Virus record (IMG/VR): IMGVR_UViG_3300020186_000013
Coordinates: 1 to 64,000 of that record
DNA length: 64,000 nt
Reading direction: 5' to 3' (one strand)
The notes under the pieces are model-generated. The model had not been told where the DNA came from, made no database searches, and saw only the letters and a list, made by a program, of their open reading frames with translations. Each line of letters begins with the position of its first letter. Positions within the stretch are counted from its first letter, which is position 1. The translations under genes were made by a program, and so were the position numbers. Shown in pieces: positions 1 through 64,000 of the stretch.

Positions 1-815
1 ACCTTACGTTCCTTAGCCACAGGTGGCCGGGCGACGCGGACCGGCGGGTGGGCCATGCCCGGCCGTGGCGGCGGGGCATTAGCCGCCATGTCCCGGAACT
101 CCTCGAACAGGTAGTGCGTCAGCCGGGCGTCGAACTCAGCCCGGTGGGCGTCCGTCATGTCGAGGTTGTACTTCTCTTTGAGCTTGTACTTTTCAACGCA
201 GTGCCGAGTCAGGTTGGAGTGCACACCCGCCCCGCCCAACCGGCCGAGACGCTTGAAGTAGTCCTTCATGGTCTCACCGACAATCGGCAACGCCTTGGCC
301 TGGTCGTAGATCTGGTTGCCCTTCTCGATCGCCGCCGTGTCGAACACGCGGTCGTCGGGCAGGACGAACTCCCGCTTGTAGAACCCGGCCATGTTGTACG
401 CGATCATCTCCTCGTCGAACGCGATGTTATGCCCGACGAAATAGAACCCGCTGTCGATGAGGCCCTGGAGGATCTCGTAGTACAGGTCAAACGCCCGGTC
501 GGGCTCGACACCCTCGTCGGCCATCCGCTCGTAGCTGGTGGTGTAGTGCTGGCCGGTCTTGGCCATGCTCTCCCGGACGTAGTCGAGCCGCTCGCGGAGC
601 CAATGGTCAGGCACCACCTTGTGGTTCCGCCAGTCGACCACGACGTTGTACCGGCTCGTGATCTTGCAGTCCTCGACGATGACGTGACCGAACTCGGTGA
701 TGACGTCAACACCCTTCTTGAACCCCGTCGTCTCGGTGTCGAAACAACAGTACGTGCGAGGCAACTTGCCGCCGTACTGGTCCGTGAACCATTTGGGCCA
801 CATCGGAACGATCAC
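1..815 (-). CDS. DEDDh 3'-5' exonuclease (DnaQ/Pol III epsilon-like), runs off window start
   Basis: Translated manually (not in ORF track): GTG at 815 after AAGGAG. ExoI YCCFDTETTGF, ExoII FVGHNIAFDEEM, ExoIII AHRAEFDARLT. No stop before position 1. Confidence 0.85.
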   Translation of the reverse strand, partial: MIVPMWPKWFTDQYGGKLPRTYCCFDTETTGFKKGVDVITEFGHVIVEDCKITSRYNVVVDWRNHKVVPDHWLRERLDYVRESMAKTGQHYTTSYERMADEGVEPDRAFDLYYEILQGLIDSGFYFVGHNIAFDEEMIAYNMAGFYKREFVLPDDRVFDTAAIEKGNQIYDQAKALPIVGETMKDYFKRLGRLGGAGVHSNLTRHCVEKYKLKEKYNLDMTDAHRAEFDARLTHYLFEEFRDMAANAPPPRPGMAHPPVRVARPPVAKERK

Positions 816-825
816 GCCGACTCCT

Positions 826-1338
826 TTACCGGCCTCGGAGGGCCTTCCAGGTTGCTTCGAGACGAAGTGTGAACCGAACCCAGCGTCGCTTCCACGGCCC
901 CATGGACAGCAACGCCTGGGCGTGGCTGCCGAAGGCCCGGAGGTCCTGGAAGGTCTGGCACGGCCCCTGACCGCCCAGGGTGGCCTCCCGGACTCCCGCG
1001 TAAAAGTACCCGAACATGACCGTACCAATCATCGCACACAGAGCCATCTGGGCCGGGGCTGGGACCTTCCACCACCCCGACCTCTCCAACGCCTCGTGCA
1101 TCTTCTCCTTGGGCAGCTCGGTCGCCGTCTGCACGAACGTGCAGGCTGCGGCACAGGCATCCCCGAGCTGATCCATCGTGATGCCCTCCTTGGTGAGGAT
1201 AGCATCGAGTTCCGGCCACCGCCGGTCCTCCAGGCGAGCCGCGACCTCACGCATCACATCGCCGAAGCAGTGAGCTACGTCTCGATAGGAGTTGTAGAGT
1301 CGCGGATCGTTTTCCGACAGGCGTGCTTGCAGGCTCAT
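826..1338 (-). CDS. hypothetical protein
   Basis: 170-aa ORF in operon-like tiling. Confidence 0.65.
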   Translation of the reverse strand: MSLQARLSENDPRLYNSYRDVAHCFGDVMREVAARLEDRRWPELDAILTKEGITMDQLGDACAAACTFVQTATELPKEKMHEALERSGWWKVPAPAQMALCAMIGTVMFGYFYAGVREATLGGQGPCQTFQDLRAFGSHAQALLSMGPWKRRWVRFTLRLEATWKALRGR

Positions 1339-1348
1339 GTTCAGGTCC

Positions 1349-1364
1349 TAGAAACTGGAATCTA
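1349..1364. promoter_or_regulatory. 16-bp palindromic operator-like site TAGAAACTGGAATCTA
   Basis: Intergenic; identical copy at 55980, variants elsewhere. Confidence 0.65.
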
Positions 1365-1366
1365 CA

Positions 1367-1798
1367 TCAGTACCGCTTGCCGTGCTTAACGGGGCGGGTG
1401 TGGTTGAACGCCATCTTGGCCACGATGGCCTGGCCCAACCGGAGCTTCAGGGCCGCACTCAGGTCCATGATGCGGATCACCGCGTCGGCCAACTCGATCT
1501 CGATGTTAGTGAACTGCGGGCACTTCTCGTCCGTCTCGTCGAAGCCGTGCTTGCGGTGGCTCTCCATCGCCTCAGACAACTCGCTAACCGTCAGCATCAG
1601 CTTCCCGGCGAAGTTCTGCTGCTCGGTCCCGGTGCCGCGACAGTCCGGGCACTTGACCGGGCTGCACTCGTCGCAGTGGACGTCGACGCCGGTTCCCTTG
1701 CACTCCGGGCAGTCCTTCCAGAACTCCTTACTCTTCGCCCACGCCAGAATCTTCTCGCCGTAAGTGTTGACGGCGTCGGCGAACAGTTCGTCACTCAT
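1367..1798 (-). CDS. MazG-like NTP pyrophosphohydrolase with inserted CxxCxGxG zinc finger
   Basis: KLMLTVSELSEAMES...EIELADAVIRIMDL...AKMAFNHTRP.KHGKRY; insert CPECKGTG...CPDCRGTG. Confidence 0.8.
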   Translation of the reverse strand: MSDELFADAVNTYGEKILAWAKSKEFWKDCPECKGTGVDVHCDECSPVKCPDCRGTGTEQQNFAGKLMLTVSELSEAMESHRKHGFDETDEKCPQFTNIEIELADAVIRIMDLSAALKLRLGQAIVAKMAFNHTRPVKHGKRY

Positions 1799-2067
1799 GC
1801 CTTCTTCTTTCCGACGGGCGGTTTCACACCCGGCTTCTTAGGTGGAGGGTTCTCCCAGGCGTCCACAATACGCTGGAAGCGTTCCTTGAACTTCTTCGTC
1901 ATTTTGCCGATCTGGTCGTCGACCTTCGTCTTCTTCGCGTCACTGACGCGGGACTCGAACATCTTGGCCAGTTCCTCGGTCGACTGGCCGTGGGCCACCT
2001 TGAGAGCGGCCAAGAGGACCTTGGCTGCCATGTATCGAGCGGACGGTGTGCGGCTTGCGTTTGCCAT
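1795..2067 (-). CDS. hypothetical basic protein
   Basis: ATG at 2067 with AAAGGGAG RBS; stop overlaps next start. Confidence 0.6.
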   Translation of the reverse strand: MANASRTPSARYMAAKVLLAALKVAHGQSTEELAKMFESRVSDAKKTKVDDQIGKMTKKFKERFQRIVDAWENPPPKKPGVKPPVGKKKA

Positions 2068-2151
2068 CGTAACTCCCTTTAGTGACACGACCGGGGACTC
2101 GGCCACGGTCGTGACGATCATCTCTTTCACGGCACGAAAGATCAAGAGGAG

Positions 2152-4269
2152 CTACGCCTTCAACGCGGCGTCCGCCCGCTTGGCCAGCTCGCCCTGGAGG
2201 GACTCGGTCGTCCAAAACTCCAGTGCCTTCGGGTCGCCCGCGTCGATGTCGTACGGGTTACTCTTCATCCCGTACACCCACAACAGATCGTCGACGATCT
2301 TGGTGCGGGACTTGTACCAGAGCGTGGGGAACTTCGCCCGTGTCAGGTTGAACACCTGCCCGAAGATGTCGCGGATCTCGGTCTCCGCGAACGGTGCGGT
2401 GCGGAGTTGGACGACGTGCCGCAGAGCCCGGATGTTCGCCGTCATGCCGATCTCGTTCGCCTGCCCGTTGGGGGCAATGCGACGGATAGCACTGGTGATG
2501 GCCTTCCGCTTGTCGAAGTTGAACGAGTCGTCCGGCACCCACTTCAAATCCTCGCGGAGCGTGCCTGCCGGGATGTTCGCCCACGCCGCCAGGCACTTCG
2601 ACTCGTTCGGCTTGGCCGTCAGACCCGCCTCGGCCGGGGCGTGCGGGAACTTCGGGTTCGGCTTACGCAGGCCGAGCTTGCACTCGGTCAGGTACACCAG
2701 GTCTTCGATGCACGACAGCCCTTCGAGCCACAGATCCTTCACGGGATTGAGCAGATTGCTCCAGACCAGGTCGATGCTGTCCAGGCGGCAGTACCGCCCC
2801 GACGTCTGCGAGTACGCCCACCCGGCCCGCTGACGCACCTGCTCGTGGGTGTTACCACACCAGAACGCAAGGCCGTGACAGCGAACATAGATAATCCCGT
2901 CCTGCGTCTTCGGACAGTACACCTTCCCGTGATAGTCCTCCTCCCAGAAGTGTTGGGTCTTGATGATCGACACCGACTTACGACTCACACTGACGACCCA
3001 ACTCGGCTTCGTGTGCCGGATGATGCCATCGCGGAAGTCTCGTGTGACGCCGGAGCGGTCGTCTTTTCGCACGTTGGCACACAGACCGAGTCGCCCTAAG
3101 AGAACCTGCCACTGACCGGCGGCGTGCTCCGTTTCGCAGTACAAGGCTTGGTGGCCGTTCGAGTGATGTACGGTCCCGTCACCAGACATTGCCGCAGCGA
3201 AGAAGCCACGAAGAAGTCGCCGACTCAGATTGAACAGATCAGTAACGAAATGCCGCTCCTTGTTGTTAGGCCCGATCATCTGTTTAGCCCACGCCGACAA
3301 CTCACCGTCCGAGATCGTGAAATACTCGATCCGGCTGTCAGAGTACGGGAAATACTCGATCCGGCTGTCAGAGTACGGGCCGTGGTGCCGCCACCGGCTC
3401 CCAAACAACTCGCTCATGAGCGAGTGCAGTGCCGGCAGGTTGCCGACCTTCGACTGGTTGATGACGCACTGGTTCGGACGCTCGACGGAAAAAGTACCGT
3501 CCGTTGCCATCCATCCCAACCACTCCATCAGGCGGTAAGCGTCGTAGGTGTGTTCACCGATCTGGAACTGCTCGCGGTCGTCTTCGGCCGCAAATGAAAC
3601 TTCGTGGTCGATGACGATGGGTTTGCGAAACACCTCCGAGATCGGCACCTTCTCGGAGTAAAGAGCCACGTTCTCGGCCAGCGACAGCCCACGAGCCCGA
3701 CGCGGATTGACGCGAGCCGCCCACAACAAGTGGTCGGGCGTCATGCCGGGCGACACCATCTGCCCGGTCTTCCAACCGAGTAACTTCCCGTCGTAGTCGA
3801 AGCTGTGGACGCTGGCAGGAGTCTGCCACTTAGCCTTCCTGGTGTCCGGGTTCAGCGTCAGGAGTTCATCAGCGACGGTCAAGTCTTCGATCTTCTTCCA
3901 ACCGCTGTTCGTGTAGACTTCCGTGCCCTGCTCGTAGCAGTAGACCCGCGAGCAGTCCGTCACGAGGAAGTTGATGTTGCAGTGCTCGAACACCGAGCCG
4001 TGGCCCGTGTCGAAACAGCTCTCCAGGTTGGCCTTCACCGACCGAACCTTGCTCACGTTCGCGTTCTTGCCCACCACCAGGCTCTTGTAGCACAGCTTGG
4101 CGTACATGGAGCACAGCGACTCGCCGCCGGAGATGCCCGCCACGCGGGCGGCCAGGTAGTCGTCCCAGAAGTCCATCTGCTTGGTCTTCTCCAGGTACGC
4201 CTTCACACCCGGCTCGTGGATCTCCGTGAACCCGGTCAGGAACACTTCCGGCTTAACGAGCTGACCCAT
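2152..4269 (-). CDS. thyX: flavin-dependent thymidylate synthase ThyX, intein-containing
   Basis: GHGSVFEH, spliced SRVY|THEQVRQRAGWAYSQTSGRY, ANIRALRHVVQLR, AETEIR. Confidence 0.9.
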   Translation of the reverse strand: MGQLVKPEVFLTGFTEIHEPGVKAYLEKTKQMDFWDDYLAARVAGISGGESLCSMYAKLCYKSLVVGKNANVSKVRSVKANLESCFDTGHGSVFEHCNINFLVTDCSRVYCYEQGTEVYTNSGWKKIEDLTVADELLTLNPDTRKAKWQTPASVHSFDYDGKLLGWKTGQMVSPGMTPDHLLWAARVNPRRARGLSLAENVALYSEKVPISEVFRKPIVIDHEVSFAAEDDREQFQIGEHTYDAYRLMEWLGWMATDGTFSVERPNQCVINQSKVGNLPALHSLMSELFGSRWRHHGPYSDSRIEYFPYSDSRIEYFTISDGELSAWAKQMIGPNNKERHFVTDLFNLSRRLLRGFFAAAMSGDGTVHHSNGHQALYCETEHAAGQWQVLLGRLGLCANVRKDDRSGVTRDFRDGIIRHTKPSWVVSVSRKSVSIIKTQHFWEEDYHGKVYCPKTQDGIIYVRCHGLAFWCGNTHEQVRQRAGWAYSQTSGRYCRLDSIDLVWSNLLNPVKDLWLEGLSCIEDLVYLTECKLGLRKPNPKFPHAPAEAGLTAKPNESKCLAAWANIPAGTLREDLKWVPDDSFNFDKRKAITSAIRRIAPNGQANEIGMTANIRALRHVVQLRTAPFAETEIRDIFGQVFNLTRAKFPTLWYKSRTKIVDDLLWVYGMKSNPYDIDAGDPKALEFWTTESLQGELAKRADAALKA
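2851..3939 (-). mobile_element. intein (363 aa) with in-frame LAGLIDADG endonuclease in ThyX
   Basis: Starts CYEQGTEVYT, block B TPDH, LAGLIDADG-like WLGWMATDG and FFAAAMSGDG, ends VYCPKT...FWCGN, +1 Thr. Confidence 0.9.
3319..3378. repeat. perfect 30-bp tandem duplication (PYSDSRIEYF x2)
   Basis: GAAATACTCGATCCGGCTGTCAGAGTACGG twice, 3319-3348 and 3349-3378. Confidence 0.95.
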
Positions 4270-4601
4270 TATTTGTTCTCACTGTATTCGGGAGTAGACA
4301 ACACATCCGCACTTGGAACGCACGTCCAACCTGCAACGTGCCATTCGAGCTGCTCTGGCCATTCAGCAACGGTACAAATGTTGCCGTCGCTGCTGTATAC
4401 CTGATCCTCCAACCAACAGACAATGGCTCCCTGCTCGTTGACGGTCACCGATTCAATGCTGGTCGGGTCAGAGTTACGGTCGACTGACACGCCCAAACCG
4501 ACAAAAGGAGCCAACGGCAGGCTCCGCTCTTTGGCATAGAACTTACAAGAACCCGGCACGCCATCGTGCCCAATCAAACGAATCAACCACACCTTATACA
4601 T
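4269..4601 (-). CDS. hypothetical protein
   Basis: 110-aa ORF; stop abuts thyX start. Confidence 0.55.
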   Translation of the reverse strand: MYKVWLIRLIGHDGVPGSCKFYAKERSLPLAPFVGLGVSVDRNSDPTSIESVTVNEQGAIVCWLEDQVYSSDGNICTVAEWPEQLEWHVAGWTCVPSADVLSTPEYSENK

Positions 4602-4625
4602 AGCTGTCTCCAGATCCGATACTCC

Positions 4626-4946
4626 TCAAATACAGTAATCGGGCGGGAACTCGGACACCTTCACAGCAGCCTCGACGGCTGCCCAGGTCGTGTCCGGCCC
4701 GCAGTGGAACTTCCTACCCTTGTAGTTGACACGGTACTGACCGAAGAACAAACCAGACACGTCACCGTCTTCCTCACCCGTATCATCGTCGATGTGCTCG
4801 GCGACATTGTCGATGAACCTGAACTGCGTGCAGGCCGACTCGAACATCGGCACCATCACGACCAACCCGCCCGGAACGTCGTTCTTCCGGGTCCGCTTCA
4901 CCGTCTTAACCATGGACGGCTCGTCGTGCTTGTCGAACACGCTCAC
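4626..4946 (-). CDS. hypothetical protein
   Basis: GTG start after AAGGAG. Confidence 0.6.
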   Translation of the reverse strand: MSVFDKHDEPSMVKTVKRTRKNDVPGGLVVMVPMFESACTQFRFIDNVAEHIDDDTGEEDGDVSGLFFGQYRVNYKGRKFHCGPDTTWAAVEAAVKVSEFPPDYCI

Positions 4947-4949
4947 CGG

Positions 4950-5921
4950 TCACTCCTTCTTGTTACTCTTCCAAGCGTTCTTCATGTAGCATCCCACACA
5001 CGCCGCCTTACTGCGGTCGACATCGAAAGGGACGTTGTCCTCACCGCACTCGTCGCAGTGCTGGAACACGTAGTCGCTGGCGTGCGTGCCGCCGCGACAC
5101 GAGTTGTACCCGTACTTGCACCTATGGCACGGCACCAGATGCGGCAGCTTGCCCATCTTGCACTGGTCGAGCATGGGTAGAGTCCGGTGCCGCAACCGCA
5201 CCTGGCCCAAGTTCCACGCCCGCAGGCTCGGGGGCACGTTCGTCTTGATAAACCCCGGCCGGCCCTCGTAACACGCCTTGGATTCGACGAGCACGTACAG
5301 CCGCATGGTCACGAGCTGCTCCAGGGAGTCGAACGTGCGGGCCGTCACACCCTCGCGGGCGTGGCGGGGAATGTGCTCGAAGCCGAAGGACTTCGTGGCC
5401 ATGTAGCGGCAGAGTTTGCTGCTCCAGAACTTGCGAATCAACAGCGACGCGGGCGTGCCCGCGATCACCTTGAACACAAACGTGGCCCCCGGCTCGCCTC
5501 GCTTATTGAGAGTACGGTTGCACGCCATGATCTGCACCGGCACCCACTCGGGGAACCGCTGCGTGGTCCACGTGCGAACTGGTCGGAGGGCTTTTAAGCG
5601 GGGCTGGTTGCCGGCCAAAAGGTGGCAGGTCATCCGGATGAGGTTCTCGTCCAGCTTGGTGCCGATCAGCGGCCGGAGCGACTCCCGGATGACATCCCGG
5701 AGTATTGACGGAGACAACTGCTCGGCGACCATGTCGACCATGGCCTCGAACCGATCACCCTCCGGGGTCTTCCCCAGGAACTCGTGCATCAGAACTTCGA
5801 CCAGGGAGTTGCGGAGGGTAATAATCGCCTGGATTGGGTAGTTCCATTCGATAGACCCTTCCGTCGGCAGCTGCCCGCTGCTCTGCTCTTCGGACTTTCC
5901 CTTTTTGTACTCGCTCGGCAT
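4950..5921 (-). CDS. hypothetical protein with Cys-rich C-terminus
   Basis: 323 aa; CHRC, CDEC, CVGC. Confidence 0.7.
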   Translation of the reverse strand: MPSEYKKGKSEEQSSGQLPTEGSIEWNYPIQAIITLRNSLVEVLMHEFLGKTPEGDRFEAMVDMVAEQLSPSILRDVIRESLRPLIGTKLDENLIRMTCHLLAGNQPRLKALRPVRTWTTQRFPEWVPVQIMACNRTLNKRGEPGATFVFKVIAGTPASLLIRKFWSSKLCRYMATKSFGFEHIPRHAREGVTARTFDSLEQLVTMRLYVLVESKACYEGRPGFIKTNVPPSLRAWNLGQVRLRHRTLPMLDQCKMGKLPHLVPCHRCKYGYNSCRGGTHASDYVFQHCDECGEDNVPFDVDRSKAACVGCYMKNAWKSNKKE

Positions 5922-6405
5922 GGCGTTCCTGTTGCTTGCGGATCTTCTTCAGCGACGTCTCGGCGTCGATGAACTGATCCTCGACCCACAGAACTGCGTC
6001 ACCGCTCTGATCGGTCGCCACGAACAGGTGTTCGTAGTCGCCGTTGTCGTTCACAACACCCTCGAAGTATTCCCATCCTGGGAACCACCGGTCACCGACA
6101 AGCCCACGGAGCGTCTTCAGGACGACGCCGAGGAGGTTGCCGTTGCCGCCGGTGTTGAAGTACCTGACGACGGACTGGAGTAGCAGCTCCAGCCTTGCAC
6201 AGTCCGCCCGGTCGGCCTGGGTGTGGTTCTCCCACTTCGCGAGCAGCACGGACTGATCCGTATCACCCTTGAAAAGAGGCTGTCGCTCGTCGAGTACCAC
6301 CAAGTAGAGGTACAAAGACAGCGACAGTTCTCCAAGCTCGACCCGCTCGACGCGGTAGCCGTCACGCGGGCTGAGCGGCTTAAAATCATATCGTTCTGTT
6401 GTCAT
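5755..6405 (-). CDS. hypothetical protein
   Basis: ATG at 6405 in ATGA overlap with upstream stop; 3' end overlaps next gene. Confidence 0.55.
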   Translation of the reverse strand: MTTERYDFKPLSPRDGYRVERVELGELSLSLYLYLVVLDERQPLFKGDTDQSVLLAKWENHTQADRADCARLELLLQSVVRYFNTGGNGNLLGVVLKTLRGLVGDRWFPGWEYFEGVVNDNGDYEHLFVATDQSGDAVLWVEDQFIDAETSLKKIRKQQERHAERVQKGKVRRAEQRAAADGRVYRMELPNPGDYYPPQLPGRSSDARVPGEDPGG

Positions 6406-6824
6406 GTTGCCTTCGGTTCCGGAACCGTCAGTGCCCCCTGCACGAGCTTGTACATCTCCTGGGCGTTCTTGATCAGACTGTCGATGGAGGCAAGCATCGT
6501 CTTGCCGTGTGCGTCGCACATGGGGGCAAGGATGTAGTTCAAGTAAGAGGGGTCGATTTCCTTGAGGTCGGACACGACGTCAATCATCTTGACGCCGTCG
6601 ACGGACGCCTTGTAGTGAAAGATCGGCAAGCCCTTGGCCCGCTCGCCGTCGGGGAGGGTGTCGTTGATGGTGTTGAGGGCTCCCGACAGGTAGTTGTACC
6701 CGGCAAGGCTCCGCTCCATCTTGAACAGGTCATCCGTCATGTTGTCGAGGATGTCACGCGGCGTGCGTGACGGGCGAGGTGGCGAGGTTCGCGGGGGAAC
6801 CGGCACGGTCGTGGCAGGGGTCAT
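6402..6824 (-). CDS. hypothetical protein
   Basis: ATGA-coupled ORF. Confidence 0.65.
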   Translation of the reverse strand: MTPATTVPVPPRTSPPRPSRTPRDILDNMTDDLFKMERSLAGYNYLSGALNTINDTLPDGERAKGLPIFHYKASVDGVKMIDVVSDLKEIDPSYLNYILAPMCDAHGKTMLASIDSLIKNAQEMYKLVQGALTVPEPKAT

Positions 6825-7258
6825 TGGTCCGTCCTAAAGGCCACCCCCACATAACAGCGGAAGGCGTCTTCCGGAGACAGGTCCGTACACTCGTGTCCCA
6901 ACACGAGGACCGCTGACTTGGGTGGCAGCGGGTCAATAGACCGTAAAGATTCCGCCGCCGCCAGACCAATCTGGATGCCCAGACCCCAGATCTCCGACAG
7001 TGACCGCCCTTTCGTGCGGTAGGCAAAGATCGGGATGCGGACATACTGATCCGAGTTCGTCACCCCCCACCTAATGTTCTCGATCAAGACCGGCGTCTGC
7101 GGGACCACGTACCGCCCGACGCGGCTCACCTCGGCGACGTTGAACACGCTGCCGTGCGGGTTCACGCCGTGGAGCAACTCACGCTCAATGACGTACGACG
7201 GCGGTACGCCGGTAATCAGGTTGGGCAGTACGTTGCACCACTGCACGTCGAACTTCAT
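6821..7258 (-). CDS. hypothetical protein
   Basis: ATG at 7258 coupled to GT2 stop. Confidence 0.65.
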   Translation of the reverse strand: MKFDVQWCNVLPNLITGVPPSYVIERELLHGVNPHGSVFNVAEVSRVGRYVVPQTPVLIENIRWGVTNSDQYVRIPIFAYRTKGRSLSEIWGLGIQIGLAAAESLRSIDPLPPKSAVLVLGHECTDLSPEDAFRCYVGVAFRTDQ

Positions 7259-8043
7259 GCCTTCCTCGTGATCTCGCAGTCGAACTTTTGGTGGGACAGG
7301 TCCGGCGGGCCGGGCCTGTAGTCCGCCCACAGTGCTTCAATTTTGCCGCTCTCGCCTCGGCGAGGGGCCTTGGACTCTCGGCCCGCATCGTCGGCGTTAA
7401 TGGCGATGCCCTGTCGATAGTTGACCAGGTGCCGCCCACGCTGTTCAAGCAGCTCGCCCAGGATGCGATCGCCTGCTGTGTGGTGCAGTTCAGGGAACGG
7501 GTAGTTCCACTCGTGCAAGAACGATGTCCGAGCCGCCCACCACGCCCCCTGCGGGAACGTGAAGACGTGGTGCCTATTCACGGGCGTCATGCACCAGGGC
7601 TGGGCGTTGATGCCCAGGTGCTGGTTGCCCATCAGCCCCATCGTGTACCGGGCACCCACGACCGTCGAGCCACCGCTGATGTGGTTCTTCGACAGATACG
7701 TCGACACCACCTCAAACACGTACTTGTTGGTGCCAAGCAGATAACTGTCGTCGTCGAACCACATCACGTTCTCGGCGACCGGGTTCGCCGTGTCGTAGAA
7801 CATCCGTCGCATCAGCGGGTACTTGCCGACGTTGCGATCGGGCGTGTACGTGATGAGCGGGCACAACTTCTTGATCGTCCCGCCCAGCAGGTCCACCGTG
7901 GTACAGGTCTCCTCGCCACAAGCGTTGAGGCCGATCCGCACGTCGGCAATGAACTTCCAGTTGGCGTGCTGAATGAGTGAAAGCAACACACGCCGAGCAA
8001 GATCGGCGTGCGAGCCGTACAGGAGTACGCAAACGGAGAACAT
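7255..8043 (-). CDS. GT-A fold (family 2-like) glycosyltransferase
   Basis: N-terminal FSVCVLLYG strand, NVG, DxD motif in MWFDDDSY, C-terminal GDRILG. Confidence 0.7.
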   Translation of the reverse strand: MFSVCVLLYGSHADLARRVLLSLIQHANWKFIADVRIGLNACGEETCTTVDLLGGTIKKLCPLITYTPDRNVGKYPLMRRMFYDTANPVAENVMWFDDDSYLLGTNKYVFEVVSTYLSKNHISGGSTVVGARYTMGLMGNQHLGINAQPWCMTPVNRHHVFTFPQGAWWAARTSFLHEWNYPFPELHHTAGDRILGELLEQRGRHLVNYRQGIAINADDAGRESKAPRRGESGKIEALWADYRPGPPDLSHQKFDCEITRKA

Positions 8044-8058
8044 CCCTGCTCCTGGTTA

Positions 8059-9036
8059 TCAGACCGCAGCGACAGGCTTGCCGGCCTTCTTCTTTTTCTT
8101 CTTGTCGCCCGTCGGCTTGCCGTTGGTTGCGACCGGCTTGCCGTTGGTTACTGGCTTGCCGTTGGCCGCAGCAGCCGGCTTGGTCTTCATCTTGGGGCTG
8201 GTCGCCCGAGCGGCCTCTTCGGCATCCTCGGCGTCCTTCGCTTCCTTGGCCTCGGCCTCAGCCTTCTCCTTCTCTTCGAGCACCGTCTCAACTCGCACGA
8301 TGTTCTTCGCGAGGTACTCCTTGAGGTCACCCAACTCGGTCTCGGTCTTGTCGATCTGGTCTCGCGTCGCGGTCAGCTTATCGAGCAGCGTCGAGGACAC
8401 GTCAGCCGGGGCCAACTCGTCGATGTTTGAGAACACCGACTCCGTGCACGCCTTACCGTAGTTCAGCAGGCCGAGGGCCAGGGAGCCGAGCTTCTGCAAC
8501 CCGGCCATCGGGCTCGCCGGCCGGCTGTGCGGGCGACCGCCGCTGCGGGCGTTCTTGCGGGTCATCGCACCGGACCGAACTTCCGCCTCCACCTGGTTCG
8601 CCGACAGGCCCTCCTTAATGGCCCGCTTCAGCAGCTTCTCGGCATCCGCCACCTTGTCCAACTGGGTGACCGCCAGCCAGTGCGACAGCGTCAGATGCTT
8701 CTGGTACGGCATCGGGCGATCCGTCCACTCCTGCACGTAGTCCTTGTCGAACTTGTCCACGAAGTTCTTCAGGCCGTACAGCGTCGCCGTCGTCTCGCCG
8801 AAGTACGCGGCCATCTGGGCCACCGCCCCGGTGCCGTACGTCGACTCCTTCTTCGGGTCCATCATGTCCCGGACCATCAACCCATCGTTGTACGCTATCA
8901 GCACCGTGCCCACGGCCCGCTTGGTGCTACTGGTCCTCCGGGCATCCACGACCGCCCGCGTCGCGGGTGTCATCGACTCGTACAACTTCGCCAGTTCCTT
9001 CTCCCTCGGTCCGGTCGTCGCCACTTCGCTCGCCAT
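8059..9036 (-). CDS. DUF1016 N-terminal (YhcG-like) helical protein with Lys-rich tail
   Basis: YG.GAV..MA..FG...LY..K.F...LTLSHW...AIKEGLS pattern; K-rich C-terminus. Confidence 0.45.
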   Translation of the reverse strand: MASEVATTGPREKELAKLYESMTPATRAVVDARRTSSTKRAVGTVLIAYNDGLMVRDMMDPKKESTYGTGAVAQMAAYFGETTATLYGLKNFVDKFDKDYVQEWTDRPMPYQKHLTLSHWLAVTQLDKVADAEKLLKRAIKEGLSANQVEAEVRSGAMTRKNARSGGRPHSRPASPMAGLQKLGSLALGLLNYGKACTESVFSNIDELAPADVSSTLLDKLTATRDQIDKTETELGDLKEYLAKNIVRVETVLEEKEKAEAEAKEAKDAEDAEEAARATSPKMKTKPAAAANGKPVTNGKPVATNGKPTGDKKKKKKAGKPVAAV

Positions 9037-9073
9037 CGTCAGTCTCCTAAGTAATGTTCAGACTCTGTGTCGA

Positions 9074-9676
9074 TCAGGCCATGTCCTGCGTGGGACGCCA
9101 GCCGTGACCGTTGTTGTGAATCGCACCCACCAGGGGTGCGAACGGCTGGACGTACAGGAGCTGGGGCTTTTCCTTAGTCCCGCCGAAGTACGTCCAGCGG
9201 AGGCCACGCACCCAATAGGCGTCCAGCCCCCCGTTGTGAATCAACAAACCTTGCTGCACCCCCTTGCGGGGGAAAATAAGCCCTATCGTCCGATCCAGGG
9301 CCTGCCCCGAAACCTGCTCGTAGAACTCCTCGTAGGCTTCAACCCACGGGGCATCCTGAAAGCGTCGGAACAACGCAGGGGTCGTGCACCGGAGATCGGT
9401 ATGCAGCTTCACTCCCCCTAGTCGGGAACAACCAAGAACAATCGGAAAGGTCGGAAACATCTCATTGAAGAGACTCACCGTCAGAAGGTTCTCACCGACA
9501 AGATCGCGAGACTTGCGGAGCATGTCCCACTTCTTGTTCGTGACGCCGAACCTCTTCAACAGGAACTGGACCTTCCCCTCCTCGAAGCGACGGGCCTCGG
9601 AGAGGTTCCACTCGGCCTTCTTGTCACGCCCCTTCTGCATGTCGCCGAAAGGGTGCGGTTTCTCTTTGTCGCTCAC
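9074..9676 (-). CDS. hypothetical protein downstream of recA
   Basis: 200-aa ORF coupled to recA stop. Confidence 0.65.
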   Translation of the reverse strand: MSDKEKPHPFGDMQKGRDKKAEWNLSEARRFEEGKVQFLLKRFGVTNKKWDMLRKSRDLVGENLLTVSLFNEMFPTFPIVLGCSRLGGVKLHTDLRCTTPALFRRFQDAPWVEAYEEFYEQVSGQALDRTIGLIFPRKGVQQGLLIHNGGLDAYWVRGLRWTYFGGTKEKPQLLYVQPFAPLVGAIHNNGHGWRPTQDMA

Positions 9677-11229
9677 GGCATGCCCTCACCCGCTGCCGCC
9701 ATGCTGGCAAGATAGTCGCCCTCAAGTTGCGGTAGTGACCGGATTCGCAGGGCACGCCGCAAGAGAGCCATCAGCTTCGGATCGTTCCGGAGTTTAGCAC
9801 CCATCTCGGAATAACTTAGCGGGTCCTTCTCAGAAACGCCAGCCGCCTTGCTCCACGCCTGACAGTCGACGTGACCGCCAGGATTCTTGAACCCCATGTC
9901 GAAGCCATCCTCCTTGAGGTACTTCCGGAGGCGGATGTTCTTCTCCTTATTGCCCTCCATAATGGACCAGAGAAGGCGTACCATCGCCCAGTCCCAGTCC
10001 CAGATCGTCTTCTGCTTGAACTCACCCGTCTCCTCATCCAGTTCCTCCCACCACAGCACGCGGGTCACGATGCTGCGGTGCGTAGGGCCGAACGAGTTCT
10101 TCGCACAGCTAATCTCGACCTGGAAGCCGTCCCACTCGGACGACTCAATCACCTTCGGGCCGACGCGACGCAGCTCCAACTCGAAACTCTCCTGGAACAG
10201 CGTCTGCTTGCCCCCGGCCATGTTGCGGACGTCCTGACCGGTGTCCGGGTTCTTGTCGAGCTTCAGGTGGTTGACCAGCACGACGCTGAACGGCCACCCG
10301 TCGAGCCACTGGGGCATGGTCTTCATGTACCGCGTGATCTTCAGGGCCTCCACCGGAAAGCCGCGACTCGCCGAGCCCTCCTTCCTGATCGACTCCTGAC
10401 TGTCGTCGCTCATCTTGCCCATGATCGAGTCGACGCCGAACAGGATCGGGAACGTCCGGCCAGGGCCGGGCTTGTCCTTCGTGCCGTCCATCATCTTCTT
10501 CTGGATCTTGACGCCGTCGGTCATGGCCTTCTGCCAATCCTCGACGCTGTTGCACCGCGTCAACACCATCCGCTCGAACGCCTCCTGCCCCATGATGCTC
10601 TCGTACCACGGGGGGTTGAACTTCGTCTCATTTTCTTTTAACTCAAAACCGCCACCAGCCAGATCGTGCCACCGGGCGATCTCAGCCAGCAGACCCGACT
10701 TGCCAGTGCCGTGCGTCGACACCAGGTGCCACACGAGACCCATCGGGAAGCCCTGATTAGCGATCACGAACTCGAACGCAAACGCCGGGACAGGGAACGA
10801 CACCACCAGCTGCTTGCTCTCCGACCCCAAGAATACGCCAGTGTGCCCCGACCCCAGTCGGGCCTGGTCGGCCACGCTCTTCATGTAATCGTCCATCTTG
10901 TGACCGCGTGCCGTACCGCCGCTTCGCCACCCCTTGAGGCTGTCCTGGGCCTTCCGGGTCAGCTTGCGGGGTTCCCCCAGACTGACCGTCTTCGGTCCGG
11001 TCTTCACGGCCTTACCCGCCGACGTCGTCACCGCCTTGGGGGGCGGCACCGGATCGGTGTTCGCTTCTTTCTCGTCATCATCACACGCAACGGTCGGCAG
11101 TTCGAGGGTCGTGACGTCGAAGAAGTCCGTCTCACCCTCTTCCTTGGCCGACACGCCGCCGATCGGTAATCCGTCCCCCTCCGATTTAGGGGCGACGGGC
11201 TTCAGGTAGTCTCTCTTGATCCGAGCCAT
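9673..11229 (-). CDS. recA: RecA/UvsX-like recombinase
   Basis: Walker A STHGTGKS, Walker B ILFGVDSI, VLVNHLK...AGGKQTLFQES.ELELRR, CAKNSFGP; start trimmed to MARIK at 11229. Confidence 0.8.
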   Translation of the reverse strand: MARIKRDYLKPVAPKSEGDGLPIGGVSAKEEGETDFFDVTTLELPTVACDDDEKEANTDPVPPPKAVTTSAGKAVKTGPKTVSLGEPRKLTRKAQDSLKGWRSGGTARGHKMDDYMKSVADQARLGSGHTGVFLGSESKQLVVSFPVPAFAFEFVIANQGFPMGLVWHLVSTHGTGKSGLLAEIARWHDLAGGGFELKENETKFNPPWYESIMGQEAFERMVLTRCNSVEDWQKAMTDGVKIQKKMMDGTKDKPGPGRTFPILFGVDSIMGKMSDDSQESIRKEGSASRGFPVEALKITRYMKTMPQWLDGWPFSVVLVNHLKLDKNPDTGQDVRNMAGGKQTLFQESFELELRRVGPKVIESSEWDGFQVEISCAKNSFGPTHRSIVTRVLWWEELDEETGEFKQKTIWDWDWAMVRLLWSIMEGNKEKNIRLRKYLKEDGFDMGFKNPGGHVDCQAWSKAAGVSEKDPLSYSEMGAKLRNDPKLMALLRRALRIRSLPQLEGDYLASMAAAGEGMP

Positions 11230-11254
11230 TGCAGCCCCTTGAAAGTCACTAGAC

Positions 11255-11286
11255 AAAAAGAAGCCAACCCCATGACTGGGGTTGGC
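11255..11286 (-). terminator. Rho-independent terminator
   Basis: Stem GCCAACCCCA/TGGGGTTGGC with 4-nt loop, then TTCTTTTT on minus strand, just after the SSB-like gene. Confidence 0.8.
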
Positions 11287-11292
11287 ACGACC

Positions 11293-11308
11293 TAGAAGCC
11301 GGTTTCTA
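11293..11308. promoter_or_regulatory. palindromic site TAGAAGCCGGTTTCTA
   Basis: Variant of recurrent 16-mer; overlaps upstream stop. Confidence 0.6.
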
Positions 11309-13384
11309 CTTCTTGTTCGCCTTGCCACCCGCCGCCGGCGGCGGGGTGGCGGCAGGATTCTTGCGAGCCGCAGCACGGGCAGCAGCGGCCTTGGCAGCCT
11401 GAAGCGTGTTCGCCATCTCGGCGTCCTTCTTCTTGGGCGACGCCACGGCCTCAGCCTCCTCGGTCTGCGTCCCCTTCTTACTCGCCGGCTTGGCAGCCGC
11501 AGCGGCCGGCTTCGCAACCGGCTTCGCGACAGGAGCTGCCGGTTTGGCCGCTGGCTTCGCGACCGGCTTGGCGGCGATCACCTCATCGAACACCTCGTCA
11601 CCGCTCGGCTTGGACTTGGGCTTGCCCGCCTTCGGCTTCACCGGGGCGACGACTGCTTCTTCCTCTTCTTCCTCGTCACCCTCCTCATCTACCTCCTCGT
11701 CGTCGTCTTCGTCACCCTCTTCAGCTTCCCCTTCGTCAGCGTCGCCTGCTTCAGGGTCGGCGTCGTCGGCCTCCTCATCGTCCTCAGCTTCGACGTCATC
11801 ATCGTCGTCAGCGTCGTCACCGTCGTCACCGTCGTCACCGTCATCGGCATCTTCGTCTTCGCCATCCTCGTCCTCCTCTTCCTCCTCGTCATCATCGTCG
11901 GCCGGTGGTGGTGGCGGGGGAGGCGTCTTGCCCTTCTTGGTCTTGACCGGTTCCTCTTCCTCAACCGGCGGGTCCTCGTCATCGTCGCCAGCGGTCGTGC
12001 CCGGCAGCGTCGGCTGGCTCACGTCCTTGCCCGCCTTCTTCTTTTTCTTCGGAGCGACCGGCAGCTCGTCATCGTCCGCACCGACCACCACAGTGCCGTC
12101 ATCGTCGTCATCGCCCGTGTCGGCAGGAATGACTGCCTCACCCGGATTCACAAACGACTTCGCGTTCACCAGGATCGGCTTGATCTGCTTGAGCCACTCG
12201 GGGTGATCGTTCAGACCGAAGATCAAAATGCCCGGCTCCTTGGCGAAACACCGAGCCATGACGTCGAGCTGCTCCTCGGGAGTCATAACGCGGACGAGGC
12301 CCTTCTGTATCACCTTGCCGGCGGCGTCGACCATATCGAACCACGGCATGCTCTTGTTGAAAATCTCGTCAACGGCGTCACCTTCGAGATCCGGCGTAAA
12401 CTCCTCGTCGTCGATCTTGACGGACTTGAGCAGGGCGACCTGGTACTTCCAGATGCCATTCTCGCCGCCCTCGGGGGACTTGCCGTCCCACGACGTGCAC
12501 CGGGCCATGCCCTCCTTCTCGGGGTGTAACTTCTTGTTGAACCGGGGATTGAAGACCGCGACGATCTTGCCCCCGACGATCTTGTTCTCCTTCGGGCGGT
12601 ACACGCCCAACGGATCGTGCAGGAACATCTTGCGGTACTCGCCGGGCTGAGCAGCCTCGGCGTCCTTACGCTTGATATTCATCAGGTCCTGCAACCCCTG
12701 GCCGGCCGACGCCGACAGCTCCAGGACCACGAGCGGGTCGCCGGGGTTGAGGCCGTACGGCACCTCACGCGGCTTGCCGTCCTTGATCATGTACGACGTC
12801 GGGCCGACCTTGTAGACGCCGCCCTGGGCCAAGTACATGTCCTTCGGCCACGAGATGCAAGAGCCCTTGTTCTTCGACCCCACCATGTACTTGTTCCACG
12901 ACAGCTTCCACCCATCCGTGCTCTCGCCCTTGATCGACGCCTTGTGGGCGTCGGAGCAGGCGTTAATGAACGGGAAGAACGGACTCAGCGGGCGGATCGC
13001 CTGGTCGATCGTCGGGTCGTGCAGAACGAAGCTCACCTTCGGGCAGTCGGGGTGCCCGAAGTATGCCGCCACAGCCGGCAGGTGACAGAAGAACGGCGTG
13101 AAGCCGGTCAACTTGTCCGACTTACGCCAGCTCCGCAACTGGGTCGTCGGGTTCTCCATGGACAACGCCGGAGCGAGGCGGCAGTACAGCGGCTCGCCGT
13201 CGTACTTGCCACGGATCACCTTGTACTTCGGGATGTTGTCGGAATCGTTGCTCACGTTGAGCACCATGGAGGAACCGCTGCCGCGATCCTCCTTGCCGCC
13301 GTGCTTCTCGTTGTCGTACGTCTCGGTCGTCATCGACGGCAGGTTCCGCTTGATGCGTCCGCGAGACTTATCAGACTCAGCCAT
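11306..13384 (-). CDS. large protein with long acidic tract and AKP-rich tail; candidate ssDNA-binding protein
   Basis: Adjacent to recA; D/E-rich low-complexity region followed by AAKPVAKP repeats; function inferred from context. Confidence 0.55.
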   Translation of the reverse strand: MAESDKSRGRIKRNLPSMTTETYDNEKHGGKEDRGSGSSMVLNVSNDSDNIPKYKVIRGKYDGEPLYCRLAPALSMENPTTQLRSWRKSDKLTGFTPFFCHLPAVAAYFGHPDCPKVSFVLHDPTIDQAIRPLSPFFPFINACSDAHKASIKGESTDGWKLSWNKYMVGSKNKGSCISWPKDMYLAQGGVYKVGPTSYMIKDGKPREVPYGLNPGDPLVVLELSASAGQGLQDLMNIKRKDAEAAQPGEYRKMFLHDPLGVYRPKENKIVGGKIVAVFNPRFNKKLHPEKEGMARCTSWDGKSPEGGENGIWKYQVALLKSVKIDDEEFTPDLEGDAVDEIFNKSMPWFDMVDAAGKVIQKGLVRVMTPEEQLDVMARCFAKEPGILIFGLNDHPEWLKQIKPILVNAKSFVNPGEAVIPADTGDDDDDGTVVVGADDDELPVAPKKKKKAGKDVSQPTLPGTTAGDDDEDPPVEEEEPVKTKKGKTPPPPPPPADDDDEEEEEDEDGEDEDADDGDDGDDGDDADDDDDVEAEDDEEADDADPEAGDADEGEAEEGDEDDDEEVDEEGDEEEEEEAVVAPVKPKAGKPKSKPSGDEVFDEVIAAKPVAKPAAKPAAPVAKPVAKPAAAAAKPASKKGTQTEEAEAVASPKKKDAEMANTLQAAKAAAARAAARKNPAATPPPAAGGKANKK

Positions 13385-13395
13385 GGTTATCCTTT

Positions 13396-14001
13396 TCACT
13401 TCTGTGTGGAGGTACAGAACAGGCCCGTCAGCTCAATGAGCTTGTCGAGCTTGCGGTAGAACTCCAGGTACGATCCATGATTCGAGATCATGAAATCACA
13501 GTCTTCCGCCGCGAACTCCACAGTGGGGTCCACGGCCGCTCGGGGGTTGGCAATCCAGATCGAGGCGTCAATGGTGTTGTCCTTGACCGCCCCGTGCAAT
13601 TCCTGCCGACCCCGAAGCCCGACGGCGAAGTCGCCGTCGCCGAGGATCATCCGGGCCAACAGGCTGAGGTCCTTGCCCCGCACCATGTGGCCGACGGTGA
13701 TCCAAAACTCGCGGTTCTGGTGCCGTTCGGCCCAGACCACGCTCTCTTCCCCTTCCGTCGCGTGTGCCACGAACTTGACCAAGTTGTTCGACGAACTGCC
13801 GCCGTACTTGAGACCCGTCGCGGCACAGATGTACTCTGCGGCCGTGTCCTTCCCGGACCGGCCCATACCGAGGATGGCAAACACCGGGATACCGTGTGTG
13901 GCACGCCACGCCTTACGCTGGCGGTAGTTCTCCTCTTTCTGCTCAATGAACGCCCGATGGACCGTCTTGGCCTCATCGACACGCTCTTGCAAACCGACCA
14001 T
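13396..14001 (-). CDS. deoxynucleoside monophosphate kinase-like P-loop protein
   Basis: ILGMGRSGKDTAAEYI, R..W...G, GLR..QE, CDFMISNHGS; start uncertain. Confidence 0.7.
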   Translation of the reverse strand: MVGLQERVDEAKTVHRAFIEQKEENYRQRKAWRATHGIPVFAILGMGRSGKDTAAEYICAATGLKYGGSSSNNLVKFVAHATEGEESVVWAERHQNREFWITVGHMVRGKDLSLLARMILGDGDFAVGLRGRQELHGAVKDNTIDASIWIANPRAAVDPTVEFAAEDCDFMISNHGSYLEFYRKLDKLIELTGLFCTSTQK

Positions 14002-14078
14002 GCTGTAGTTCACAGAAACACTCCGTTGCAGGAGGACGTATCCTACCCGACCGGCCCAAACCGGCCAAACTCGGTAGG

Positions 14079-17000
14079 TCAGATCTTCTCGCCCCACCAG
14101 GTACAGATCTCCTTGTCGGACCCCAGGTAGTACGGCCCCCGGCCCTCGATCGGCGTGCCGTTGAGGCGGGTCGGGTAGATGGGGACCTGGGTGAGGCTCC
14201 ACGGGATCAGCACGTTGTGGATGTAGTCGCGATACTTCTTCTTGTTGCGGATCAGCAGTGCGTCATGGATCTGCAACTGCCAGTAAAAAATGTACTCACC
14301 GAACTCGGGCAGCAGTCGCTCCCGAGCCTGGTGAAGTACGGACAACCAACGGTCGACGAAGTCCGCAATCATGGACTGGATCGGGAAGTTCATCGCCTGC
14401 CGCTCGAACTCACCCTCCAGCTTGGAGTCGGAGGTCGCCGGGAAGCGACGCATCCGACCAAAGCAGTTGCACAGCCACCCGACGTTGACGGCCCGGAAGC
14501 GGGCCTCCGCGAAGAAGTCTTGCAACTCCGGGTACATCGCGAACACCGCGTCGATGACCGCCTGAGCGTCGTCGACGGACACCTCGGGCTCGCCCGGCTT
14601 CCGCTGCTCCTTCGCCGCCAGTGCAATCGCCTTGGCCTGGCGACCATACGCGATGCCGAAAATCACCGTCTTGGCGATGTTACGCAGGTGAACCTTGCCG
14701 ATCGACGCCAAGCCCGGCTTCGACGGGTGGCACGACAGCTTGAACGCCATCTTGGCGACCGAGCTGTGGATATCGTGGAACTCCGGGTGCGGGTACGGGC
14801 ACGTCTTGCACTTCTTCAGGGGTGCCCCGGCCTCGCCGTGCGTGCACCGCATGCCGTCGATCGAGTACCCGTCCTCGGCGTACGTCAGTGCCCGAGCCGT
14901 GTGGTCGATCATGAGGGTCGAGTTCGACATGATGGCCATGCCCCGAAGCTCGGCCCCCATGAGGTCCCGCTCGCCCAACTCCCACTCGTCCTCGGCGGTC
15001 GTCGCCACCCAGCCCTCGACCTTCTTGCCGTCCTTCCAGAACGTCTGTGGTGTCAGGGTGCCGGGCGGCGGCGACCGGAAGATCGACCGCAGCTTGTGCT
15101 TGTACAGCGTCTTGCCGTCGTCCCCGACCAGCAGCCGCTCGTAGTCCGGGTCGCGGGTCTTGCTGATGTTCTGCAAGTTCGGCCGCGACGACTTCCAGCG
15201 GCCGGTTTCCGCCGTCGGGTACAGGTGGGTCCGGACCATACCGTCGTCGTCGATGCACCCAGCGATACCCTCCGTGAACTCGTACTCCTCCCCGCCCTCG
15301 TCGTCAAGCAAGATGTTGCCCTGCTCGTCCTTCTGGGTGATCCAGTTCTGGTTCGCATCCTCCTCGGGCGTACGGAGCAGGCTCTTGAGCACCTGATCCA
15401 GGAAGCGGTAATCGCGGATCATGTTGATCTGATCCGCCACCTCCGGGTTCTCCTGGGCCAAGATCGCCAGGACCGCTTTGCCCGTGCCCGGCGTGTGGTC
15501 GCGAGTCCGCCCCATGGCGACGATATCGCTCCACTTCTTGGGCGGCTTGTCAGTCGTCAGCAAGGGCTCCACCCGCAGGCACTTAGCACCCTTGGGCCGG
15601 AGGCGAATCGGCTCGCCGTCCTTAGTCACCTTGCCGTTGTACTCGACCCCGAACAGAACCTCCTTTACGTGTTGCACACTGCGGATGTTGAACTCCGGCC
15701 ACCCGAACTCGTCGACAATAGCCTGCTCCAGGCTCGCCCGTGCGGTCGAGAAGTCACGGGTCAACTTCTTCACCCGCTTGATGTCAACGAAGATGCCCTG
15801 CTGGTGGATCTCCAGGATGATCGGCAGCGTCAACATGCTGCCGCCGAACGGCTCCCACACGCAGTTGAACTCGTAGTCCTCGTCGAGGTAGCCCATCGCC
15901 GTGACCGCGATGCGGCGGGTGGCGTCGGCGTCATAGTTGCCATACGGCACCAGGATGTCGTCCGGAATCTTGCCGTACCCTTCGAGGGCCTTCCGCTTGA
16001 TCTTCAACTGCTTACACAGCTCGACGACCGAGTCCTCCAGGGCGATGTCATACCGGGGACAGGTGGTGTACCGCATCGCCACCGACTCCAGTCCCAGCAA
16101 CGCTGTCTCCTCGATCGAGTGAATCATCATGCCGGTATCGAGCCCGCCCTCGCCCTGCATACACCGAACCCAGAACGGCGTGCCGTCCTCGGCGTCCTCG
16201 GTCGGAATGAAGAAACCCTTGCGGAAGTCGAACCCGTGGTAGACGAGGTGCTCCAAGTCAGCCACGAAGAAGTGGCCCACGATCCGGTACTGGTTGACGA
16301 ACTTCGTGGTCGCCTTGGCCAGCCGAGCGGTGGCGTCCTTGCCGTTCTTGTCCTTGAAGCAGCACTTGCCCTCGGTATCGTTGAGGACGAAGCAGATCGC
16401 CTTCTTGTGCCCCCACGACATCTGGATGGTGCGGACGTACGAGTTAGAGTTGACCGGGTGGGTGCCCTCCCACTCGGCGTCGATGGCGATGATGTTCATG
16501 CCTGGCGGCTCGTTCGCCAGGTCGGCAGCCGCCTCCTCCTCCCACGCCAGGTACTCTTCCCACGACGTACACTTGCGGTGGTCGATGTCGGTCTCGGTTA
16601 GCCCCGTCTTGGCCTCCTTGAGCACGAACGCGAACCGGCCGCACCCGCGTTCCAACGTCCGGCGGGACGCAGGGTCACGGGCCACCTGAGCAGGGTGTAC
16701 GACCGTCATGCACATCGCCTGGTGGATGATGGGCTCGCTGTCCTCATCGAAGTGAACCGGGAACTCGAACGGGACCAGCCGCCCCTCCATGTATCCGACA
16801 CCAGCCTTGCTGCCCAGGAGGGCTTTCGAGGCATCGGCCCCAAGCAGGAGGATGTAGTCCGGCTTGACGATGCGGAGTTCCTGGTGGAGCAGCGGCATGC
16901 AGTCCGCGATCCACCCCGACTTGAGCGTGGTCTGGTCGTCGGGGGGCATGAACTTCACCAAGCTGGTGACGTACCAATGGGCCATCTCCTGGCGACTAAT

Positions 17001-17552
17001 GCGGGCCTCGATCATGGCCTCCAACAGGATCTCTCCCGTCGAACCAACCAGGTAGCGGCACTTCTCGCTCTCCTCCTTCCACGGCATCTTGCCAATGACC
17101 ATCACCTTCGCAGGGTGCGGGCCGTCGGTCACCGGTGGCTTTACGTACGGGTCCATCTCAGACTGGATGAACGCCGCCATGTGCTGACCCCAGATGTGTC
17201 CGGGGACAAACGTCACCTCCTTCGGTGGCTGACCAGGGCGGACCTCGACCCGCAACGGGAACAGGGGCTCCCGGAGTGCCCGGCGGTAAAGCGTGTCCAA
17301 CCGCTGGGACGGCCGGTAAATGAGCTTCCCGGTCTTCTTCTCCTTCATGAAGACAGTCTTCAGCTCGGGCGGGTCGTCCTTCTCCTCGTGGTCTGTGAGC
17401 CGCAGGAAGTTCGGCCCCGGCGGGGGCATGCCGGGGGCGTTCCAGTGGTACGCCCCCCGGTTCAACATCATCTTCCGCTGGGTACGGACGACCTTCTTCT
17501 GAAGTTCCGCACCCAGAGTCACGACCCGACGCTTGAGCCGTTCAATTTCCAT
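14079..17552 (-). CDS. polA: family A DNA polymerase with N-terminal uracil-DNA-glycosylase-like domain and 3'-5' exonuclease
   Basis: UDG-like VMVIG...LVG.TG..L...ELRIVKP.YILLLG...VHPA; exo IAIDAE; TGRWKSSRPNLQNI; motif A DLMGAELR, motif B RNIAKTVIFGIAYG, motif C LQIHDAL. Confidence 0.92.
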   Translation of the reverse strand: MEIERLKRRVVTLGAELQKKVVRTQRKMMLNRGAYHWNAPGMPPPGPNFLRLTDHEEKDDPPELKTVFMKEKKTGKLIYRPSQRLDTLYRRALREPLFPLRVEVRPGQPPKEVTFVPGHIWGQHMAAFIQSEMDPYVKPPVTDGPHPAKVMVIGKMPWKEESEKCRYLVGSTGEILLEAMIEARISRQEMAHWYVTSLVKFMPPDDQTTLKSGWIADCMPLLHQELRIVKPDYILLLGADASKALLGSKAGVGYMEGRLVPFEFPVHFDEDSEPIIHQAMCMTVVHPAQVARDPASRRTLERGCGRFAFVLKEAKTGLTETDIDHRKCTSWEEYLAWEEEAAADLANEPPGMNIIAIDAEWEGTHPVNSNSYVRTIQMSWGHKKAICFVLNDTEGKCCFKDKNGKDATARLAKATTKFVNQYRIVGHFFVADLEHLVYHGFDFRKGFFIPTEDAEDGTPFWVRCMQGEGGLDTGMMIHSIEETALLGLESVAMRYTTCPRYDIALEDSVVELCKQLKIKRKALEGYGKIPDDILVPYGNYDADATRRIAVTAMGYLDEDYEFNCVWEPFGGSMLTLPIILEIHQQGIFVDIKRVKKLTRDFSTARASLEQAIVDEFGWPEFNIRSVQHVKEVLFGVEYNGKVTKDGEPIRLRPKGAKCLRVEPLLTTDKPPKKWSDIVAMGRTRDHTPGTGKAVLAILAQENPEVADQINMIRDYRFLDQVLKSLLRTPEEDANQNWITQKDEQGNILLDDEGGEEYEFTEGIAGCIDDDGMVRTHLYPTAETGRWKSSRPNLQNISKTRDPDYERLLVGDDGKTLYKHKLRSIFRSPPPGTLTPQTFWKDGKKVEGWVATTAEDEWELGERDLMGAELRGMAIMSNSTLMIDHTARALTYAEDGYSIDGMRCTHGEAGAPLKKCKTCPYPHPEFHDIHSSVAKMAFKLSCHPSKPGLASIGKVHLRNIAKTVIFGIAYGRQAKAIALAAKEQRKPGEPEVSVDDAQAVIDAVFAMYPELQDFFAEARFRAVNVGWLCNCFGRMRRFPATSDSKLEGEFERQAMNFPIQSMIADFVDRWLSVLHQARERLLPEFGEYIFYWQLQIHDALLIRNKKKYRDYIHNVLIPWSLTQVPIYPTRLNGTPIEGRGPYYLGSDKEICTWWGEKI

Positions 17553-18663
17553 TTGTTGGCACCTTAGCGAACGACACCTCGACGCCCTGGTCTTCCGCCT
17601 CCGCGATCACGTACTCGCGAAGGAAGTCTCGGTCCAGGGAGCCGGGGTCCGTATTGGGGGGCAGCTTGACGACCGCGACGTGCTCCATCCTCGCCTTCAG
17701 CTTCCGGACCAAGTCCTTCGTGGCGACCGTGTCAAACTCCTCGGGGTCGAGGAGCACCACGCCCGCCCGCTTCTTGAACACAGCCACGAAGTCACGTTGC
17801 TGCTGGGACGACAGGGTCTTGCCCAACAGCGGCATGGCCATGGGACCAAACGCGAACACGTCAAACCAGCCCTCGACGAGTACGCCGGTATGGAACTCCC
17901 TGGCGTTGTCGAGGTTCGCCAGGAACGCACTCTTGGGCATATTCGGTTCGGTGAAATACTTCGGCGGGAGGTTACGCTTGTTCGGCCCCTTCCAGTCCAG
18001 CTCCCCGCAGTACCGGGCCTGCCAGCCCACCAACTTGCCCCGGTTACGCATCGGGACAATGATCCTCTTCCGGGCCAGGTAGTGGACGGACTCCTCGCAA
18101 TAACCCACCCCGTAAAACTTCGAGAGGACGACAGGGTCGAGCTTACGGCCCTTGATGTAGCTGTAGGCCGGATGGCCCTTATCCAGCTCATGTAGCGGCG
18201 TCACCACGCCCGGCAGCCTCGCCTTGAGTTTGGACAAGTCGACGACCTTGCCGACCCGGATCGTGGCACGGGCCAGCTTCAGGGTCGGCGAGTACAGCAT
18301 GTCACGTAGGGTCTTGCGGTTGTCCCCTTTCCCCATGCACGACTCGTTGTAGCAAATCGTCATGAAGTCCAAGCTGCGACCGGACTCCTTGTCCTTGGTG
18401 CCGTACCGATGGTTGATGTACAGCCGAAACGTGGTGTCGTTACAGAACGGGCAGCACACCCGGTAATACTCCCCGTCTTGCTTGATCACCATGTAGTCGC
18501 CGCCACGGCTCAGGACCTGACCGTCGCCCTGCACCTGACCGTCGACGGCGGGGGTGTAGCCCGGACGGGAGTACCCGTCAAAGGCTTGGCCCTTGTTGCT
18601 GATCTTAACCCCGCCGAACACCTCCTTCAGCCGGTCGTAAAGGACCTCGTTGAGAGCCGTCAT
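17542..18663 (-). CDS. DNA primase (Zn finger + TOPRIM)
   Basis: CPFCND..C...C, RIIVP...VGWQAR, PKY, LVEGWFD, LLDPE, DPG. Confidence 0.85.
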   Translation of the reverse strand: MTALNEVLYDRLKEVFGGVKISNKGQAFDGYSRPGYTPAVDGQVQGDGQVLSRGGDYMVIKQDGEYYRVCCPFCNDTTFRLYINHRYGTKDKESGRSLDFMTICYNESCMGKGDNRKTLRDMLYSPTLKLARATIRVGKVVDLSKLKARLPGVVTPLHELDKGHPAYSYIKGRKLDPVVLSKFYGVGYCEESVHYLARKRIIVPMRNRGKLVGWQARYCGELDWKGPNKRNLPPKYFTEPNMPKSAFLANLDNAREFHTGVLVEGWFDVFAFGPMAMPLLGKTLSSQQQRDFVAVFKKRAGVVLLDPEEFDTVATKDLVRKLKARMEHVAVVKLPPNTDPGSLDRDFLREYVIAEAEDQGVEVSFAKVPTNGN

Positions 18664-20444
18664 AGGCTCGCCTCCGTGCTCGTGTTGGAGAAGGGCGGTG
18701 CCGCCTTCTCTTTCTTCTTCGGTGCGGTGTTACCCTTCGGCGTGGCGGCAGCACTGTTGTTATCCTCTTCCGGCTCGTTGTCCTTGGCTACGCCGTTGGC
18801 CTCCGCGAGGGTCATGATGGTCGCACCCTGGATGCAGTACAGTTTCGACATGTTCTTAATGCGGTTGAACTCGCCCTCGATCTTGACGATCTTCCGCGAG
18901 TTCGGTGGCTTGCGGCGGTACTTGGTGACATCGAAGACGCAGAACTGATTTCCGTCCTTCGTCGCCGGGCCGGTGACGATGCAGAAGTCCGCGAACATGC
19001 CCACGGTCTTGCACTCGTCGCCGTCGGTGTGATGGAACTGGGCCGAGGGTCCCCGCTCGTTAGCCGACCCGGAGAACTGGTGGACGATCCACACCGGGCA
19101 GCCCAGAGGCACACCGATGAAATCGACGGCCTGCTTCGGGGCACGCTTGAGGATGTGCCGCTTGTTGTCGTCCGTGAACTTGTCGTCCGACCCGACCATG
19201 TTGTCGATCATGGCCGCGAGGTGGTCAATCCACACCACAGTAATCTGGCACTTGTCGAGAGCCGCTTGGGCCTTCAGTCGAGCGGCCAGCTCCAGCATGC
19301 CGCCGCACCCCTTCGGGTTGATCTCCGACCCGACGCTAGTCATGTCCAAGAAGATGCCGTGCTTACGGATCAGCTCGACCGCCGCTTCGACACGCTCCCA
19401 CTCGCCCATCAGCGACGCCGGGTCGACACCCTTCGCGATCTCCGTCGCGTACAACGTCTCCTCGTACTTCTGGAGGGGCAACTCGCCCGTCTTCCGAAGG
19501 TCCTGCATCGTGGCGACGCTGGCGACGCCGAGCATCCGGTCGCGTGAGATGTCGGCCAGGAATGCAAGGCACCGCTGGCGGACCTCGTTCTTCTTGGTCT
19601 CGTACGTGGCGTACACAGCCTTATACAGGACCCGCGTCTCACTGCCCGCCGCCTCGTACGCCGCGTTCTCGGTCACCGTCCGGTCGTGAGCGGCCTTGAC
19701 GCTGACACAGAACGCCTGGACGGCCAGGGTCGTCTTACAGGACGAGAACGGGCCGAAGAACAGGTAACACTCACCTGCCGTCTGCCCGCCAATGAACTCG
19801 TCGAGCACGCTGACGCCAGTGGACTCCAACTTGGGCTGCGTCTCGTGCTGCCAGCCGTCGTCGAACAGGGCGTCGGTCAGGGCGTTAGAGTCCTCAGCAG
19901 CCGACGCGATGGAAGCGACCTTGTCCTGGAGCACCTGCATCAGGTTGTTCGAGACGGTGCCATCGCGAATCAGAAGTGACAGATCCCCGGCCACCAACTC
20001 GTCCTTGAACTGGCGGACGACCTTGGTCGCCTCCTTGGCGTGCATCGTCGACGTGGTGACGTCATAGTCCTGCCAGGTGGCGGGCTCGAAGATGTAGCCC
20101 TTGATGAACTCCTCGCACTCGTCGATCTCGTCCTCGGTCAGGAGGGTCGGGTAGGCGATGAGTTCGTTGTTGACGTCGGTCAGGAGAATCTGTGCGTCGG
20201 GCAGCTGCTGCGTCTGCTTGTAACACTTACGGACGCACCGCCAGATGACGGCGTAGAACTCACCCATCTTCGCGACGTCGGCGTCCTTGAGCACCTTGTG
20301 AGCGAACTCGAACACCGTCGGGTTGCGGACGGCAACCGCGAACATGAGCTGCTTCTTGAGGAGCGACAGCATGCCCCGCCGGCCAATTTTGGCCAAGGGC
20401 TCGCCGTCCTCCGACAAGATCTTGGAGGTCTTATGCTTCGCCAT
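18660..20444 (-). CDS. DnaB-like replicative helicase
   Basis: TGVSVLDEFIGG, Walker A GPFSSCKTT, TYET, Walker B VWIDHL, IVHQ, TKYR; next to primase. Confidence 0.8.
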   Translation of the reverse strand: MAKHKTSKILSEDGEPLAKIGRRGMLSLLKKQLMFAVAVRNPTVFEFAHKVLKDADVAKMGEFYAVIWRCVRKCYKQTQQLPDAQILLTDVNNELIAYPTLLTEDEIDECEEFIKGYIFEPATWQDYDVTTSTMHAKEATKVVRQFKDELVAGDLSLLIRDGTVSNNLMQVLQDKVASIASAAEDSNALTDALFDDGWQHETQPKLESTGVSVLDEFIGGQTAGECYLFFGPFSSCKTTLAVQAFCVSVKAAHDRTVTENAAYEAAGSETRVLYKAVYATYETKKNEVRQRCLAFLADISRDRMLGVASVATMQDLRKTGELPLQKYEETLYATEIAKGVDPASLMGEWERVEAAVELIRKHGIFLDMTSVGSEINPKGCGGMLELAARLKAQAALDKCQITVVWIDHLAAMIDNMVGSDDKFTDDNKRHILKRAPKQAVDFIGVPLGCPVWIVHQFSGSANERGPSAQFHHTDGDECKTVGMFADFCIVTGPATKDGNQFCVFDVTKYRRKPPNSRKIVKIEGEFNRIKNMSKLYCIQGATIMTLAEANGVAKDNEPEEDNNSAAATPKGNTAPKKKEKAAPPFSNTSTEASL

Positions 20445-20463
20445 TCTGTTTCACGCTCCTAGT

Positions 20464-21300
20464 TTACGTTCCTTTACCGAACGTCTCCGTGTAAAGACCG
20501 CGAGCATTGGCCACGAAGTCATCAGGCAAGAGACGACGCCAGTGCTTGAGGTATTGGGTTCTCTTTGACCAGAACTGAATGACCGCCCCTCGTTCGTGCA
20601 GGTTGGCAATCCTGTCGAATTCCGAGTTCTGTTCACTCAGCTCACGAGCAAGGCAATAACGAAACAGTGCGGACAGTTCCAGCTGCGGGTTAAGGAGGAC
20701 CAGGTACTGCGAGTTAAGCATCGTTTGCTTACCGCAGAGGTGCAGGAAGTTGATCTCCCGCATCGCCGTACTGGCTTGGTTCAGCAACGCATTCTTAACC
20801 AACACCCCGTTGGCGTCCGACAGCTCACACTCCCGGTAATAGTTCAGCCACGTTTTCGACAACAGCTGGTTAGGCTCCGGCGGGCAGTGGTCACCAAAGG
20901 CAGTCTTGGCGTGGTTGTCCGACGCATAGCCGAACACGCAGTGCGTGTACTCGACTGGGTCGATCTCCAGGGCTATGAACTTTCTCGCCAACTTCGGCCA
21001 CAAGGGGGCGGCGTTCTTCCCCTCCACGACAACGCCTTCAACCTCCACGGCACCGCCGCCCCGGTCGTAAAGCTGCGGCACCGTGTATCGGGTCAGTGTA
21101 CCGTTCAAGTATGTGTCGAAGGCACTCCGAGCATCAACATACGCTTCCCGCAGACGCAGGCCAATAGCCTCCTCTGCGGCGGTGACCTCCGCAACCGGCG
21201 GGGCCTTCTTCCTCTTGCGTGGCGACGGCTGATCGTCCGTGACGAGCCGACTCCGGGAATGGTCATTTTGCATGGTATTAACCCCACAACATTTTTTCAC
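20464..21300 (-). CDS. hypothetical protein between helicases
   Basis: 278-aa ORF in replication operon. Confidence 0.65.
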   Translation of the reverse strand: MKKCCGVNTMQNDHSRSRLVTDDQPSPRKRKKAPPVAEVTAAEEAIGLRLREAYVDARSAFDTYLNGTLTRYTVPQLYDRGGGAVEVEGVVVEGKNAAPLWPKLARKFIALEIDPVEYTHCVFGYASDNHAKTAFGDHCPPEPNQLLSKTWLNYYRECELSDANGVLVKNALLNQASTAMREINFLHLCGKQTMLNSQYLVLLNPQLELSALFRYCLARELSEQNSEFDRIANLHERGAVIQFWSKRTQYLKHWRRLLPDDFVANARGLYTETFGKGT

Positions 21301-22813
21301 GGAGCGATCCGGGCAACGGAGTATCGAGAGTCTTGATCTTCCACCGCAGAGCCTTGTAACTCTCCTTCCGACCGTCGGACTTCATATTCATCCCACGATT
21401 GAACTTGTCGACGTAGTCGTGAATGATCGCGAACTCCTTGTCCTCGTGCGTACGGCTGGTCCGACCAGGGACCTGGCTGTCGGCGATCCGGCTACCGCCT
21501 GCGTCGCCCCGCACCAACACACTCAGCCGCTTCGAGCTGAACCCGACGCCGAGCACGTCCGTCGAGATGAAGATCGGTATCTCGGCATCCCTGGCCTGCC
21601 GCGTCAGCATCACCCGTCTATCCACTGTCATCTCAGGCAGGTCGTCGATCGGCAGATTCCACCCGCGTAACTTGTTCACGAATGCCGGCGGCAGCTCCCG
21701 CTCCGAGTAGATCAGCGGCGGGTTGACGCCCTTCTTCTGGAACCGGATGAGCAACCGCAGGGCGTGTTCGAGCGTCTTGACATACACCATGACCGGGTCG
21801 TCTGGGTACGACGTCGCGTCCTTGACGATCAGGTCGTTTCGGTAGTCGTTGGACCAGACGCCGTGCCGCAGTTTGTCGGTGCCGATGCGGTCTCCGCAAG
21901 GGTCGACGTCCAGGATCACCTTGCGGAACCGGACCTCGATCGGAGCAACGCCACCGGCGGCGACAGCCTCCTGGTAGTGAACCTTCATCCGCACCGGCCC
22001 AAACATCCCCTCAACCCGCATGTCCTTCCCATCCATCCGCATGTCCATGGTCGCCGACAGGCCGTACATGCGGGGCTGACCGGGGATGAGGCCCATCTGG
22101 GTCGCGTAGTAGTCGGACCCGGCTTCGTGGCACTCGTCGAAGACGATGATGTCGTACGGGTCGTCGGCGACGAGGTGGGGGAGGCAGCCGGCACTGAAGC
22201 ACATGACCCGCTTACCACGGTCACGCTTGCCCGAGCAGACGAGGCCGACGGACGGGAGGTTGAGTCGCAACTCCGGGTAGATCTGGTCCCGGAGAATGGC
22301 GAGCCGCTTGCTCACAATCGCGATGCGGGCCGTCGGGAGCAGCTTGCAGATGCACCGAAGCAGGAAGCTCTTGCCCCACCCCGTCGGGCAATCGAACCGC
22401 CCGTTGTCGTACGTGACCAGCTTGGCCAGAAACTCGTCCTGGCGTTCCTTGAGCACCACGCCACTGTCGAACAGGTGGTCCCACAGCGGCTCGAACACCT
22501 TGGGGTTCTTGTGAGGCGTCAGGTTCTTCTCACGGACGGTGTAGCCCGCCTTCTTGAGCAGGACCGTCAAGCGGTCGGAGAACCCGTACGACGTGGCGAT
22601 CCGCCCCTTGTGGTCGTCCACGAAGCACTCCCATAGATTCTCCTCGAACGGGAGACGACCATTACGCTTCGCGTCGTACAGGTCCTTACCGTACAGGAAC
22701 TCCTTCTCCAAGAACGTCAGGGCCGGCTCGACGATTTGTCGGATGGCCGGCGTGGTCGGCTCAACCACGATCCGGTTCTGGGACCGGAGTAGCATTACTT
22801 CCGGCATTTTCAT
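21278..22813 (-). CDS. superfamily 2 helicase (UvsW/Hef-like)
   Basis: PTGWGKS, DECH, SAT, STDVLGVGF, QVPGRTSR. Confidence 0.9.
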   Translation of the reverse strand: MKMPEVMLLRSQNRIVVEPTTPAIRQIVEPALTFLEKEFLYGKDLYDAKRNGRLPFEENLWECFVDDHKGRIATSYGFSDRLTVLLKKAGYTVREKNLTPHKNPKVFEPLWDHLFDSGVVLKERQDEFLAKLVTYDNGRFDCPTGWGKSFLLRCICKLLPTARIAIVSKRLAILRDQIYPELRLNLPSVGLVCSGKRDRGKRVMCFSAGCLPHLVADDPYDIIVFDECHEAGSDYYATQMGLIPGQPRMYGLSATMDMRMDGKDMRVEGMFGPVRMKVHYQEAVAAGGVAPIEVRFRKVILDVDPCGDRIGTDKLRHGVWSNDYRNDLIVKDATSYPDDPVMVYVKTLEHALRLLIRFQKKGVNPPLIYSERELPPAFVNKLRGWNLPIDDLPEMTVDRRVMLTRQARDAEIPIFISTDVLGVGFSSKRLSVLVRGDAGGSRIADSQVPGRTSRTHEDKEFAIIHDYVDKFNRGMNMKSDGRKESYKALRWKIKTLDTPLPGSLREKMLWG

Positions 22814-22866
22814 CCTTTCAGTTGTGCGGAGCGTTGAAACGGCGTGAGACGACAGCTAGAATTGGC

Positions 22867-23487
22867 TCAGGCAAGCTCGTCTGTTTCACACGAGAATGAG
22901 CCGTCGAGTTGGCAACTCGGCGGCTCGTTCTGTTTCTCCGGACCGCCGGATTCCATGTCTTGTTCGTGCTGCCTCCGTCGCGGACGCAACCCCTCTACCC
23001 CGAAGAAACCGTACTCCCCTGGCTTCCAAGGCGACAAGCCTCGGTACTGCCCAGAGAGTGCCATCAGACGCCAAAAGTCGTCGTCCGTTATTGTACTGGG
23101 GACGACGCAATTCAGCCCCACCACCTGACCGGCCAGAAACGCCTCATGTACGACGTACCGACGCTTCCCGTTGGACGCCCAGTAATACCGCCTATACCAG
23201 CCGTCGCCCTGCGGCAGGCCATCCACGTTGATGTCCCAAAGGATTTTGCCGACCTCGTCCTGATGCTTGCCCAGGAGCTGAGCGGCGAACCGCATATTGG
23301 CATGGTGCCAGCTCGCCAGGAACGTGACAGTCCCCGACGGGCTACGCGGCAGGGTGAAGGAGGCATCCTTCGCCCGACTCTTCACGCTACCCAGGCAATG
23401 CTTGGTGAAACTGATCCGGACCGTGAGTTCTCGCATGGCATCCTGCCCCAGTGTGTCCAATCTACCCGGACATGTCGCACGGCTCAA
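22867..23487 (-). CDS. RAMP (Cas7/Csm3-like) fold candidate
   Basis: N-terminal strand VRISFTKHCLG, FLASW..ANMR, E.F.AG..V.L, C-terminal Gly-rich loop GQYRGLSPWKPGEYGFF. Confidence 0.5.
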   Translation of the reverse strand: MSRATCPGRLDTLGQDAMRELTVRISFTKHCLGSVKSRAKDASFTLPRSPSGTVTFLASWHHANMRFAAQLLGKHQDEVGKILWDINVDGLPQGDGWYRRYYWASNGKRRYVVHEAFLAGQVVGLNCVVPSTITDDDFWRLMALSGQYRGLSPWKPGEYGFFGVEGLRPRRRQHEQDMESGGPEKQNEPPSCQLDGSFSCETDELA

Positions 23488-24470
23488 ACTGCGTTGTCGA
23501 GCGTCCGGAGGTGTACCGAGTAAGCGTCAACCTCTTCCGCACTCTTGAAGAACGACGACGGCAAGAAACCGCCCTCGGGGCGTGGGGCAGCGACTTCGCC
23601 GGACCACACCTCGTACAAGAACCGAACATACCGTCGCGTAGCTGCCATGGTCCCCTTGTGTGCCCCGCCAGCTGCCGCGTGTGCCCGCCACAGGAAGTGC
23701 TGCGGCCGAGTCCTATCCGTAACGCCGGTCCGCCCCAGCCACGACCGCATCAGCACCGTCAACCAATCGAAGTTCCGATCCCTGTCGTTGAAGTTCGTCA
23801 TCCAAGCGTGCATATTCTTGGGCGTCAGTCCCAGGTGCACATACAGCCGGCTCAGCCGGTGGGGCCGGGTCGGGTGCCGGAACCACCTCGGGTCGACGAT
23901 GCGGGCGGCAAGGAGGCACGCCGCGTCGTGGTCGCCCGACGGAATGAACGACACCGCCGGCCACAGCGGGTGGTAGCGGAAGATCCGCCGCACCTGCTCG
24001 TCGACCTCACCCTTGTTGTCTTTCAACGCCGCGATGATGGCGTACGTCGTGTAGTCCTTGTCACTCAGGTCGTGCCAGCACCCCGATGGCAGGACGGCGT
24101 ACTGCTGCCACAGGTGTGACAGCACGCGGGCCGGGCTGCCCCGGTCCTCGGCCGTGGGGCACACCATGGGGCTGCCCAGGACAACCCGCTGCCCGCGAGA
24201 CAGCGACTTGTTACGCACCCGCATATGGTGCAGGTACACGATCAACTCTGCGTTCGACGGCACCCCGAGGAGTCGGATCAGTCGAACCGACCCCAAGTTC
24301 ACGCCCAGCCACTTCAGCTTGTCGAAAAAGACGGCGACGGTACAGCGGGAGTTCTCCCCCACCGCACCGTCGTGCCCGTACCAGACGTGGCCCTGGTCGT
24401 CCGTGTGCAACCGCAGCAAGTCCACGACCGACGCGACGTCTTCTTCAAGCGGGACAAGGGGCATGGTCAC
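23484..24470 (-). CDS. Nop/IS110 C-terminal-domain protein (Tas-like)
   Basis: HPLWPAVSFIP.GD..AACLLAARIVDPRWF...SRLYVHLGLTP and H.G..AA.RR.VRFLYEVW; no DEDD RuvC recognised. Confidence 0.55.
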   Translation of the reverse strand: MTMPLVPLEEDVASVVDLLRLHTDDQGHVWYGHDGAVGENSRCTVAVFFDKLKWLGVNLGSVRLIRLLGVPSNAELIVYLHHMRVRNKSLSRGQRVVLGSPMVCPTAEDRGSPARVLSHLWQQYAVLPSGCWHDLSDKDYTTYAIIAALKDNKGEVDEQVRRIFRYHPLWPAVSFIPSGDHDAACLLAARIVDPRWFRHPTRPHRLSRLYVHLGLTPKNMHAWMTNFNDRDRNFDWLTVLMRSWLGRTGVTDRTRPQHFLWRAHAAAGGAHKGTMAATRRYVRFLYEVWSGEVAAPRPEGGFLPSSFFKSAEEVDAYSVHLRTLDNAV

Positions 24471-26599
24471 GCCTTCAGTTGGATCACCCGGTCGAACGCG
24501 GCCTTCAGCCCCTCGGCGTGGGTGATCACAATGAGTTGCTGCTTGCCCTTCACCTTCTTCGAGAAGTAGGTGATTGCCTGGGCAAGGAACTTGATGTTCT
24601 CGTCGTCCAAGTTGGCCGTCGGTTCGTCAAGCACGAGCATACCAAGACCCGACCGGTAGAGCGAGTTCACTGTGATCCAGAAGGCCACCGAAAGCACGCC
24701 CTTCTGCCCGCCCGACAGGGCCTCGGCCCGGTGCGGCGGGTCGCCCGGCTTGTGCACCAGGAAACTCAGTTCGGTGTCGGTCTCAACCCAGAACGGTGCC
24801 CCGAACAACTCCAACCCCTTGTTGACGTCCCCCTCCATCCGAGTCAGGTTGGCCTGGGCCACGGCCTGGGGCAGGGCCTGTTTGTGGAAGATGTCGCGGG
24901 TCAGTTGCAGGACCTTGGTCATCTCCTTCAGCTTGCGGCTCCGCTTCATGCGGGCCTTGGCCTGCTCGTACTGCGTCTTCTTGGCGGCGATCTGCGTGTT
25001 GATGCCGACCAGCTGGCCCTCCAGGTTGGCGATCTCCAGCTCGGCCGTGCGATGCTCCTTCAAGCGGATTTTGGCCTTCACCAACACCTCGTCGAGTACC
25101 TGGTTCTCGGACGCCGTCGTCAACAACTCGCGGATGTGACTGTCAACCGCAGCGAGCTGGGCCTCCTTCCGCGTCACCAACTTGGTCAGCCCCTCCCACT
25201 GCTTCTTCGCCCCCTCGGTCACCTCGGCGTTCTTCTCGTAGACCCGGATCGTCTCGGCCAGCTCCTCCTTGTCGCCGTCCGGGTACTGGAGGTCCTTGAT
25301 CGCCGCAAGGGCCTCCTCGTTCTCCTTGACCGCTGCGTCGTTGGTCGCCTTCCACTCGTTGTACTTGGCAAGGCTGGACTCGTACTCCTTCCAATGGGAG
25401 ATCAAAGATTGCAACTCGCTGATCTGGCCGGGGCGGTCGTTGTTGATGCCCCGTAGGTGCTTCAAGTGCGACTCAATCGCCGCGATCTCGGTGCTGCACG
25501 TCGGGCAATACATCATGCCCTTCTGGGAGAACAACGCGAGCGTCTTCTTGGCCTCCATCAGCTCCTGCGAGTACGCCGCCAGCTTCTGCTCGGCGTTGAC
25601 CGGCGGGGCCTTGGGCTTGAACGGCGGCTCCTTCTTCACCGTCAACAGCTTCTTACGTTCGAGCAACTTCTGCTTGCGGGCCTGCTGCTTCTCGCACTGC
25701 TCGAACGCCGCCAAGGCCGAGCGGGCCATGGTGGCGGGCTGGGCCATCGCGTCCGTCGCCTTCTTCAACCCCTCGTACGCCTTCTCCTGCTTCTTCGCGT
25801 TGGTGGTGACGCCACGCAACTCCTCACCTAGCGTGTCCGACTCCAGCTTAAGCGGCCCGAGGCGGGTCAGAGCCGCCGCCTGGCGTTCCGCCCGACGCAG
25901 GATCTCCTCGGCGTTCTCCTTGCGGGTCGGTTCGAGCTGCTTCTCCTTCTCCAAGGTGATCCGCAGGTTGATGTCGTCCCTCTGGTCCTTCAGCTCGCCG
26001 ATCTCGTGCGTCAACTCGTCCGTGTTGTCGACGGCCTGGTCGATGGCCTCGCGGTCCTTGGCGATCACCGACGCGAGCACGTCCTGCACCGTCTCGCAGT
26101 GCTCGGTGCCGTTCAAGGCCATGTACGCCTTGGCCCGGATGGCCGGCGTCGTGTGCAGGAAGTCGTCGAGGGCACCATCGACGGTCCCCGGCTGTCGCTT
26201 GAACACGGCGAAGTCAAGGATCTTCTTGTCGATGCCCAGACGCCGCAGCCGCTCCGTGCCTTCCTTGTCCGACGTGATGAGCTTCTCGTCGTTGACCTTC
26301 AGCTCGTACTTCGCCGGCCGCAGGGACCGTTTGATCGCGATGGTAGCGTCGTCGTGAACGATGGTCACCCGGATCGCCGACTCGTCGTCCTTGGTCGAGC
26401 GGTTGTTGATGACGTCCGTCCGGACGCCGTCGAACCGGCTAAAGTCGTTCGTGATGGCCGCGTAGATGGCGTCCACCAGGGTCGACTTGCCGGCCCCGTT
26501 GTCGGCCAAGATCACGTTGGCCCCGCGATCGAACTCGAAATCGTGCCGCCCGTAGAACGGCCCGATGTTCGTCAACGCCGCCTTTGTGATGTACATCAC
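24467..26599 (-). CDS. Rad50/SbcC-like SMC ATPase
   Basis: DNGAGKST, coiled coil with CPTC zinc hook, LSGGQ, LVLDEPT, ITH. Confidence 0.92.
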   Translation of the reverse strand: MMYITKAALTNIGPFYGRHDFEFDRGANVILADNGAGKSTLVDAIYAAITNDFSRFDGVRTDVINNRSTKDDESAIRVTIVHDDATIAIKRSLRPAKYELKVNDEKLITSDKEGTERLRRLGIDKKILDFAVFKRQPGTVDGALDDFLHTTPAIRAKAYMALNGTEHCETVQDVLASVIAKDREAIDQAVDNTDELTHEIGELKDQRDDINLRITLEKEKQLEPTRKENAEEILRRAERQAAALTRLGPLKLESDTLGEELRGVTTNAKKQEKAYEGLKKATDAMAQPATMARSALAAFEQCEKQQARKQKLLERKKLLTVKKEPPFKPKAPPVNAEQKLAAYSQELMEAKKTLALFSQKGMMYCPTCSTEIAAIESHLKHLRGINNDRPGQISELQSLISHWKEYESSLAKYNEWKATNDAAVKENEEALAAIKDLQYPDGDKEELAETIRVYEKNAEVTEGAKKQWEGLTKLVTRKEAQLAAVDSHIRELLTTASENQVLDEVLVKAKIRLKEHRTAELEIANLEGQLVGINTQIAAKKTQYEQAKARMKRSRKLKEMTKVLQLTRDIFHKQALPQAVAQANLTRMEGDVNKGLELFGAPFWVETDTELSFLVHKPGDPPHRAEALSGGQKGVLSVAFWITVNSLYRSGLGMLVLDEPTANLDDENIKFLAQAITYFSKKVKGKQQLIVITHAEGLKAAFDRVIQLKA

Positions 26600-27780
26600 C
26601 CCTCCAGTTGTTTAACACGCCAAGCCTCGATCTCGCGACGGACCTCTTCGGCACTCGTCTTGTTGATTAGAAGCTCGACCAGTTCTGTCACCTCGACCGT
26701 CAACCCCGACATGCCGTTGTCGACCAGGAACTGCTCGACGTACGGCCGGAACGTGTTCTCCAGGGACGCCACGCGGCCCTTGACGTCGACGACCGTGCTC
26801 TTGCCGTCGACCTTCTCCGGGCGTACCTCGCTCGGGAACAGGTGCACCCGGTCGCCGACCGCCTTCTGGATGCGTCGCCACGCCCCAGTCACCGACGCCG
26901 AGTACGCTACCCGCATGAGCGGCCGGAGCATGTCCTCCGGCAGGTTCGCGTTGGCACCCCGAGCGTACGCCTCGTCGATGAACCGCTCGATCTCTTCCAG
27001 GAACTCGGTCATGTCCTCCTCGGATAAGACCGACGCCGTGAGCATCTGCCGGGTGACCAGCGGGATACGGCGGAACGACCCGTCACTGCGGAAGGCGACG
27101 AAGAACTTGTCCTGGGGCTCGATGATGCTCTGGACCGACATCGACCCCGGATTGGTCACCAGGATCTTCTGCCCGTCCTTGCCGATCAACGTCTTGACGA
27201 TGGACTCGCCGTGGTAATCGCCGGTTGCCACGCGAACGATCGGCAGCGGGATGTCTGCGGCCGACATCTGGGGCGACGCGATGCTCCCCATGAAGTCCCC
27301 CCAGCACTGGTGCAGGAACAGCCCAGTCGCCTCACCGGGGATCTCGTTGGTCAGCCAGTCCTGGATTTCCGCCGCCGGGGCGTAGTCGTGGCCGGCCCAC
27401 ACAAAGTCGCCGATGGTGACGACCTTCTTGTGGACGTGCTGCACCATCGCGTCGTTGTCGAACAGCCACGGCAGCACGCCAGGACCGGCGTGGTCGTGGT
27501 TGCCCTGGATGAACAGGAAGTTGACGCCCCCGCCCGCCAGCTCCTTGAGCTTCATGCGGAGGGGGGTGACCGCCATGCTCAGGTTGCGGGCACGGTCCAG
27601 GGAGTCGCCGAGGTCGACGACCGTCTGGACAGTGGGGCTGTTGGTCGCGTAGTCGATGACCTGCTGCAATGCGTGCAGCGAGTCGTCAATGCCGCGACTC
27701 GGGTAGCCGCCCCCGCAGTGGAGGTCGGCGTAGAGCACGGCGATGTCTTTCGGCTCGGTGGTAGCCTTCGTCTTTGCCAT
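26596..27780 (-). CDS. Mre11/SbcD-like metallophosphoesterase nuclease
   Basis: ADLH, GDSLD, GNHD, LHQ, GDYH, NPGS. Confidence 0.9.
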   Translation of the reverse strand: MAKTKATTEPKDIAVLYADLHCGGGYPSRGIDDSLHALQQVIDYATNSPTVQTVVDLGDSLDRARNLSMAVTPLRMKLKELAGGGVNFLFIQGNHDHAGPGVLPWLFDNDAMVQHVHKKVVTIGDFVWAGHDYAPAAEIQDWLTNEIPGEATGLFLHQCWGDFMGSIASPQMSAADIPLPIVRVATGDYHGESIVKTLIGKDGQKILVTNPGSMSVQSIIEPQDKFFVAFRSDGSFRRIPLVTRQMLTASVLSEEDMTEFLEEIERFIDEAYARGANANLPEDMLRPLMRVAYSASVTGAWRRIQKAVGDRVHLFPSEVRPEKVDGKSTVVDVKGRVASLENTFRPYVEQFLVDNGMSGLTVEVTELVELLINKTSAEEVRREIEAWRVKQLEG

Positions 27781-27785
27781 GAATC

Positions 27786-27801
27786 TAGAATCCAGTTATT
27801 A
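27786..27801. promoter_or_regulatory. degenerate palindromic site TAGAATCCAGTTATTA
   Basis: Gene junction; variant of recurrent 16-mer. Confidence 0.45.
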
Positions 27802-28332
27802 GGTCCTGATCTTCTTCACGATCTCTGTCGTACTCATGCCGTCGAGCATCGGGGCGAACAGCACGCACCCGCCGTTCTTGATGACGAAGTCCTCGCCGAC
27901 GATGTCCTCGTCGTCGTAGTAGCCGCCGCCCTTGATGAGCAGGTCGGGCCTAATCGTCTCGATCAGCTGGAGAGGCGTCGACTCCTCGAAGCCCGTCACC
28001 CAGTCCACGCCCTTGACCTGCCGCACAGCCTCGGCCCGCTGCTTGAACGCGACGATCGGTCGGCCCTCGCCCTTGAGCTGCCTCACCGAGTGGTCGGAGT
28101 TCAACGCGACCACGAGCATCATCTTCTCGGGGTCGAGCCACGTCCGCGTCTTGGCGTACCGCAGCACGGCGAGGTGCCCGGCGTGAAGTAGGTCGAAGCA
28201 CCCGTTGACGACGACGACGAAACCATCCATCGCCTTCCATTCCTTCACCCGGTTCTTGAGCGGCCCGTCCTGGTGCCACATGCAGACATTCTCGTCCCTC
28301 AGCATCTCACAGTAACGACTACCCGTGGTCAT
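27799..28332 (-). CDS. rfaE2: D-glycero-beta-D-manno-heptose 1-phosphate adenylyltransferase (HldE domain II)
   Basis: NGCFDLLHAGH, VVALNSD.SVRQLKGEGRP, RPDLLIKGG, STTEIV. Confidence 0.85.
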   Translation of the reverse strand: MTTGSRYCEMLRDENVCMWHQDGPLKNRVKEWKAMDGFVVVVNGCFDLLHAGHLAVLRYAKTRTWLDPEKMMLVVALNSDHSVRQLKGEGRPIVAFKQRAEAVRQVKGVDWVTGFEESTPLQLIETIRPDLLIKGGGYYDDEDIVGEDFVIKNGGCVLFAPMLDGMSTTEIVKKIRT

Positions 28333-29369
28333 CTCTTCTCCTGGTAAGCCTTCCCGAGATCTTCCGTCGTGAGTTTGTAAACCCCCTGATAGGCCACCGC
28401 CAGCGACGCAGCCAAGTTAGCCCGCTTCACGGCACCGTCAATATCATCGCGGTCCGACTCGGACGCCCCCACGAACCAGTCCGCCATCGCCGCCAGGAAC
28501 GTGTCCCCGGCCCCCGTCGTGTCGAGAAGGACTCGGGGGGTCGTCGGCGGCATTCGGGTCAGTAACCCGGTGTCCGTTCCGAAGATGGCACCGTACTGCC
28601 CGAGCGTGATGATCACGTACTCGAACGAAATGTCCGCGTCCTTGGCCATCTTCCGGTATAGGGTGTCAAACAACTGGAAGTGGGACTCCTCGATGTCGAC
28701 CGGCCTATACCGCCGCAACTCTTTGGCCAGCTTGGTGCCCTCCAAGCCACTGAATGCGATCGCCTCATCCAGGTTGCACTTGAAGATCGCCCGGTTGTGA
28801 CTGTACTTATGCCACCCCCGAGGGTCTCGCGGCGGGTCGATCAAGACGGTCAGGTGGTAGAGGCGGGCAAACGACAGCACGGCCCGAACGAACCGTTCCG
28901 ATAGGAAGCCCTTGTTGTAGTCCGAGAACACGATCACAGGTCGACAGCTCTCGACGGCGACGGTCACCTGCGTTAATGCCTCGTCGAACCAGTTGTCGGC
29001 CGGGCTGACGAGCATCTCGCGATCCAGCCGCATGAGTTGCCCGGACCTGGTGACAAATCGGTGCTTTACCGTCGTGACGTGCTCCGGCCAGGCGGCCAGC
29101 CAAGCGTCGATCTTGTTATCCGCACACAACTGCTGCACGATCTTCCCGTGCGTATCGTCGCCAACGAGTCCGAACAGCATCACCCGCCGGTCGAGACCCG
29201 CCAAGTTCGCCGCGACGTTGGCCGCACCGCCCAGGTTGTACGTCGTGCCCTCGTCCTTGAGGACGAGGACGTGATCATGCTCGGGCGACACCCCGCTCAC
29301 CGTGCCGCTAGTCGTAACGTCGAGCATCACGTCACCGATGACGATGACGTGCGGCTTCTCAGAACCCAT
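28329..29369 (-). CDS. rfaE1: heptose-7-phosphate kinase (HldE domain I, PfkB family)
   Basis: VIGDVMLD, LGGAANVAANL, TTVKHR, SDYNKG, DTTGAGDTF. Confidence 0.85.
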   Translation of the reverse strand: MGSEKPHVIVIGDVMLDVTTSGTVSGVSPEHDHVLVLKDEGTTYNLGGAANVAANLAGLDRRVMLFGLVGDDTHGKIVQQLCADNKIDAWLAAWPEHVTTVKHRFVTRSGQLMRLDREMLVSPADNWFDEALTQVTVAVESCRPVIVFSDYNKGFLSERFVRAVLSFARLYHLTVLIDPPRDPRGWHKYSHNRAIFKCNLDEAIAFSGLEGTKLAKELRRYRPVDIEESHFQLFDTLYRKMAKDADISFEYVIITLGQYGAIFGTDTGLLTRMPPTTPRVLLDTTGAGDTFLAAMADWFVGASESDRDDIDGAVKRANLAASLAVAYQGVYKLTTEDLGKAYQEKR

Positions 29370-29380
29370 GCTTACTCCTG

Positions 29381-29614
29381 CTATGTTGAGTCGTTGAAGT
29401 ATCTTCGGATGGCGTTGCGGACGTCGGACATCCTGGCCACCCGCGTCGCGGAGGCGTCCTCGCCCCGCTTACAGCGGTCGCACCGGCGTATCCTCTCCCG
29501 GTCGGGGGAGAGGAACTCTCGGCCGCACTTCATACAGTTACGCTTTCCCGGAACAGAAGCGTGGGGCATCTTGCCCGCACTGCCTTGACCGGGGTCGGGT
29601 CCTTCCGTGACCAT
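29381..29614 (-). CDS. small zinc-ribbon protein
   Basis: RNCMKCGREF.S....RRCDRC. Confidence 0.55.
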   Translation of the reverse strand: MVTEGPDPGQGSAGKMPHASVPGKRNCMKCGREFLSPDRERIRRCDRCKRGEDASATRVARMSDVRNAIRRYFNDST

Positions 29615-29654
29615 ACCCTGGCACCTCCTTGTGCCGGGTATTGTGACCGAACCG

Positions 29655-30536
29655 TCACGCGGGGTCTACTTCTCCTTCGGACTCGTCAACCGGCTTGGGC
29701 CGGCGGATGATCCGCTTCTTCCTCTCGTACACGATCCCATGGGCCTGCTTGCCGACGCTGGGCTTCTTAAACCGCTCCTGCGGGGGCTTGGTCGCCTCCA
29801 GAAAGTAGCCCACCAACCAGCGTTCGGTATCACTCAGGTCGTAGTCGAGCAGGTTGGCGGCGGTGACCATGTCCCGCATCACCTCGACCTGCCGCCGGCC
29901 GTTGTAGTAGTCGCCCTCCAGCGTCACGACGTGGTCCCAGCTGCCGGGACCCGCATCGAGCGTCTCCATGATGCTCTCCAGCAACGCCTTGACGCCGTAG
30001 TTGGTCAGCGTGCAGTACAGCGGACGGCTACACGCCTCACACGTGAGCGGGCTGTCGACCTCGGACGGCATCGCTTCGGGCTCGACGCCGTCCGGGGCAC
30101 AGTCCTCGCAGTAGTTGGCCGCGTTGCACGCATACTCCCTCGACAGAACCGTCCCGGTAGGCACCTTGCTCTCCTCCCCGGCGTACCTCGGCACGAACCG
30201 AGTGTGTTCCCCGCCGCACTTGCAGTGCTGACGGGCGATCTCGCCGTACTTCCCCTTCACCACGCACCGCCTCGTGTCGAAGGACCGCCCATGGGCGGAC
30301 CTGACGCGGGCGTGCTTGCCGAACAGTGCGTGCGTCGACGCCACCGGGTTGGCGTAGCACGGGTGGCAGGACACCGGGGCGGCACGACCGCCCCGGTACT
30401 GCACCCACGCGACGCCGTTGACCTTGTCGCGGAGGATCAGGTAGTCGTCGCTAGTGTCGTCGACGACCTCGATCCGCTTTCCGAGACTGCCGTCGTCGGC
30501 CTTGTTGAACAAGCACCACCTCCCAACGAAAGCCAT
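29655..30536 (-). CDS. hypothetical Cys-rich protein
   Basis: Several CxxC pairs; start set at MAFVG, uncertain. Confidence 0.5.
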   Translation of the reverse strand: MAFVGRWCLFNKADDGSLGKRIEVVDDTSDDYLILRDKVNGVAWVQYRGGRAAPVSCHPCYANPVASTHALFGKHARVRSAHGRSFDTRRCVVKGKYGEIARQHCKCGGEHTRFVPRYAGEESKVPTGTVLSREYACNAANYCEDCAPDGVEPEAMPSEVDSPLTCEACSRPLYCTLTNYGVKALLESIMETLDAGPGSWDHVVTLEGDYYNGRRQVEVMRDMVTAANLLDYDLSDTERWLVGYFLEATKPPQERFKKPSVGKQAHGIVYERKKRIIRRPKPVDESEGEVDPA

Positions 30537-30805
30537 GGCGGTCTCTCCCCGCACCCACGCCAGCACAACTCGATCGTACACCCGCAGTCGCCGGCGTGCT
30601 CGACGAGCTTGGCCTTGACGCGGTCCTCGAAGCAGTGGGCACAGAAGTGCATGACGGTGCGTCGCTTGGCCCGGATGTACTCGAACCACCAGTAGTACGG
30701 CCCGCCGTCGGGGTGCTTTACGCCACAAGTCGGGCAGGACTTGCGTCCGCCCAGTCGAACGCCCTCAAAATACTCGTTGTGATTTCGGACCTTGGTCTTT
30801 GCCAT
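30437..30805 (-). CDS. hypothetical zinc-finger protein
   Basis: CPTC...CAHC; coupled to upstream stop. Confidence 0.55.
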   Translation of the reverse strand: MAKTKVRNHNEYFEGVRLGGRKSCPTCGVKHPDGGPYYWWFEYIRAKRRTVMHFCAHCFEDRVKAKLVEHAGDCGCTIELCWRGCGERPPWLSLGGGACSTRPTTAVSESGSRSSTTLATTT

Positions 30806-31260
30806 TATGAGAAGAACTCGTCGAAGTTCTGGTCGAGCGGGCTGTCGCTCGAACCAGTTATCTCGTAGCCCAGCAACGTCAACATCTCACCCCAGGCGTC
30901 GGCCTGGGTCTCCAGCGACACCGACGGGTCGCTGTTGTACTCCCAGATCGCCAGCGGCTGCCCCGCCCGGCGGGCGATGACCGCGAGGATGCAGCAGAAG
31001 GCGATCTTGCCGACAGGGTCGCCGGCCGGGCGACCCTCGTCGAACGTCAACTCGAACCACTCCGACAGGGGACGCTTGCGACCCGACTTCTTCCCCTCAC
31101 GGCAGATGTCTGCCGCGACGAGACTCGGCACGTCCGCAGGCCAGTCCAACTTCTTGAAGCCCTCGGAGTCGGGCAGGGGCATGCCGTGGGGCCAGTAACT
31201 CGCCCCCCACGGATTACTCTTCGTCGTCGTCTTCTTCGTCATCATCATCCTCGTCCTCAT
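30805..31260 (-). CDS. hypothetical protein
   Basis: Tiling ORF. Confidence 0.55.
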   Translation of the reverse strand: MRTRMMMTKKTTTKSNPWGASYWPHGMPLPDSEGFKKLDWPADVPSLVAADICREGKKSGRKRPLSEWFELTFDEGRPAGDPVGKIAFCCILAVIARRAGQPLAIWEYNSDPSVSLETQADAWGEMLTLLGYEITGSSDSPLDQNFDEFFS

Positions 31261-31759
31261 CGTCCGACGGCCCCTGGCCGAAGGGGTTGTGGTCTCCGAG
31301 ATTGAAGAACTTCGTCAGCGGCCCGAAGAGGGTCTGCTTGATGGCCTCAGCCTGGGCCGTGCTCTGCCTCGCTTCCAGCTGCTCATCAGGCAGGTGGACG
31401 GTGTCGAGTATGTCGGCCACGCGGTGGAGCACGATGTGGCGGTCCTCGTGTGCCCGTGGCGACTCCCAACAGTTCTCGAAGTTGCGGACGACCAGATCCC
31501 AGCCCTCGCGAACCACCCGCATCCCTTGAGCCAGGCAAGCCAGGCGGTGCAAGGAGCACGCGGTGTGGATGTCGAGACTGGCCAGGGGGCGGGGCTGCTT
31601 GACGCACTCCGCACTCTTCCCCACCATCTTGTTCGAGCCGGCCCGGTAGTATTCGAGGAACTTCCCCAACTCCTCCAGGTGGCCGTAGAGTTGCACGGCG
31701 TTCACCGTCATCGACGGGAACGGCGGGCTCTGCACTTCCAATTCAGAATCCTTGCTCAT
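31214..31759 (-). CDS. hypothetical protein with acidic tail
   Basis: Tiling ORF. Confidence 0.6.
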   Translation of the reverse strand: MSKDSELEVQSPPFPSMTVNAVQLYGHLEELGKFLEYYRAGSNKMVGKSAECVKQPRPLASLDIHTACSLHRLACLAQGMRVVREGWDLVVRNFENCWESPRAHEDRHIVLHRVADILDTVHLPDEQLEARQSTAQAEAIKQTLFGPLTKFFNLGDHNPFGQGPSDDEDEDDDDEEDDDEE

Positions 31760-31762
31760 CGG

Positions 31763-32128
31763 TTAAGACTCCAGGTCCGGGTATTCACCGGCATCAAAAT
31801 TTGCGACGAACTTACGAACGGGCTCGGGCAACTCCACGGTCCCGACGGCCCTAAACACACGCGGACGCGGCTCTTCGCAGATCGTGACCTTGTCGCAGCC
31901 GACCATGAATGCGTACAAGTAGTTACCGTCGTCGTCCGTGCTCAGCATCGACTCCAGCCAACGGGCGGCGGGGCAGGTAAGCTCACACTCGGTCTCGCCC
32001 GTGTAACCGTACGCCGTCAGAGTATCGACGACAGCTGTTTCCGTGTCACCAAGCTCCCTCAACTTCTCCTCAACGAGTTTACGCATCTCCTCGTTGATTA
32101 TTCCCTGCTCACAGGGGTTCGCAGGCAT
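31763..32128 (-). CDS. hypothetical protein
   Basis: AGGAGGAG RBS + ATG. Confidence 0.65.
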   Translation of the reverse strand: MPANPCEQGIINEEMRKLVEEKLRELGDTETAVVDTLTAYGYTGETECELTCPAARWLESMLSTDDDGNYLYAFMVGCDKVTICEEPRPRVFRAVGTVELPEPVRKFVANFDAGEYPDLES

Positions 32129-32136
32129 AGCTCCTC

Positions 32137-32694
32137 CTAGAGGTCAGCTGGGTGCACCGAACAGATCGGGCACCCGTTGACCTTACCACAATGCTTGCAC
32201 ACGTCCGGCTCGGGTGGCGGCGGCGGGACAGGTGCGATCACCATATCCTCGATCGTCGTCATGAACCGGAGGATCTCATCACACACGTGTACCTTGCCCT
32301 CGCAGTAGTCTCCGAGGTCCGTGTTACGCTCAGACTTTTCGGCCACCTTCGCCCCGGCTCGAATCGCCTGAATGTGCTTGTAGAGCACGTCGTACAGGCA
32401 CGGTGATGATATGGTCCCAGGCATTACAGTCCTCCGGTGATCAACAAAGGGTTCACCATCTCCGTCTACGGCCCAGCGTGGATTGATGCCTGGGATCGTG
32501 CCGAGGCGAGCCATCAGGTCCTTGGTGGGCGGCTGCACTTTACGGGAAACGATGCTAACGAGAGCCCGGTGCACGCCGAGAGCCCTCGCCAGCTCACTCT
32601 GGTTCCCTTGGAACTTCCGATCTAAGACCAAGCAAACCCGCTTTCGAGCTGCCTCCTGCCATGCAACCCGGCAGGCATTCGGCTTCTTCACCAT
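32137..32694 (-). CDS. XRE/CI-like helix-turn-helix protein
   Basis: NQSELARALGVHRALVS...INPRWAVDGDGEPF. Confidence 0.7.
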   Translation of the reverse strand: MVKKPNACRVAWQEAARKRVCLVLDRKFQGNQSELARALGVHRALVSIVSRKVQPPTKDLMARLGTIPGINPRWAVDGDGEPFVDHRRTVMPGTISSPCLYDVLYKHIQAIRAGAKVAEKSERNTDLGDYCEGKVHVCDEILRFMTTIEDMVIAPVPPPPPEPDVCKHCGKVNGCPICSVHPADL

Positions 32695-32695
32695 G

Positions 32696-32983
32696 TCACC
32701 TCCTCACAGCAACTTGGACGTTGTAACCGATCCTCTTCAGCTCCCTGAGTAGCGGAGCGTACTGCTTGGGAGCGGCCGGGAACGACGTCGTAATGCAGTG
32801 CTCGTAGTCGGCGGCAACGTGACCGCCCACCATGACGTAGCACAAGCACAACCCGTTGTGGGTCGCAGGGTCGTCAGGGAAGAGGGCGTAGACGCCCTCG
32901 CGGTCGGCACGGAACACGACACGCTTACCTAGCTTCTTCTTCGTCTTCGTCTTCGTCTTCGTCTTCGTTGTTTTGTTGGTCAC
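32696..32983 (-). CDS. hypothetical protein
   Basis: VVFR..VYALFP...CY..VGGH...YAPLLRELKRIGY. Confidence 0.6.
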   Translation of the reverse strand: MTNKTTKTKTKTKTKKKLGKRVVFRADREGVYALFPDDPATHNGLCLCYVMVGGHVAADYEHCITTSFPAAPKQYAPLLRELKRIGYNVQVAVRR

Positions 32984-33893
32984 AGAAATACGACTCCATT
33001 CCCCTGTTCAATATCAGGTCCAGCACCCAACAACCGTGAACGTGCGGCCCGTGCCTCCGAGCGTGGGCACCCATCCTCGGGTCCGCCCCGGCGTCGTCCA
33101 GCATGTCCGCCAAAACGGGCATGTCGTGGAAGTCGCCTTTGGCGTACAGACTTTCCGCCATGCCCTTGATAGCCCCGCCGTGCCACAGCAGCAACGACGG
33201 GTCGAACACGGGGGCCGGATCGGGACCTCCATAGTGTTCGCCAAAGATGTCACGCAGCAAGGCAGACTGATAGCGACTGTAACACATCATACCACTAATG
33301 GGGGCGTCGTCCCGCCAGTACCCCCGTGCCGTTTCCTCGTCCACATGGGCCAGGTAACAAAGGGCAGCCGTCACTCTGGTAGCTTCTACCACACGGCGAC
33401 CGTCATACCAATCGCCCGCCAAAGACGTGAAGCCGAGCCGCCACCTCCGCATGTCGATAACGGGTGACGCGACTCGTGTGTGCACGACGTCCATCCGTAT
33501 ACACGATCTGATGCGAGGTCCCACGTACGCTAGGCCGAGAACGGGGGAACAGTCCGACGACTCGAACACGTACTCCGAGTCGTCCATCTCGTCGATGAAT
33601 TCGACCTGCTCCTTAATCCACTTCTCGCACCCCGCCATCGAGCGGTCGAGCAAGCGGCAATAGCACGCGAGCGAGAACAACCGCAACGGACGCAAGCTGG
33701 ACTTATGACGACTGACCACGCCGAGCATCGACTTCACATCCGAGTTCGCACCCCACCGGTCCTGATGCTTAACAAGGGCTTCGACGCGGCTCACCTCGGC
33801 CACGTACCGGTCGGGGTCGTTCGCGTACACGTCCATCGTCCGACGGAACGCGGCGACCTCCGCATCGGACAACTTCGTCGGTTTGGGAGGCAT
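32925..33893 (-). CDS. protein with Gemmata-type C-terminal domain
   Basis: LLRDIFG...DPSLLLWHGG...MPVLADMLDDAG...HGPHVHGCWVLDLIL. Confidence 0.7.
   Translation of the reverse strand: MPPKPTKLSDAEVAAFRRTMDVYANDPDRYVAEVSRVEALVKHQDRWGANSDVKSMLGVVSRHKSSLRPLRLFSLACYCRLLDRSMAGCEKWIKEQVEFIDEMDDSEYVFESSDCSPVLGLAYVGPRIRSCIRMDVVHTRVASPVIDMRRWRLGFTSLAGDWYDGRRVVEATRVTAALCYLAHVDEETARGYWRDDAPISGMMCYSRYQSALLRDIFGEHYGGPDPAPVFDPSLLLWHGGAIKGMAESLYAKGDFHDMPVLADMLDDAGADPRMGAHARRHGPHVHGCWVLDLILNRGMESYFCDQQNNEDEDEDEDEEEAR
32939..32968. repeat. (CTTCGT)5 microsatellite in a gene overlap
   Basis: Reads EDEDED in one minus frame and TKTKTK in the other. Confidence 0.85.
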
Positions 33894-33894
33894 G

Positions 33895-34896
33895 TCATTC
33901 CCTCTTGTTGAGTAACGTATCCAACAGCCAACACCCCCGGTGGTGGTAGCCGCCGTGCCGGGCGTGCTCGACGAAGACCGGCTCGGCGTCGGCCTCTTCG
34001 AGCATGTCGGCCAAGATGGGCATCACCTGGAAGTCGCGGTTGTCGTAGATGTGCTGGGCCATCTGCGGAATCGCACCGCCGTGCCACAATAGCAGGTCGG
34101 GCTTGACCGGTGGGTACATCCGGTAAGGGTTACCCAACGTATCACGGATGACATGGCAAAGTTTGTCAGTGACGCCGTTGTCGTAGGGCGTGCCGTCGCC
34201 ACGATTGAGCACGTTGATCGCCATGGACGCGAGCTTCTTCGAGATGCCCGTCGCCATCACGTGCCGCAGAGTCTGTGACGCTGCGTACTTGGGGTTGTAG
34301 AGGCAAGCAGACCACGCCGCCCGCTCGCAGTACATCCGCCGCCACAGCTTCATGTCCTCCTTGGCCATGTCCCGCTCGAACGACGAGACGCCGCCCGAAA
34401 TCGGTTCGCGACTGATGTAGTAGTCGTCCGAAGAGATCGGACTCGGAACCGGACTGGGCGTATTGCCGATGTTGTAGGCGACGCTGAACGCCCCCAGCAC
34501 ACGCCTGTCGCGACGCATCACCGACTGCCGATGGTTCTCCAACAGAGGCTCCACAAACTCGTAGGGATACTCATCCTCGGCGACGATCTCGGCGACCTGC
34601 ACCAACCTGCGGTGGACTGTGTCGAGCCGCGTCCACGTCAGGCGGCAAAAGGCGACGGCCATCAGACGGTACAGCCGGTCAGGCAGGTTGTCGACGCAGG
34701 CGAGGAGGTTGCACGGGTTGTACACCTCCAACCAAGCCCGCTCGTCGTGTTCGAGGACACGGTCAGTGACCTCGGAGATGCTCCTCGCGGAAGTATAGAT
34801 GTTGTCCACCCGCCGACTATACCGGTTGTAGACCAGAGGCAACTTGAAAGTCAGCAAGTCCTCGTCGTACCGCTCACTCATCATTAGCGTCGACAT
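33895..34896 (-). CDS. paralogue with Gemmata-type C-terminal domain
   Basis: IRDTLGNPY...LLLWHGG.IPQMAQHIYD.RDFQVMPILADMLEEA...HHRGCWLLDTLL; start uncertain. Confidence 0.7.
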   Translation of the reverse strand: MSTLMMSERYDEDLLTFKLPLVYNRYSRRVDNIYTSARSISEVTDRVLEHDERAWLEVYNPCNLLACVDNLPDRLYRLMAVAFCRLTWTRLDTVHRRLVQVAEIVAEDEYPYEFVEPLLENHRQSVMRRDRRVLGAFSVAYNIGNTPSPVPSPISSDDYYISREPISGGVSSFERDMAKEDMKLWRRMYCERAAWSACLYNPKYAASQTLRHVMATGISKKLASMAINVLNRGDGTPYDNGVTDKLCHVIRDTLGNPYRMYPPVKPDLLLWHGGAIPQMAQHIYDNRDFQVMPILADMLEEADAEPVFVEHARHGGYHHRGCWLLDTLLNKRE

Positions 34897-35152
34897 AAAA
34901 GTTCTCCTCGGACTCGGGGCACTCCTCCCGGAGTGTCGCCAGTCCTCGCTTGATTGACTTGTCTCCCACCCCGAACACTTCGACTTCATGGTCGCACCGT
35001 CCGCACTGGACGCAGACCGCGTCTTGCTCGACGCCACGATCGTTCTCCTTCTTGATCTCGGTCACTTCGCACTCGACCTTCATGGCTCTCTCCTTAGCAC
35101 CAGCCGGGCAGGTGGGCGTTGCACACCTGGTACACCCTCTGGTACGAAACAC
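34874..35152 (-). CDS. hypothetical small Zn-binding protein
   Basis: CGRC...ECP; GGAG RBS. Confidence 0.6.
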   Translation of the reverse strand: MFRTRGCTRCATPTCPAGAKERAMKVECEVTEIKKENDRGVEQDAVCVQCGRCDHEVEVFGVGDKSIKRGLATLREECPESEENFYVDANDE

Positions 35153-35375
35153 CGACCTTCCGGGCGATCTCGCGGAGGCTCATCTCCGGGTTATCAGCCT
35201 TGAGCTTCACGATCAACGGCACACGGCTCAACATGCCGTTGTACTTCACCCAACCAGGTAACTTCGAGTTGAGGACCTTGTACACCCGATGCGGGTGCAC
35301 CCCAACCTTGGCGGCGATGACCTTCACCGCCATCTTTGGGTTTTTCTTCTTCAGACTAACGATCTTGTCATCCAT
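35094..35375 (-). CDS. tandem HTH protein
   Basis: IAAKVGVHPHRVYKVL and LREIARKVGVSYQRVYQV. Confidence 0.7.
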   Translation of the reverse strand: MDDKIVSLKKKNPKMAVKVIAAKVGVHPHRVYKVLNSKLPGWVKYNGMLSRVPLIVKLKADNPEMSLREIARKVGVSYQRVYQVCNAHLPGWC

Positions 35376-36313
35376 CAGGCACTCCTCAGTTTGCCGTACG
35401 TCGACATCATCCGCACGCCGTGCACGGCATTCAAATAGTCGATCACCTGAGACGGCTCCGCTCGCCGAATCCAGCCGCCGGGGTACGGGGCCACCCGCAC
35501 CAGAGCGTACAGCAGCTGGGTACGACTCAGTTCCGTCGATCGGCCCCGGAGGTACTTGGTTTTAACGGTCTCCAGCGGGCTCTCGGCGTCCTCGTGGACC
35601 ACGAACAGCCCGCCACGGTAGCGGAGGGGCTGCTCCTTCGAGAAGTCGATCGACTGAATGACCACGCCACCTAGAAACTGGCTTTTAGGGATGTCAACTA
35701 ACTCGCCCTGCCGCTGGCTGACAACGCTGGCGGTCGCGAGACGCAGCTTGTCCCGAAACACCTCGCCGACCGTCATCGCCTCGTGGTAGGGCTTGGCCGT
35801 CACGAAGTCCTGCCGCATCGTCGAGATCAACTTGACCGGCGGCAGGTCGGGCTTCAGCCCCTTGTCAGAGAAGAACGCCTTCTCCATCCGCTTGAATGGT
35901 TCCAAGACGTTGTTCCGGACCCAACAGAACGGGCAGATGTGGTCGAATCGGCACGACTGCCCAGACGCCTTCTTGGTCCGCACTCCCACGGGCGGGCAGT
36001 TCCGGACGAACTGGAACTTCTTGTCGTCGGCCAGCTTGTCCCAGCCCTCATTCCGGAGGTTGGTCAGGAGCATGCGGTACAGTCCCGACGTCCTGACCGC
36101 GAGTCGATCACTGGCGGCGGTCCGCTCCTTGACGTCCATCCCGTCGTAGAGGCGGCGGATCAGACACAGGCGACACGCCGTCTGGCGGTACGACTTGGGC
36201 GTGAAGTTCAACTCCCACTTGATGTCGGTCGGGGATGCGGTGGACACAAGCAACTCCAACTTTAGGTAGTTATAACGAACCAAAGTTTTTTTCCGGTGCC
36301 GAGTACCCCCCAA
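35375..36313 (-). CDS. hypothetical protein with C..C..ICPFC motif
   Basis: 312-aa ORF; start uncertain. Confidence 0.6.
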   Translation of the reverse strand: MGGTRHRKKTLVRYNYLKLELLVSTASPTDIKWELNFTPKSYRQTACRLCLIRRLYDGMDVKERTAASDRLAVRTSGLYRMLLTNLRNEGWDKLADDKKFQFVRNCPPVGVRTKKASGQSCRFDHICPFCWVRNNVLEPFKRMEKAFFSDKGLKPDLPPVKLISTMRQDFVTAKPYHEAMTVGEVFRDKLRLATASVVSQRQGELVDIPKSQFLGGVVIQSIDFSKEQPLRYRGGLFVVHEDAESPLETVKTKYLRGRSTELSRTQLLYALVRVAPYPGGWIRRAEPSQVIDYLNAVHGVRMMSTYGKLRSA

Positions 36314-36570
36314 AACAGGGGGGCATACGAACTAAAGTTTGGTTCGTTAGTAGAATACTACTAAGCTCCCATGGCTCCTGCTCTTCGTTTGGAGCCCAGG
36401 AGGACTTGCAGAAGATAACGACCCTTCGACATGTCGACACCAACAGGGTTGTACGCTTCCTTACTACCATGCTGATGTCGACAGTAACCGCTCCGCACGT
36501 CGACAAAACGGTGGTGGCCCGCGACACAAGACCGGTCTGTACCCACGCACGTTAGACACTGCACCCTCCG

Positions 36571-37317
36571 CTACGCCCACCCACCGACCTGCTCGTCGAG
36601 CGTGTTGAGCATGCCCACCAGGGGATAGATGCCGGGGAACTCGGGGTGCTCGCTGGTCCAATGGAACGAGTAGTTGATACCCGCCGTGGCGTCTTCCAGT
36701 TCCGTGTAGCTGCAACTCTTGTAACGACCCTCCGAGATTGGTACGGGCTCGTTCAAGACCTCGACGATCCGCTTCACGAGGGCCTCGACGTCGCCGTCCG
36801 CCTCGCTACAGCGAACCTCGCACACCCAGTTATCTACGCTGTTCGCGATCTGACGGGGAGCGAAGCTGGGGGATGTCCACGGCTTACTTGCAGTCGCAGT
36901 CCTTCTTGGCAATTCGCCAGAGACCGTCGTTCTTGACCCGACAGGCGTGACACCAGTACCGGACCTTCTGATCGAAGACTCGACCTTTTTCTTTGGCGTG
37001 GATGCCAAAGAGTCGCCGGACTTGGATGGGGCGGACGAAATAGTCAACGTGTCCGCAGGCGTCGCACTTGGGGACGGTTCGTTCTCTGGCCACTTCTCCT
37101 CCTCTCGGTCGCCCTTCTTGATCTCCTTGCGGCGATCCTTGGCGACCTTGCAGTTGTTGTCGATCAGCTCGTGGAGGTTGTTAGCCTCGGTGGGGCTGAG
37201 TTTGAACACTACGGTCTTCACCCCTGTGGCGTCCTCCTTGTGGGCGATGAGGGTGATGAACGTCCCCTCGTTGTTGGTGGACGCCGTGAAGGTAAACCCG
37301 TTAATCGACGTGGCCAT
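36571..37317 (-). CDS. hypothetical protein (possibly two genes)
   Basis: GAGGA RBS + ATG at 37317; middle overlaps alternative ORF 36884..37093. Confidence 0.4.
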   Translation of the reverse strand: MATSINGFTFTASTNNEGTFITLIAHKEDATGVKTVVFKLSPTEANNLHELIDNNCKVAKDRRKEIKKGDREEEKWPENEPSPSATPADTLTISSAPSKSGDSLASTPKKKVESSIRRSGTGVTPVGSRTTVSGELPRRTATASKPWTSPSFAPRQIANSVDNWVCEVRCSEADGDVEALVKRIVEVLNEPVPISEGRYKSCSYTELEDATAGINYSFHWTSEHPEFPGIYPLVGMLNTLDEQVGGWA

Positions 37318-37327
37318 GTAGTCCTCG

Positions 37328-37705
37328 TTAGACGGTTGCTGTGGTCTCGGGGTGCGGTTTCGGCATGTGGCCCGAGTGCCGCTTGCACACGACGTAGTAC
37401 GCCCCCGGCCGCTCGATGCTGTCCGCGATGAGTACCGCCGGGTTGCCGCAGTAGATGGGTCCCGATTGGGGGTAATCGTCACCGATCTGCCGGGCACAAC
37501 GCATGCCGGGCGGTGCTGCCCGGACGTTGGTCATGTCCTCCTTACCCCCGCAGTAGAAGGTCGCCTTGGGGATGTAGTCGCCGTGGAGGAAGTCGTAGAG
37601 GAGTTTGTTGACCCGTGCGAGGGTCTCGGCTTTATTGTCTTTCAAGAGGCCCTGGTTGAATAACAGGGCGGCTGCACCGAGGCACTGTTCTTTGCTGGCA
37701 CCCAA
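37328..37705 (-). CDS. hypothetical protein
   Basis: GGAGG RBS. Confidence 0.55.
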   Translation of the reverse strand: MGASKEQCLGAAALLFNQGLLKDNKAETLARVNKLLYDFLHGDYIPKATFYCGGKEDMTNVRAAPPGMRCARQIGDDYPQSGPIYCGNPAVLIADSIERPGAYYVVCKRHSGHMPKPHPETTATV

Positions 37706-37717
37706 TGGGCACCTCCG

Positions 37718-37945
37718 TTAGTCGTGTCGGTCTTCAAACGCTCTCGCACCGTTCTCGTCGCTGGGGCTCGGGTCGAACCTATCGGGCTGATTCCAGGAGT
37801 CATCGACGTACCGCATGGGCTTCTTATTCGGAACGTGCACGGGGATTCGGCACTGCGGGCACGTCTCGAACGCACTGTCCGCAGAGAACAGGCGGTCGCA
37901 CTTACCGCTGTTGCACTTCTTCATTCCAGGCGGAAGCGGGTCCAT
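37718..37945 (-). CDS. small zinc-ribbon protein
   Basis: C...C...CPQC. Confidence 0.5.
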   Translation of the reverse strand: MDPLPPGMKKCNSGKCDRLFSADSAFETCPQCRIPVHVPNKKPMRYVDDSWNQPDRFDPSPSDENGARAFEDRHD

Positions 37946-37948
37946 GGT

Positions 37949-38290
37949 TCACTTCCTCCGTTTCTTGGGTTCCGTGACCCACCCGACGGGCGGGCTCAGA
38001 CCGAGTTCTCGCAAGGCCGCATTGATCTCGACGAGGGTCTTCTCGCCGAAGTTGGTCATCCCCATGAGGGCCTCGACGGACTGCTCGACGAGGTTGCCCA
38101 CGAGGATGACCCCGTGGTTCTCCAGCGTGTTGACAATCCGCACAGGGATGTTGAGTTCTGCGATGGGCGTCCGCAAGAGTTGGTTGACCCTGTAGACGTC
38201 CCGCTGCTGTTGCGTCCATCCCGCCATGACCTCGTCAGATGGTCCCTTCTCGCGACCTGGGGTGCGGCGGCGTCTGTTCGGCGGGGGCAT
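37949..38290 (-). CDS. stand-alone RNA polymerase alpha C-terminal domain protein
   Basis: LRTPIAELNIPVRIVNTLENHGV..VGNLV...L.GMTNFGEKTL.EI..AL.ELGL. Confidence 0.85.
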   Translation of the reverse strand: MPPPNRRRRTPGREKGPSDEVMAGWTQQQRDVYRVNQLLRTPIAELNIPVRIVNTLENHGVILVGNLVEQSVEALMGMTNFGEKTLVEINAALRELGLSPPVGWVTEPKKRRK

Positions 38291-38796
38291 TACTTGTCCT
38301 CGGCCTGTTCGTCGCCCTCGCCCACCTTGTAGAGGGGTGGAATGTCGGGGTGCGGGGTCGTGTGGATGACGATAGCGAACGGCCGACCGTTCTTCCTGAA
38401 GCCGGAGATGCGGACATGCGGTATCCTGACATCGTCCTCCTCCCGATAGGATGACAGGTCCACCGAAACATAGATGTCGTAGTAGTTCTTCGATTGGAGC
38501 CAGCTCACGAAGCCGCTCAGGCAGAACTCGAACCCCTTGTAGATCAACTCCCCGTCGCGGTGCCCGCCGACCCGCTCACCAGCGGCCTCGCAGAACTGGA
38601 TGGCCCACGCACTCATCGGGTCGGCCGGGTCGGTGTCCTTCCGCAACGCGGCCGAGTACGCGAGCACCGTGTTCTCGGGCACGGTCACGAACTTGAGGAA
38701 CGTCTTGGCGAGCCGTGTTAGCCACTTCCGTGTCTTCGCGTCGCAGTTGGATGGGAACGGGTTGCCGTTGCCGTCGTTGAACTCTGTCTCGTCCAC
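38290..38796 (-). CDS. hypothetical protein
   Basis: Tiling ORF. Confidence 0.6.
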   Translation of the reverse strand: MDETEFNDGNGNPFPSNCDAKTRKWLTRLAKTFLKFVTVPENTVLAYSAALRKDTDPADPMSAWAIQFCEAAGERVGGHRDGELIYKGFEFCLSGFVSWLQSKNYYDIYVSVDLSSYREEDDVRIPHVRISGFRKNGRPFAIVIHTTPHPDIPPLYKVGEGDEQAEDK

Positions 38797-38798
38797 GG

Positions 38799-39128
38799 TT
38801 AGTTCCTACTGTGGTCTCGGAGTTCCGAGATGGTGGAGACCTGTGCCGCTCTGAGTTCGCCTTGGCTGTAGCCCAGCCAGCGATGGGCCTTACCAATGTC
38901 CTGCCCCGGACCCTCCGGGATGAAGGCGTCCAGGCAGCGGCGGCACATCCACGCGAGGTGTGCCGCCAAGCTCCCGACGTCGATGTAGTTGTACCCGTAC
39001 TCGGTCTCGTCCAACTGCTTGGCGGTAACCGGGAACTCTTTGATGAACCGCCCGCAGAACGGTTGGTCGAGCGACGTGAGTGCGTCGTAATAGAACCGCA
39101 ATGTCGACTTCAACTTCTCGTTCGTCAT
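38799..39128 (-). CDS. hypothetical protein
   Basis: ATGA-coupled to dcd stop; GKAHRWLGYSQG. Confidence 0.6.
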   Translation of the reverse strand: MTNEKLKSTLRFYYDALTSLDQPFCGRFIKEFPVTAKQLDETEYGYNYIDVGSLAAHLAWMCRRCLDAFIPEGPGQDIGKAHRWLGYSQGELRAAQVSTISELRDHSRN

Positions 39129-39775
39129 GCCGCGTCCTTTTTTATGAACTCCTTCCAGAAGCCGGAAGGTTTGGGGCCACGCTGCCCGCTGTACTTGCCA
39201 ACGTACGGGCGGCGGGCACCTTCGAGTGTGGAGTAAGCAATCTGACACACAGGGACGTTAGCGTACACCCGCAGCGGGTGCACAACGGTGATCTCCAGCG
39301 TCCACGTCCCGCAGAACCCGTCGTCGCCGAAGCCCGCCGTGATGTGGATGCACATACCCAGGCGACCCACCGACGAGCGGCCCTCGATACACGGCACGAA
39401 GCCGTGCGTCTCGGTGTACTCGTTGGTCGCCGCCAGGTAGAGCGTGCCGGGGAACAGCATGGCCCCGTGCTCGGGGATGATGAGCTGCTGGGTCGGGTTG
39501 TCCTTCTTCATGTCGAGAGCCACGCTCTCCCAGTACCACACGCCCTCTGCTCGGCTGTCGAACGCGGGCGGCGTCGACGCACTCTGCGTCCAGTCGTTCT
39601 GGAAGAGCAGCAGTTGATCGTCGCGGGTGACCAACGGGGCCTTGTACGCCAGCAGCTGCGGCGACATGGTGAGGTTATAGCTGTTCGGGTTCAGCCTCGC
39701 CTCATCGAACGGGTCGATGACGATGTTGCCCTTCTCTATCTGCCTGACGATCTCCGGCCCGCTGAGCAGTCCCAT
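39125..39775 (-). CDS. dcd: dCTP deaminase
   Basis: IDPF....LNPNSYNL, EGRSSVGRLG, TAGFGDDGFCG.WTLEI, Y.GKY.GQ. Confidence 0.9.
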   Translation of the reverse strand: MGLLSGPEIVRQIEKGNIVIDPFDEARLNPNSYNLTMSPQLLAYKAPLVTRDDQLLLFQNDWTQSASTPPAFDSRAEGVWYWESVALDMKKDNPTQQLIIPEHGAMLFPGTLYLAATNEYTETHGFVPCIEGRSSVGRLGMCIHITAGFGDDGFCGTWTLEITVVHPLRVYANVPVCQIAYSTLEGARRPYVGKYSGQRGPKPSGFWKEFIKKDAA

Positions 39776-39965
39776 AGGTATCCTCCAAGACGTTCATCAG
39801 CCCGGTGGGGAAGACTTCCAAGACCTCCCCCGAGCTGAGTTTGGGAGGGTCCCTGTCGATCCAGTAGACGCCATTGTAGATAAACACGAACCGAGGTTTA
39901 CCGTCGGTTCGTGCGTTGGCCAGAGCCTGGTTCAGGGCCTTCTTTTTGTCGTTGCCTGCGTTCAT
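39702..39965 (-). CDS. hypothetical protein
   Basis: Coupled ORF. Confidence 0.45.
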   Translation of the reverse strand: MNAGNDKKKALNQALANARTDGKPRFVFIYNGVYWIDRDPPKLSSGEVLEVFPTGLMNVLEDTYGTAQRAGDRQADREGQHRHRPVR

Positions 39966-40717
39966 CGGTCACGCTTCCGTTCGGATGGGGCTTTGTGGTA
40001 GTCGGCGACACGCCCAACATACTTGCAGGTGTGCGTCTTCAAGTCGACGCCACAGTACGGGCAGAGGCCCTTCCGCAGGTCCTCGTTGCGACGGTCGATC
40101 TCGGTCTTCATGGCGACGGTCGAGACGTCGTCGAGATCTTTATGGTAGCCCACGGTGGTCTCCTTGAATTCTTCCTCGACGTCGAGGATCTCGATCTTTT
40201 CGGGCACGATGAACTCGGCCTCGGCCCTTGCGGGGGCGATCACGGCGTTCTCGGCCAAAGGCGAGCGAGTTGGTTCGATCTGAGACGAGGAGATCTCCTT
40301 GGTCTCCCAGTCGAGGTACAGCTCCATCTCGCCTTCCTGAAGCTCCTTGTTGACGTACTCTATAGCCGCCGGGCCGTTGGCTGCCTGGATGTCCACTTCA
40401 GCGGTGTCGAGGTAGCTGTTGGTTCGCTTCTCCTCCCTCGACACGTGTACGCGGTACACGGGCATAGCTACTCCATGATGGTGACGTTCTTCATCTGGTA
40501 CACGGCGATCCACTCCAGGCAGCAGGCACTGCATAGACTCCCTGTTTCGCAGGGACTGCAAGATCATGTCGGCGATCTCTTCCACCGTCACCTCGGCGGC
40601 GATGGTATCGTAGTCCTCGTCCTCGGTGCCGAGGACGTGCCACAGGTCCTTCATCCGGACCTTCTTGTACGGGCCGTGCATCCGGAACGGCTCGCTCAGC
40701 TTGTGCGGCTTGCTCAT
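39962..40717 (-). CDS. hypothetical protein (internal RBS+ATG at MPVYRV suggests possibly two units)
   Basis: Tiling ORF; C-terminal CPYC. Confidence 0.5.
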   Translation of the reverse strand: MSKPHKLSEPFRMHGPYKKVRMKDLWHVLGTEDEDYDTIAAEVTVEEIADMILQSLRNRESMQCLLPGVDRRVPDEERHHHGVAMPVYRVHVSREEKRTNSYLDTAEVDIQAANGPAAIEYVNKELQEGEMELYLDWETKEISSSQIEPTRSPLAENAVIAPARAEAEFIVPEKIEILDVEEEFKETTVGYHKDLDDVSTVAMKTEIDRRNEDLRKGLCPYCGVDLKTHTCKYVGRVADYHKAPSERKRDR

Positions 40718-40917
40718 TAGAGTGCCTCGTAGGGGTAGTCCTTATCGTCGTTCTTCGTGACCTCGTCCTCGTTGTCTTTGTCGAGATCGTCCCAGTCCCG
40801 CACCTCGACCTCGACGTTCGGCTTGTTCGACAGGACCGTTTGGACGACGCCGCCCTCGACGACGACCAGGATTTTGATCGGCTTCGGTGCCGGTGTCGGT
40901 GCTACTTCGTCAGCCAT
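40717..40917 (-). CDS. small hypothetical protein
   Basis: ILVVVEGGVVQ.V.....VEV.DWD phage-type motif. Confidence 0.6.
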   Translation of the reverse strand: MADEVAPTPAPKPIKILVVVEGGVVQTVLSNKPNVEVEVRDWDDLDKDNEDEVTKNDDKDYPYEAL

Positions 40918-41600
40918 GCTCGGTACTCCTTGGGGGTCTTGAACCCTAGGTTGTGGGCGATCTGCCAACGCAGGCGATCCTGCGTCACTTCAGGGGCCGT
41001 GTAGTCGATCGTGTTGACGATGTCGTAACCCAGACGCTTCAGCTGGCAGGCCACGTCCTGGGCGATCTGGATGCGTTCCTCGTCGTTCGCGTAGGCGTAG
41101 TCGTCGATGCCCCACACGGAGGCTTCGGCGTCGAGGTACTCACACTTGACGCCCCAGTATTCCCAGCCGTCCCTGTACCACTTCACCAGTTGCTCGTACG
41201 TCCGGCGAAGGTTCTCGGCCTCCATCTGCCGGGCGACCTGCGTGGCGTACCCCCGGTGGTGGAAGTACGCGAAGTTGCCGCACGTCTTCTCCCACTTGTC
41301 CTTGTCGATCACGACCAGGTGGCGGCGTCTGTTGAACCAGACCGTGTGCCCCTGGTTGTACTGCGGCTCCTCGTCCTCGACGTTACGCAGCGTGTGCTCG
41401 TACCCGTCGCAGTCCTCCCATGGGGGCTCGCTGCGGTGCTCGTCGACTACGATCTCGCAAGCCTCCAGGATGTCGTTGAAGTCTATGATCGCGTCCGTGG
41501 TGGTCTGGACGAGCGTGGTGATGATCATCTTGTCGCCCTTCCTCTCACGCCGCACCTTCCGCTTGGTCTCTCTCCGGTACTCTTTCTTACGCTTGGCCAT
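40902..41600 (-). CDS. hypothetical protein
   Basis: GAGGAG RBS + ATG at 41600; W.YWGV...ASVWGI. Confidence 0.65.
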   Translation of the reverse strand: MAKRKKEYRRETKRKVRRERKGDKMIITTLVQTTTDAIIDFNDILEACEIVVDEHRSEPPWEDCDGYEHTLRNVEDEEPQYNQGHTVWFNRRRHLVVIDKDKWEKTCGNFAYFHHRGYATQVARQMEAENLRRTYEQLVKWYRDGWEYWGVKCEYLDAEASVWGIDDYAYANDEERIQIAQDVACQLKRLGYDIVNTIDYTAPEVTQDRLRWQIAHNLGFKTPKEYRAWLTK

Positions 41601-41679
41601 GACTCCTCTAGTGTGAACGCGAAGGCCACCCAGATCTGGGTGGCCTTCGCGTATTGAGTAGGGCGGTCCGTCAAGCACG

Positions 41680-42216
41680 TCACGGGACGAGCTTAGCGGC
41701 CTCAACAGCTTCGCGACGACGACGACTAAGGTCCGGTCGGGTAAACCGGAACCAGTAGGCATCCGAGCCGTCCTCGTAGAAACCACGGTCGGTCTCCACG
41801 CAGCTGAACCCCAGGATCTTCCTGGTGAAGAACAATTGAGCCGCCAGGTTGTGTTCACGCACGCGGGCGGTGTACACACGACGACGGTTCGGGCTCTGAG
41901 GTCCTACCAGAGTCCGTACAACGTGGCTTCCAATGCCCTGCCGTTGGAATTCCGGTAGAATAGCAATGCGGGCGATCCTGACCTCATCGGCACTCATCCG
42001 GTAAAGGAAGGAGCCGATGATCTCTTCATCCATGAACACGGCTTTGACGATCTGCCCGGACTTGTTGGCGAACTCTCGGAAGTCCGCCTTAGTCCATCCT
42101 TCCGTGGGGAAGCAAATTCGGTGCACGTGCTCAAGGGCGGCGAGTGCACGGCGGTCATACCACCGCACGTCGACGAACCCTTTCTTAGTCAGCACGGTCT
42201 GCCTCCTTTGTGTCAA
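41680..42216 (-). CDS. GNAT (RimI-like) acetyltransferase
   Basis: RIAILPEFQRQGIGS, VREHNLAAQLFF, GF, FYEDGSDAY. Confidence 0.85.
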   Translation of the reverse strand: MTQRRQTVLTKKGFVDVRWYDRRALAALEHVHRICFPTEGWTKADFREFANKSGQIVKAVFMDEEIIGSFLYRMSADEVRIARIAILPEFQRQGIGSHVVRTLVGPQSPNRRRVYTARVREHNLAAQLFFTRKILGFSCVETDRGFYEDGSDAYWFRFTRPDLSRRRREAVEAAKLVP

Positions 42217-42857
42217 CCGTCGGGGTTGACATCATAGACGGTGCCCGCTTCGGATCGGTTCGCGGGCACACGCTCTTGGAGATTATACTTCCGAAATTCA
42301 CGCCTGGCGAGCTTCGAGAGTTCATCGGCGTATGAATTGAGAGCAACTTCATCCCTTCTTAACCAGTGCCAGTTCAGGATCAGCCCCCGTCTTGCGAGGC
42401 TGTCGAACCTCTCCCACAGAGTCCCATTCTTCTCGACGAGGGGGTTGTTCACCTCCCCCGTCCCTTGCACGTACTGACTGTCCGTCACCACGTGGATCTG
42501 GAGGGCACGTCGGCGGTTCTTGCCCGCCTTGACCCTCTCCTGCTCGCGGTTGGCCAGCCACTCCAGGGGGAGCAGGTAAGCCATTACCTCGGCGACGTTT
42601 ACCGATCCCCGGTTGGCGAACCCCCACCACACCAGCCGCTCACCCGTCTGCCGCTCGACGCTGACCGATCCCCAGCCGCACTCCCGGTTCCAGTTGGAGC
42701 CCGAGCCGTCGCCGAAGATCAGCCAGTCCCAGTCGGTGATACCCATCCGGGCGACGAAGTCATCCAGGGTTTCGTTGGACGTCGGGGGCGTCGTCCCTTT
42801 TGCCTTGGATGGCGGCTTCGAGTCGCTGAAGCTCGGTAGTTTTTTCTTGGATGTCAT
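42213..42857 (-). CDS. ribonuclease HI
   Basis: IFGDGSGS, NVAEVMA, VVTDSQYV, WHW, NSYADELSK. Confidence 0.85.
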   Translation of the reverse strand: MTSKKKLPSFSDSKPPSKAKGTTPPTSNETLDDFVARMGITDWDWLIFGDGSGSNWNRECGWGSVSVERQTGERLVWWGFANRGSVNVAEVMAYLLPLEWLANREQERVKAGKNRRRALQIHVVTDSQYVQGTGEVNNPLVEKNGTLWERFDSLARRGLILNWHWLRRDEVALNSYADELSKLARREFRKYNLQERVPANRSEAGTVYDVNPDG

Positions 42858-43197
42858 TGTGAAGCCTTACGCTTTCTATGGTCATGACCTCGACACTCTC
42901 TCGCAGGTGGGCACCGTAGTCAATGGCCCGTGCGAACTGCTCCTGCAACAGACGCAGGGTCTGGAACATGGAGCCGAAGATGGCATCGGCGGACGACACC
43001 GGACCCTTGTCCGACATCCAGACGCCCTTCTGCACCTGGGCGTCGTTTAACGCCCCGTAGTAGTCAAACGTGACGCCAATGCTCCGCAGCATCGGGAACT
43101 GTTGGAACAACGCCAGGGCCAGTTCCTTCTGGGCGTTACACAGGTGCTCATCGAACTGCACCTTCTCGGTCTCCGGCTGCTCGGGAACATCGCTCAC
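42760..43197 (-). CDS. hypothetical protein
   Basis: Tiling ORF; coiled-coil C-terminus. Confidence 0.6.
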   Translation of the reverse strand: MSDVPEQPETEKVQFDEHLCNAQKELALALFQQFPMLRSIGVTFDYYGALNDAQVQKGVWMSDKGPVSSADAIFGSMFQTLRLLQEQFARAIDYGAHLRESVEVMTIESVRLHNDIQEKTTELQRLEAAIQGKRDDAPDVQRNPG

Positions 43198-43208
43198 GGG
43201 TTGCCCTC

Positions 43209-43224
43209 TAAATTCCAGTTTCTA
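43209..43224. promoter_or_regulatory. palindromic site (reverse complement TAGAAACTGGAATTTA)
   Basis: Gene junction; one mismatch to the 1349/55980 copies. Confidence 0.6.
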
Positions 43225-43566
43225 AGTTTCCACGTCCGGAAGGGTATTCGCTTTGGGCGTCCGGCACCAGTCGTGTCCGGCGTCGTTCATGGCGTTAGCC
43301 AGGCGGCTAACCGCCAGGGCGACGACGAACAGCCAGAACCCGGACCCGGCGTAATAGAACAGGGTTAGGGCGAACCCCGCCCACACCGATGTGCACCAGG
43401 GGCAGCCCAGCATGTCGCCGAGCCACCCCCCGAGCCTCCCGGACCACACCTGGGTGCGTGCCCGCCATCCGGCCGTCAGGATGCTGTGGTGCCAGACCTC
43501 GACGGTCTGCCACACGGCGAGCCCGATGACGACAATTGCCGCCAGTGTGTCACTTCCGCTTTCCAC
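43222..43566 (-). CDS. DUF1360-like membrane protein
   Basis: Hydrophobic helices with LGCPWCTSVWAG. Confidence 0.6.
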   Translation of the reverse strand: MESGSDTLAAIVVIGLAVWQTVEVWHHSILTAGWRARTQVWSGRLGGWLGDMLGCPWCTSVWAGFALTLFYYAGSGFWLFVVALAVSRLANAMNDAGHDWCRTPKANTLPDVET

Positions 43567-43756
43567 GTCGCTTGTCCTTTGCCATCGGCTCGCTGTAGAC
43601 TGCCTTCGCGGCCAGCATGCCCATGCCGATCGCGAGGCCGATCGGCAAGAAGTGAACGAACGCCCCGGTGAGGAGCGTCCAGCCGACCGCAACCACTACC
43701 GCACCGCCGCCGATCATGGTGACCACGGCCAGCGGACCTTTATCGTGAGGCATCAA
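43550..43756 (-). CDS. small membrane protein
   Basis: Two hydrophobic segments, basic tail. Confidence 0.55.
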   Translation of the reverse strand: MMPHDKGPLAVVTMIGGGAVVVAVGWTLLTGAFVHFLPIGLAIGMGMLAAKAVYSEPMAKDKRRGKRK

Positions 43757-43765
43757 AACTCCAGG

Positions 43766-43978
43766 TCACTGGTCGGCCCACGGGTGGGTGATGCCTCGAT
43801 CTGGCGGTGGCTCTCCCTCGTACTTGATCAAGATCTCCTGTAGAGGCCCAGGCGGGCTCGCCAAGGGGATCTTATGAATGAGGAGGTCACCTACCGCCAA
43901 CCGCGAGTTCGGCGGAATGGTGGCCCGCAGGAGGCCGACCCGTTCAAGGAACTCGCGGGGGGATCGAGACACGGCCAT
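43766..43978 (-). CDS. hypothetical protein
   Basis: GGAGG RBS. Confidence 0.5.
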   Translation of the reverse strand: MAVSRSPREFLERVGLLRATIPPNSRLAVGDLLIHKIPLASPPGPLQEILIKYEGEPPPDRGITHPWADQ

Positions 43979-44012
43979 CCGTAGTCCTCCAGCTTGTAAG
44001 GAAAGTTGGGTA

Positions 44013-44204
44013 CTAGTTCTTTTTCTTCTTGGCGTCTTCTGTCGACGTCGAGTATTTTAACAGCTTCCAGGCGATCGCAGCAATGCCGCTGACGAACGCC
44101 CACGTGGCCCCGACAAGGACGAGCATGGCGTTGACCGCCCAGTCGATGGACGAGTCGGTACTGGGGTCCTTGTAGAGATCGAATTTCTTCTTACGACGAG
44201 ACAC
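44013..44204 (-). CDS. small membrane protein
   Basis: One hydrophobic segment flanked by Lys runs. Confidence 0.45.
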   Translation of the reverse strand: MSRRKKKFDLYKDPSTDSSIDWAVNAMLVLVGATWAFVSGIAAIAWKLLKYSTSTEDAKKKKN

Positions 44205-44206
44205 GG

Positions 44207-47200
44207 ATGTCTACCTCCAAAAAGTTGACGATCGCGGAACAGCTGAAGATCAAGAAGAAGAAACAGCAGTCGGCGTTCCTCCAGACGGCGTCCCTCTCCA
44301 AGAAGGAGATGGGCCTGACGGGCTTCGAGGACGAGTGGACCAAGCGACTGATCATTGCCCAGCACTACCTGAAGAAGAGTAACGTCGCCAGCCTGCGGCC
44401 CATCTTGCCCGCCCTCCTCCAGCTCAAGGGCAAGCCGTACCACCTCAACGATCACTTCCCGTTCGAGCCCTTCTTCCGCACCCGCATGCCCTACATGACC
44501 CTCCTCAAGACGGGCCGGCAGGTGTCGAAGTCGACGAGTCTCTCGTCCCAGGGCATCATCTTTAGCAACGCCATCCCGTACTTCTCGACGCTGTACGTCA
44601 CACCGCTGTACGAGATGATCCGGCGGTTCAGCCACAACTACGTCCGGCAGTTCATCGAGACGTCGCCCGTGAAGCGACTGTTCATGAACTCCAAGACGAT
44701 CAACTCCGTCCTCCAGCGGTCGTTCCGCAACGGTTCGACCATGTACTTCAGCTTCGCGTACCTCGACGCCGAGCGTACCCGAGGTATCCCCGCCGACAAA
44801 GTTGTCATTGACGAGAGCGTAAGACTCGGTACAATGATCAGTACCCACACCGGCTCACGCCCGATCGAGACGTTCTCGCCCGGCGACGCGGTCCTGGGGT
44901 TCGACGAGGCTGGTCATGTCCGAAAAGATGAAGTCGTCAAGTGCTCCGACCACGGGGTCCGCGACTGCTACAGGTTCGAGTTCTCCGGCGGGTCGGCGGT
45001 CGAAGCTACTAGCGATTCTTGGCTCGCCACCACCGCCGGATGGAAACGGGTCGAAGCTGTCATCACTGACCTCAGCACAAGAGCAGATGATGCTGGGTTC
45101 GATGTTGGGCGACGGGTATCTGCGGAACACCGGCAAGCATTCGGCGTTCACGAGTCGTCACGGCTGGAAGCAGCACGCCTACAACTGCCGAAAGTTCCAG
45201 GTGTTATCCGAGTTCGTACGCACGCCTCCCAGGAAAGTGAAGAACTACGGCTACGGCGAGTGGTCGAGTCTGTGGCAGACTCGACAATCGGAGGCTTTGC
45301 AGGATATCGCTTCCTTGTGTCTCCGGGACGGCAAGAAGCGTGTGACGTCGGAGTGGCTCGACAGGATGACGTGGGAAGCGGTCGCGTGGTGGTACATGGA
45401 CGACGGCTCGCTCCAACTGCGGACGGCCGTGTTCAACACGCAGGGTTTCACGTCGGCGGAAGTGAAACTCCTGGCGAACTGGTTGACGGTTCGCGGGGTG
45501 GACGCGAAAGCCGCGAGAATCACGTCGCGGCACAACCCGACTGCGAGCTACTGGATCGTGCGACTGTCGGTCGACTCGACGCGTACGCTGGCGGCACTGA
45601 TCCGACCGTACGTGTTCCCGGAGATGACTTACAAACTGGACCTGCCTGCGAAGGCCGAGGCCCTGACCTGTCACTGGTGCTCGAAGGCGTTCGTTCCGGC
45701 TACGAACGGGCAACGGGTGTACGGCACGGGCGAGCAGAAACCGTGCTGCCGCTCGTCAACGTGCAAGGCCGAGCGGCACAAAGAACTCAACGAAACGCTG
45801 ATGGCGAAACCCGGCAAGCGGGGCGAGAAGAACGCCAAGCAGCGGGAGGGCTATGCGACGGACTTGGATACCCGTCGCAAGTACGAGCGGGAGAAGGCAG
45901 CACGCCTGTACGCGAAGAACCGGGAGAAGAGACTGGCGTACAAGAGGGCGTGGCGTGCCTCCAAGAAGTCGATCTCGTCCGGGTGACGTGGACGGGTAAG
46001 CACCGCGTTTTCGATCTCGAAACCAAAAACCACAACACGTTCCTGGCCGGCGGCGTCGCGGTACACAACTGCCAGGAGATGAACTACGACTTCTTGTCGA
46101 TCATCCACGAGACCTTGTCGGGCTCCCCGTTCGGCCTCAAGCAGTACGCGGGCACGCCCAAGTCGCTTGAGAACACGATCGAGAAGCTGTGGACCGACAG
46201 CAGCCAGGCCGAGTTCGCCATCAAGTGCCACCACGGTGGGTGCAACTACTGGAACGTCCCCGCCCTGTCCCACGACCTCGTGAAGATGATCGGGCCATGG
46301 CACTCGGGCATCTCCGAGCAGTGCCCCGGTATCGTCTGTGCCAAGTGTCGCAAGCCGATCGACCCTCGCCGCAACGGCCGGTGGATTCACGCCCAGCCCA
46401 ACGTGCGGTGGTCATTCGCCGGTTACCACATCCCGCAGATCATCATGCCGATGCACTACGCCACCCCCAAGAAGTGGGACATGCTGGTCGGCAAGATGCA
46501 GGGGCGGGGCAACACGCCCATGAACGTCTTCTTCAACGAGGTGTGCGGCGAGAGCTACGACGTGGGGTCGAAGCTGGTGACGGTCACGGAGCTTCAGGCG
46601 GCAGCCTGCCTGCCGTGGGAGAACAAGATCGAGCAGGCCGAGAAGCACCTGGACCAGTACCTGTACAAGATCCTGGCGGTCGACTGGGGTGGGGGTGGCG
46701 GCAAGCTGCGGAACTCGGCTGCCAAGCCCGGCAGCGAGCAGCGGGAGCGGACGAGCTACACCGTCCTGGTGGTCATGGGCATGCGGCCCGACGGGAAGAT
46801 CGACGTGATCTGGGGCCTCCGGTCGCTGCGGACGCACGCCCACGTCCACGAGGCCGAGCTGTGCATCGCCGCCATCCAGCGGTTCAAGTGCAGTCACTTC
46901 GTGCACGACTTCAATGGGGCGGGGGCGATCCGTGAGACCTTGGTGCGTCAGGCGGGCTTCCCGATGGGCAATATCATCCCGATCGCGTACCACGCCTCGG
47001 CCAAGAAAAACATCATGGTACACAAGCCGCCGACCGACGACCTGCCGCGTGACTGGTGGACGGTCGACAAGAGCCGATCGCTCCAGCTCACGTGTGAGTT
47101 GATCAAGTCCGGCCAGCTGCGGTTCTTCAAGGACGACTACCGCAGCTCCGACGACGCCGGGCTGATCCGTGACTTCCTGGCACTCATTGAGGAGAAGACG

Positions 47201-47416
47201 GAGAGGCCATCCGGCGGCGACGTGTACTGCATTACCCGCAACCCGACCGCCTCGGACGACTTCGCCCAGGGGGTCAACATCGGGTGTTGTGCGTTGTTCC
47301 AGTTGAGCGGTCAGTGGCCCGACGTGGCGGCGGCGAACCACCTGATCCTGCCGCTCGACGTCCTGTCCCATGTCCACCCGCAGCACCAGCCGGACTGGGA
47401 CGACGCGGGGAGCTAG
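44207..47416 (+). CDS. terminase large subunit (GpA-like), intein-containing
   Basis: LKTGRQVSKST Walker A, RGIPADKVVIDE|CQE Walker B after splicing, AGTPK, Zn site C..C/CAKCRK, nuclease LAVDWGGGG, DDFAQ. Confidence 0.85.
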   Translation: MSTSKKLTIAEQLKIKKKKQQSAFLQTASLSKKEMGLTGFEDEWTKRLIIAQHYLKKSNVASLRPILPALLQLKGKPYHLNDHFPFEPFFRTRMPYMTLLKTGRQVSKSTSLSSQGIIFSNAIPYFSTLYVTPLYEMIRRFSHNYVRQFIETSPVKRLFMNSKTINSVLQRSFRNGSTMYFSFAYLDAERTRGIPADKVVIDESVRLGTMISTHTGSRPIETFSPGDAVLGFDEAGHVRKDEVVKCSDHGVRDCYRFEFSGGSAVEATSDSWLATTAGWKRVEAVITDLSTRADDAGFDVGRRVSAEHRQAFGVHESSRLEAARLQLPKVPGVIRVRTHASQESEELRLRRVVESVADSTIGGFAGYRFLVSPGRQEACDVGVARQDDVGSGRVVVHGRRLAPTADGRVQHAGFHVGGSETPGELVDGSRGGRESRENHVAAQPDCELLDRATVGRLDAYAGGTDPTVRVPGDDLQTGPACEGRGPDLSLVLEGVRSGYERATGVRHGRAETVLPLVNVQGRAAQRTQRNADGETRQAGREERQAAGGLCDGLGYPSQVRAGEGSTPVREEPGEETGVQEGVACLQEVDLVRVTWTGKHRVFDLETKNHNTFLAGGVAVHNCQEMNYDFLSIIHETLSGSPFGLKQYAGTPKSLENTIEKLWTDSSQAEFAIKCHHGGCNYWNVPALSHDLVKMIGPWHSGISEQCPGIVCAKCRKPIDPRRNGRWIHAQPNVRWSFAGYHIPQIIMPMHYATPKKWDMLVGKMQGRGNTPMNVFFNEVCGESYDVGSKLVTVTELQAAACLPWENKIEQAEKHLDQYLYKILAVDWGGGGGKLRNSAAKPGSEQRERTSYTVLVVMGMRPDGKIDVIWGLRSLRTHAHVHEAELCIAAIQRFKCSHFVHDFNGAGAIRETLVRQAGFPMGNIIPIAYHASAKKNIMVHKPPTDDLPRDWWTVDKSRSLQLTCELIKSGQLRFFKDDYRSSDDAGLIRDFLALIEEKTERPSGGDVYCITRNPTASDDFAQGVNIGCCALFQLSGQWPDVAAANHLILPLDVLSHVHPQHQPDWDDAGS
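44816..46069 (+). mobile_element. intein (418 aa) in terminase Walker B
   Basis: Starts SVRLGTMIST..G.RPIE, ends VFDLETKNHNTFLAGGVAVHN, +1 Cys. Confidence 0.88.
45087..45986 (+). CDS. LAGLIDADG homing endonuclease encoded in +1 frame inside the intein
   Basis: MMLGSMLGDGYL and AVAWWYMDDGSL, FNTQGFT, LIRPYV...MTYKL, C-terminal CHWC/CCRS..C and basic tail; frame open from 44916. Confidence 0.85.
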   Translation: MMLGSMLGDGYLRNTGKHSAFTSRHGWKQHAYNCRKFQVLSEFVRTPPRKVKNYGYGEWSSLWQTRQSEALQDIASLCLRDGKKRVTSEWLDRMTWEAVAWWYMDDGSLQLRTAVFNTQGFTSAEVKLLANWLTVRGVDAKAARITSRHNPTASYWIVRLSVDSTRTLAALIRPYVFPEMTYKLDLPAKAEALTCHWCSKAFVPATNGQRVYGTGEQKPCCRSSTCKAERHKELNETLMAKPGKRGEKNAKQREGYATDLDTRRKYEREKAARLYAKNREKRLAYKRAWRASKKSISSG

Positions 47417-48318
47417 ATTGGTTTTGGCATCGGGTTATCGGGGTAGTATCGAATGGACACGTTACGGTCCTTCTGCCAGGCATTCCAAGCGGAAATGCAA
47501 CAGAACAAGAACTCACGAGGCTTCTTGCTCTTCCCGCCGTTCTTGCTCTTGATGACGGTGACACCCAGCCACTTCGCCAGTTGGCGGGTGGTGACGGTTG
47601 CCGGAGCACCGCTCTCCTCGCGAACTTCAGTCCAGAACTTCGTAGCTCTATTGGCGTCTACCTTGTAACTGCCGAACATCGCGGCGACCACCGGAGCACG
47701 CCGCAGGAAGCGAGCCTTGGTGCTGTTCAGGATGTCCACGCACCACAAGCAGAACGGGACAAAGTGTTGCAGAAGTTGAGCCCGTCTTGGGGCATCACGA
47801 GTACACAGTGTAAGGTTCTCCAGGCCCTCCGGTTCGCATTTGTACGTCGAAACGTACGTGTACAACCCGGACACCAGCAGATCGACCGTCTTGCCGTCGA
47901 GGCTGCACAGTTCCGGGATGATGCTGGCGTACATGCGGTTGATGTCGTTGAACTTACGGACGGATACGGTTGAGTCGAACGTCCCGTAGAGGGCTGCGAC
48001 GTCCTGCATCGTATCGCATTCGTAGTCTTGGACGGTGGCGTAGACCCGCTTGCGACCTTTGGTACTGCACTTCGACAGTGCAGTTGACGTGTGTTTGCCG
48101 TTGAGCCGGTAGATTAACCCTGTCTCGCGACAGAGAACACGTGCCCACTCGACAGCTCGTAACATTCCGGTGGCGACGTTATCCTCGTGAGTTTCGAGCC
48201 GAACGGCATCCTTATCGCGGTCGACTCCTGCCGCCAACATTTGAGACCACTCAGTTGCGACCTCTTGTGTGATGAGCACAATTTCTGGTTTGCCGTTGTT
48301 GAGAGCCCACCAAGCCAT
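47413..48318 (-). CDS. ParB/Srx-like N-terminal-domain protein
   Basis: ITQEVA.EW...DR, LNGKHTSTAL (cf. DGQHR..A), FD....R; GGAGG RBS; visibly lower GC than flanks. Confidence 0.5.
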   Translation of the reverse strand: MAWWALNNGKPEIVLITQEVATEWSQMLAAGVDRDKDAVRLETHEDNVATGMLRAVEWARVLCRETGLIYRLNGKHTSTALSKCSTKGRKRVYATVQDYECDTMQDVAALYGTFDSTVSVRKFNDINRMYASIIPELCSLDGKTVDLLVSGLYTYVSTYKCEPEGLENLTLCTRDAPRRAQLLQHFVPFCLWCVDILNSTKARFLRRAPVVAAMFGSYKVDANRATKFWTEVREESGAPATVTTRQLAKWLGVTVIKSKNGGKSKKPREFLFCCISAWNAWQKDRNVSIRYYPDNPMPKPI

Positions 48319-48344
48319 GTTGCACCTCCGGTGTTTGTGAGCGG

Positions 48345-48399
48345 TGCGAGTGCGGCGTATAACACCGCACTCGCGACGCTGTCATATGCCGCACTCGCA
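48345..48399. promoter_or_regulatory. three GCGAGTGCGG boxes (one forward, two inverted) upstream of ParB-like gene
   Basis: 48346-48355, 48365-48374 (rc), 48389-48398 (rc). Confidence 0.6.
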
Positions 48400-48507
48400 G
48401 CGATGTACGCACAGAGAGACTAGCCAGTCTGTGCACTAATCAGCAAGGTCAGTAGTGACAAAATGATGCTTTTGCGGCAGGACTGTAAACCGTCGTAAAT
48501 ACTGGAA

Positions 48508-48810
48508 TTAGACACATCTGGCTGACACCGTGTCCGACGGCTTGTAGAGCGGGATGCCGACGCACCCGCACGTGAACGTCCACGTAGGGCTCAGGCCGTC
48601 CTTGGTCAGTACGACGGAACCGTGCTGGGCGTCCTTGCACTGCTCGCAGTCGTCGTTGAAGTCTGTGTGGAACGGGCCGGGCCGACCGTTCATCGACTCG
48701 TGGGCCACGCACATCCCCTGGCAGGCGGGCCAGGAGTACGCACACACCGGGCAGTCGTCGTCGACCCCCAGCTGGCAGGTCAGGTCCTTGAAGTCATCCA
48801 TCGTTGCCAT
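48508..48810 (-). CDS. Cys-rich hypothetical protein
   Basis: Multiple CxxC. Confidence 0.5.
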   Translation of the reverse strand: MATMDDFKDLTCQLGVDDDCPVCAYSWPACQGMCVAHESMNGRPGPFHTDFNDDCEQCKDAQHGSVVLTKDGLSPTWTFTCGCVGIPLYKPSDTVSARCV

Positions 48811-49003
48811 CGGAATCCTCTTTCTCGGCGGGCGTGGCGGTCTTGAGTTCGACCGCCAGCCGCCAGTTCTCGGCCTTCACAACGAACTCGTACTCGTCGT
48901 ACGGCAGGGGTGTCACCTCAAACCACTGACTTGCCTCGACGAGACCAACGGCCATACGGTTGGCCTCGGTTGTGTTGTTAGCGATGATCTTGTACAGCTT
49001 CAT
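48794..49003 (-). CDS. small hypothetical protein
   Basis: GGAG RBS + ATG at 49003. Confidence 0.5.
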   Translation of the reverse strand: MKLYKIIANNTTEANRMAVGLVEASQWFEVTPLPYDEYEFVVKAENWRLAVELKTATPAEKEDSDGNDG

Positions 49004-49017
49004 GTTGTCTCCCGAGT

Positions 49018-49617
49018 TCAGTGCTTTCTTCTTCTCTTCTTGGTCCTCTGCCGCATCTCGGCCCGCGTCTCGTTTAGCGACATTTCGACGACGTGCGGCG
49101 GGATCTTGTTGTAGACGTCGATGACCGAGTGGTGGAACTGTTTGTCCTTGCCGTCGTTGATCTCCTTGCCCCACCGGAACCAGTCGACGACCGAGACGAA
49201 GTACGCGGCCTCCGCGTGATATCCAACTTCCGCTACGATGCCCTCCAGCTCCGTCTTAATGGGGACGATGTCGATGCCTTGGAACTCGTTGCAGTCGGGT
49301 TCGAGAGCGTCTGCGACCATGGCAAGGGTGATGTTCAGAAGCTCGACACCTTGCTGGTTGTAGACGTTGCCCGACTCCTTGTCGAAGATGCCCCCGGTGC
49401 GGACGAGTACGACCATGAGCACCCGTTTCAGGTCCCACGACAGTTTCTCGGCGTACAGCATCAAGTAGCGTTTGTAGATCTTGTGGAGTTCCACCCCGAG
49501 CGGGATCGGGTAGCGGTGCTCGGCGGCTTTCTTGATCTTCACCGCAGCCTCTTCAACGTCATCCCAGATCTGTTCTTTGACCACTCTCCATGCCGATGCG
49601 TGCTCTCGCGAATCCAC
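49018..49617 (-). CDS. hypothetical protein, paralogue of 49649..50125
   Basis: WDLKRVLMVV...YFVSVVDW. Confidence 0.65.
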   Translation of the reverse strand: MDSREHASAWRVVKEQIWDDVEEAAVKIKKAAEHRYPIPLGVELHKIYKRYLMLYAEKLSWDLKRVLMVVLVRTGGIFDKESGNVYNQQGVELLNITLAMVADALEPDCNEFQGIDIVPIKTELEGIVAEVGYHAEAAYFVSVVDWFRWGKEINDGKDKQFHHSVIDVYNKIPPHVVEMSLNETRAEMRQRTKKRRRKH

Positions 49618-49636
49618 GTCTGTACCCCTTGTGATG

Positions 49637-49652
49637 TAGAAACTGGCTTTAA
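49637..49652. promoter_or_regulatory. degenerate palindromic site TAGAAACTGGCTTTAA
   Basis: Gene junction. Confidence 0.45.
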
Positions 49653-50125
49653 GGTCTCGGCTGGTCCAGCAGCCTCTCCATTGCTGCCGCGAAGGGAGGA
49701 TGGAACGACGCCCAATCGTCCAGCGTCAGAAAGTACACGACGTCCGCCCCGATGCCGTTCTTCTTAATGAGCTCGTCCAACTCTTCGGCGATCTCCTTGA
49801 TGTTCGCTTGGAAGCCCGGAAACAACTCGGTGTCGGAGTCGCTCGCGTCCATGACCGTGCCCAGCGTCGTCTTCGACGACCGCGACCAGCACTCCTCTTG
49901 GTCCATGGCGGGGTCGAAGCGAGCTTCGTTGTCGCGGATGACGACCATGAGGAGCCGTTTGAGGTTCCACGTCATACCGAAGTTTTGCAGGATGCTGTTG
50001 AACATCTGCAACGACCGGATGGACTTGTGCAGTTCCTTTTGGTTGCGGTTGTGTGCGGCCCTCCGCAGAGTGCCCGCCTCGTTTTCGATCTCCCGCCAGG
50101 CGTTCGCTATCATTCGCTGGTCCAC
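49649..50125 (-). CDS. hypothetical protein, paralogue of 49018..49617
   Basis: WNLKRLLMVV...YFLTLDDW. Confidence 0.65.
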   Translation of the reverse strand: MDQRMIANAWREIENEAGTLRRAAHNRNQKELHKSIRSLQMFNSILQNFGMTWNLKRLLMVVIRDNEARFDPAMDQEECWSRSSKTTLGTVMDASDSDTELFPGFQANIKEIAEELDELIKKNGIGADVVYFLTLDDWASFHPPFAAAMERLLDQPRP

Positions 50126-50660
50126 AGTATGTTCCTCCGTTATCGGTTGAGGGGGTCGCTAAAGTAGTGCACGCCGACGATGGCGTGCACCAGGTTGCTG
50201 ATGCCCCGAACTCAAACAACTCGCGGGCAACCTCTTCGACGGACGCGGCAGTCGGCCTCCACCGGACGTACGTCACCATCTTGCCACGCTGTGTTCGCCG
50301 TGCGACTCGTGTCGGGGTTCTTCTCCCCCACCCGCCGCTGTTGTAACTGTGCAAGTAGTACGGCAGCCAGCTACTGATGTACTGGCGACCGACCCGTATA
50401 GCCACGAACGAGTGTGCGGGCAGGTAGAGCATGATTTTGTTCGCGATCCTTTGCGTCGTCGGCTGGTGGATAGTCGAGTCAAGTAGGGCGTGCAGTGGGT
50501 CGGGCTTGTCGTTCAGGTACAAGAGCAACGCATCGGCCCACGGGTCGTCGCTGTGGACGCTCTCCTTCAAGTGGTCGGCGAACGAGAACAACGCCGTCCG
50601 TTCGAGCGGCTGAGTCATGGCCGCAATGCCGTGCGTCAACAACTCCTGGTCAAGGACCAT
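49764..50660 (-). CDS. hypothetical protein with TIGR02996-like N-terminus; 3' extent doubtful
   Basis: IAAMTQPLERTALFSFADHLKE; C-terminal part overlaps the next gene and looks non-protein-like. Confidence 0.4.
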   Translation of the reverse strand: MVLDQELLTHGIAAMTQPLERTALFSFADHLKESVHSDDPWADALLLYLNDKPDPLHALLDSTIHQPTTQRIANKIMLYLPAHSFVAIRVGRQYISSWLPYYLHSYNSGGWGRRTPTRVARRTQRGKMVTYVRWRPTAASVEEVARELFEFGASATWCTPSSACTTLATPSTDNGGTYCGPANDSERLAGDRKRGGHSAEGRTQPQPKGTAQVHPVVADVQQHPAKLRYDVEPQTAPHGRHPRQRSSLRPRHGPRGVLVAVVEDDAGHGHGRERLRHRVVSGLPSEHQGDRRRVGRAH

Positions 50661-50676
50661 CAGGTTCCTTTCTGCC

Positions 50677-51201
50677 TTATTGCTGAACCAGCAAAGCCGT
50701 GACGTGCATCTCGTCGATGACGTTGCCTTCTTGCAATTGTTGGACGATGTACAGCAATGCTTTTTTCTGCCCGCATCCGGTGGGTAGACTTTTACCTACA
50801 TGTGCGATCGCCAGTAGCAGTTGTGCGATCTGTTGCTTATGTCCTGGACCGTTGTTGCCTCCGATTTTGCCTGCGATCGTCGGCTGTGTGATCACAAACC
50901 AGGGCACCATTCTTCGGTCTTTACGTACGGTGCAGGATCGGATTACTCCTTGTCGCACGTACCCAGCGTGGTGCAGGTCGGTCAGGCGTCGACGCACCTC
51001 TTGTAATTCACGCAGCTCTTTCTGCTGCTTAGCCGTTGCCTTGGTCCACAGTTCGACGGCGGTGCAACCCGGCCTAGCTGCGACCATGCTCAGAACCATG
51101 ATGGCGTGTTTGGCCTGAGCACCGGATGTGACGTGAGCGTGTGCCGCGTCGGAACTTGAACTCGGATCTCCAGTATGGAACAGGGGGTTGTCAAGATCCA
51201 C
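50677..51201 (-). CDS. winged-HTH phage protein
   Basis: DP.SS.DAA...PGCTAVEL...VRRRLTDL...GYV....R.C.V. Confidence 0.6.
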   Translation of the reverse strand: MDLDNPLFHTGDPSSSSDAAHAHVTSGAQAKHAIMVLSMVAARPGCTAVELWTKATAKQQKELRELQEVRRRLTDLHHAGYVRQGVIRSCTVRKDRRMVPWFVITQPTIAGKIGGNNGPGHKQQIAQLLLAIAHVGKSLPTGCGQKKALLYIVQQLQEGNVIDEMHVTALLVQQ

Positions 51202-51204
51202 GTG

Positions 51205-51749
51205 TTATCCTTTCTTTGTTTTCTCCGCAACGAACTCATTCACAGCGTTGAGAGCGTCCGTGCAGTTGCAAGCGTAGCCGTACGTGCCGTCGGGGCGGAA
51301 GACGATCTGCTGGCTGGCCCGGCACTTGTCACACCGCCCAGCACTAAGCCCGCCGAGCATGTACTCGATCTCGGCCGCTGTCGGCTTGCGACCGAACAGC
51401 CGCTTGAACAGGCTTGCGAAGCTCTGCTCCTCCCGCGTGGTCGCCGTCGCGGTCTGCTGGTTGGCTGCGTGCGACGTGGCCATGCAGCAGCTCCGCAGGC
51501 CGTGGAGGATTGAGCTGTAGGCGGCACACACCGTCGCGGGCGTCGATGCTGCCGCCGACCCTTTGCCGACCCGCACGTTCAGCTTCTTCAACCACACCGC
51601 CCGAGTGACGTTGCCGGGGAACTCGACCACGCCCACCCAGTAGGAGTGACCGAACCCGCCCGACACCTTGCGGCGTTCCCGCAAGATCCCGGTCTCGTTC
51701 GTTGTCGTGTCGAACACTTCCTTGCCCTTGTTCTCGTCGGCTGCGTCAT
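51205..51749 (-). CDS. hypothetical protein (possible frameshift at start)
   Basis: RBS+ATG at 51749 is out of frame with the coding-like body. Confidence 0.4.
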
Positions 51750-51751
51750 GC

Positions 51752-51988
51752 CTACTCCTTACCTGTGAGTCCACGATCCTTGCACTCTCTGGCCAGATCC
51801 AGGGCGTCTTCCGGGGTCTCGCCGCGTCCGAGGAAGAACCCGAACGCGACGTCAATCAGGTCCATCATGTAGTCGTCGGCCTTGTCCTTGATTATGTCGT
51901 GGCGTTCACGCCACGCCTCGACGTGGACCTTGACCCACGCAGCGACATCGAAACCTTCTTGACCGAGTTCATTGGCTCGCTTGCTCAT
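51752..51988 (-). CDS. small hypothetical protein
   Basis: GGAGG RBS, ATGA overlap. Confidence 0.6.
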   Translation of the reverse strand: MSKRANELGQEGFDVAAWVKVHVEAWRERHDIIKDKADDYMMDLIDVAFGFFLGRGETPEDALDLARECKDRGLTGKE

Positions 51989-52260
51989 AGATCCTCCCAG
52001 TTGATCTCGGGCAGGCACTTCCACCCGAGCTTCTTCAGGATGTAGTGATTGTGATGGTGGTGAAACATGACTTCGGGGCTGGCGTCCCAGTCCGGACTCA
52101 CCAGCGTGAACGTCCCTCGTCCAGGCAAGATCACGTACGACTGGCCCGTGCGGGGGATGCACCAGATGCCACGTTCGTTTACGTTGCGGATCAGCATGCG
52201 GAAGAACTCCATGTCCTTCTTCGTCGGTTCGTACGGTTTGAGCTTCTTCGTGTCGGCCAT
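51985..52260 (-). CDS. small hypothetical protein
   Basis: AGGAG RBS; first gene after non-coding region. Confidence 0.65.
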   Translation of the reverse strand: MADTKKLKPYEPTKKDMEFFRMLIRNVNERGIWCIPRTGQSYVILPGRGTFTLVSPDWDASPEVMFHHHHNHYILKKLGWKCLPEINWEDL

Positions 52261-52268
52261 ACTGTCTC

Positions 52269-52831
52269 CTAAGTTCGATGGGGATAAAGGTTGACGTACC
52301 TTGATGGCGTTGTCAGAATCTTTCAGTCCTAAGTTCTGTGCGTGCGTGAGCTTACCGCTGAGTTCGATTTGCCCAGTTAAGCACCCGGCGTATCGTGTCA
52401 GGGATTTGCGAGATTTTGTAAGAAAGACGACGGCTAAGTTCGACGTGCGGAGAGTCCCTGATACTCGCGTTGCACATTTCCTGACCGGATAAACTTGGTT
52501 TGAACGTCCGCCCTAAGTTCGATTTCAGACGTATACACCAACACGTACGACTTTCCGATGAACTTCGGGTCAGCATTAAGTTCGAGGCCGATCCGACTGA
52601 GTTCCGACTCCCGGTCTGTTATGGCAGACCCACGACAAAATCTGTCACACGTTCGACAGCTACCTAACTCCTTACACCGCCGCTACTTCTGCCAAGTTCG
52701 AGGGCGGTGTCGGTTTTCCCCGGAGCCTAAGTTCGATGTGCCGGAAATAATGTTTGAAAACCTTCTCTGGATTATTTCCGCCTCGAAGATCCCCCAGCGG
52801 TCGCACGGTGCGACCGCCGGATCGAACTTAG
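52269..52831. repeat. cluster of ~11 CTAAGTTCGA(T)-like boxes plus hairpins; candidate replication origin or major regulatory region
   Basis: Boxes near 52269, 52329, 52358, 52434, 52513, 52576, 52597, 52648, 52692, 52727 and inverted 52821; largest non-coding stretch in window. Confidence 0.7.
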
Positions 52832-52876
52832 AGGAGCCCATCATTCGCTCCAGGATCGCGTTTACGGGGCATTCAC

Positions 52877-54550
52877 CTACGAGTCGCCTTCTGCCCCGCC
52901 CGTGTCGTGGATCGGCTGCTGGAAGCCCAGGGCGGCGGTCATGAGGTGACCGCTGCCGAAGTTGGCCTGGACGTAGAGGATCGCCCCGTTCTGCCGGGCG
53001 ACCTTAACCAGGTACGCGGGCAGGTCATTCTCGACACTGGTTGAGGGTGCCTCGAAGCGGATCTCCTTACCCGCCATTAGCAGCCGCCCGTGGTACTTCG
53101 TGCGGCCGTCTCGCAGGACGATACGGTCGAACCGGAGGTAGGCGTTCATGATCGGCCGCAGGCGGGTCTTGTGGTTCGGACTGTGGTAGTACAGGTTGCC
53201 GCCCTCCTCGACGTACGCGGCGTTGGCCCTCGGGGCCGGGGTCACCCGCCGCTCCTTCGCCGGCTCACACAACCTGTTGGCGATGGCAGCGGCGTCCGAG
53301 GTCAACTCCTTACGGAGGTCACTGATGTCGACCTTCTCCCGTTTGAGCCCCAACAGCAGCCCTTCAGCCTGGTGGTCCTCGGCCCCCGTCAGGAAGGCCG
53401 ACACCGCCACCCGCCACGGCCTCGCTTGCCTGACGATCTTCTGGAACATCTGCCCGGCGTCGCAAGACCGCAGGTAGTGGTCGACGCTCCGCGAGGACAG
53501 GTCCTCGGGTGAGGCGAGGGAGATGTGGCCGTTCACCTTCATGGCGTGCAGCACGGTCGCGGCGTCCATACGCCAACTCCACAGCACCACCTTGCGGCCC
53601 GCCAGGAGCTGCCACGCCCGGTGCGTCCACTGCGTCTCCCCGTGGTGGTAGGCGACCATGGGGAGCGGGTTCATGCTGTTCTTGGCGTTACGGACCTGGA
53701 TGCGGGCCAAGAGCATCGGGCTGTTGACGGCGATGACCGTAGCGTTGGAGGCGTCGGACGGCATGACGCAGTCGAGGCCCGCGAGCCCGACTTCGTCACG
53801 GCCTCGGAGTCCGCCCTTCATGGACTCGATCGACTTGACCACCATGTCCTCCTTCGAGCCGCGTCGGCCTACGAAGAAGAACGCACTGAGACGGTCGGGC
53901 AGGTCGTAGTACGGCACGACGAGGATCTCGTTCCAGCCCCTCCCCCGGAACAGCGGGGTGCCGCTGTGCCGGAGCATGCGGTTCACACCCGGCACGGTCG
54001 TTCGGGGACAAAAGGCTTTGGACGCCAGCCCCGCCAGCGACGCCCCCAAGATCTTGCCAGGGCCACGCCGCCACAGCTCGGGGCTCAGGTTGATCGTCAG
54101 GTGGAACCGGGTAAGGAGAAAGTTGTGGCCGGGGGTCCGCGAGTGGGACTCCAGGTTACGCTGAGCGTTCGCCCATAACCCACGCATCGTGTCGCGGCGG
54201 GCAACGATCTCGTCGACGTGCTTGCGGATGCGTTCGTCGGTGAACGTGCCGTCCGGGACTGCGATCTGGCTCTCGGTAATCTTGAGCAGCGTCTCGGGGA
54301 GTGGTAGTTTCCAGACGCTGGCGGCGAGGTCGATCATGTCGCCCGACGACCCGCAGCCGAAGCAGTTGCACCAGACGGCCTTCCGGATCGGGTCGTCGTA
54401 AACGTGAAACCGATCTCCTCCGCACAGCGGACATACGGTACGCTGGGGAAGTGCCTGACCGTTAGTGGGAATGCCAAGAACGGCAAACACCTCCGTCCAC
54501 CGAAGGTGAACGTCCAGGGATAATCTTAAAGGAGCCCCCATCCATGCCAC
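52877..54550 (-). CDS. primase-like protein (N-terminal Zn-binding domain, degenerate TOPRIM)
   Basis: CPLCGG....CNCFGCGSSGDMIDL, LVVPYYD; no EG.xD catalytic motif seen. Confidence 0.6.
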   Translation of the reverse strand: MAWMGAPLRLSLDVHLRWTEVFAVLGIPTNGQALPQRTVCPLCGGDRFHVYDDPIRKAVWCNCFGCGSSGDMIDLAASVWKLPLPETLLKITESQIAVPDGTFTDERIRKHVDEIVARRDTMRGLWANAQRNLESHSRTPGHNFLLTRFHLTINLSPELWRRGPGKILGASLAGLASKAFCPRTTVPGVNRMLRHSGTPLFRGRGWNEILVVPYYDLPDRLSAFFFVGRRGSKEDMVVKSIESMKGGLRGRDEVGLAGLDCVMPSDASNATVIAVNSPMLLARIQVRNAKNSMNPLPMVAYHHGETQWTHRAWQLLAGRKVVLWSWRMDAATVLHAMKVNGHISLASPEDLSSRSVDHYLRSCDAGQMFQKIVRQARPWRVAVSAFLTGAEDHQAEGLLLGLKREKVDISDLRKELTSDAAAIANRLCEPAKERRVTPAPRANAAYVEEGGNLYYHSPNHKTRLRPIMNAYLRFDRIVLRDGRTKYHGRLLMAGKEIRFEAPSTSVENDLPAYLVKVARQNGAILYVQANFGSGHLMTAALGFQQPIHDTGGAEGDS

Positions 54551-55716
54551 CTCTGTCAGACCACGTCTCCGACGTGAACGGTGAGGAACTGTCCAGGCTG
54601 AGTAAGCTGTACGAGTTCCCCGACTTCGTAAAAAAAGCCAACATGGACCAGGTGTTCAGGCCGAACGACCTGGCCGTCACGGTCTATGCCGACCCCATCC
54701 GCAAGCAGTTCCCCTGCCACAACGCCGCCTCAACCTGGCTGAGCACGGTCTACTTCACCGAGAAGAAGGCCGAGTTCCACCCCAAGGACCAGGTCCGCAT
54801 CAAGCAGCGGCTCGACCACTACGTCGGGTACTGGCGGATCAAGGAGTCGGTCGACAAATATATGGTCAAGCACGCAGAGTATAACAAGGACGCCGAAGCA
54901 GGTCTGCCCGACTCGTCATACGCCTTCGTCTGGACCGACAACGAGACCGGGCGGAAGGACCGTCACCTGCGGATGGTCAACGCCCGTGAGGTCAAGGCGG
55001 CAGCTGATTACCTGCACGAGTACGCCGACCGGTTCACCTTCCGCGATCGTAACACGATTGCCAAGAAGATTCTCACCAAGGCCGCGAGCTTCGGTGCCGC
55101 CGTCGGTAACCGGATCGAGTTCCTGGAGAAGCAGGCCGGGCACGGCGTGTGCGACCCCGACGAGGTCGTCGCTATGCTCACCGACCGGGCCAAGCTGGCC
55201 ACCCTGCCGGCCTTGAAAGACCAGATCCTCAAGCTGGCCCACATCGTCAAGACCCAGCCACGCCAGGCCCTCACGCCCGACATGATGGTCAAGCTGGCTG
55301 AGACCGTCGACCAGATCGACCGGACGATCGGCCTGGCCGGCAAGTACACCGACAAACTGCCCCGCCCCGAAGACGTGATCTTCAAGGCGACCTTCAGCAA
55401 GGCAGCGTCCGACATCGCCGAGCACTGTGCCCTGACCTCGGGCAACATCTACAAGAAGGCCGACTTCGCCAAGATCGCCCTCGACGATGTGCGGTCCCTG
55501 TTCGGGACAGACTTCGCTGAGGAGGTCAAGGCCGGGTTGGACAAGGTCGACCCAGAGAAGATGGCCGAACTGGTCCACACCCTGCCGCGACCCGACGCCG
55601 AGCTGTTCGACCGGCTCATGTCGGACAGCGGCGTGTTCCCGCAGATGAACAAGGCCGCGAGTGCTAAGCAGGGCTTCTCGGCCCAGGAGCTTGCGGCACT
55701 CGCGGCAGGCTACTAA
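54544..55716 (+). CDS. hypothetical protein rich in KxA motifs, possible virion/head-internal protein
   Basis: 390 aa, AAGGAG upstream, strong codon bias, 15 KxA tripeptides. Confidence 0.7.
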   Translation: MPPLSDHVSDVNGEELSRLSKLYEFPDFVKKANMDQVFRPNDLAVTVYADPIRKQFPCHNAASTWLSTVYFTEKKAEFHPKDQVRIKQRLDHYVGYWRIKESVDKYMVKHAEYNKDAEAGLPDSSYAFVWTDNETGRKDRHLRMVNAREVKAAADYLHEYADRFTFRDRNTIAKKILTKAASFGAAVGNRIEFLEKQAGHGVCDPDEVVAMLTDRAKLATLPALKDQILKLAHIVKTQPRQALTPDMMVKLAETVDQIDRTIGLAGKYTDKLPRPEDVIFKATFSKAASDIAEHCALTSGNIYKKADFAKIALDDVRSLFGTDFAEEVKAGLDKVDPEKMAELVHTLPRPDAELFDRLMSDSGVFPQMNKAASAKQGFSAQELAALAAGY

Positions 55717-55970
55717 AGGTGCTGCGGACACTCGCCAAACGCGGCCGGCAGGGCACTAACCTGCCGGCCATCGTCACTTCGCCACATCTCTACGAAACTC
55801 TTCTTCAATCTGGCACCGACCGCACCGACGAACTCACCGTATCGACAGGTAAGGACACGGTCGACCGGAGGCGTCACCGTTGTCACGCCTCCGAAATCGA
55901 CCTTCTCACTTCCGCTCTCCCAACCTCGCGGCGTCAGGTGCCACTCAGTCCACTCGTTAGATAGACTCAC
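55713..55970 (-). CDS. small hypothetical protein
   Basis: EWTEWHLTPRGW. Confidence 0.55.
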   Translation of the reverse strand: MSLSNEWTEWHLTPRGWESGSEKVDFGGVTTVTPPVDRVLTCRYGEFVGAVGARLKKSFVEMWRSDDGRQVSALPAAFGECPQHL

Positions 55971-55979
55971 GGCATCCCC

Positions 55980-55995
55980 TAGAAACTGGAATCTA
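55980..55995. promoter_or_regulatory. palindromic site TAGAAACTGGAATCTA
   Basis: Identical to 1349 copy; gene junction. Confidence 0.65.
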
Positions 55996-56490
55996 CGTCA
56001 CACGACCGCTCATCTGGTGCTGGTTGCGGTCCTTGTGCTCGCCGTAGCAGAACTTGCGGGCGTACATGCCCTCCTTCGCCAGGGCGTCCAGCCACTCCGT
56101 CTCGCCCACCATGCTGTCGCCGTGCTCAAACCCGTACGCCGCCGTGGGGCTGAACATGAACCAGCCCCGCTTCTCCTTCTTCGACTCCTCGGTCAGGCAC
56201 GGCACGTACACGATACGGCAACCACATTCCAGCAGGCCGTAGATGCCGATCGCCATGTACAGGTCCGGGGCCAGCATGATGCTGCCGACGTGGGCCTCGC
56301 CACGGGTAGAGCTGTTCCACGCCTCGGCCAGCTTGAAGTCGGGGATGCCGAACGCCCGCTCCAGGCACTTCTTCCCTTTGGCACTGACGTCACACAGGAC
56401 GCGGTAACCGGTCTTGTCAGCCTCGCCCGTCAGGATGAAGATCCCGAGCTGTTCGAGGTCACGCAGGCAACTGACGACTTTCATGGTCAC
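55993..56490 (-). CDS. hypothetical protein
   Basis: LTGEAD..G.RVLCD phage-type motif. Confidence 0.65.
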   Translation of the reverse strand: MTMKVVSCLRDLEQLGIFILTGEADKTGYRVLCDVSAKGKKCLERAFGIPDFKLAEAWNSSTRGEAHVGSIMLAPDLYMAIGIYGLLECGCRIVYVPCLTEESKKEKRGWFMFSPTAAYGFEHGDSMVGETEWLDALAKEGMYARKFCYGEHKDRNQHQMSGRVT

Positions 56491-56996
56491 TCCTTCTTTG
56501 GCTTCTTACCCTTGCGGGCCTTCTTCACGTCGTCGCAAAACACAGTCGTCGACACCACGTCGTCGATATCGGGGTGATAGCACATACATGCTAGCCGATT
56601 GCCGTGGTAGTCAAGGAGGACTTCACCGAGCTGGTGCCCAGTGTCATCCAACGCGACCACGGAGATGCCGTACGTTTCCTGGGTCACCTTGAACGGGAGG
56701 GACGGTGCCGACGGGTTCCCCTCGTCCGTCATATGGCCACCCGCGAGCGGCTTCGTCTCTCGATCCGTCTTAGTCGGACTCGTCGGCGGGTTGGCACTGC
56801 TCCAACGGAGCAACTCCTTCGGCATCTCCGCCAGGTCGATGGACTCGACGCTCTGCATCATGATCGACATCGACCCGTCTTGGTCGTCGTGCGGGGTCAT
56901 CTCGAAACGGGTGTTACACTCAACGCAGTCCGCGATCTCCAGCTCAGGGAGGTCTTCCACGAACTGGATCGGCTTGCCACAGTTCATACAGAACAT
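56487..56996 (-). CDS. hypothetical protein, N-terminal zinc ribbon
   Basis: CMNC...CVEC. Confidence 0.55.
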   Translation of the reverse strand: MFCMNCGKPIQFVEDLPELEIADCVECNTRFEMTPHDDQDGSMSIMMQSVESIDLAEMPKELLRWSSANPPTSPTKTDRETKPLAGGHMTDEGNPSAPSLPFKVTQETYGISVVALDDTGHQLGEVLLDYHGNRLACMCYHPDIDDVVSTTVFCDDVKKARKGKKPKKE

Positions 56997-57005
56997 GTCA
57001 GACTC

Positions 57006-58175
57006 CTACTTGAAGAACGACGCCATTGCGGCGATATCGAGACCCTTCGTGATCTCCTTCTCTGCCGTTTGCAGCCGGATCAACTCGGCCTTGCTGTCTT
57101 CGATGGCCTTCACGGCCTTGGCCTGGTTCGTGCGGTTGGTCATGAGCTGATCAACCGTCTTGGACATCTCGGCGAACTTCTTCTGGTTCGCGATCAAAAT
57201 CGCGACCGGGTCGGACGCTGCTGGCGGGGTCGCTGCTGCGACGGCGGGTGTCGCAGACGGAACCACGGGCAGCACCGTGGGGACGGGGGGCGGCGGCTGG
57301 ACGACGGCACGGGGGATGGCCGCACGGGCGGCAGCTACCCGGTCGACAGCGGCCTGGTCGGAAACACCGAAATGGCTGGATGGCTTGTACGCGGGGGTGG
57401 TGCTGCGGTGCCCGTTGCCGTTGGCGTGTGGGGCGGGCGTCACTGGAACGATTACCTCCTCGGGGTCAGGCTCTTCGGTCTCTTCAGGCTCCTCCATCTC
57501 TTCGGACACCCGGCAGTCCTGTTCGCTGTCGTCGGCGTGAGCGACAAACTCCAGACCCTTCTGGGTGACCGCGTAATGAGTCTTCTCATCCTTGAGCAGA
57601 CCCAAGCACACTGCATGCTCCAGCACCTCCAACCAATGGGACACGTCGACGTCTTCTTTGGTCATCCGGCGAGCGACCTTATCGACGAACGTGTTCATGA
57701 ACTGGAACCTGCCCTCCGTAACGACCTCGTCGACAGCCTCCAGCAAGAGGACCAAGGTCAGATCGTCGACATCAAGGTCGATGTGGTCGACGCACCGCGA
57801 CTCGGCCGTCTGTGCTCGTTCCTGCTTGAGCTTCTCGTCGAGGAGTTTATACACGTCCTCCGGGGTCTTGTTCTTGTCTTTGGTGACGAGCAGGACGCCC
57901 TTCAACCCTGACCCGTTGTCGCCCGGCTTCAGCCAGAGGGATACACCGTTGACCACCGGTCTCCGGACTTGGATCGGCGGCGTCTTGCCACTGACCCGGA
58001 ACGGCTCCTGGATGCGGAACACCCAGTTGCCGTAGTCGAGACCGGCCTCCTGCAAGAACGTCGTCAGCATATTCGGGCCGTGATTTGTGTAGAACTTGTT
58101 CCGGGCAATGATGCTGCCCGAGGAACCGACTACACAGTCGACATGGAACGGAGCCTTGGGCATGACAGTAGCCAC
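57006..58175 (-). CDS. hypothetical protein with Pro/Ala linker and coiled-coil end
   Basis: 389 aa, GAGGAG RBS. Confidence 0.65.
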   Translation of the reverse strand: MATVMPKAPFHVDCVVGSSGSIIARNKFYTNHGPNMLTTFLQEAGLDYGNWVFRIQEPFRVSGKTPPIQVRRPVVNGVSLWLKPGDNGSGLKGVLLVTKDKNKTPEDVYKLLDEKLKQERAQTAESRCVDHIDLDVDDLTLVLLLEAVDEVVTEGRFQFMNTFVDKVARRMTKEDVDVSHWLEVLEHAVCLGLLKDEKTHYAVTQKGLEFVAHADDSEQDCRVSEEMEEPEETEEPDPEEVIVPVTPAPHANGNGHRSTTPAYKPSSHFGVSDQAAVDRVAAARAAIPRAVVQPPPPVPTVLPVVPSATPAVAAATPPAASDPVAILIANQKKFAEMSKTVDQLMTNRTNQAKAVKAIEDSKAELIRLQTAEKEITKGLDIAAMASFFK

Positions 58176-58227
58176 GGTGATCTCCTCGAAAGTGCCCGGA
58201 GCGGATGCTCCGGGCGGGGATTGGAAC

Positions 58228-58797
58228 CTACACCAGCGACGCGGTCAGAGCAGCTTCCTGCTCGACGGACCAACAAGCATAACCTGGCGTGTCCTTCGGG
58301 AAGAAGGAACGCGGGGCCACCTTCTCGCACCAGTTCTCGTGCTCGCCTTCGAGCACCCACGCATAGAAGCCCTGGAAGGCACCCTGCGTGTACTCGCTGT
58401 CGTAGTCCATCCGGCGTTCGAGGCCCTTCCGCAGGAAGTACCGGCCTCCCTCCTTGCACTCGCGGTTGAAGGACCACACGTCGGCGGCGACGGCGTACTT
58501 GTCGAGCACATCGTTCAGGCCGTCGTTGAAGCCCACCCAATCGGCACCCTCCAGCCAGCTGCCGCACCGGTGCTTCTTCTGCACGAACGGGTTGGCGATG
58601 CAGGCGTTGGGGTGCTGACCGCAGTAGTCCTTCTTCTTCTTGAGCCGCACCGTGTCAATTCGGACGATCGCCTTCCACCGGGGGTGGTACTCAGTCTCCA
58701 CCTTCGCTCGGAACCGGCTCGTCTCCAGAGCCTTGTTGATCAGCCACGCCAGGTCCCCCGGCGACCTCTTCTCCGTCTTGCTCGGCTTAATAAACAT
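58228..58797 (-). CDS. hypothetical protein
   Basis: YCGQHP..C, LEG.DWVGFND. Confidence 0.65.
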   Translation of the reverse strand: MFIKPSKTEKRSPGDLAWLINKALETSRFRAKVETEYHPRWKAIVRIDTVRLKKKKDYCGQHPNACIANPFVQKKHRCGSWLEGADWVGFNDGLNDVLDKYAVAADVWSFNRECKEGGRYFLRKGLERRMDYDSEYTQGAFQGFYAWVLEGEHENWCEKVAPRSFFPKDTPGYACWSVEQEAALTASLV

Positions 58798-59284
58798 TCG
58801 TCTTCTCCTTGGCCGCTCCTCGCGGCAGACCCAACTTGTCCCACACTTCGTCCAGGATGAACGCCGTCCGGCACTTCAGCAGGTGGTCGACCAACTCTTG
58901 CGGCTGCATCACGCGAGTGATGTACTGCTCACTAACCAGCACCCATCCGCCCGTGCGGTGGGGATTCTGCAAGTACGGGCGGAACGGCTTGTTGCCGTAT
59001 CGCATGCTGAGGTAGTGACTCTTCTCGCGTTCGTACGCCACACGGTCACGCTTGTCATCTTCCTCCGCGTTGTTCGACACTGAGATGAGGATGACCCCAC
59101 GCTTCATGTAGCCTTCGCACTTGTCGCACGGATAGTCGTCGAAGACTGTGTTGCGGGGGGCCTCCCGGTCGCCCTTCAACTCGCCCATCAGGATCAGCTC
59201 GTTCTTGGGCTCGTTGCAGAAGTAGCACAGCGGGATGCACGGGTTGACGCCGTGCTGTTTACTTATTCGGATGCTTCCGCTCAC
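58787..59284 (-). CDS. hypothetical Zn-binding protein
   Basis: GAGGAGG + GTG; HGVNP...CYFC...PCDKC. Confidence 0.65.
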   Translation of the reverse strand: MSGSIRISKQHGVNPCIPLCYFCNEPKNELILMGELKGDREAPRNTVFDDYPCDKCEGYMKRGVILISVSNNAEEDDKRDRVAYEREKSHYLSMRYGNKPFRPYLQNPHRTGGWVLVSEQYITRVMQPQELVDHLLKCRTAFILDEVWDKLGLPRGAAKEKTNVY

Positions 59285-59666
59285 GTGGCCTCCTCTTCGG
59301 TTTGTGTGGCCCCTCGTCCGGGGTGGCGGAGTTGAACCATAGGTCACTGTCGTCTTCGGGGAGGGCCGCAGCCGGGGCGTCCTTCGCCGGTTCTGGTTCT
59401 TTCTTCTTCGGTGTCGTCTTGACCTTCACGGGATAGATCTCGATCAGCCCGACGTTCGGCCCCTGCGAGACGTGCTCCAACTCAATGTCGCACGTCTCGC
59501 AGGTCCCGGAGAAGCATGCGTAGCCCTTGCCTCTCATTTGCACCACACCCCGACACTTCGGACACGGCAGGGTCAGCGTCTCGCCTCGTTTGCGTTTCGC
59601 CGCGTCCTGCTTATTGTCCGTCTGCTTGGGGAGTTTGTTCTGACCCCTTCTCCTTGGTTGGGCCAT
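59259..59666 (-). CDS. hypothetical zinc-ribbon protein
   Basis: CPKC...CETC. Confidence 0.5.
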   Translation of the reverse strand: MAQPRRRGQNKLPKQTDNKQDAAKRKRGETLTLPCPKCRGVVQMRGKGYACFSGTCETCDIELEHVSQGPNVGLIEIYPVKVKTTPKKKEPEPAKDAPAAALPEDDSDLWFNSATPDEGPHKPKRRPRERKHPNK

Positions 59667-60057
59667 TGAGTTTTTTCCGTTTAGCGTAGTGCAGGTTCTT
59701 GTACTCCGGGCGGCTTTGTAGCTCTTCCCGACACTCCTTTTGCACGGCATAGCGAGCCGCCTTGAGAAGCGGGAAGCGTGCCCTCCCGTCGTCGAGAGTG
59801 TCTATGTGCAGCGGCCCCAGTGTGCACATGTTTGCCAGCAAGGCACACGGGTACTTGGCCCACCGCAGGACTACCAGGGCGTTGTCGTCGTCGCCGTTGA
59901 GGCACCACGACGTGTCGACGCACGCATGCAGATGGCTAAGAGCCTTCAGATGGCTCCTGACGTGTCCGTTGCGGATGTCCTCGACGACCCCGTCGACGAG
60001 CTTCTGGACCTCCTCCTGGTAGAGGCCCTGCTCCTCCTGCTCTTTCAGGTCGCTCAC
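59611..60057 (-). CDS. hypothetical protein
   Basis: GTGA overlap with sigma gene stop. Confidence 0.55.
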   Translation of the reverse strand: MSDLKEQEEQGLYQEEVQKLVDGVVEDIRNGHVRSHLKALSHLHACVDTSWCLNGDDDNALVVLRWAKYPCALLANMCTLGPLHIDTLDDGRARFPLLKAARYAVQKECREELQSRPEYKNLHYAKRKKLNGPTKEKGSEQTPQADGQ

Positions 60058-60650
60058 TTGTACTCCTCCCACAGCTCGCGTGTGTGTAAGTGCATGTACT
60101 GCTCGCACTTCCGAAGTGCGTTCACGATCCTCTGTCGCACTACCTCCTTGGAGACCGGGATCGGAAACGTATTGCCGATCTCGCCGAGAGTGAGTTCATT
60201 CCAAAACCGCTCGTGGATGACGTGGCGATGCTTGGCGATCAGGTGTCGCAGCATCGTAGCGACATGGTCACGACGTTCCTCGTCCGCCAGGTGCTGCTCT
60301 CCCTCGTTGTCAACGGTCGCAAAAACGGGGGCCGTGCCGAGTACGTACGAGTTTCCTAGCTCACTGAACAATGCGACATACGGCCGACGGTAAATCCGTC
60401 CCCTGCGACGTCGTATCGTGGCGAACCAATGCTGCTCGGCCCGCCACGACAGTATCTCGAAGTACATGCACTTGACGCAGTACGTGCTGAACTTCCCCGG
60501 ACCGGGTTTTTAGTTGTTGACCGCGTGCATGTACCCGATGCCGGCCGGTCCCATTAAGTCTAAGGCAGACTCCCCCGCTCTTTTGAACCGGGTCACGGCC
60601 CAGAAGAGCAGCGGGAGGTGCTTCTCGGAGTCAATCGGTGCCGCCGTCAC
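60054..60650 (-). pseudogene. sigma70-family factor with in-frame TAA at 60510-60512
   Basis: Region 2 HLPLLFWAV...DLMG..GIG...AVNN*KPG.GKFSTY is in frame with region 4 LTLGEIG...VSKEVVRQ; GTG start coupled to upstream stop. Confidence 0.75.
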
Positions 60651-61432
60651 TTGACCACCGAGTCACCCCACCCCCACACGTGCGGCAGGCGGTCCTTGAG
60701 TTTCTGGAACGTCTTGTCGTCGACGGCGTCGCCATACGACGGCCAGATGTCCAGAAGGTAGCGGGTCTCGTCCTGGTCGGTGTCTACCGCCATGAACTCT
60801 AGTACGTCACCCGCCACGTACTTGACCTTGGTCGTGGCCGGGTACGTCTTCTCGATCCGGGGCCGCAGCCAGTCCATCAGGTGGGTGCTGCGTTCGACGA
60901 CGACGACCTCAGTCACGGACGGCTTCTCGCAGACCTTGTTGAGGAACCACCCCATGCCGAGCCCGCCGATGACCACTCGCCCCGTGGCCAGCATGAGCCC
61001 ACGCCGCTGCGTCAGGATTTCGGCCGGCGTCAGGCTCATCCACACCTTAGGCTTGTCCGACCGACTGTTGACCTCGGCCAGCACGGGGATCGTCACGTCG
61101 CCCGTGAAGAACACCCGGCCCCGTCGCCGACCCTGGCGAATGGGCAGAGCCTCGCCACGTGGCAAGATCCGGTTGCAGTACAAGAACTTGCCGCACGGAC
61201 TGTTGACCCCTTGCTTGGGGTCGACGATGTACTCCTTGGGCTTCACGGCCGGCGTGTCAAACAGCCGCTCGGGCTTAAAGGTCTTAGCCTTCAGGCACAG
61301 AGAGTCACGGAACTTCGTCTTGTCCTCGTCCCAGGCTTCCGCGTTGGGTACGAGGGTGTTCTCGAAGAAATCCTTCTCCTGCCGTTCGATCGCGTCAGCC
61401 ATTCCCTGGGACAGCAGAAACATCGGAATCAT
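60647..61432 (-). CDS. class I SAM-dependent methyltransferase-like / spermidine-synthase-like protein
   Basis: WMSLTPAE, VIGGLGMG, VVVVERS, VAGDV, LDIW. Confidence 0.7.
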   Translation of the reverse strand: MIPMFLLSQGMADAIERQEKDFFENTLVPNAEAWDEDKTKFRDSLCLKAKTFKPERLFDTPAVKPKEYIVDPKQGVNSPCGKFLYCNRILPRGEALPIRQGRRRGRVFFTGDVTIPVLAEVNSRSDKPKVWMSLTPAEILTQRRGLMLATGRVVIGGLGMGWFLNKVCEKPSVTEVVVVERSTHLMDWLRPRIEKTYPATTKVKYVAGDVLEFMAVDTDQDETRYLLDIWPSYGDAVDDKTFQKLKDRLPHVWGWGDSVVK

Positions 61433-61582
61433 CCTTCGCCTCCAAGATCGGGACCAAGCTCCTCGGGGAGCTGGTCGTTAGTTGTATCTTCATCGCACGG
61501 CGTGGCGGCTCGGGCCAGGGTCTGTTCCGAGCACGCCTCGCACCGCCCCTGGCAACATGCCTGGGGCGGGATCTCGTTCTGA

Positions 61583-61960
61583 TCACTCAACGACTAACTC
61601 CTTTTTCAGCCGCTCGACCGTCGCCAAGGCGTCGGCGAGCTGCTCCTGTTTGGTCTTAACCACCGCTTCCTTGGCGATGACCAGGTGGTTCATATGTTCC
61701 AACGTCGCGTCGACGTCTCGGCCGATCACGTCCATGATGGTGTTGGCGAAGTCCTGGGCGTAGTCCCACGTCATCTCGGATGTGCCTCCCTCGCACTCCA
61801 AGCCGCACTCTCTGAACGTGTTGTTAATCAGGGAGTGAACGGCGTCGGCAAACCAGCCGTTCATCCTAGACCGGTCGCCCACAGATGCCAGCTTCGGGCT
61901 GACTTGGACCTTGCCGCCTGGCACAACGGACAGGTAGATCGGTTTCGTCGCGTTACTCAT
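61583..61960 (-). CDS. hypothetical protein
   Basis: ATGA-coupled. Confidence 0.55.
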   Translation of the reverse strand: MSNATKPIYLSVVPGGKVQVSPKLASVGDRSRMNGWFADAVHSLINNTFRECGLECEGGTSEMTWDYAQDFANTIMDVIGRDVDATLEHMNHLVIAKEAVVKTKQEQLADALATVERLKKELVVE

Positions 61961-62244
61961 TCCTTTTGATCCTCCTCCACCCAGACGACCGGGCTGATGT
62001 GGTCCCACCCGATCTTCCGGAGGGCGTCAATCAGGTCGTCGTAGCCCCAGCTGTTGGGGCTGCTCTTCTTCACCTTGGCCAGCGTCCGGTTGATGTCGGA
62101 TATGGCCCTCGCCTTCGTCCGCACGGCAGGCGGGGCTACCGCGATGCCGTGCGGATACGTGTCGTCACCCGACTCGTCGTAGAGGGTGACGTAAATCCGC
62201 CCCTGGAAAGGCTTAGATTTGGTGTCCTTGTTCAGGAGCATCAC
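61957..62244 (-). CDS. hypothetical protein
   Basis: GGAG + GTG/ATG. Confidence 0.55.
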   Translation of the reverse strand: MMLLNKDTKSKPFQGRIYVTLYDESGDDTYPHGIAVAPPAVRTKARAISDINRTLAKVKKSSPNSWGYDDLIDALRKIGWDHISPVVWVEEDQKE

Positions 62245-62708
62245 GTCTCCTGCGTGGGGTCGTGCTCGTAGTCGTCGTCTTCCTGGTTGGCCAGCGAGTC
62301 CTTCACGAACTCCGGGTCGGCCAGGCCGATGTTCATCTCGACCGTGGCCACCCAGTAACGATCGTCGCCCTCGACGCGGAACAGCACGGTGGGGTGCATC
62401 CCCGAGCCGTCGAGCATCCGCCCGCCCGCCATGAGCACCTCCGCGATGGTGCCGCCGGGCGTGATCGACAACTCGTCGTCGTCGAGGATGACCTCGCGGA
62501 CCACGGCCGTCTTGGACAACTCGTCCGAGACCGAGTTGCCGTAGTTGATCTTCTCGCACAAGACGTCGATGTCGGACGCCGAAGGAGGGTCGACATCGTA
62601 GAAGTGGTCGCTGTCCTTCATGGCGAGCATCAGGTCTTGGTTGAAGCTCTCTTGAAGGCGTCGGAGGGCGAACAGCACGGCGGCTGTTTCCTGCTTGTTG
62701 AGTGTCAT
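62241..62708 (-). CDS. hypothetical protein
   Basis: ETAAVLFALRRLQ...IDVLCEKIN phage-type motif. Confidence 0.6.
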   Translation of the reverse strand: MTLNKQETAAVLFALRRLQESFNQDLMLAMKDSDHFYDVDPPSASDIDVLCEKINYGNSVSDELSKTAVVREVILDDDELSITPGGTIAEVLMAGGRMLDGSGMHPTVLFRVEGDDRYWVATVEMNIGLADPEFVKDSLANQEDDDYEHDPTQET

Positions 62709-62923
62709 CACAACCTTTCGGTTTGGTCCTTGTCCGCCTTGACGGACTCGGTCTCGCTGTCTTCGACGATCCACGCCTTGGCGGGGAAGCGACCCGACAG
62801 GGCTGCCTGCACGGCGTTGTGCTCGGCCTCCTGCTGCGTCGCCCCCTCGACGGTGATGTCCATCGTCGAGTCAACCTGCTCACGCCGGAGGAGGGTTACC
62901 CGCCACCGCTTTTTCTTTGCCAC
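62708..62923 (-). CDS. small hypothetical protein
   Basis: ITVEGATQQEAE motif. Confidence 0.55.
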   Translation of the reverse strand: MAKKKRWRVTLLRREQVDSTMDITVEGATQQEAEHNAVQAALSGRFPAKAWIVEDSETESVKADKDQTERL

Positions 62924-63116
62924 TGTCCTTCTCCTTGGTGTCGACCAGGAGCCACACGCGGACCCAGACCTGCTCGGTGCCCAGCGACACGTGGTCGGGC
63001 ACGTCGTGCTTGATGCCCTTCTCGGCGAGCATCTTCACGGTCGCGTCGACGTACTGCTGCTTGGTGGCCTCGCGTTGCTCGGGCGTCAACTTTTCGGGGT
63101 CGTATACGATAGGCAC
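62880..63116 (-). CDS. small hypothetical protein
   Basis: VS.G..VWVRVW motif. Confidence 0.5.
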   Translation of the reverse strand: MPIVYDPEKLTPEQREATKQQYVDATVKMLAEKGIKHDVPDHVSLGTEQVWVRVWLLVDTKEKDSGKEKAVAGNPPPA

Positions 63117-63134
63117 GTTTGGTCTCCGGGAATA

Positions 63135-63218
63135 GGGTCATGGTTTTGGAATTCCATGACCCCATAAAAAATCGAACTTAGGGTCGAGTTAGAAACCGGA
63201 TTCTATGTCGAACTTAAG
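63135..63218. promoter_or_regulatory. composite site: hairpin + TCGAACTTA box + TAGAAACCGGATTCTA palindrome + TCGAACTTA box
   Basis: GGGTCATGG/CCATGACCC stem; ATCGAACTTAG at 63171; palindrome 63190-63205; GTCGAACTTAA at 63207. Confidence 0.65.
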
Positions 63219-63720
63219 CCGGCAGCGTTTCGTCTTCGTCCTTCTCGCGGAGTTCGAGCACCCGCTTTATGGCGTCTATGTGGTCGGTTTGCTCGACGCT
63301 GCGACTACCGGCGTCCGGGAAAGCCGCCTCCCTAACAGAGAGTTCTTCCCGAAGTTCCGGGGTGGTTATCAGCTTGTACACACGGATCAACGTGTTGTCG
63401 AACTCCTCCTCTTCTTCTTCCTCGGGGTTCTCACCGAATTGCTCCGTTGCTTCGTAGCGGAGCGTATCCCAGTTGACGCCCTGCTCAGCGTCGTGGTTAC
63501 GGTTCGCCTCCCGCAGCACCTCCATGGCCTGCTCGTCGGTCAGACCGGCGTAAATGCTGTGCACGTCCCTGACGTCCCACGTGATGGCGATTTTATCTTT
63601 CCAGTAGTCCTGAAGGAGTGCCAGGACTGCCTTATTGATCGCCTTCTTGGTCTTGAGCGGCTTCGCGGTCAGCTTCGCTGCGACCAGCTCGGCCATCTTC
63701 TCCAATTGGTGGCTGTACAT
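63214..63720 (-). CDS. hypothetical protein
   Basis: IAITW...DV...LTDEQA.EVL.....HDA..GVNWD phage-type motif. Confidence 0.65.
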   Translation of the reverse strand: MYSHQLEKMAELVAAKLTAKPLKTKKAINKAVLALLQDYWKDKIAITWDVRDVHSIYAGLTDEQAMEVLREANRNHDAEQGVNWDTLRYEATEQFGENPEEEEEEEFDNTLIRVYKLITTPELREELSVREAAFPDAGSRSVEQTDHIDAIKRVLELREKDEDETLPA

Positions 63721-64000
63721 CGTCTCTCCGTTGGATGTAGTTGGCCGTCAGCCAGACGACCTCCGCTTCCTTCGCCACGCCCTCGCGGTCGAACGTGTGT
63801 GTCAGGCAGACCCGGTACTTCTCGTCGCCCGTGGCGTCAGCCAGGTGGCTGAAGTCCACGTAGAACCGACCGGCGTTCGGGCCGTCCTCCACCGTATTGA
63901 TGATGGACGCCCGCCGCCGGCTGGCGGCAAAGTCCGGTCCAAACGCCTTCTCCCATGGGAAGTTGTCGTCGTGGATTGCCCGGACCTTGCCGCCTGGTGA
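63632..64000 (-). CDS. hypothetical protein, 5'-partial
   Basis: Frame open to window end (VRAIHDD...RRAS...). Confidence 0.5.
   Translation of the reverse strand, partial: SPGGKVRAIHDDNFPWEKAFGPDFAASRRRASIINTVEDGPNAGRFYVDFSHLADATGDEKYRVCLTHTFDREGVAKEAEVVWLTANYIQRRDDVQPPIGEDGRAGRSEADREAAQDQEGDQ

What the first reader, a model, noticed from the sequence alone, without database searches (positions are those of the whole stretch)
27799..29369. Phage-borne split HldE (ADP-heptose kinase + adenylyltransferase) at the head of the replication operon
Seen: rfaE1- and rfaE2-like genes sit directly upstream of Mre11/Rad50, and a GT2 lies in the same strand block at 7255. Established: these enzymes make NDP-heptose with GmhA/GmhB, which are not seen in this window. 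Inference: the phage makes an activated sugar for glycosylating DNA, virion proteins or the host surface.
Basis: partly seen in the sequence, partly recalled or inferred. Interest (0 to 1): 0.6.

Follow-up and report, generated by a model that had tools for sequence, protein, structure and literature searches.

The report
Jumbo phage ADP-heptose gene pair
A 208-kb uncultured jumbo phage from microbial mats carries an intact two-gene kinase plus adenylyltransferase cassette for activating heptose, and elsewhere a strongly conserved heptosyltransferase-like enzyme that could use the product; phage copies of these enzymes are already known, so the pair is ordinary but its context is informative.

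Summary
Window 28329-29369(-) encodes an HldA-like heptose-7-phosphate kinase. Window 27799-28332(-) encodes an HldC-like heptose-1-phosphate adenylyltransferase. Their coding frames overlap by 4 bases (ATGA), catalytic motifs are intact, and they sit directly upstream of mre11/rad50. Both score below NCBIfam's equivalog cut-offs.

"Head of the replication operon" is not shown. Nearly the whole genome is on one strand and no promoter is detectable. The pair is a present/absent cassette at a fixed site between a conserved Zn-ribbon gene and mre11.

No GmhA, GmhB or epimerase exists in the 208-kb genome, and none of 26 related jumbo phages has a GmhA-like gene, so the host must supply the missing steps. 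The probable hosts are Planctomycetota. In the Gemmataceae genomes searched, 30 of 31 have a GmhA-like gene and 29 of 31 an HldE adenylyltransferase domain.

The key context lies outside the window. At genome 72.8-74.9 kb sits a GT9 (heptosyltransferase-fold) plus GT-A fusion, 45-55% identical across more than 120 metagenomic protein clusters. The "GT2 at 7255" is a paralog of its GT-A half.

Best reading: the cassette boosts ADP-D,D-heptose supply for phage-directed glycosylation. The acceptor is unknown; a virion protein is my guess. Phage HldE homologs are already known, so this is a new member of a known kind.

The parts
28329..29369 (-). [quoted passage not shown]
   Evidence: PfkB 1.7e-24; TIGR02198 9.3e-53 over positions 7-314/315 but 179 bits against a 345-bit cut-off. 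Best PDB hit is HldA 4e84. GGAANVA and DTTGAGD motifs are present, and every column invariant in a bacterial HldE/HldA set is kept. AGGAG lies 7 nt before the ATG.
27799..28332 (-). [quoted passage not shown]
   Evidence: CTP_transf_like 1.1e-14; TIGR02199 7.8e-44, 149 bits against a 181.5-bit cut-off. Best PDB hit is BpHldC 5x9q, 5.9e-25. HAGH, NSD, KG, ExTP, KGG and STT motifs are kept (against PMC7993394). Its start overlaps the kinase stop (ATGA).
29381..29614 (-). Conserved 77-aa Zn-ribbon protein; upstream boundary of the cassette insertion site
   Evidence: Contains CxxC...CxxC and gives weak Zn-ribbon Pfam hits. Its homolog sits right before the kinase in carriers and right before mre11 in non-carriers G011 and G009.
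26596..27780 (-). Mre11-like nuclease; downstream boundary of the cassette
   Evidence: Metallophos 2.5e-5 and Mre11_Halo 8e-8. Syntenic in all relatives examined.
24467..26599 (-). Rad50-like ATPase
   Evidence: SMC_N 2.4e-20 and Rad50 NCBIfam models up to 7e-32.
7255..8043 (-).
   Evidence: No Pfam or NCBIfam hit. BLASTP to P0121 residues 446-662 gives 6e-24, 28% identity, shared WFDDDS. The protein language model's nearest clusters are GT2. Present in 26 of 26 related jumbo phages.

Best explanation
The two genes are a translationally coupled, vertically inherited accessory cassette. [quoted passage not shown]

1. The kinase phosphorylates heptose 7-phosphate at O1.
2. After removal of the 7-phosphate, the adenylyltransferase joins heptose 1-phosphate to AMP from ATP.
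3. The phage encodes no isomerase (GmhA), phosphatase (GmhB) or epimerase (HldD). The substrate and the middle step must therefore come from the host, which is probably a planctomycete with its own heptose pathway.
4. The cassette would duplicate the host HldE function so that ADP-D,D-heptose supply stays high during infection.
5. The likely consumer is the phage's own GT9 (heptosyltransferase-fold) plus GT-A fusion enzyme, a hallmark of this jumbo-phage group.
6. The acceptor is not known. I rank a virion protein (fibre or baseplate region) first, the host envelope second and DNA third.

Shown: gene identity, motif integrity, cassette behaviour, absence of GmhA/GmhB, and presence and conservation of the GT9 fusion. 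Inferred: the substrate, the link between the cassette and the GT9 enzyme, the host, and the acceptor.
For: Family and structure matches.

Conserved catalytic and substrate motifs: with PMC7993394.

Cassette behaviour:
- The order Zn-ribbon, kinase, NT, mre11, rad50, helicase, DnaB-like gene is kept in eight carriers.
- G011 and G009 have the Zn-ribbon gene next to mre11 with no pair.
- Kinase/NT divergence between carriers (27-45% identity) tracks Mre11/Rad50 (31-42%).
- Cassette kinases form one clade (SH-aLRT 99).
- In independent mat samples the locus is intact, with only synonymous changes.

Missing pathway steps:
- No SIS_2 (GmhA) or TIGR01656 (GmhB) match, and no epimerase family among the Pfam hits, anywhere in the genome.
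- No SIS_2 in 26 relatives.

The GT9-GT-A fusion:
- Pfam GT9 above its gathering score.
- The eight best structural matches are all GT9 heptosyltransferases, Z 18.6-23.5.
- The LGD catalytic Asp and the T-x-K-H-W lysine are conserved.
- Identity is 45-55% across the 120 best-scoring clusters.

Link between cassette and GT9: kinase and NT co-occur perfectly in 10 of 26 GT9-bearing jumbo genomes. One origin for all 16 jumbo-phage kinases is not rejected (p-AU 0.84).

Host lead:
- 10 of 19 genome hits are Planctomycetota MAGs, and one of them is a syntenic phage contig.
- Genomes of that MAG's family (Gemmataceae by its record title): HldE NT domain in 29 of 31 and a GmhA-like gene in 30 of 31.

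Viral heptose enzymes have been shown to be functional, with the phosphatase typically missing in viruses (PMC11461863, reporting Tang et al. 2024).
Against: - Both proteins score under the equivalog cut-offs.
- The cassette clade sits on a long branch and has clade-specific changes in the N-terminal sugar-lid region (SPEAP-VPV to SPEHDHVLV, LDRY to LDxTT, VKTR to VKHR) plus a ~35-aa insert. A shifted sugar-phosphate specificity is therefore possible.
- 16 of 26 GT9-bearing relatives, including six that are 98-100% complete, lack the pair. The GT9 enzyme does not need it.
- The pair lies 45 kb from the GT9 gene.
- WaaC Asp261 is not conserved in the GT9 domain, and GT9 donor specificity cannot be read from sequence.
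- The host assignment rests on MAG co-binning and gene sharing only.
- Nothing identifies the acceptor.
Confidence: 0.55

Rival explanations
1. DNA glycosylation: the pair supplies NDP-heptose for post-replicative heptosylation of phage DNA. This would explain why it sits inside the replication/recombination gene array.
For: - The cassette is embedded between a Zn-ribbon gene and mre11/rad50, next to helicase, primase and a UDG-PolA fusion.
- There is a precedent: a phage cluster with a HAD-APH enzyme, a cytidylyltransferase and a GT-B makes mono- and di-heptosyl-5hmC (bioRxiv 10.1101/2023.12.21.572611).
- UDG-PolA fusions occur in phages with glycosylated thymidine (PMC13697223).
Against: - No thymidylate-synthase-like hydroxymethylase, cytosine methyltransferase or TET/JBP dioxygenase turned up among the proteins scanned against Pfam: predicted proteins of 100 aa or more plus the missed GT2 ORF. 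The genome has ThyX and a dCTP deaminase instead.
- No T4-type DNA glucosyltransferase was found.
- The PolA matches only T5-like polymerases in the phage collection, and its UDG motif A reads GKMPW.
- The GT9 gene's conserved neighbours lie downstream of the baseplate genes, not the replication genes.
- The genome assembles to near identity from several ordinary short-read data sets.
Confidence: 0.12
2. Host envelope remodelling: phage-made ADP-heptose and the phage GTs alter the host's LPS core or another surface glycan. The effect would be to block superinfection or change receptor availability, as proposed for cyanophage LPS-gene islands.
For: - All characterised close structural relatives except TibC are LPS core heptosyltransferases.
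- Cyanomyoviruses carry kinase/NT/isomerase genes in LPS-type clusters.
- PVC bacteria carry unfused GT9-like and GT-A-like neighbours 33-41% identical to the phage domains.
Against: - The fusion is a highly conserved core gene of apparently lytic jumbo phages with terminal repeats, which is unusual for a superinfection-exclusion function.
- No membrane-associated or lipid-carrier genes were seen next to it.
- The neighbourhood is shared with unannotated, probably structural, genes downstream of baseplate J.
Confidence: 0.2
3. Different substrate: the pair belongs to the HldA/HldC superfamily clade but activates another sugar phosphate, or makes a CDP/UDP-sugar. In that case it is unrelated to the GT9 enzyme.
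For: - Scores are below the equivalog cut-offs.
- The clade sits on a long branch with lid-region substitutions and an insert.
- No GmhA/GmhB is encoded.
- 16 of 26 GT9-bearing relatives do without the pair.
Against: - The rfaE models beat every other PfkB or cytidylyltransferase model by more than 100 bits.
- All docking-predicted heptose-1-phosphate motifs of BpHldC are kept (PMC7993394).
- The Arg five residues before the xxGxSTT motif, which confers CTP/UTP promiscuity, is absent here (Val), pointing to ATP.
Confidence: 0.13

Closest known systems
Bacterial split HldA/HldC (Burkholderia, Neisseria type) and bifunctional HldE (E. coli, Salmonella)
   Same: Same two domains in the same order and the same catalytic motifs. 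These are GGAANVA and GAGD with the Asp264 equivalent in the kinase, and HxGH and STT in the transferase. The best solved relatives are HldA 4e84 and HldC 5x9q.
   Different: - Only 28-36% identical to bacterial homologs, and under the equivalog cut-offs.
- Clade-specific lid substitutions and a ~35-aa insert.
- No gmhA, gmhB or hldD partner genes in the genome.
- Located in a phage replication module.
Viral NDP-heptose biosynthetic enzymes (Tang et al., Science 2024, as summarised in PMC11461863) and cyanomyovirus kinase/NT/isomerase clusters (P-SSM2, S-CAM3, S-SSM7)
   Same: Phage-encoded heptose kinase and nucleotidyltransferase with the phosphatase missing. At least 495 IMG/VR contigs encode a kinase relative.
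   Different: - Cyanophages usually add a GmhA-type isomerase and place the genes in an LPS-like island beside carbamoyltransferase, epimerase and tail-fibre genes.
- Here there is no isomerase, and the pair is a cassette between a Zn-ribbon gene and mre11.
- The cassette kinases form their own clade.
Phage DNA hypermodification cluster making heptosyl-5hmC (bioRxiv 10.1101/2023.12.21.572611)
   Same: A phage-encoded sugar-phosphate enzyme plus a cytidylyltransferase-fold enzyme plus a GT-B transferase yield a heptose adduct.
   Different: - That system uses a HAD-APH bifunctional enzyme, a T4 beta-GT-like transferase and a methyltransferase/TET route to 5hmC.
- None of these was found here.
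TibC/AAH bacterial autotransporter heptosyltransferases (BAHT)
   Same: - GT9-type GT-B fold (Z 20.9).
- The donor is ADP-D,D-heptose, which is what a pathway without an epimerase would give.
- A four-cysteine metal finger is inserted in the C-lobe. The phage family has four invariant Cys at a comparable place.
   Different: - The N-terminal beta-barrel of TibC has no counterpart (the structural alignment starts at TibC residue 96).
- The Cys spacing differs (C-x5-C-x22-C-x14-C against C-x2-C-x15-C-x11-C).
- The phage protein carries an extra GT-A domain.
- WaaF and a Veillonella GT9 score as well or better.

Membership tests
HldA / HldE kinase domain (TIGR02198, heptose-7-phosphate kinase) | Full-length match to the family model above the curated equivalog score | tested here: not met
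   Aligned over model positions 7-314 of 315 at E 9.3e-53, but 179.4 bits against a cut-off of 345.
HldA / HldE kinase domain (TIGR02198, heptose-7-phosphate kinase) | PfkB/ribokinase signatures and catalytic residues (GG-x-ANVA; D-x-x-GAGD base; N-x-x-E) | tested here: met
   GGAANVA, DTTGAGDT and CNLDE are present. All 36 columns invariant in the 14-sequence HldE/HldA alignment, which includes the window's kinase, are therefore kept in it. The catalytic role of Asp264 and Glu198 is from my memory of the HldE literature.
HldA / HldE kinase domain (TIGR02198, heptose-7-phosphate kinase) | Closer to heptose kinases than to other PfkB kinases | tested here: met
   179 bits for rfaE_dom_I against 59 for ribokinase. 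The best PDB hit is HldA at 2.9e-19, against fructokinase at 3e-9.
HldA / HldE kinase domain (TIGR02198, heptose-7-phosphate kinase) | [quoted passage not shown] | not testable with these tools
   Needs an enzyme assay. Lid-region substitutions leave room for doubt.
HldC / HldE adenylyltransferase domain (TIGR02199) | Match above the curated equivalog score | tested here: not met
   149 bits against a cut-off of 181.5, E 7.8e-44, model positions 3-143 of 144.
HldC / HldE adenylyltransferase domain (TIGR02199) | [quoted passage not shown] | tested here: met
   HAGH, MLDGMSTT, VNG (Thr to Val), NSD, KG, EsTP and KGG, all aligned to BpHldC 5x9q. The motif list comes from PMC7993394 and rests on docking, not on a bound structure.
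Complete ADP-heptose pathway (GmhA, HldA, GmhB, HldC, HldD) | Isomerase, phosphatase and epimerase encoded alongside | tested here: not met
   No SIS_2 or TIGR01656 match in the genome. No SIS, HAD or epimerase family appears among the Pfam hits of the proteins scanned. No SIS_2 in 26 relatives.
GT9 heptosyltransferases (the partner enzyme outside the window) | Pfam PF01075 above its gathering score, and a GT-B fold closest to solved GT9 members | tested here: met
   33.6-35.9 bits against a cut-off of 22. AF2 model pLDDT 86.8. The top eight VIA matches are all GT9 (Z 18.6-23.5).
GT9 heptosyltransferases (the partner enzyme outside the window) | Uses ADP-heptose as donor | not testable with these tools
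   The catalytic Asp (LGD) and the phosphate-binding Lys (KHW, WaaC K192) are conserved, but WaaC D261 aligns to Val.
BAHT (TibC/AAH) protein heptosyltransferases | N-terminal beta-barrel, beta-hairpin thumb, and a four-Cys iron finger | tested here: inconclusive
   No beta-barrel: the model aligns to TibC residues 96-397 only. Four invariant Cys follow the C-lobe, but with a different spacing. I could not inspect the model coordinates.
Phage DNA hypermodification systems (hm-pyrimidine plus DNA glycosyltransferase; SP15-like T-modification) | Hydroxymethylase or methyltransferase/TET route to a hydroxymethyl base, plus a DNA glycosyltransferase | tested here: not met
   None appears among the Pfam hits of the proteins scanned. 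ThyX and a dCTP deaminase are present instead. The PolA is not close to SP15-like polymerases.

The most novel reading that the evidence does not exclude
This uncultured jumbo-phage group, probably infecting Planctomycetota, heptosylates its own virion proteins (fibre or baseplate-distal proteins). The agent would be a GT9-GT-A fusion with a TibC-like metal finger. Some lineages, including this one, carry their own HldA/HldC cassette to guarantee the ADP-D,D-heptose donor. If so, this would be, as far as my searches show, the first phage protein-heptosylation system.
Probability: 0.25. Interest if true: 0.7.

Novelty: new member of a known kind. Interest (0 to 1): 0.42.

Why it matters
The enzyme pair by itself adds one more lineage to the already documented viral NDP-heptose enzymes. 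What is worth keeping is the context.

- An entire, apparently uncultured jumbo-phage group, with no match in 50,697 deposited phage records, has a heptosyltransferase-fold enzyme as one of its best conserved genes.
- About two in five of the 26 genomes searched carry heptose-activation genes.
- These kinase genes are compatible with a single ancient origin.

This points to heptose-based glycosylation as a long-standing part of these phages' biology. It also gives a concrete, testable donor-plus-transferase pair for phage glycobiology, and it offers a host lead (Planctomycetota) for a group with no isolates.

Tried and rejected
- **DNA similarity to known phages.** No match. tblastn of the GT9 fusion against the phage collection also gave no match.
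- **The search for related loci with the single kinase.** It found nothing, so an alignment was needed.
- **Promoter/terminator scan to test 'head of the operon'.** Counts were at chance level.
- **Annotating the GT9 gene's neighbours.** Pfam, PHROGs, PDB sequence searches and the protein atlas gave nothing solid. The only leads were weak fibre-like ones below 0.9.
- **Independent acquisition of heptose kinases by related jumbo phages.** The quick tree suggested this. I rejected it as a claim because an AU test does not reject a single clade, and the constrained tree is 31 lnL units better. Long branches make either reading unsafe.
- **SP15-like T-hypermodification link through the UDG-PolA fusion.** Not supported.
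- **Bacterial context of the unfused GT9-like and GT-A-like genes in a Chthoniobacteraceae chromosome.** Uninformative.
- **Reads.** Only assembled contigs of DNA runs were available, so nothing can be said about expression.
- **The large representative protein search.** Not used, because the word search sufficed.
Full report
**What is there**

The window is the first 64 kb of a 208,145-bp IMG/VR virus record. It is one contig, CheckV estimates 93% completeness, and GC is about 61%. Almost all of my 226 predicted genes are on the minus strand.

At the stated coordinates there are two minus-strand ORFs.

- **ORF 28329-29369 (346 aa).** It matches PfkB (1.7e-24). It aligns over nearly the whole of TIGR02198, the heptose-7-phosphate kinase domain of HldE, at 9.3e-53 and 179 bits. 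The next kinase family, ribokinase, reaches only 59 bits.
- **ORF 27799-28332 (177 aa).** It matches the cytidylyltransferase-like family and TIGR02199, the heptose-1-phosphate adenylyltransferase domain, at 7.8e-44 and 149 bits.

Both scores are below NCBI's equivalog cut-offs (345 and 181.5 bits). These are therefore clear relatives but not certified equivalents. The best solved relatives are Burkholderia HldA (4e84, 2.9e-19) and HldC (5x9q, 5.9e-25).

The kinase has an AGGAG 7 nt before its ATG. The transferase start overlaps the kinase stop (ATGA), a layout typical of translational coupling.

**Are they likely active?**

The kinase keeps GGAANVA and DTTGAGDT. It also keeps all 36 columns that are invariant in an alignment of Salmonella HldE, bacterial HldA/HldE and four viral relatives. 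These include the Asp264 and Asn195/Glu198 equivalents. The catalytic roles of those residues are from my memory of the HldE literature.

The transferase keeps HAGH and the C-terminal STT motif. It also keeps the NSD, KG, ExTP and KGG motifs, and TNG as VNG. These were predicted by docking to bind heptose 1-phosphate in BpHldC (PMC7993394). The arginine five residues before the xxGxSTT motif, which confers CTP/UTP promiscuity, is a valine here. ATP is therefore the likeliest nucleotide.

Two SNPs seen in other samples are both synonymous.

There is a caveat. The viral clade shares substitutions in the N-terminal lid region (SPEAP-VPV to SPEHDHVLV, LDRY to LDxTT, VKTR to VKHR) and a ~35-residue insert. 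A shifted sugar specificity cannot be excluded.

**Position and inheritance**

Directly downstream lie Mre11-like and Rad50-like genes. They are followed by two unknown genes, a helicase, a DnaB-like gene, a primase-like gene and a 1157-aa UDG-PolA fusion. Upstream there is no break. Same-strand genes continue with gaps of 11-76 nt, and the promoter and terminator scan is at chance level. "Head of the operon" is therefore not established.

Comparison is more informative. Eight metagenomic or IMG/VR relatives have kinases only 27-36% identical, or 74% in one close relative. All eight keep the order small Zn-ribbon gene, kinase, transferase, mre11, rad50, helicase. Two complete or near-complete relatives (G011, G009) have the Zn-ribbon gene next to mre11 with no pair between them.

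The pair is thus a present/absent cassette at a fixed site. Its divergence between carriers (kinase 27-36%, transferase 31-45%) tracks that of Mre11 and Rad50 (31-42%). The cassette kinases form one clade (SH-aLRT 99) on a long branch. That pattern fits long vertical inheritance with losses.

**The missing pathway steps**

No GmhA-type (SIS_2) or GmhB-type match exists in the genome. I also scanned the proteins of 100 aa or more against Pfam, plus seven that spanned locus boundaries and one ORF my gene caller had missed. No SIS, HAD-phosphatase or epimerase family turned up. None of 26 related jumbo genomes has a SIS_2 gene either.

The phage alone therefore cannot make ADP-heptose from sedoheptulose 7-phosphate. 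This agrees with the report that viral heptose enzyme sets lack the phosphatase (PMC11461863).

**The likely consumer**

The Pfam inventory revealed a rich glycan toolkit outside the window.

- A GT-D-like gene (genome 76321-77235).
- A double GT2 (74773-76317).
- A 667-698-aa protein (72810-74906) whose N-terminal half hits GT9, the heptosyltransferase family, above Pfam's gathering score.
- Further GT2 genes.
- A sulfotransferase.
- A UDP-glucose dehydrogenase.
- A TOD1/MUCI70-like protein.

An AlphaFold model of the GT9 protein has pLDDT 86.8. It shows a GT-B domain whose eight best structural matches are all solved GT9 heptosyltransferases: Veillonella GT9 at Z 23.5, WaaF at 21.0, TibC at 20.9 and WaaC at 18.6-19.0. 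It also shows a C-terminal GT-A domain (Z 15-17).

The catalytic LGD aspartate and the KHW lysine (WaaC K192) are conserved across the family. WaaC D261 is not.

This fusion is 45-55% identical over 94% of its length across the 120 best-scoring of 362 matching protein clusters, many on contigs of 180-240 kb. It occurs on at least 79 IMG/VR loci. It is absent from 50,697 deposited phage records. It is a hallmark of an uncultured jumbo-phage group.

It is, however, a paralog of the fusion's GT-A half (6e-24, shared WFDDDS) and is present in 26 of 26 relatives.

**Link between cassette and GT9**

Among 26 jumbo genomes with the fusion, exactly ten have a kinase, and the same ten have a transferase. 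Among genomes at least 90% complete the figure is 5 of 14.

In these ten the two genes take three forms:

- fused, like HldE (G012, G013, G018, G019);
- adjacent (G010, G015);
- far apart (G020, G022, G025, G026).

A quick tree placed these kinases in several positions. An AU test nevertheless does not reject a single clade of all 16 jumbo-phage kinases (p 0.84), and the constrained tree is better by 31 log-likelihood units. I therefore do not claim repeated acquisition. A single old gain followed by rearrangement and loss is compatible, with the usual caution about long branches.

The GT9 enzyme clearly does not depend on the cassette, because six 98-100% complete relatives lack it.

**Host**

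The virus occurs in microbial-mat metagenomes from at least eight studies. In a scan of species-representative genomes, 10 of 19 hits to the fusion are in Planctomycetota MAGs and 3 are in Verrucomicrobiota.

The best hit, in a Gemmataceae MAG, is a phage-syntenic contig. Others look like bacterial unfused GT9-like and GT-A-like genes.

In 31 genomes of that MAG's family (Gemmataceae by its record title), 29 have an HldE-type transferase domain and 30 have a GmhA-like gene. A host able to supply heptose 7-phosphate and the phosphatase step is therefore plausible. This host assignment is an inference from binning and gene sharing.

**Acceptor**

*DNA.* The position in the replication module and a published heptosyl-5hmC system speak for it. 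Against it, no hydroxymethylase, methyltransferase/TET or DNA glucosyltransferase was found, and ThyX is present.

*Virion.* In relatives the GT9 gene's conserved neighbours are g103-g100 upstream and g93-g92 downstream. The GT-D and GT2 genes are an insertion peculiar to this virus. This block lies downstream of baseplate J (96402-98054). That placement is weak support for a virion (fibre) target.

*TibC resemblance.* TibC uses ADP-D,D-heptose and has a four-Cys iron finger. The phage family has four invariant cysteines after the C-lobe. It has different spacing and no TibC beta-barrel.

**Comparison and verdict**

Phage-borne HldA/HldC genes are well known. They occur in cyanomyoviruses and huge phages, on at least 495 IMG/VR contigs, and viral heptose enzymes have been shown to work (PMC11461863). 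The pair is a new, divergent member of a known kind. The useful addition is its pairing with a lineage-defining GT9-GT-A enzyme and the cassette behaviour.

No alternative genetic code was used. 

Noticed in passing
window 2152-4269 (-): A ThyX thymidylate synthase is interrupted by an intein-like insert (Hint_2 and LAGLIDADG_3 hits between the Thy1 halves).
   Followed up: no
window 14079-17552 (-): A 1157-aa family-A DNA polymerase has an N-terminal UDG-superfamily domain. Motif A reads GKMPW rather than a GEAPG-type motif, while an HPA motif B is kept, so the glycosylase may be inactive as in N4-like fusions. In the phage collection only T5-like polymerases match.
   Followed up: partly
genome 72810-77235 (outside the window; L003:8810-13235): Three consecutive glycosyltransferase genes lie here: GT-D-like, a double GT2, and a GT9-GT-A fusion. 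The first two are absent from 78 related loci and look like an insertion specific to this virus.
   Followed up: yes
genome about 160-205 kb (L007-L010): Further glycan genes occur here: GT2 at 160019-160912, 174354-175334, 179136-179927 and 204394-205209; a sulfotransferase at 162159-162968; a UDP-glucose dehydrogenase at 172950-173888; and a TOD1/MUCI70-like protein near 203 kb. A sulfated, uronic-acid-containing glycan is conceivable.
   Followed up: partly
genome 142656-145772 (L192) and other ORFs among those of alignments A2-A4: The genome also encodes bacterial-type RNA polymerase beta (Rpb2_6, 9.5e-55) and beta-prime (Rpb1_2, 5.3e-28) subunits. Further hits are a tubulin/FtsZ-family protein, Cpn10, a sigma-70 region 3 hit, class II RNR, a radical SAM protein and a matrixin-type peptidase; a PG-binding domain was also hit, on an unlocated ORF.
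   Followed up: no
window 29496-29593 (-): ARAGORN calls a 98-nt tRNA-Arg(TCT) inside the conserved Zn-ribbon ORF. This is probably a false call, because the ORF's protein is conserved in relatives. A tRNA-Arg(TCT) and a tRNA-Met called in an intergenic gap lie at genome 166077-166226, and a tRNA-Gly call at 69164-69248.
   Followed up: no
L001:7824-9734 and L255:10974-11579: Mobile-element genes sit at the edges of the module in relatives. One is a TnpB-like (Cas12f1-like_TNB) gene just upstream of the Zn-ribbon gene in L001. The other is an HNH endonuclease between the mre11-like gene and rad50 in L255.
   Followed up: no
L213 / L254 (Chthoniobacteraceae MAG, 593-kb contig): A bacterial chromosome carries an unfused GT9-like gene and, two genes further on, a GT-A-like gene. 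They are 32-33% identical to the two halves of the phage fusion, in a four-gene island of unknown function.
   Followed up: partly
window, one of the ORFs in alignment A1 (not located): A dCTP deaminase-like protein (2.1e-32), a terminase large-subunit ATPase (GpA_ATPase, 1.7e-5) and an RNase H are encoded in the window.
   Followed up: no

Follow-up and report, generated by a model that had tools for sequence, protein, structure and literature searches.

What are the two adjacent genes of an uncultured 208-kb phage whose products resemble proteins of planctomycetes, and how might they serve the phage? The genes lie on the minus strand of a window of 64,000 nucleotides (positions 1 to 64,000 of the virus record IMGVR_UViG_3300020186_000013), where P0002 (33895..34896, 333 aa) is followed by P0001 (32925..33893, 322 aa), whose C-terminal end is an acidic D/E tail. 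Both were recognized as open reading frames with their translations, with no recourse to an alternative genetic code, and the frame of P0002 is open further upstream, as far as a GTG at 35037. At the junction (33894..33905, minus strand), the TGA of P0002, a single base, and the ATG of P0001 follow one another, with GAGGG directly upstream of the ATG, and neither a promoter-like nor a terminator-like site was found between the two genes on the minus strand. P0002 and P0001 are probably cotranslated. Independent gene callers called the same pair of 333 and 322 aa in 5 other contigs of the same phage, and contigs of 3 JGI samples and 2 SRA runs contain it in intact form. The 4-kb stretch around the pair is present in 10 microbial-mat sequencing runs; no RNA run was found to contain it.

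Residues 212-297 of P0001 and 249-331 of P0002 are 49% identical in BLASTP (E value, 1e-23), so that their C-terminal similarity is far beyond chance; no second significant segment was found between the two proteins besides this one of about 86 residues. The earlier note had described tandem paralogues, and with this match and two minus-strand frames located exactly where it had placed them, that description is confirmed. The C-terminal motifs that it quoted are present in both proteins, except that P0002 has IRD instead of LRD.

The record is that of a real phage. It is 208 kb long and 93% complete according to CheckV, it encodes a DNA polymerase, the large terminase (TerL), the helicase DnaB, a primase, and SbcC within the window, and the same gene order is found in separately made assemblies, among them a contig of 215 kb. 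In a set of 50,697 deposited phage genomes, a tblastn search with P0002 gave no match, and the identity of TerL to any of them is below 30%. The protein family to which the pair belongs is otherwise overwhelmingly bacterial, and several of the short "viral" contigs that also carry it may be host fragments, as would be expected if bacterial DNA had been misassembled into, or miscalled as, a viral record. The phage genes and the repeated gene order speak against such an artifact, as does the divergence of the phage copies from all bacterial ones, with identities that even in the best module do not exceed 52%, and we consider it very improbable.

The bacterial relatives of P0001 and P0002 form an unnamed, Gemmataceae-specific family of ~220-aa proteins that has greatly expanded in this group. 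Its members have an all-helical N-terminal domain of ~145 residues and a strongly conserved C-terminal module of ~75 residues; the ends are conserved, and the middle is hypervariable. The C-terminal module was found in 46 of 61 sampled Gemmataceae genomes, and a sample of 150 further Planctomycetota genomes outside this family had none. Gemmata sp. IIL30 has at least 109 matches, Gemmataceae CJuql4 has 53, and Zavarzinella has 19. These counts bear out the claim of the earlier note that the motif is multiplied in Gemmata-like planctomycetes. The result that by its own account would have refuted it, top matches outside the Planctomycetota, did not occur: among 327 genome loci confirmed by tblastn, the best 80 are almost all from Gemmataceae or Planctomycetota. 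The family comprises at least 7737 protein clusters, and its copies stand in small tandem arrays in Gemmata. In the sources the proteins are named "hypothetical protein," and neither Pfam nor NCBIfam gave a match for four host members. Long open frames around some copies had suggested fusion proteins; these are artifacts of high GC content, and the family is a single two-part protein.

P0001 and P0002 are full-length, very diverged members of this family. Profile matches have E values of 1e-23 to 1e-63. In the full-length alignment both proteins keep W55, R74, R77, L78, R85, and E103 (P0002 numbering), as well as the motifs RD..G.P, Y..R.F..P.LAD.L, and H..GCW; the hallmarks of the family are a TEAEWL start at the N terminus and a GCW end at the C terminus. 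Compared with the family, P0002 has an N-terminal extension of ~45 aa, and its residues ~142-233 form an insert that is disordered or helical. Its AF2 model (pLDDT, 75; pTM, 0.74) matches three Planctomycetota clusters of the ESM Atlas over 196 to 213 residues within the span 45-332 (TM by row, 0.76 to 0.88), and residues 36-298 of the Atlas model of P0001 match Planctomycetota clusters with TM by row of 0.72 to 0.82 (feature search score, 0.92 to 0.93); in the comparison with the family fold, the values of the P0001 Atlas model are 0.69 to 0.82. The Atlas structural matches of the phage proteins are to Planctomycetota clusters only. The similarity that the earlier note had placed at the C terminus is indeed present there, and the alignment and superposition extend it to nearly the whole length of the ~220-aa planctomycete proteins. 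Searches of Pfam, NCBIfam, PHROGs, and PADLOC returned nothing for either phage protein. A relative that is likewise intact is 61% identical overall and 79% identical in the module.

The C-terminal module occupies residues 245-333 of P0002 (33898..34164, minus strand), with the motifs IRDTLGNPY, LLLWHGG, PILADML, and H..GCW, and residues ~212-297 of P0001 (33003..33257, minus strand), with the same motifs. Between phage and host proteins its identity is 41 to 52%, compared with ~27 to 32% over the full length, and inside the host family as well it is the most conserved part. An ESM Atlas feature search with the module alone, restricted to named clusters, gave no usable match. Within the ~75 C-terminal residues, the family has cysteines and histidines spaced C-x6-H-x6-H-x3-C, a set that may bind metal. 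In P0002 numbering the set comprises C304, H311, C312, H318, and C322, and conservation over the 199 sequences as a whole is 96% at position 304, 98% at 311, 88% at 312, 95% at 318, and 96% at 322. P0001, P0002, and their close relative P0004 retain H311, H318, and C322 and have alanine at both 304 and 312. None of the 195 nonphage copies (loci of host genomes and other viral contigs) has this combination. The Cys/His set of the family is therefore incomplete in P0001 and P0002. Because the two alanines are restricted to P0001, P0002, and P0004 among the 199 sequences, the phage proteins are, as judged from the alignment, a variant subfamily of the Gemmataceae family. As natural mutants, these variants without the two cysteines could help to identify what the family binds; genetic tools are available for Gemmata obscuriglobus or Planctopirus (PMC4910669). 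P0001 and P0002 also have residues in common that are rare in nonphage copies (M298, 1%; L270, 0%), and they join in a tree in which support is weak and branches are long. Duplication within the phage lineage would be the best explanation of the pair.

Both genes lie in a lineage-specific accessory block of ~3.6 kb (31763..35375, minus strand), which is missing in a syntenic relative (L133). In that relative, homologs of the flanking genes at 35375-36313 and 31214-31759 are direct neighbors, and the family is not represented between the two. The block contains a gene matching an HTH domain (35094-35375, minus strand), a gene of 69/92 aa, P0002, P0001, an HTH-like gene of 185 aa (32137-32694, minus strand) whose first 90 aa share 61% identity with a gene of the Gemmataceae, and genes of 95 and 121 aa. 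The block sits in a run of small, early-looking genes, and the gene for a stand-alone RNA polymerase alpha C-terminal domain is near the pair. No toxin gene was found beside the phage pair, where the neighbors are HTH genes and small genes of unknown function, or beside seven Gemmata copies examined, where the neighbors encode TPR, DUF1559, DUF1501, sigma70-WD40, and patatin proteins. A search for the DYW-type deaminase (PF14432) had no match in five Gemmataceae genomes; this search was silent in control genomes as well and is hence uninformative.

Through this host-restricted family, the 208-kb phage can be tied to the Gemmataceae, a host assignment that sequence comparison makes likely. The assignment, although reasonable, is indirect: the family was also detected in other viral contigs and, with 7 copies, in a 0.8-Mb low-GC genome of the CPR (Staskawiczbacteria). 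When positions 25000-44999 of the window were compared with 252 Gemmataceae genomes, no spacer-like CRISPR match was found, a weak negative given the two candidates scored per genome. Short high-identity DNA matches to Gemmataceae genomes proved to be low-complexity repeats of the acidic tail. A gene of cellular type, for a heptose kinase (PfkB), gave no host clue, as its product is 33 to 36% identical to proteins from bacteria of many phyla. As of 2017, no phage of Gemmata had been isolated, and the one candidate put forward by then was a metagenomic fragment of 27 kb (PMC5707555). The phage described here offers a concrete phage-host pair to seek in microbial mats.

What kind of protein is the family? 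The model of a host member (pLDDT, 96) consists of helices only, as does the P0002 model where it is confident, and for both models an all-helical fold like that of SsdAI is predicted. SsdAI is chain B of 7JTU, the complex of the ssDNA deaminase toxin SsdA of the Pseudomonas syringae type VI secretion system (T6SS) with its immunity protein. Over its residues 1-143, the host-member model matches 7jtu_B with a Z score of 12.2 (rmsd, 3.1 Å; 140 aa), DUF416 with a Z score of 9.4, and the next unrelated structure with 5.4. The P0002 model, of which residues ~45-254 (34135..34764, minus strand) superpose on SsdAI and DUF416 structures in VIA-align, matches 2q9r_A (Z, 7.6), 3f7c_A (Z, 7.2), and 7jtu_B (Z, 7.0), with the next row at 3.9. 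Helical folds reach middling Z scores by chance. Foldseek searches of the PDB found nothing significant for either model, and PDB sequence searches with the family profile or a member returned chance helical matches only. The family and SsdAI thus have in common an all-helical N-terminal fold; they differ in sequence, with an identity of 14% or less, and in the additional C-terminal Cys/His module, which is present only in the family and is absent from SsdAI and from a true Gemmataceae Imm5_like protein. A shared fold with SsdAI does not imply a shared function. The helical arrangement of DUF416 (YjaG-like; PDB 2Q9R and 3F7C) is similar too, and by sequence DUF416 is without the Cys/His C-terminal motif; no Pfam match to DUF416 was found for P0001, P0002, or four host members.

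Imm5 is an immunity family linked to DYW-type deaminases (PMC3482391). Among 126 members of the Gemmataceae family, 6 match the Pfam model Imm5_like (PF21805) at E values of up to 0.01, and two of these (28.4 and 26.4 bits) exceed its gathering score of 25 bits. These few matches fall in the same N-terminal region as the SsdAI-like fold. Imm5_like gave no match for P0001 or P0002, and none in Gemmata sp. IIL30 despite its more than 100 copies. When the family profile was compared by hhalign with the true Gemmataceae Imm5_like protein, the expected region was aligned with a probability of only 2% (E value, 0.022). Like the Imm5_like class, the family has multiple paralogues in small tandem arrays, as in polyimmunity loci; unlike Imm5, for which a DYW-type deaminase or CdiA-CT would be the cognate toxin, it has none that could be found among its neighbors or in the deaminase search of five genomes.

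The label SMI1/KNR4, which the earlier note had offered and which is also the automatic name of one family cluster in the ESM Atlas, is not supported. SUKH domains are alpha+beta, whereas the models of the family are purely helical and resemble SsdAI/Imm5. None of the 126 members matches Pfam SMI1_KNR4 at E values of up to 0.01, no SMI1/KNR4-type Pfam model matches P0001 or P0002 at E values of up to 1, and no SUKH structure is among the best structural matches of the host-member and P0002 models. SMI1/KNR4 (SUKH) proteins do belong to the functional setting proposed for the family: they confer immunity in polymorphic toxin systems, have multiplied in some bacteria, and have been acquired by viruses more than once (PMC3482391). 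Polymorphic toxin systems also have polyimmunity loci (PMC3482391), and, like such orphan immunity arrays, the family consists of many paralogues of immunity type that have diversified and have no toxin genes beside them. It differs from them in its scale, with over 100 copies in a genome, and in its confinement to one planctomycete family, and its immunity type is a matter of predicted fold.

Our results point to a captured host protein that is now used by the phage in infection. A single family copy may have been acquired by the phage lineage from its Gemmataceae host or a mobile element of that host, and the acquired copy would then have been duplicated and diverged, with both copies losing two conserved cysteines. 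Each copy, in the manner of immunity proteins, would bind and block a toxic effector that otherwise harms the infected Gemmataceae cell, whether an abortive or defense toxin encoded by the host or a toxin delivered by neighboring cells, and two paralogues would provide two specificities. This capture and toxin binding are what we infer from the comparisons above, which themselves show the homology, the distribution, the similarity in fold, and the position in a lineage-specific block. By analogy with SsdAI we tentatively put forward an immunity-like, toxin-neutralizing role as the reading that we prefer.

The pair may instead act on the host family itself. The earlier note had suggested mimicry or titration, which we would guess to be one of two comparably plausible mechanisms: through the conserved C-terminal module, the phage copies would compete for a common partner of the host paralogues and so disable the function of the host family, for example, in defense or self-recognition. 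The module is by far the part best conserved between phage and host, and the alanines at 304 and 312, found in the phage copies only, fit a version that is competent for binding and otherwise inactive. On the other hand, the phage proteins have retained the N-terminal fold together with its conserved residues, for which a pure C-terminal decoy has no need, and the common partner is putative. This reading appears unlikely, with some real chance of being correct. About equally doubtful is the idea that the family has nothing to do with immunity and is a Gemmataceae-specific regulator, chaperone, or adaptor composed of a DUF416-like helical fold and a small metal-binding module, in which case the phage copies would redirect the cellular process concerned during takeover. 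DUF416 proteins come close to SsdAI as structural matches (Z of 9.4 with the host model and of 7.6 with the phage model), the Gemmata copies examined stand beside ordinary planctomycete genes and no toxin genes, and the phage pair is placed among HTH proteins and near the RNA polymerase alpha domain. Against this, a family with more than 100 paralogues in a genome, small tandem arrays, and a hypervariable middle is typical of conflict systems and not of housekeeping regulators, and SsdAI, the best structural match, is proven to be an immunity protein.

The two genes could also be passengers without a role in infection that came from a Gemmataceae genome as part of a mobile block, and their position in a block missing from the syntenic relative, as well as their lack of any PHROG, PADLOC, Pfam, or NCBIfam family, would agree with this. 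However, both genes are intact, very diverged from every bacterial copy, duplicated, and tightly coupled, and a relative with 61% overall identity (79% in the module) is intact as well. These features favor prolonged retention by selection over recent hitchhiking, and we regard a passenger origin as improbable.

The host family deserves attention in itself, as it comprises thousands of clusters, with up to ~100 copies per genome, without a Pfam or NCBIfam model, and has a predicted fold matching a proven toxin-immunity protein. There is also the possibility, rather unlikely and offered as speculation, that the Gemmataceae run a very large and as yet undescribed self/nonself or toxin-immunity system on this family, with its more than 100 diversified paralogues in a genome, its SsdAI-like fold, and a metal-binding C-terminal module, and that parasites have repeatedly stolen it. 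If true, the duplicated phage pair, which lacks two of the cysteines, would represent a novel type of antidefense protein that descends from immunity genes of the host, and the family would mark who lives on the Gemmataceae: a jumbo phage, the owners of other viral contigs, and a member of the CPR.

The source record of P0001 and P0002, an IMG/VR virus of 208,145 bp estimated by CheckV to be 93% complete, has in its first 64 kb (the window) genes for a phage DNA polymerase, a large terminase, a DnaB-type helicase, a primase, an SbcC-like protein, and a thymidylate synthase. P0002 (33895-34896, minus strand, 333 aa) and P0001 (32925-33893, minus strand, 322 aa) are separated by one base, with GAGGG ahead of the second ATG, and no promoter-like or terminator-like site was found between them on the minus strand. 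BLASTP of P0001 against P0002 gave a single significant segment, in which the final ~86 residues are 49% identical (E 1e-23). This confirms the adjacent paralogues with common C-terminal motifs described in the earlier note; the quoted motifs are present, except that P0002 reads IRD instead of LRD. The pair of 333 and 322 aa is also predicted in five further contigs of what is essentially the same phage, including one of 215 kb, and ten microbial-mat metagenome runs contain the 4-kb stretch around it.

Alignment with 120 bacterial members showed that P0001 and P0002 are full-length homologues, in which the N-terminal residues W55, R74, R77, L78, R85, and E103 (P0002 numbering) are kept together with the C-terminal motifs. 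Predicted structures agree with this alignment. The AlphaFold model of P0002 is all-helical (pLDDT 75, pTM 0.74) and over residues 45-332 matched three ESM Atlas clusters from Planctomycetota, named "hypothetical protein" (TM by row 0.76-0.88), and the Atlas model of P0001 likewise matched Planctomycetota clusters. Unlike the bacterial members, the phage versions have an N-terminal extension of ~45 residues and a poorly modelled mid-protein insert. Conservation in the C-module, the C-terminal part with the Cys/His set, was counted over 199 modules from 115 loci, phage copies included; C304, H311, C312, H318, and C322 are conserved in 96, 98, 88, 95, and 96%, respectively, and the C-x6-H-x6-H-x3-C spacing suggests a putative metal site. 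Where the family has Cys at 304 and 312, the phage versions have Ala, and among the 199 modules Ala at both positions is found only in P0001, P0002, and their close relative P0004. With the P0002 module as query, a word search returned only P0002, P0004 (79%), and a single protein of 220 aa that is typical of planctomycetes. P0001 and P0002 also have in common M298, L270, and H272, present in 1, 0, and 9% of the copies from host genomes and other viral contigs, and a quick tree joins them, without support and on long branches. The most economical explanation is a duplication inside the phage lineage.

Back-translated patterns in one-genome-per-species bacterial contigs led to 327 tblastn-confirmed loci, the best 80 of which are almost all labelled Gemmataceae, Gemmata, Fimbriiglobus, Zavarzinella, Urbifossiella, Frigoriglobus, Gemmatales, or Planctomycetota, and a word search with one family member returned at least 7737 clusters. 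C-module profile matches number at least 109 in Gemmata sp. IIL30, 53 in Gemmataceae CJuql4, 19 in Zavarzinella formosa, and 54 in an 8.4-Mb MAG labelled "uncultured Alcaligenaceae" (G005; loci L007, L025, and L047), whose NCBI label is probably wrong, as the genome is grouped in the same family as Gemmata sp. IIL30. The module was detected in 46 of the 61 sampled genomes of that family (from 1 to at least 85 matches per genome) and in none of 150 other sampled genomes of the phylum. The statement of the earlier note that the motif is multiplied in Gemmata-like planctomycetes proved correct, and the outcome that it named as refuting, top matches outside Planctomycetota, did not occur. Gemmata copies occur singly or as tandem pairs and triplets, as in one array of three adjoining genes (225, 260, and 211 aa). 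The long open frames around some copies, which suggested fusions, are high-GC artefacts, and the family is thus one two-part protein of ~220 aa. Seven module matches (E 1e-24 to 1e-31) were present in a 0.8-Mb MAG labelled Candidatus Staskawiczbacteria (CPR; G004), whose contig L009 (MHOT01000006.1), at 39.9% GC, is by composition not a stray Gemmata contig. This MAG may represent a parasite or episymbiont, the second kind to have acquired the Gemmataceae family.

Family members are called "hypothetical protein" in the sources, and no Pfam or NCBIfam model matched P0001, P0002, or four host members. The SMI1/KNR4 membership given in the earlier note could not be upheld; no SMI1/KNR4-type model matched any of 126 members, and the one automatic Atlas cluster name that points there is probably the origin of the label. 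Pfam Imm5_like matched 6 of the 126 via the N-terminal region, two above the gathering score. When a host-member model (pLDDT 96) was compared with 48,161 PDB representatives, the top structures were 7JTU chain B (Z 12.2, rmsd 3.1 Å over 140 residues, model residues 1-143) and two DUF416 structures (Z 9.4 each), and the next, unrelated row had a Z of 5.4. The P0002 model had the same three top structures (Z 7.0-7.6; next row, 3.9). In 7JTU, the T6SS deaminase toxin SsdA is bound to SsdAI, its all-helical immunity protein (PMC7901873), and Imm5 is an immunity family tied to DYW-type deaminase toxins by comparative genomics (PMC3482391). The family is conserved at residues 1-60 and 131-220 and hypervariable at 61-130, a pattern that would be expected of a diversified binding surface. 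Foldseek with the P0002 and host-member models returned nothing significant, and no clear structural match was found for the C-module. Imm5_like matched none of the family copies (at least 109) in Gemmata sp. IIL30; a true Imm5_like protein, without the family's C-module, is found in another Gemmataceae genome, and hhalign against this protein aligned the right region, but only weakly. No toxin gene was seen adjoining seven Gemmata copies or the phage pair.

P0001 and P0002 belong to a series of small genes on the minus strand, one of which encodes an HTH protein (35094-35375). L133, a syntenic, more distant phage contig, has homologues of the genes at 35375-36313, 31214-31759, and 30805-31260 in unchanged order, along with heptose kinase, cytidylyltransferase-like, and SMC/SbcC-type ATPase genes in matching position and the same order. 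Between its homologues of 35375-36313 and 31214-31759 there is no family member, and these flanking genes adjoin. The ~3.6-kb block 31763-35375, seven small genes including the pair, is absent from L133 and is thus lineage-specific. Also in this block is the gene for a 185-aa HTH-like protein (32137-32694, minus strand), whose first 90 residues are 61% identical to the product of a gene in a Gemmataceae genome (G258:C28; L125), with 79% identity at the DNA level over 116 bases. No relatives of P0002 were found in deposited phage genomes, and the terminase is <30% identical to that of any deposited phage. At 61%, the GC content of the phage is close to the 64-65% of the loci checked from Gemmata, Zavarzinella, and Gemmataceae. 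The restriction of the family, the second Gemmataceae-type gene in the block, and the similar GC content favor a host in the Gemmataceae, which we consider probable. The planctomycete host proposed earlier is thereby indirectly supported. A search for spacer-like matches, which covered 20 kb and scored only two candidates per genome, gave none. The heptose kinase gave no clue to the host. As 35 other viral contigs, some with lower GC, and the 40%-GC CPR genome likewise carry members of the family, gene content alone is no proof of the current host.

Several other phage genes were noted. A PfkB-type heptose-7-phosphate kinase gene (28329-29369, minus strand) adjoins a cytidylyltransferase-like gene (27799-28332, minus strand), a pair that resembles a split HldE/RfaE, is also found in L133, and has a low identity to bacterial enzymes (33-36%). 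Taken with a dCTP deaminase homologue (about 39125-39775, from a Pfam match on the equivalent gene of contig L118) and the thymidylate synthase (2152-4269), these genes hint at nucleotide or DNA-sugar modification. In L133, the heptose kinase gene adjoins one for a 636-aa protein (7824-9734) with a weak Cas12f1-like/TnpB-type domain match. The large terminase ORF (44207-47416, plus strand, 1069 aa) is ~2 times the usual size and matches known terminases in two pieces, with only about half covered; it may hold an insert or intein. The sole tRNA in the window, tRNA-Arg with anticodon TCT (29496-29593, minus strand), is unusually long at 98 bases. A 113-aa protein encoded in the same series of small genes as the pair, 3 kb away (37949-38290, minus strand), is a stand-alone C-terminal domain of the RNA polymerase alpha subunit (PF03118, E 1.6e-14). 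It is conserved in related contigs and may be a phage device interfering with host transcription. P0001 (32933-32968) and a 181-aa protein (31218-31264) have acidic D/E-rich C-terminal tails, whose GAC/GAG repeats account for most of the short high-identity DNA matches to Gemmataceae genomes and could pass for spacer matches.

We tentatively propose that P0001 and P0002 are captured immunity-type binders that would neutralize a toxin active inside the infected cell, either an abortive or defence effector of the host or an effector delivered by neighbours, and that the two copies would provide two specificities. In the earlier note, it was suggested that the phage copies may mimic or titrate the host family; on this view the phage C-module would compete with the host paralogues for a partner that these have in common, and the lost Cys pair would leave the phage copies inert. 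The highly conserved C-module is kept in the phage copies, which speaks for such competition, a reading we nevertheless regard as doubtful. It is similarly doubtful that the family has a non-immunity cellular role that the phage has hijacked. That the two are passenger genes is unlikely, and an assembly artefact is unlikely in the extreme.

The uptake of polymorphic-toxin immunity domains by viruses is already known in general (PMC3482391), and capture by this phage would thus be no new principle. As of 2017, no phage of the Gemmataceae had been isolated (PMC5707555). New here are a large, uncurated, Gemmataceae-specific protein family, its Cys-less phage subfamily, and a jumbo phage linked to the Gemmataceae.

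What the first reader, a model, noticed from the sequence alone, without database searches (positions are those of the whole stretch)
44816..46069. Terminase intein whose homing endonuclease is hidden in the +1 reading frame (dual-coding ~900 nt)
Seen: the terminase ORF has intein splicing ends (S-VRLGT... and ...VAVHN|C) inserted in Walker B (VIDE|CQE). In that frame the ~300-aa interior looks non-protein-like. The +1 frame over the same DNA (ATG 45087 to TGA 45986, open from 44916) encodes a clean two-motif LAGLIDADG nuclease (LGSMLGDG; WWYMDDG) with a Cys cluster and basic tail and its own stop just before the C-terminal splicing block. Established: intein endonucleases are normally in frame. 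Inference: both frames are maintained. The intein removes a junk linker so terminase still works, while the nuclease is made as a separate protein (internal start or +1 shift). This would be an intein sheltering an overprinted, free-standing homing gene.
Basis: partly seen in the sequence, partly recalled or inferred. Interest (0 to 1): 0.92.

Follow-up and report, generated by a model that had tools for sequence, protein, structure and literature searches.

The report
Terminase intein with out-of-frame homing nuclease
A large phage's DNA-packaging gene carries a self-removing protein insert whose middle 900 bases also encode, one base out of step, a complete DNA-cutting "homing" enzyme; this is real and kept by selection, but it is a new example of a rare arrangement already described, not a new kind of element.

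Summary
The terminase large-subunit ORF (44207-47416) carries a 418-codon intein (44816-46069) exactly at Walker B (..VIDE|C..).

- **Frames.** Only the two ends of the intein, the splicing domain, are protein-like in the terminase frame. The ~890-nt interior encodes an I-SceI-like LAGLIDADG nuclease with a Cys cluster and a basic tail in the +1 frame (ORF 44916-45986).
- **Not an artefact.** A second assembly, which differs by 7 SNPs over 11.3 kb, is identical here. About 15 diverged terminase lineages all have the nuclease at +1.
- **Selection.** In each lineage the terminase frame has 0 stops where 5-15 are expected (P<=0.0012 each). The third frame has the expected number.
- **Splicing signal.** Every intein-bearing allele checked has Cys at +1. 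All 27 intein-free alleles have V, I or T.
- **Most likely mechanism.** The terminase precursor is read through a disordered linker and spliced. The nuclease is made separately and drives homing.
- **Novelty.** Inteins with alternate-frame nucleases are published: the cyanobacterial DnaX intein and actinophage inteins. The DnaX nuclease is a homologue (33-35% identity) and sits at the same DE|C site.

Verdict: a real new member of a known, rare kind, of moderate interest.

The parts
44207..44815 (+). Terminase large subunit, N-extein (203 aa), ending in Walker B ..VVIDE
   Evidence: Contiguous with the C-extein in 27 intein-less homologues. GC3 is 0.91.
44816..46069 (+). Intein, 418 codons in the terminase frame (Ser1 ... 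His-Asn, followed by Cys+1)
   Evidence: Precise insertion relative to empty alleles.
44816..45083 (+). N-terminal splicing (Hint) subdomain, terminase frame
   Evidence: AF2 pLDDT is 80-92 for residues 1-89. Foldseek matches mini-intein splicing domains at rmsd about 2 A. 62-69% identical to L032, L033, L038 and L055.
45084..45970 (+). Dual-coding interior: a stop-free but structureless linker in the terminase frame
   Evidence: AF2 pLDDT is about 30 for residues 90-385. 47% of residues are G/A/R/P/S. 0 stops against 6.7 expected. Third-position GC is 0.49.
44916..45986 (+). Homing endonuclease ORF in the +1 frame (356 aa from ATG 44916; 299 aa if from ATG 45087; TGA at 45984-45986)
   Evidence: GC3 is 0.82. 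AF2 pLDDT is 90.8. Foldseek matches I-WcaI and I-SceI at TM 0.74.
45084..45551 (+). LAGLIDADG_2 core (two motifs: LGDG, WWYMDDG), +1 frame
   Evidence: Pfam PF03161, E=8e-22, residues 57-212 of the ORF. The motif residues D21, D117 and D118 are invariant or nearly invariant in 19 homologues.
45669..45764 (+). Cys cluster (CxxC ... CC..xxC), probably a zinc ribbon, +1 frame
   Evidence: C207, C210 and C238 are invariant and C233 nearly so in alignment A3.
45765..45983 (+). Basic helical C-terminal tail of the nuclease, +1 frame
   Evidence: AF2 predicts helices at 236-310 with pLDDT 82-94. Conserved in most homologues.
45971..46069 (+). C-terminal splicing subdomain (blocks F and G: ..RVFDLET..HNTFLAGGVAVHN), terminase frame. 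It overlaps the last ~15 nt of the nuclease ORF.
   Evidence: AF2 pLDDT is about 80-84 for residues 386-418. Alignment A2.
46070..47416 (+). Terminase large subunit, C-extein, starting with the Cys+1 nucleophile
   Evidence: tblastn matches annotated terminase large subunits of cultured phages, 22-27% identity, E down to 4e-23. Cys+1 occurs only in intein-bearing alleles.
44808..44835 (+). Sigma-70-like promoter motif (TTGACG, 16 nt, TACAAT) on the intein's 5' junction: a candidate internal promoter for the nuclease
   Evidence: It is the only such site in 3.6 kb, where 0.4 are expected. The same position carries the motif in L032 and L040, and weakly in L038. L035 and L037 have a motif nearby. 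It is built from codons that are rare in the exteins. This is a consensus match only.
44906..44909 (+). Shine-Dalgarno-like GAGG, 6 nt before ATG 44916
   Evidence: SD-like 4-mers precede 21 of 41 window genes, against 9% background. ATG 45087 has none.

Best explanation
This is a non-canonical intein. A class-1-type protein-splicing domain sits at the Walker B motif of a phage terminase large subunit. The loop between its N- and C-terminal halves is occupied by a homing-endonuclease gene of the free-standing, I-SceI-like type, read in the +1 frame.

Shown:
- the precise insertion;
- the Hint fold at both ends of the intein;
- a complete, conserved LAGLIDADG nuclease in +1;
- protein-level selection on the nuclease frame only;
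- strong selection against stop codons in the terminase frame, in every lineage examined.

Inferred:
1. Ribosomes read the terminase frame through ~295 codons of disordered linker. The intein then splices itself and the linker out, leaving an active terminase with Cys at the junction.
2. The nuclease is made as a separate protein. The most likely start is ATG 44916, which has an SD-like GAGG and is the first ATG downstream of a promoter-like site on the intein's 5' junction. ATG 45087 is the alternative.
3. During co-infection the nuclease cuts intein-less terminase alleles at the DNA that encodes Walker B. Repair then copies intein and nuclease in together (homing).
For: - **Insertion and +1 residue.** The insertion is precise, and Cys+1 is found only in intein-bearing alleles: all 9 checked, against V, I or T in 27 empty alleles.
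- **Splicing domain.** The Hint fold is predicted with confidence only for residues 1-89 and 386-418, and matches solved mini-inteins.
- **Nuclease.** PF03161 at E=8e-22. AF2 pLDDT 90.8, with I-WcaI and I-SceI as best structural matches. Motif Asp residues and zinc-cluster Cys residues are invariant in 19 homologues.
- **Coding frame of the interior.** GC3 and the codon-position substitution pattern mark +1 as the coding frame. Amino-acid identity is 0.33-0.54 in the nuclease frame against 0.17-0.36 in the terminase frame.
- **Stop purging.** The terminase frame has 0 stops against 5.3-14.9 expected in 15 lineages, P<=0.0012 each. The third frame is at expectation. The test is calibrated.
- **Independent assembly.** A second assembly has 7 SNPs and no indel over 11.3 kb.
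- **Horizontal spread.** Distribution is patchy, and intein identity is decoupled from extein identity. L038 has exteins 25-31% identical but Hint-N 67% and nuclease 52%. L035 has exteins 44-52% identical but Hint-N 35% and nuclease 38%.
- **Decay stage.** L009 has a TAG inside the nuclease, yet its terminase frame is still open. This is the expected decay stage of the homing cycle.
- **Published parallel.** The same architecture is described for the DnaX intein and for actinophage inteins.
Against: - No experiment or read-level data was available. Splicing, nuclease expression and cleavage are all untested.
- Block B lacks the usual His (T-S-D-S instead of TxxH) in most lineages, so the splicing chemistry may be atypical.
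- The start codon is not settled. ATG follows Q-E-Q in most lineages but not all, and upstream starts vary.
- The +1 frame over Hint-N shows no depletion of stops.
- The promoter and SD sites are consensus matches, and the host is unknown.
- Deep relationships among the nuclease lineages are unresolved.
Confidence: 0.82

Rival explanations
1. Sequencing or assembly artefact: two compensating indels hide an ordinary in-frame intein nuclease.
For: Metagenome assembly; no reads were available.
Against: A second assembly with 7 SNPs has no indel here. About 15 diverged lineages from unrelated samples all have the same +1 offset. A stop-free terminase frame (P<=0.0012 per lineage) would be unnecessary if the nuclease were in frame. 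The nuclease has its own stop codon in every lineage.
Confidence: 0.01
2. Programmed ribosomal frameshifting (+1 after Hint-N, -1 before Hint-C) produces a canonical intein with an in-frame nuclease domain.
For: The +1 frame stays open for 46-93 codons upstream of the nuclease domain in most lineages. The L-T-x-x-Q-E-Q segment is conserved at the junction.
Against: The upstream openness is no more than expected. Two efficient shifts would be needed. The nuclease ends in a stop in all lineages, in some of them well before Hint-C and in L037 after most of it. Selection against stops in the terminase frame across the whole interior shows that this frame is read. I did not search for a shared slippery motif.
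Confidence: 0.03
3. The nuclease ORF of this phage is a silent relic. The intein persists only as a splicing element with a tolerated junk loop, and no homing occurs.
For: L009 and the dnaX locus L068 carry broken nuclease ORFs while the host frame stays open. No strong ribosome-binding site precedes ATG 45087.
Against: The window's ORF is intact over 356 codons, with all invariant catalytic and zinc-binding residues. GC3 is 0.82. Substitutions concentrate at third positions. The intein and extein histories are incongruent.
Confidence: 0.1
4. The insert, or its interior, is a group I intron carrying a LAGLIDADG ORF and is removed at the RNA level.
For: PF03161 nucleases are typically intron-encoded. 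A distant relative (L043) sits in a 23S rRNA group I intron.
Against: A permissive Rfam scan of 44500-46400 finds no intron. There is no non-coding room: the nuclease ORF abuts both Hint halves. RNA removal would not require a stop-free host frame.
Confidence: 0.01
5. A fractured gene with a split intein: two terminase halves are made separately and trans-spliced, with a free-standing nuclease gene between them.
For: Gene callers in several loci called the C-terminal part as a separate gene. The arrangement resembles the fractured genes cited.
Against: There is no stop in the terminase frame in any lineage, and that absence is significant.
Confidence: 0.02

Closest known systems
Cyanobacterial DnaX (DNA pol III gamma/tau) non-canonical intein with a LAGLIDADG nuclease in an overlapping ORF (Gorbalenya 1998 as cited; Phillips, DeSimone and Gogarten, bioRxiv 10.64898/2026.09.14.751524)
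   Same: - The splicing domain is in the host frame, the in-frame linker is disordered, and an I-WcaI/I-SceI-like LAGLIDADG nuclease sits in an alternate sense-strand frame.
- The two dnaX loci I fetched (L067, L068) carry a nuclease 33-35% identical to the window's, with the host frame stop-free.
- The intein sits at the same motif, Walker B ..VIDE|C...HN|CH.
   Different: - The host gene is dnaX rather than terminase, in bacteria rather than a phage.
- The nuclease is in +2 rather than +1.
- The DnaX nuclease has an N-terminal Cys-rich extension instead of the C-terminal Cys cluster and basic tail.
Actinobacteriophage non-canonical inteins (Gosselin, Arsenault and Gogarten, bioRxiv 10.1101/2025.01.02.630785)
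   Same: These are phage inteins, many of them in the terminase large subunit. Their nuclease is encoded in a separate frame or strand between the splicing blocks. The authors interpret this as invasion of an intein by a free-standing nuclease gene.
   Different: The sense-strand out-of-frame case reported there is an endonuclease VII-like enzyme in frame 3. LAGLIDADG is reported there only on the antisense strand. A sense +1 LAGLIDADG_2 nuclease is not listed, and no uncultivated large phages are covered.
ShiLan out-of-frame HNH insertion in a mycobacteriophage methylase (Arsenault et al. 2025, PMC11855218)
   Same: A nuclease ORF is overprinted on a host gene whose own frame stays stop-free, and the same open question arises of how the hidden ORF is translated.
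   Different: That element has no splicing domain, so the insert stays in the host protein. Its nuclease is an HNH enzyme.
Canonical bifunctional inteins (e.g. PI-SceI) and free-standing or intron-encoded I-SceI-family nucleases
   Same: A Hint splicing fold plus a LAGLIDADG nuclease inserted in the same loop. The nuclease fold matches I-SceI and I-WcaI. A distant relative in the RNA-ligase intein of Pseudaeromonas phage KLEP7 is in frame.
   Different: Here the two activities are on separate polypeptides read from overlapping frames. The nuclease belongs to the intron/free-standing family PF03161, and truly free-standing (L065) and 23S-intron (L043) relatives exist.
Fractured genes with split inteins and a free-standing nuclease gene between the halves (Dassa et al. 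2009, as cited)
   Same: [quoted passage not shown]
   Different: The host frame is not interrupted here, so cis-splicing of one precursor is expected.

Membership tests
Intein (class 1, Hint fold) | Precise in-frame insertion relative to intein-less homologues, in a conserved functional motif | tested here: met
   27 homologues have ..IDE directly followed by (V/I/T)Q... The site is Walker B.
Intein (class 1, Hint fold) | N-terminal nucleophile (Cys/Ser1), C-terminal (His-)Asn, and +1 Cys/Ser/Thr | tested here: met
   Ser1, His-Asn418 and Cys+1. Cys+1 is present in every intein-bearing allele checked and absent from all empty ones.
Intein (class 1, Hint fold) | Block B Thr-x-x-His | tested here: not met
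   The window has T-S-D-S. Only L040 keeps the His (T-A-N-H). This is atypical but recurs across the lineage.
Intein (class 1, Hint fold) | Hint fold formed from the N- and C-terminal segments | tested here: met
   AF2 is confident for residues 1-89 and 386-418. Foldseek matches Mtu RecA, Ssp DnaB and Npu DnaB/DnaE inteins. Pfam Hint_2 and Intein_splicing matches are only sub-threshold.
Intein (class 1, Hint fold) | Protein splicing activity | not testable with these tools
   Inferred from the essential host gene, the stop-free frame and Cys+1.
LAGLIDADG_2 / I-SceI-like homing endonuclease | Two LAGLIDADG motifs, each with its acidic residue, and a profile match above the curated threshold | tested here: met
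   PF03161 scores 78.5 bits against a cut-off of 25. LGDG and MDDG are conserved.
LAGLIDADG_2 / I-SceI-like homing endonuclease | Monomeric double alpha-beta-beta-alpha-beta-beta-alpha fold | tested here: met
   AF2 pLDDT is 90.8. I-WcaI (6x1j) and I-SceI (1r7m) match at E about 1e-14, TM 0.74.
LAGLIDADG_2 / I-SceI-like homing endonuclease | Site-specific cleavage of the empty allele | not testable with these tools
   Mobility is inferred from the patchy distribution and from intein/extein incongruence.
Non-canonical intein (nuclease in an alternate frame) | Nuclease ORF nested between the splicing halves in a frame other than the host's, with its own stop | tested here: met
Non-canonical intein (nuclease in an alternate frame) | Host frame kept stop-free across the nuclease ORF beyond chance | tested here: met
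   0 stops against 5.3-14.9 expected in 15 terminase lineages. The same holds for dnaX L067 (P=0.005) and the FoX3 helicase (P=0.03).
Non-canonical intein (nuclease in an alternate frame) | Homology to the nuclease of the described DnaX intein | tested here: met
   L067 and L068 are dnaX genes by Pfam. Their nuclease is 33-35% identical, E 1e-23 to 1e-25.
Group I intron with nuclease ORF | Catalytic intron RNA core | tested here: not met
   A permissive Rfam scan finds none. The positive control L043 scores 76 bits.
Split intein / fractured gene | Host ORF terminated after the N-intein and restarted before the C-intein | tested here: not met
   A single open frame of 1069 codons in the window. 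The homologues have open stretches of 987-1219 codons where the whole gene lies on the contig, and stay open to the contig end in L039 and L040.

The most novel reading that the evidence does not exclude
The out-of-frame state may be a long-lived, selected way of expressing the nuclease rather than a short-lived accident. Under this reading, one intein and nuclease lineage specialised on the DNA that encodes Walker B (..DE|C) has moved among terminase, DnaX clamp-loader and DExH helicase genes. It has always kept the nuclease out of frame: +1 in terminases, +2 in dnaX and in the Xanthomonas phage FoX3 helicase. The nuclease would have its own promoter and start built into the intein's 5' end, so that its expression is uncoupled from the timing and level of the host protein.
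Probability: 0.3. Interest if true: 0.65.

Novelty: new member of a known kind. Interest (0 to 1): 0.5.

Why it matters
How nuclease domains came to live inside inteins is a long-standing puzzle. The favoured answer is that free-standing nuclease genes invaded mini-inteins, and that answer predicts intermediates of exactly this kind.

This family adds three things. It is a widespread set of examples, about 15 diverged lineages of uncultivated phages. It gives clean statistical evidence that the host frame is purged of stops while only the nuclease frame evolves as a protein. It also gives a sequence link between the terminase element, the classic DnaX case and a helicase case, all at Walker B.

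Practically, gene callers split or mis-annotate such terminases. Examples are the separately called fragments and FoX3 gp40, which is annotated only as a helicase.

Tried and rejected
- **Assembly artefact.** Rejected on the second assembly, the many lineages and the stop purging.
- **Group I intron.** Rejected by the Rfam scan.
- **Selection to keep the +1 frame open across Hint-N** (a possible long leader or frameshift window). The observed stops equal the expectation, so there is no signal.
- **Viral scan with a three-row nuclease alignment.** It failed for lack of conserved stretches. It was repeated with a 19-row alignment.
- **Nuclease phylogeny to order the terminase, dnaX, helicase and free-standing forms.** Only the core terminase clade is supported (96/89). 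The deep nodes are unresolved, so I make no claim about the direction of transfer.
- **Cultured phages.** None carries the terminase element. Only distant nuclease relatives were found.
- **dN/dS.** Not attempted, because the available relatives are too diverged (at most 54% amino-acid identity among the fetched loci). Codon-position mismatch counts were used instead.
Full report
**1. Observation**

The window equals the first 64 kb of IMG/VR contig 3300020186_000013, which is 208 kb long, and is 61% G+C. It contains one open frame, 44207-47416 (1069 codons), and a second, 44916-45986 (356 codons), shifted by +1.

The C-terminal 449 residues match annotated terminase large subunits of cultured phages, for example Salmonella phage Arash at 27% identity and E=4e-23.

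Twenty-seven related viral contigs encode the same terminase without any insert. In them..IDE is followed directly by (V/I/T)Q(D/E)M... It begins with Ser, ends His-Asn, and is followed by Cys.

**2. Two frames**

- **Nuclease frame (+1).** Pfam finds LAGLIDADG_2 (PF03161, E=8e-22) only in the +1 frame.
- **Terminase frame.** Only weak Hint and Intein_splicing matches appear, at the two ends of the insert.
- **GC3.** In the interior, GC3 is 0.82 in the +1 frame. The third position of the terminase frame is 0.49 G+C and its first position is 0.82. The exteins have GC3 of 0.91-0.92.
- **Intein structure.** AlphaFold2 on the terminase-frame intein is confident only for residues 1-89 and 386-418 (pLDDT about 80-92). 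Residues 90-385 score about 30. The confident part matches solved mini-intein splicing domains such as Mtu RecA, Ssp DnaB and Npu DnaB, at about 2 A rmsd.
- **Nuclease structure.** The +1 protein folds at pLDDT 90.8. Its best structural matches are I-WcaI and I-SceI, at TM 0.74, 26-27% identity and E about 1e-14. It continues into a Cys cluster and helical basic tail.
- **Linker composition.** The terminase-frame linker is 47% G/A/R/P/S.

**3. Artefact or chance?**

A contig from another sample is identical across the insert and differs by 7 SNPs, with no indel, over 11.3 kb.

I shuffled synonymous codons of the nuclease, which keeps its protein sequence and codon usage. This gives 6.7 expected stops in the terminase frame against 0 observed (P=2e-4). 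The remaining frame has 10 stops against 10.7 expected.

The test is calibrated. In 23 other long ORFs of the window the same offset has 259 stops against 277 expected. None of 419 windows of 299 codons is stop-free.

**4. Relatives**

The nuclease has 18 clear homologues (29-61% identity) in the protein collection, all PF03161. I fetched contexts for seven of them, and ran viral and metagenome scans with the nuclease alignment.

- **Terminase lineages.** This gave about 15 distinct lineages: the window, L009, L032, L033, L035, L037, L038, L039, L040, L047, L050, L055, L059, L061 and L062.
- **Same arrangement everywhere.** In every one, the exteins and both Hint halves share one frame and the nuclease is at +1. 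The terminase frame is open from end to end.
- **Stop purging everywhere.** The terminase frame has 0 stops where 5.3-14.9 are expected, P<=0.0012 in each lineage. The third frame is always at expectation.
- **Selection acts on the nuclease frame.** Nucleotide differences concentrate at the nuclease's third codon positions. Amino-acid identity is 0.33-0.54 in the nuclease frame against 0.17-0.36 in the terminase frame.

So the nuclease frame evolves as a protein. The terminase frame is constrained only to stay open.

**5. Evidence that the intein works and moves**

- **Cys+1.** All intein-bearing alleles checked have Cys at +1. No empty allele does.
- **Incongruence.** Intein similarity is decoupled from extein similarity:

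| Locus | Extein identity to window | Hint-N identity | Nuclease identity |
|---|---|---|---|
| L038 | 25-31% | 67% | 52% |
| L033 | 27-31% | 64% | 48% |
| L035 | 44-52% | 35% | 38% |

- **Empty close relatives.** The closest extein relatives (L024, L005, L006, L008; 56-59% identity) have no intein at this site.
- **Decay stage.** L009 carries a homologous intein 4 residues upstream (..ADQN|C...THN|CYDE..). Its nuclease has a TAG where the window has Trp, yet its terminase frame is still open. This is the decay stage that the homing cycle predicts.

**6. How the nuclease is made (inferred)**

The segment L-T-x-x-Q-E-Q is conserved in the +1 frame but not in the terminase frame. In the model it forms the N-cap and first turns of the first LAGLIDADG helix. 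ATG 45087 lies after this segment, so a start there would truncate the helix.

In the window, the nearest upstream starts are ATG 44916 and ATG 44928. ATG 44916 has GAGG 6 nt upstream. SD-like 4-mers precede 21 of 41 window genes, against 9% background.

The only sigma-70-like site in 3.6 kb (TTGACG, 16 nt, TACAAT) lies on the intein's 5' junction at 44808-44835. The same position carries the motif in L032 and L040, and weakly in L038. L035 and L037 have a motif nearby. It uses codons that are rare in the exteins. I found no ATG between this motif and 44916 (reading), so ATG 44916 would be the first ATG of a transcript started there.

These are consensus matches and the host is unknown. The start remains open. 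The +1 frame over Hint-N shows no depletion of stops.

**7. Rivals**

- **Group I intron.** A permissive Rfam scan finds none. A distant relative of the nuclease in a 23S rRNA intron is detected by the same tool.
- **Split intein.** There is no stop in the host frame.
- **Double frameshifting.** This would not require a stop-free linker.
- **Silent relic.** This is possible for some lineages (L009, L068). It is unlikely for the window's intact, fully conserved ORF.

**8. Comparison with what is known**

Inteins whose nuclease is encoded in another frame or strand are published. Actinophage inteins carry antisense LAGLIDADG, antisense VSR-like and sense frame-3 endonuclease VII-like nucleases, many of them in terminases. 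The cyanobacterial DnaX intein has a LAGLIDADG nuclease in a +2 ORF and a disordered in-frame linker. That paper traces the idea back to Gorbalenya 1998.

My metagenome scan recovered two dnaX loci, L067 and L068, confirmed by Pfam. Their nuclease is 33-35% identical to the window's and lies in the +2 frame, with the host frame stop-free. Their intein sits at ..VIDE|C...HN|CH.., again Walker B.

Xanthomonas phage FoX3 gp40, a DExH helicase, has the same design at ..WDE|C...HN|CHH.., with a related nuclease at +2. It is annotated only as a helicase.

A more distant relative, in the RNA-ligase intein of Pseudaeromonas phage KLEP7, is in frame. A truly free-standing relative also exists, L065.

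The window's element therefore belongs to a known, rare kind, and its nuclease is homologous to that of the DnaX case. What is new:
- the host gene and phage group;
- the +1 offset;
- the C-terminal Cys cluster and basic tail;
- the number of lineages;
- the common Walker-B target across three ATPase families.

I did not find a sense-strand +1 LAGLIDADG nuclease in a terminase intein described in the papers I read.

**9. Verdict**

Novelty: a new member of a known kind. Interest 0.5. It is a clean, widespread and statistically well-supported example that bears on how inteins acquired their nucleases.

Noticed in passing
L006:3945-6335 (also L005): The terminase homologues L006 and L005 lack the Walker-B intein. 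Instead they carry a mini-intein of about 128 aa, with no nuclease, in the P-loop (..GRQVSK|CMDEN...VVSHN|STS..).
   Followed up: partly
L042:1884-4250 (Xanthomonas phage FoX3, MT161383.1 26902-29268): gp40, annotated 'putative DNA helicase', contains an intein at DExH motif II (..WDE|C...HN|CHH..). A related LAGLIDADG_2 ORF (L042:2315-3073) lies in the +2 frame. The host frame has 0 stops against 2.5 expected (P=0.03). The annotation does not mention the intein or the nuclease.
   Followed up: partly
L067:2003-4657 and L068:747-2531: These are dnaX genes with the known non-canonical intein, inserted at Walker B VIDE|C. The nuclease is on the same strand in the +2 frame. One paper describes the DnaX case as antisense, and another as a +2 ORF. 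The nuclease of L068 is interrupted by a stop.
   Followed up: partly
L009:4513-4515: An in-frame TAG replaces the conserved Trp just before the second LAGLIDADG motif, so this nuclease is decaying. The intein sits 4 residues upstream of the usual site, and the terminase frame is still open.
   Followed up: yes
L035:3266-5002: This lineage's intein ends in Leu-Gln instead of His-Asn. Its nuclease carries about 170 extra C-terminal residues with repeated CxxC...CxxC modules, and the terminase frame stays open over all 454 codons. L039 and L040 end in Ser-Asn.
   Followed up: no
window 45005-45019 and alignment A2 columns 73-78: Block B of the intein lacks the usual His (T-S-D-S-W in the window, L033 and L038). 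Only L040 has T-A-N-H. This suggests atypical catalysis of the first splicing step.
   Followed up: no
L037:3447-4775: In this lineage the nuclease ORF runs on through almost the whole C-terminal splicing block and stops only 11 nt before the intein's last base. Dual coding therefore extends over Hint-C.
   Followed up: no
L034:1-2058: The neighbouring ribonucleotide reductase gene carries a conventional intein (precomputed Pfam: Intein_splicing, faint LAGLIDADG_3). Both intein styles may therefore coexist in one phage genome.
   Followed up: no
window 41617-41652: A 36-nt stretch matches its own reverse complement perfectly. It appeared as a self-hit in the BLAST comparison.
   Followed up: no
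L043:404-1347: A distant relative of the nuclease core (32% identity, no Cys cluster or tail) is encoded in a group I intron of a bacterial 23S rRNA gene. L065:90-1589 is a free-standing relative with basic repeats at both ends.
   Followed up: partly
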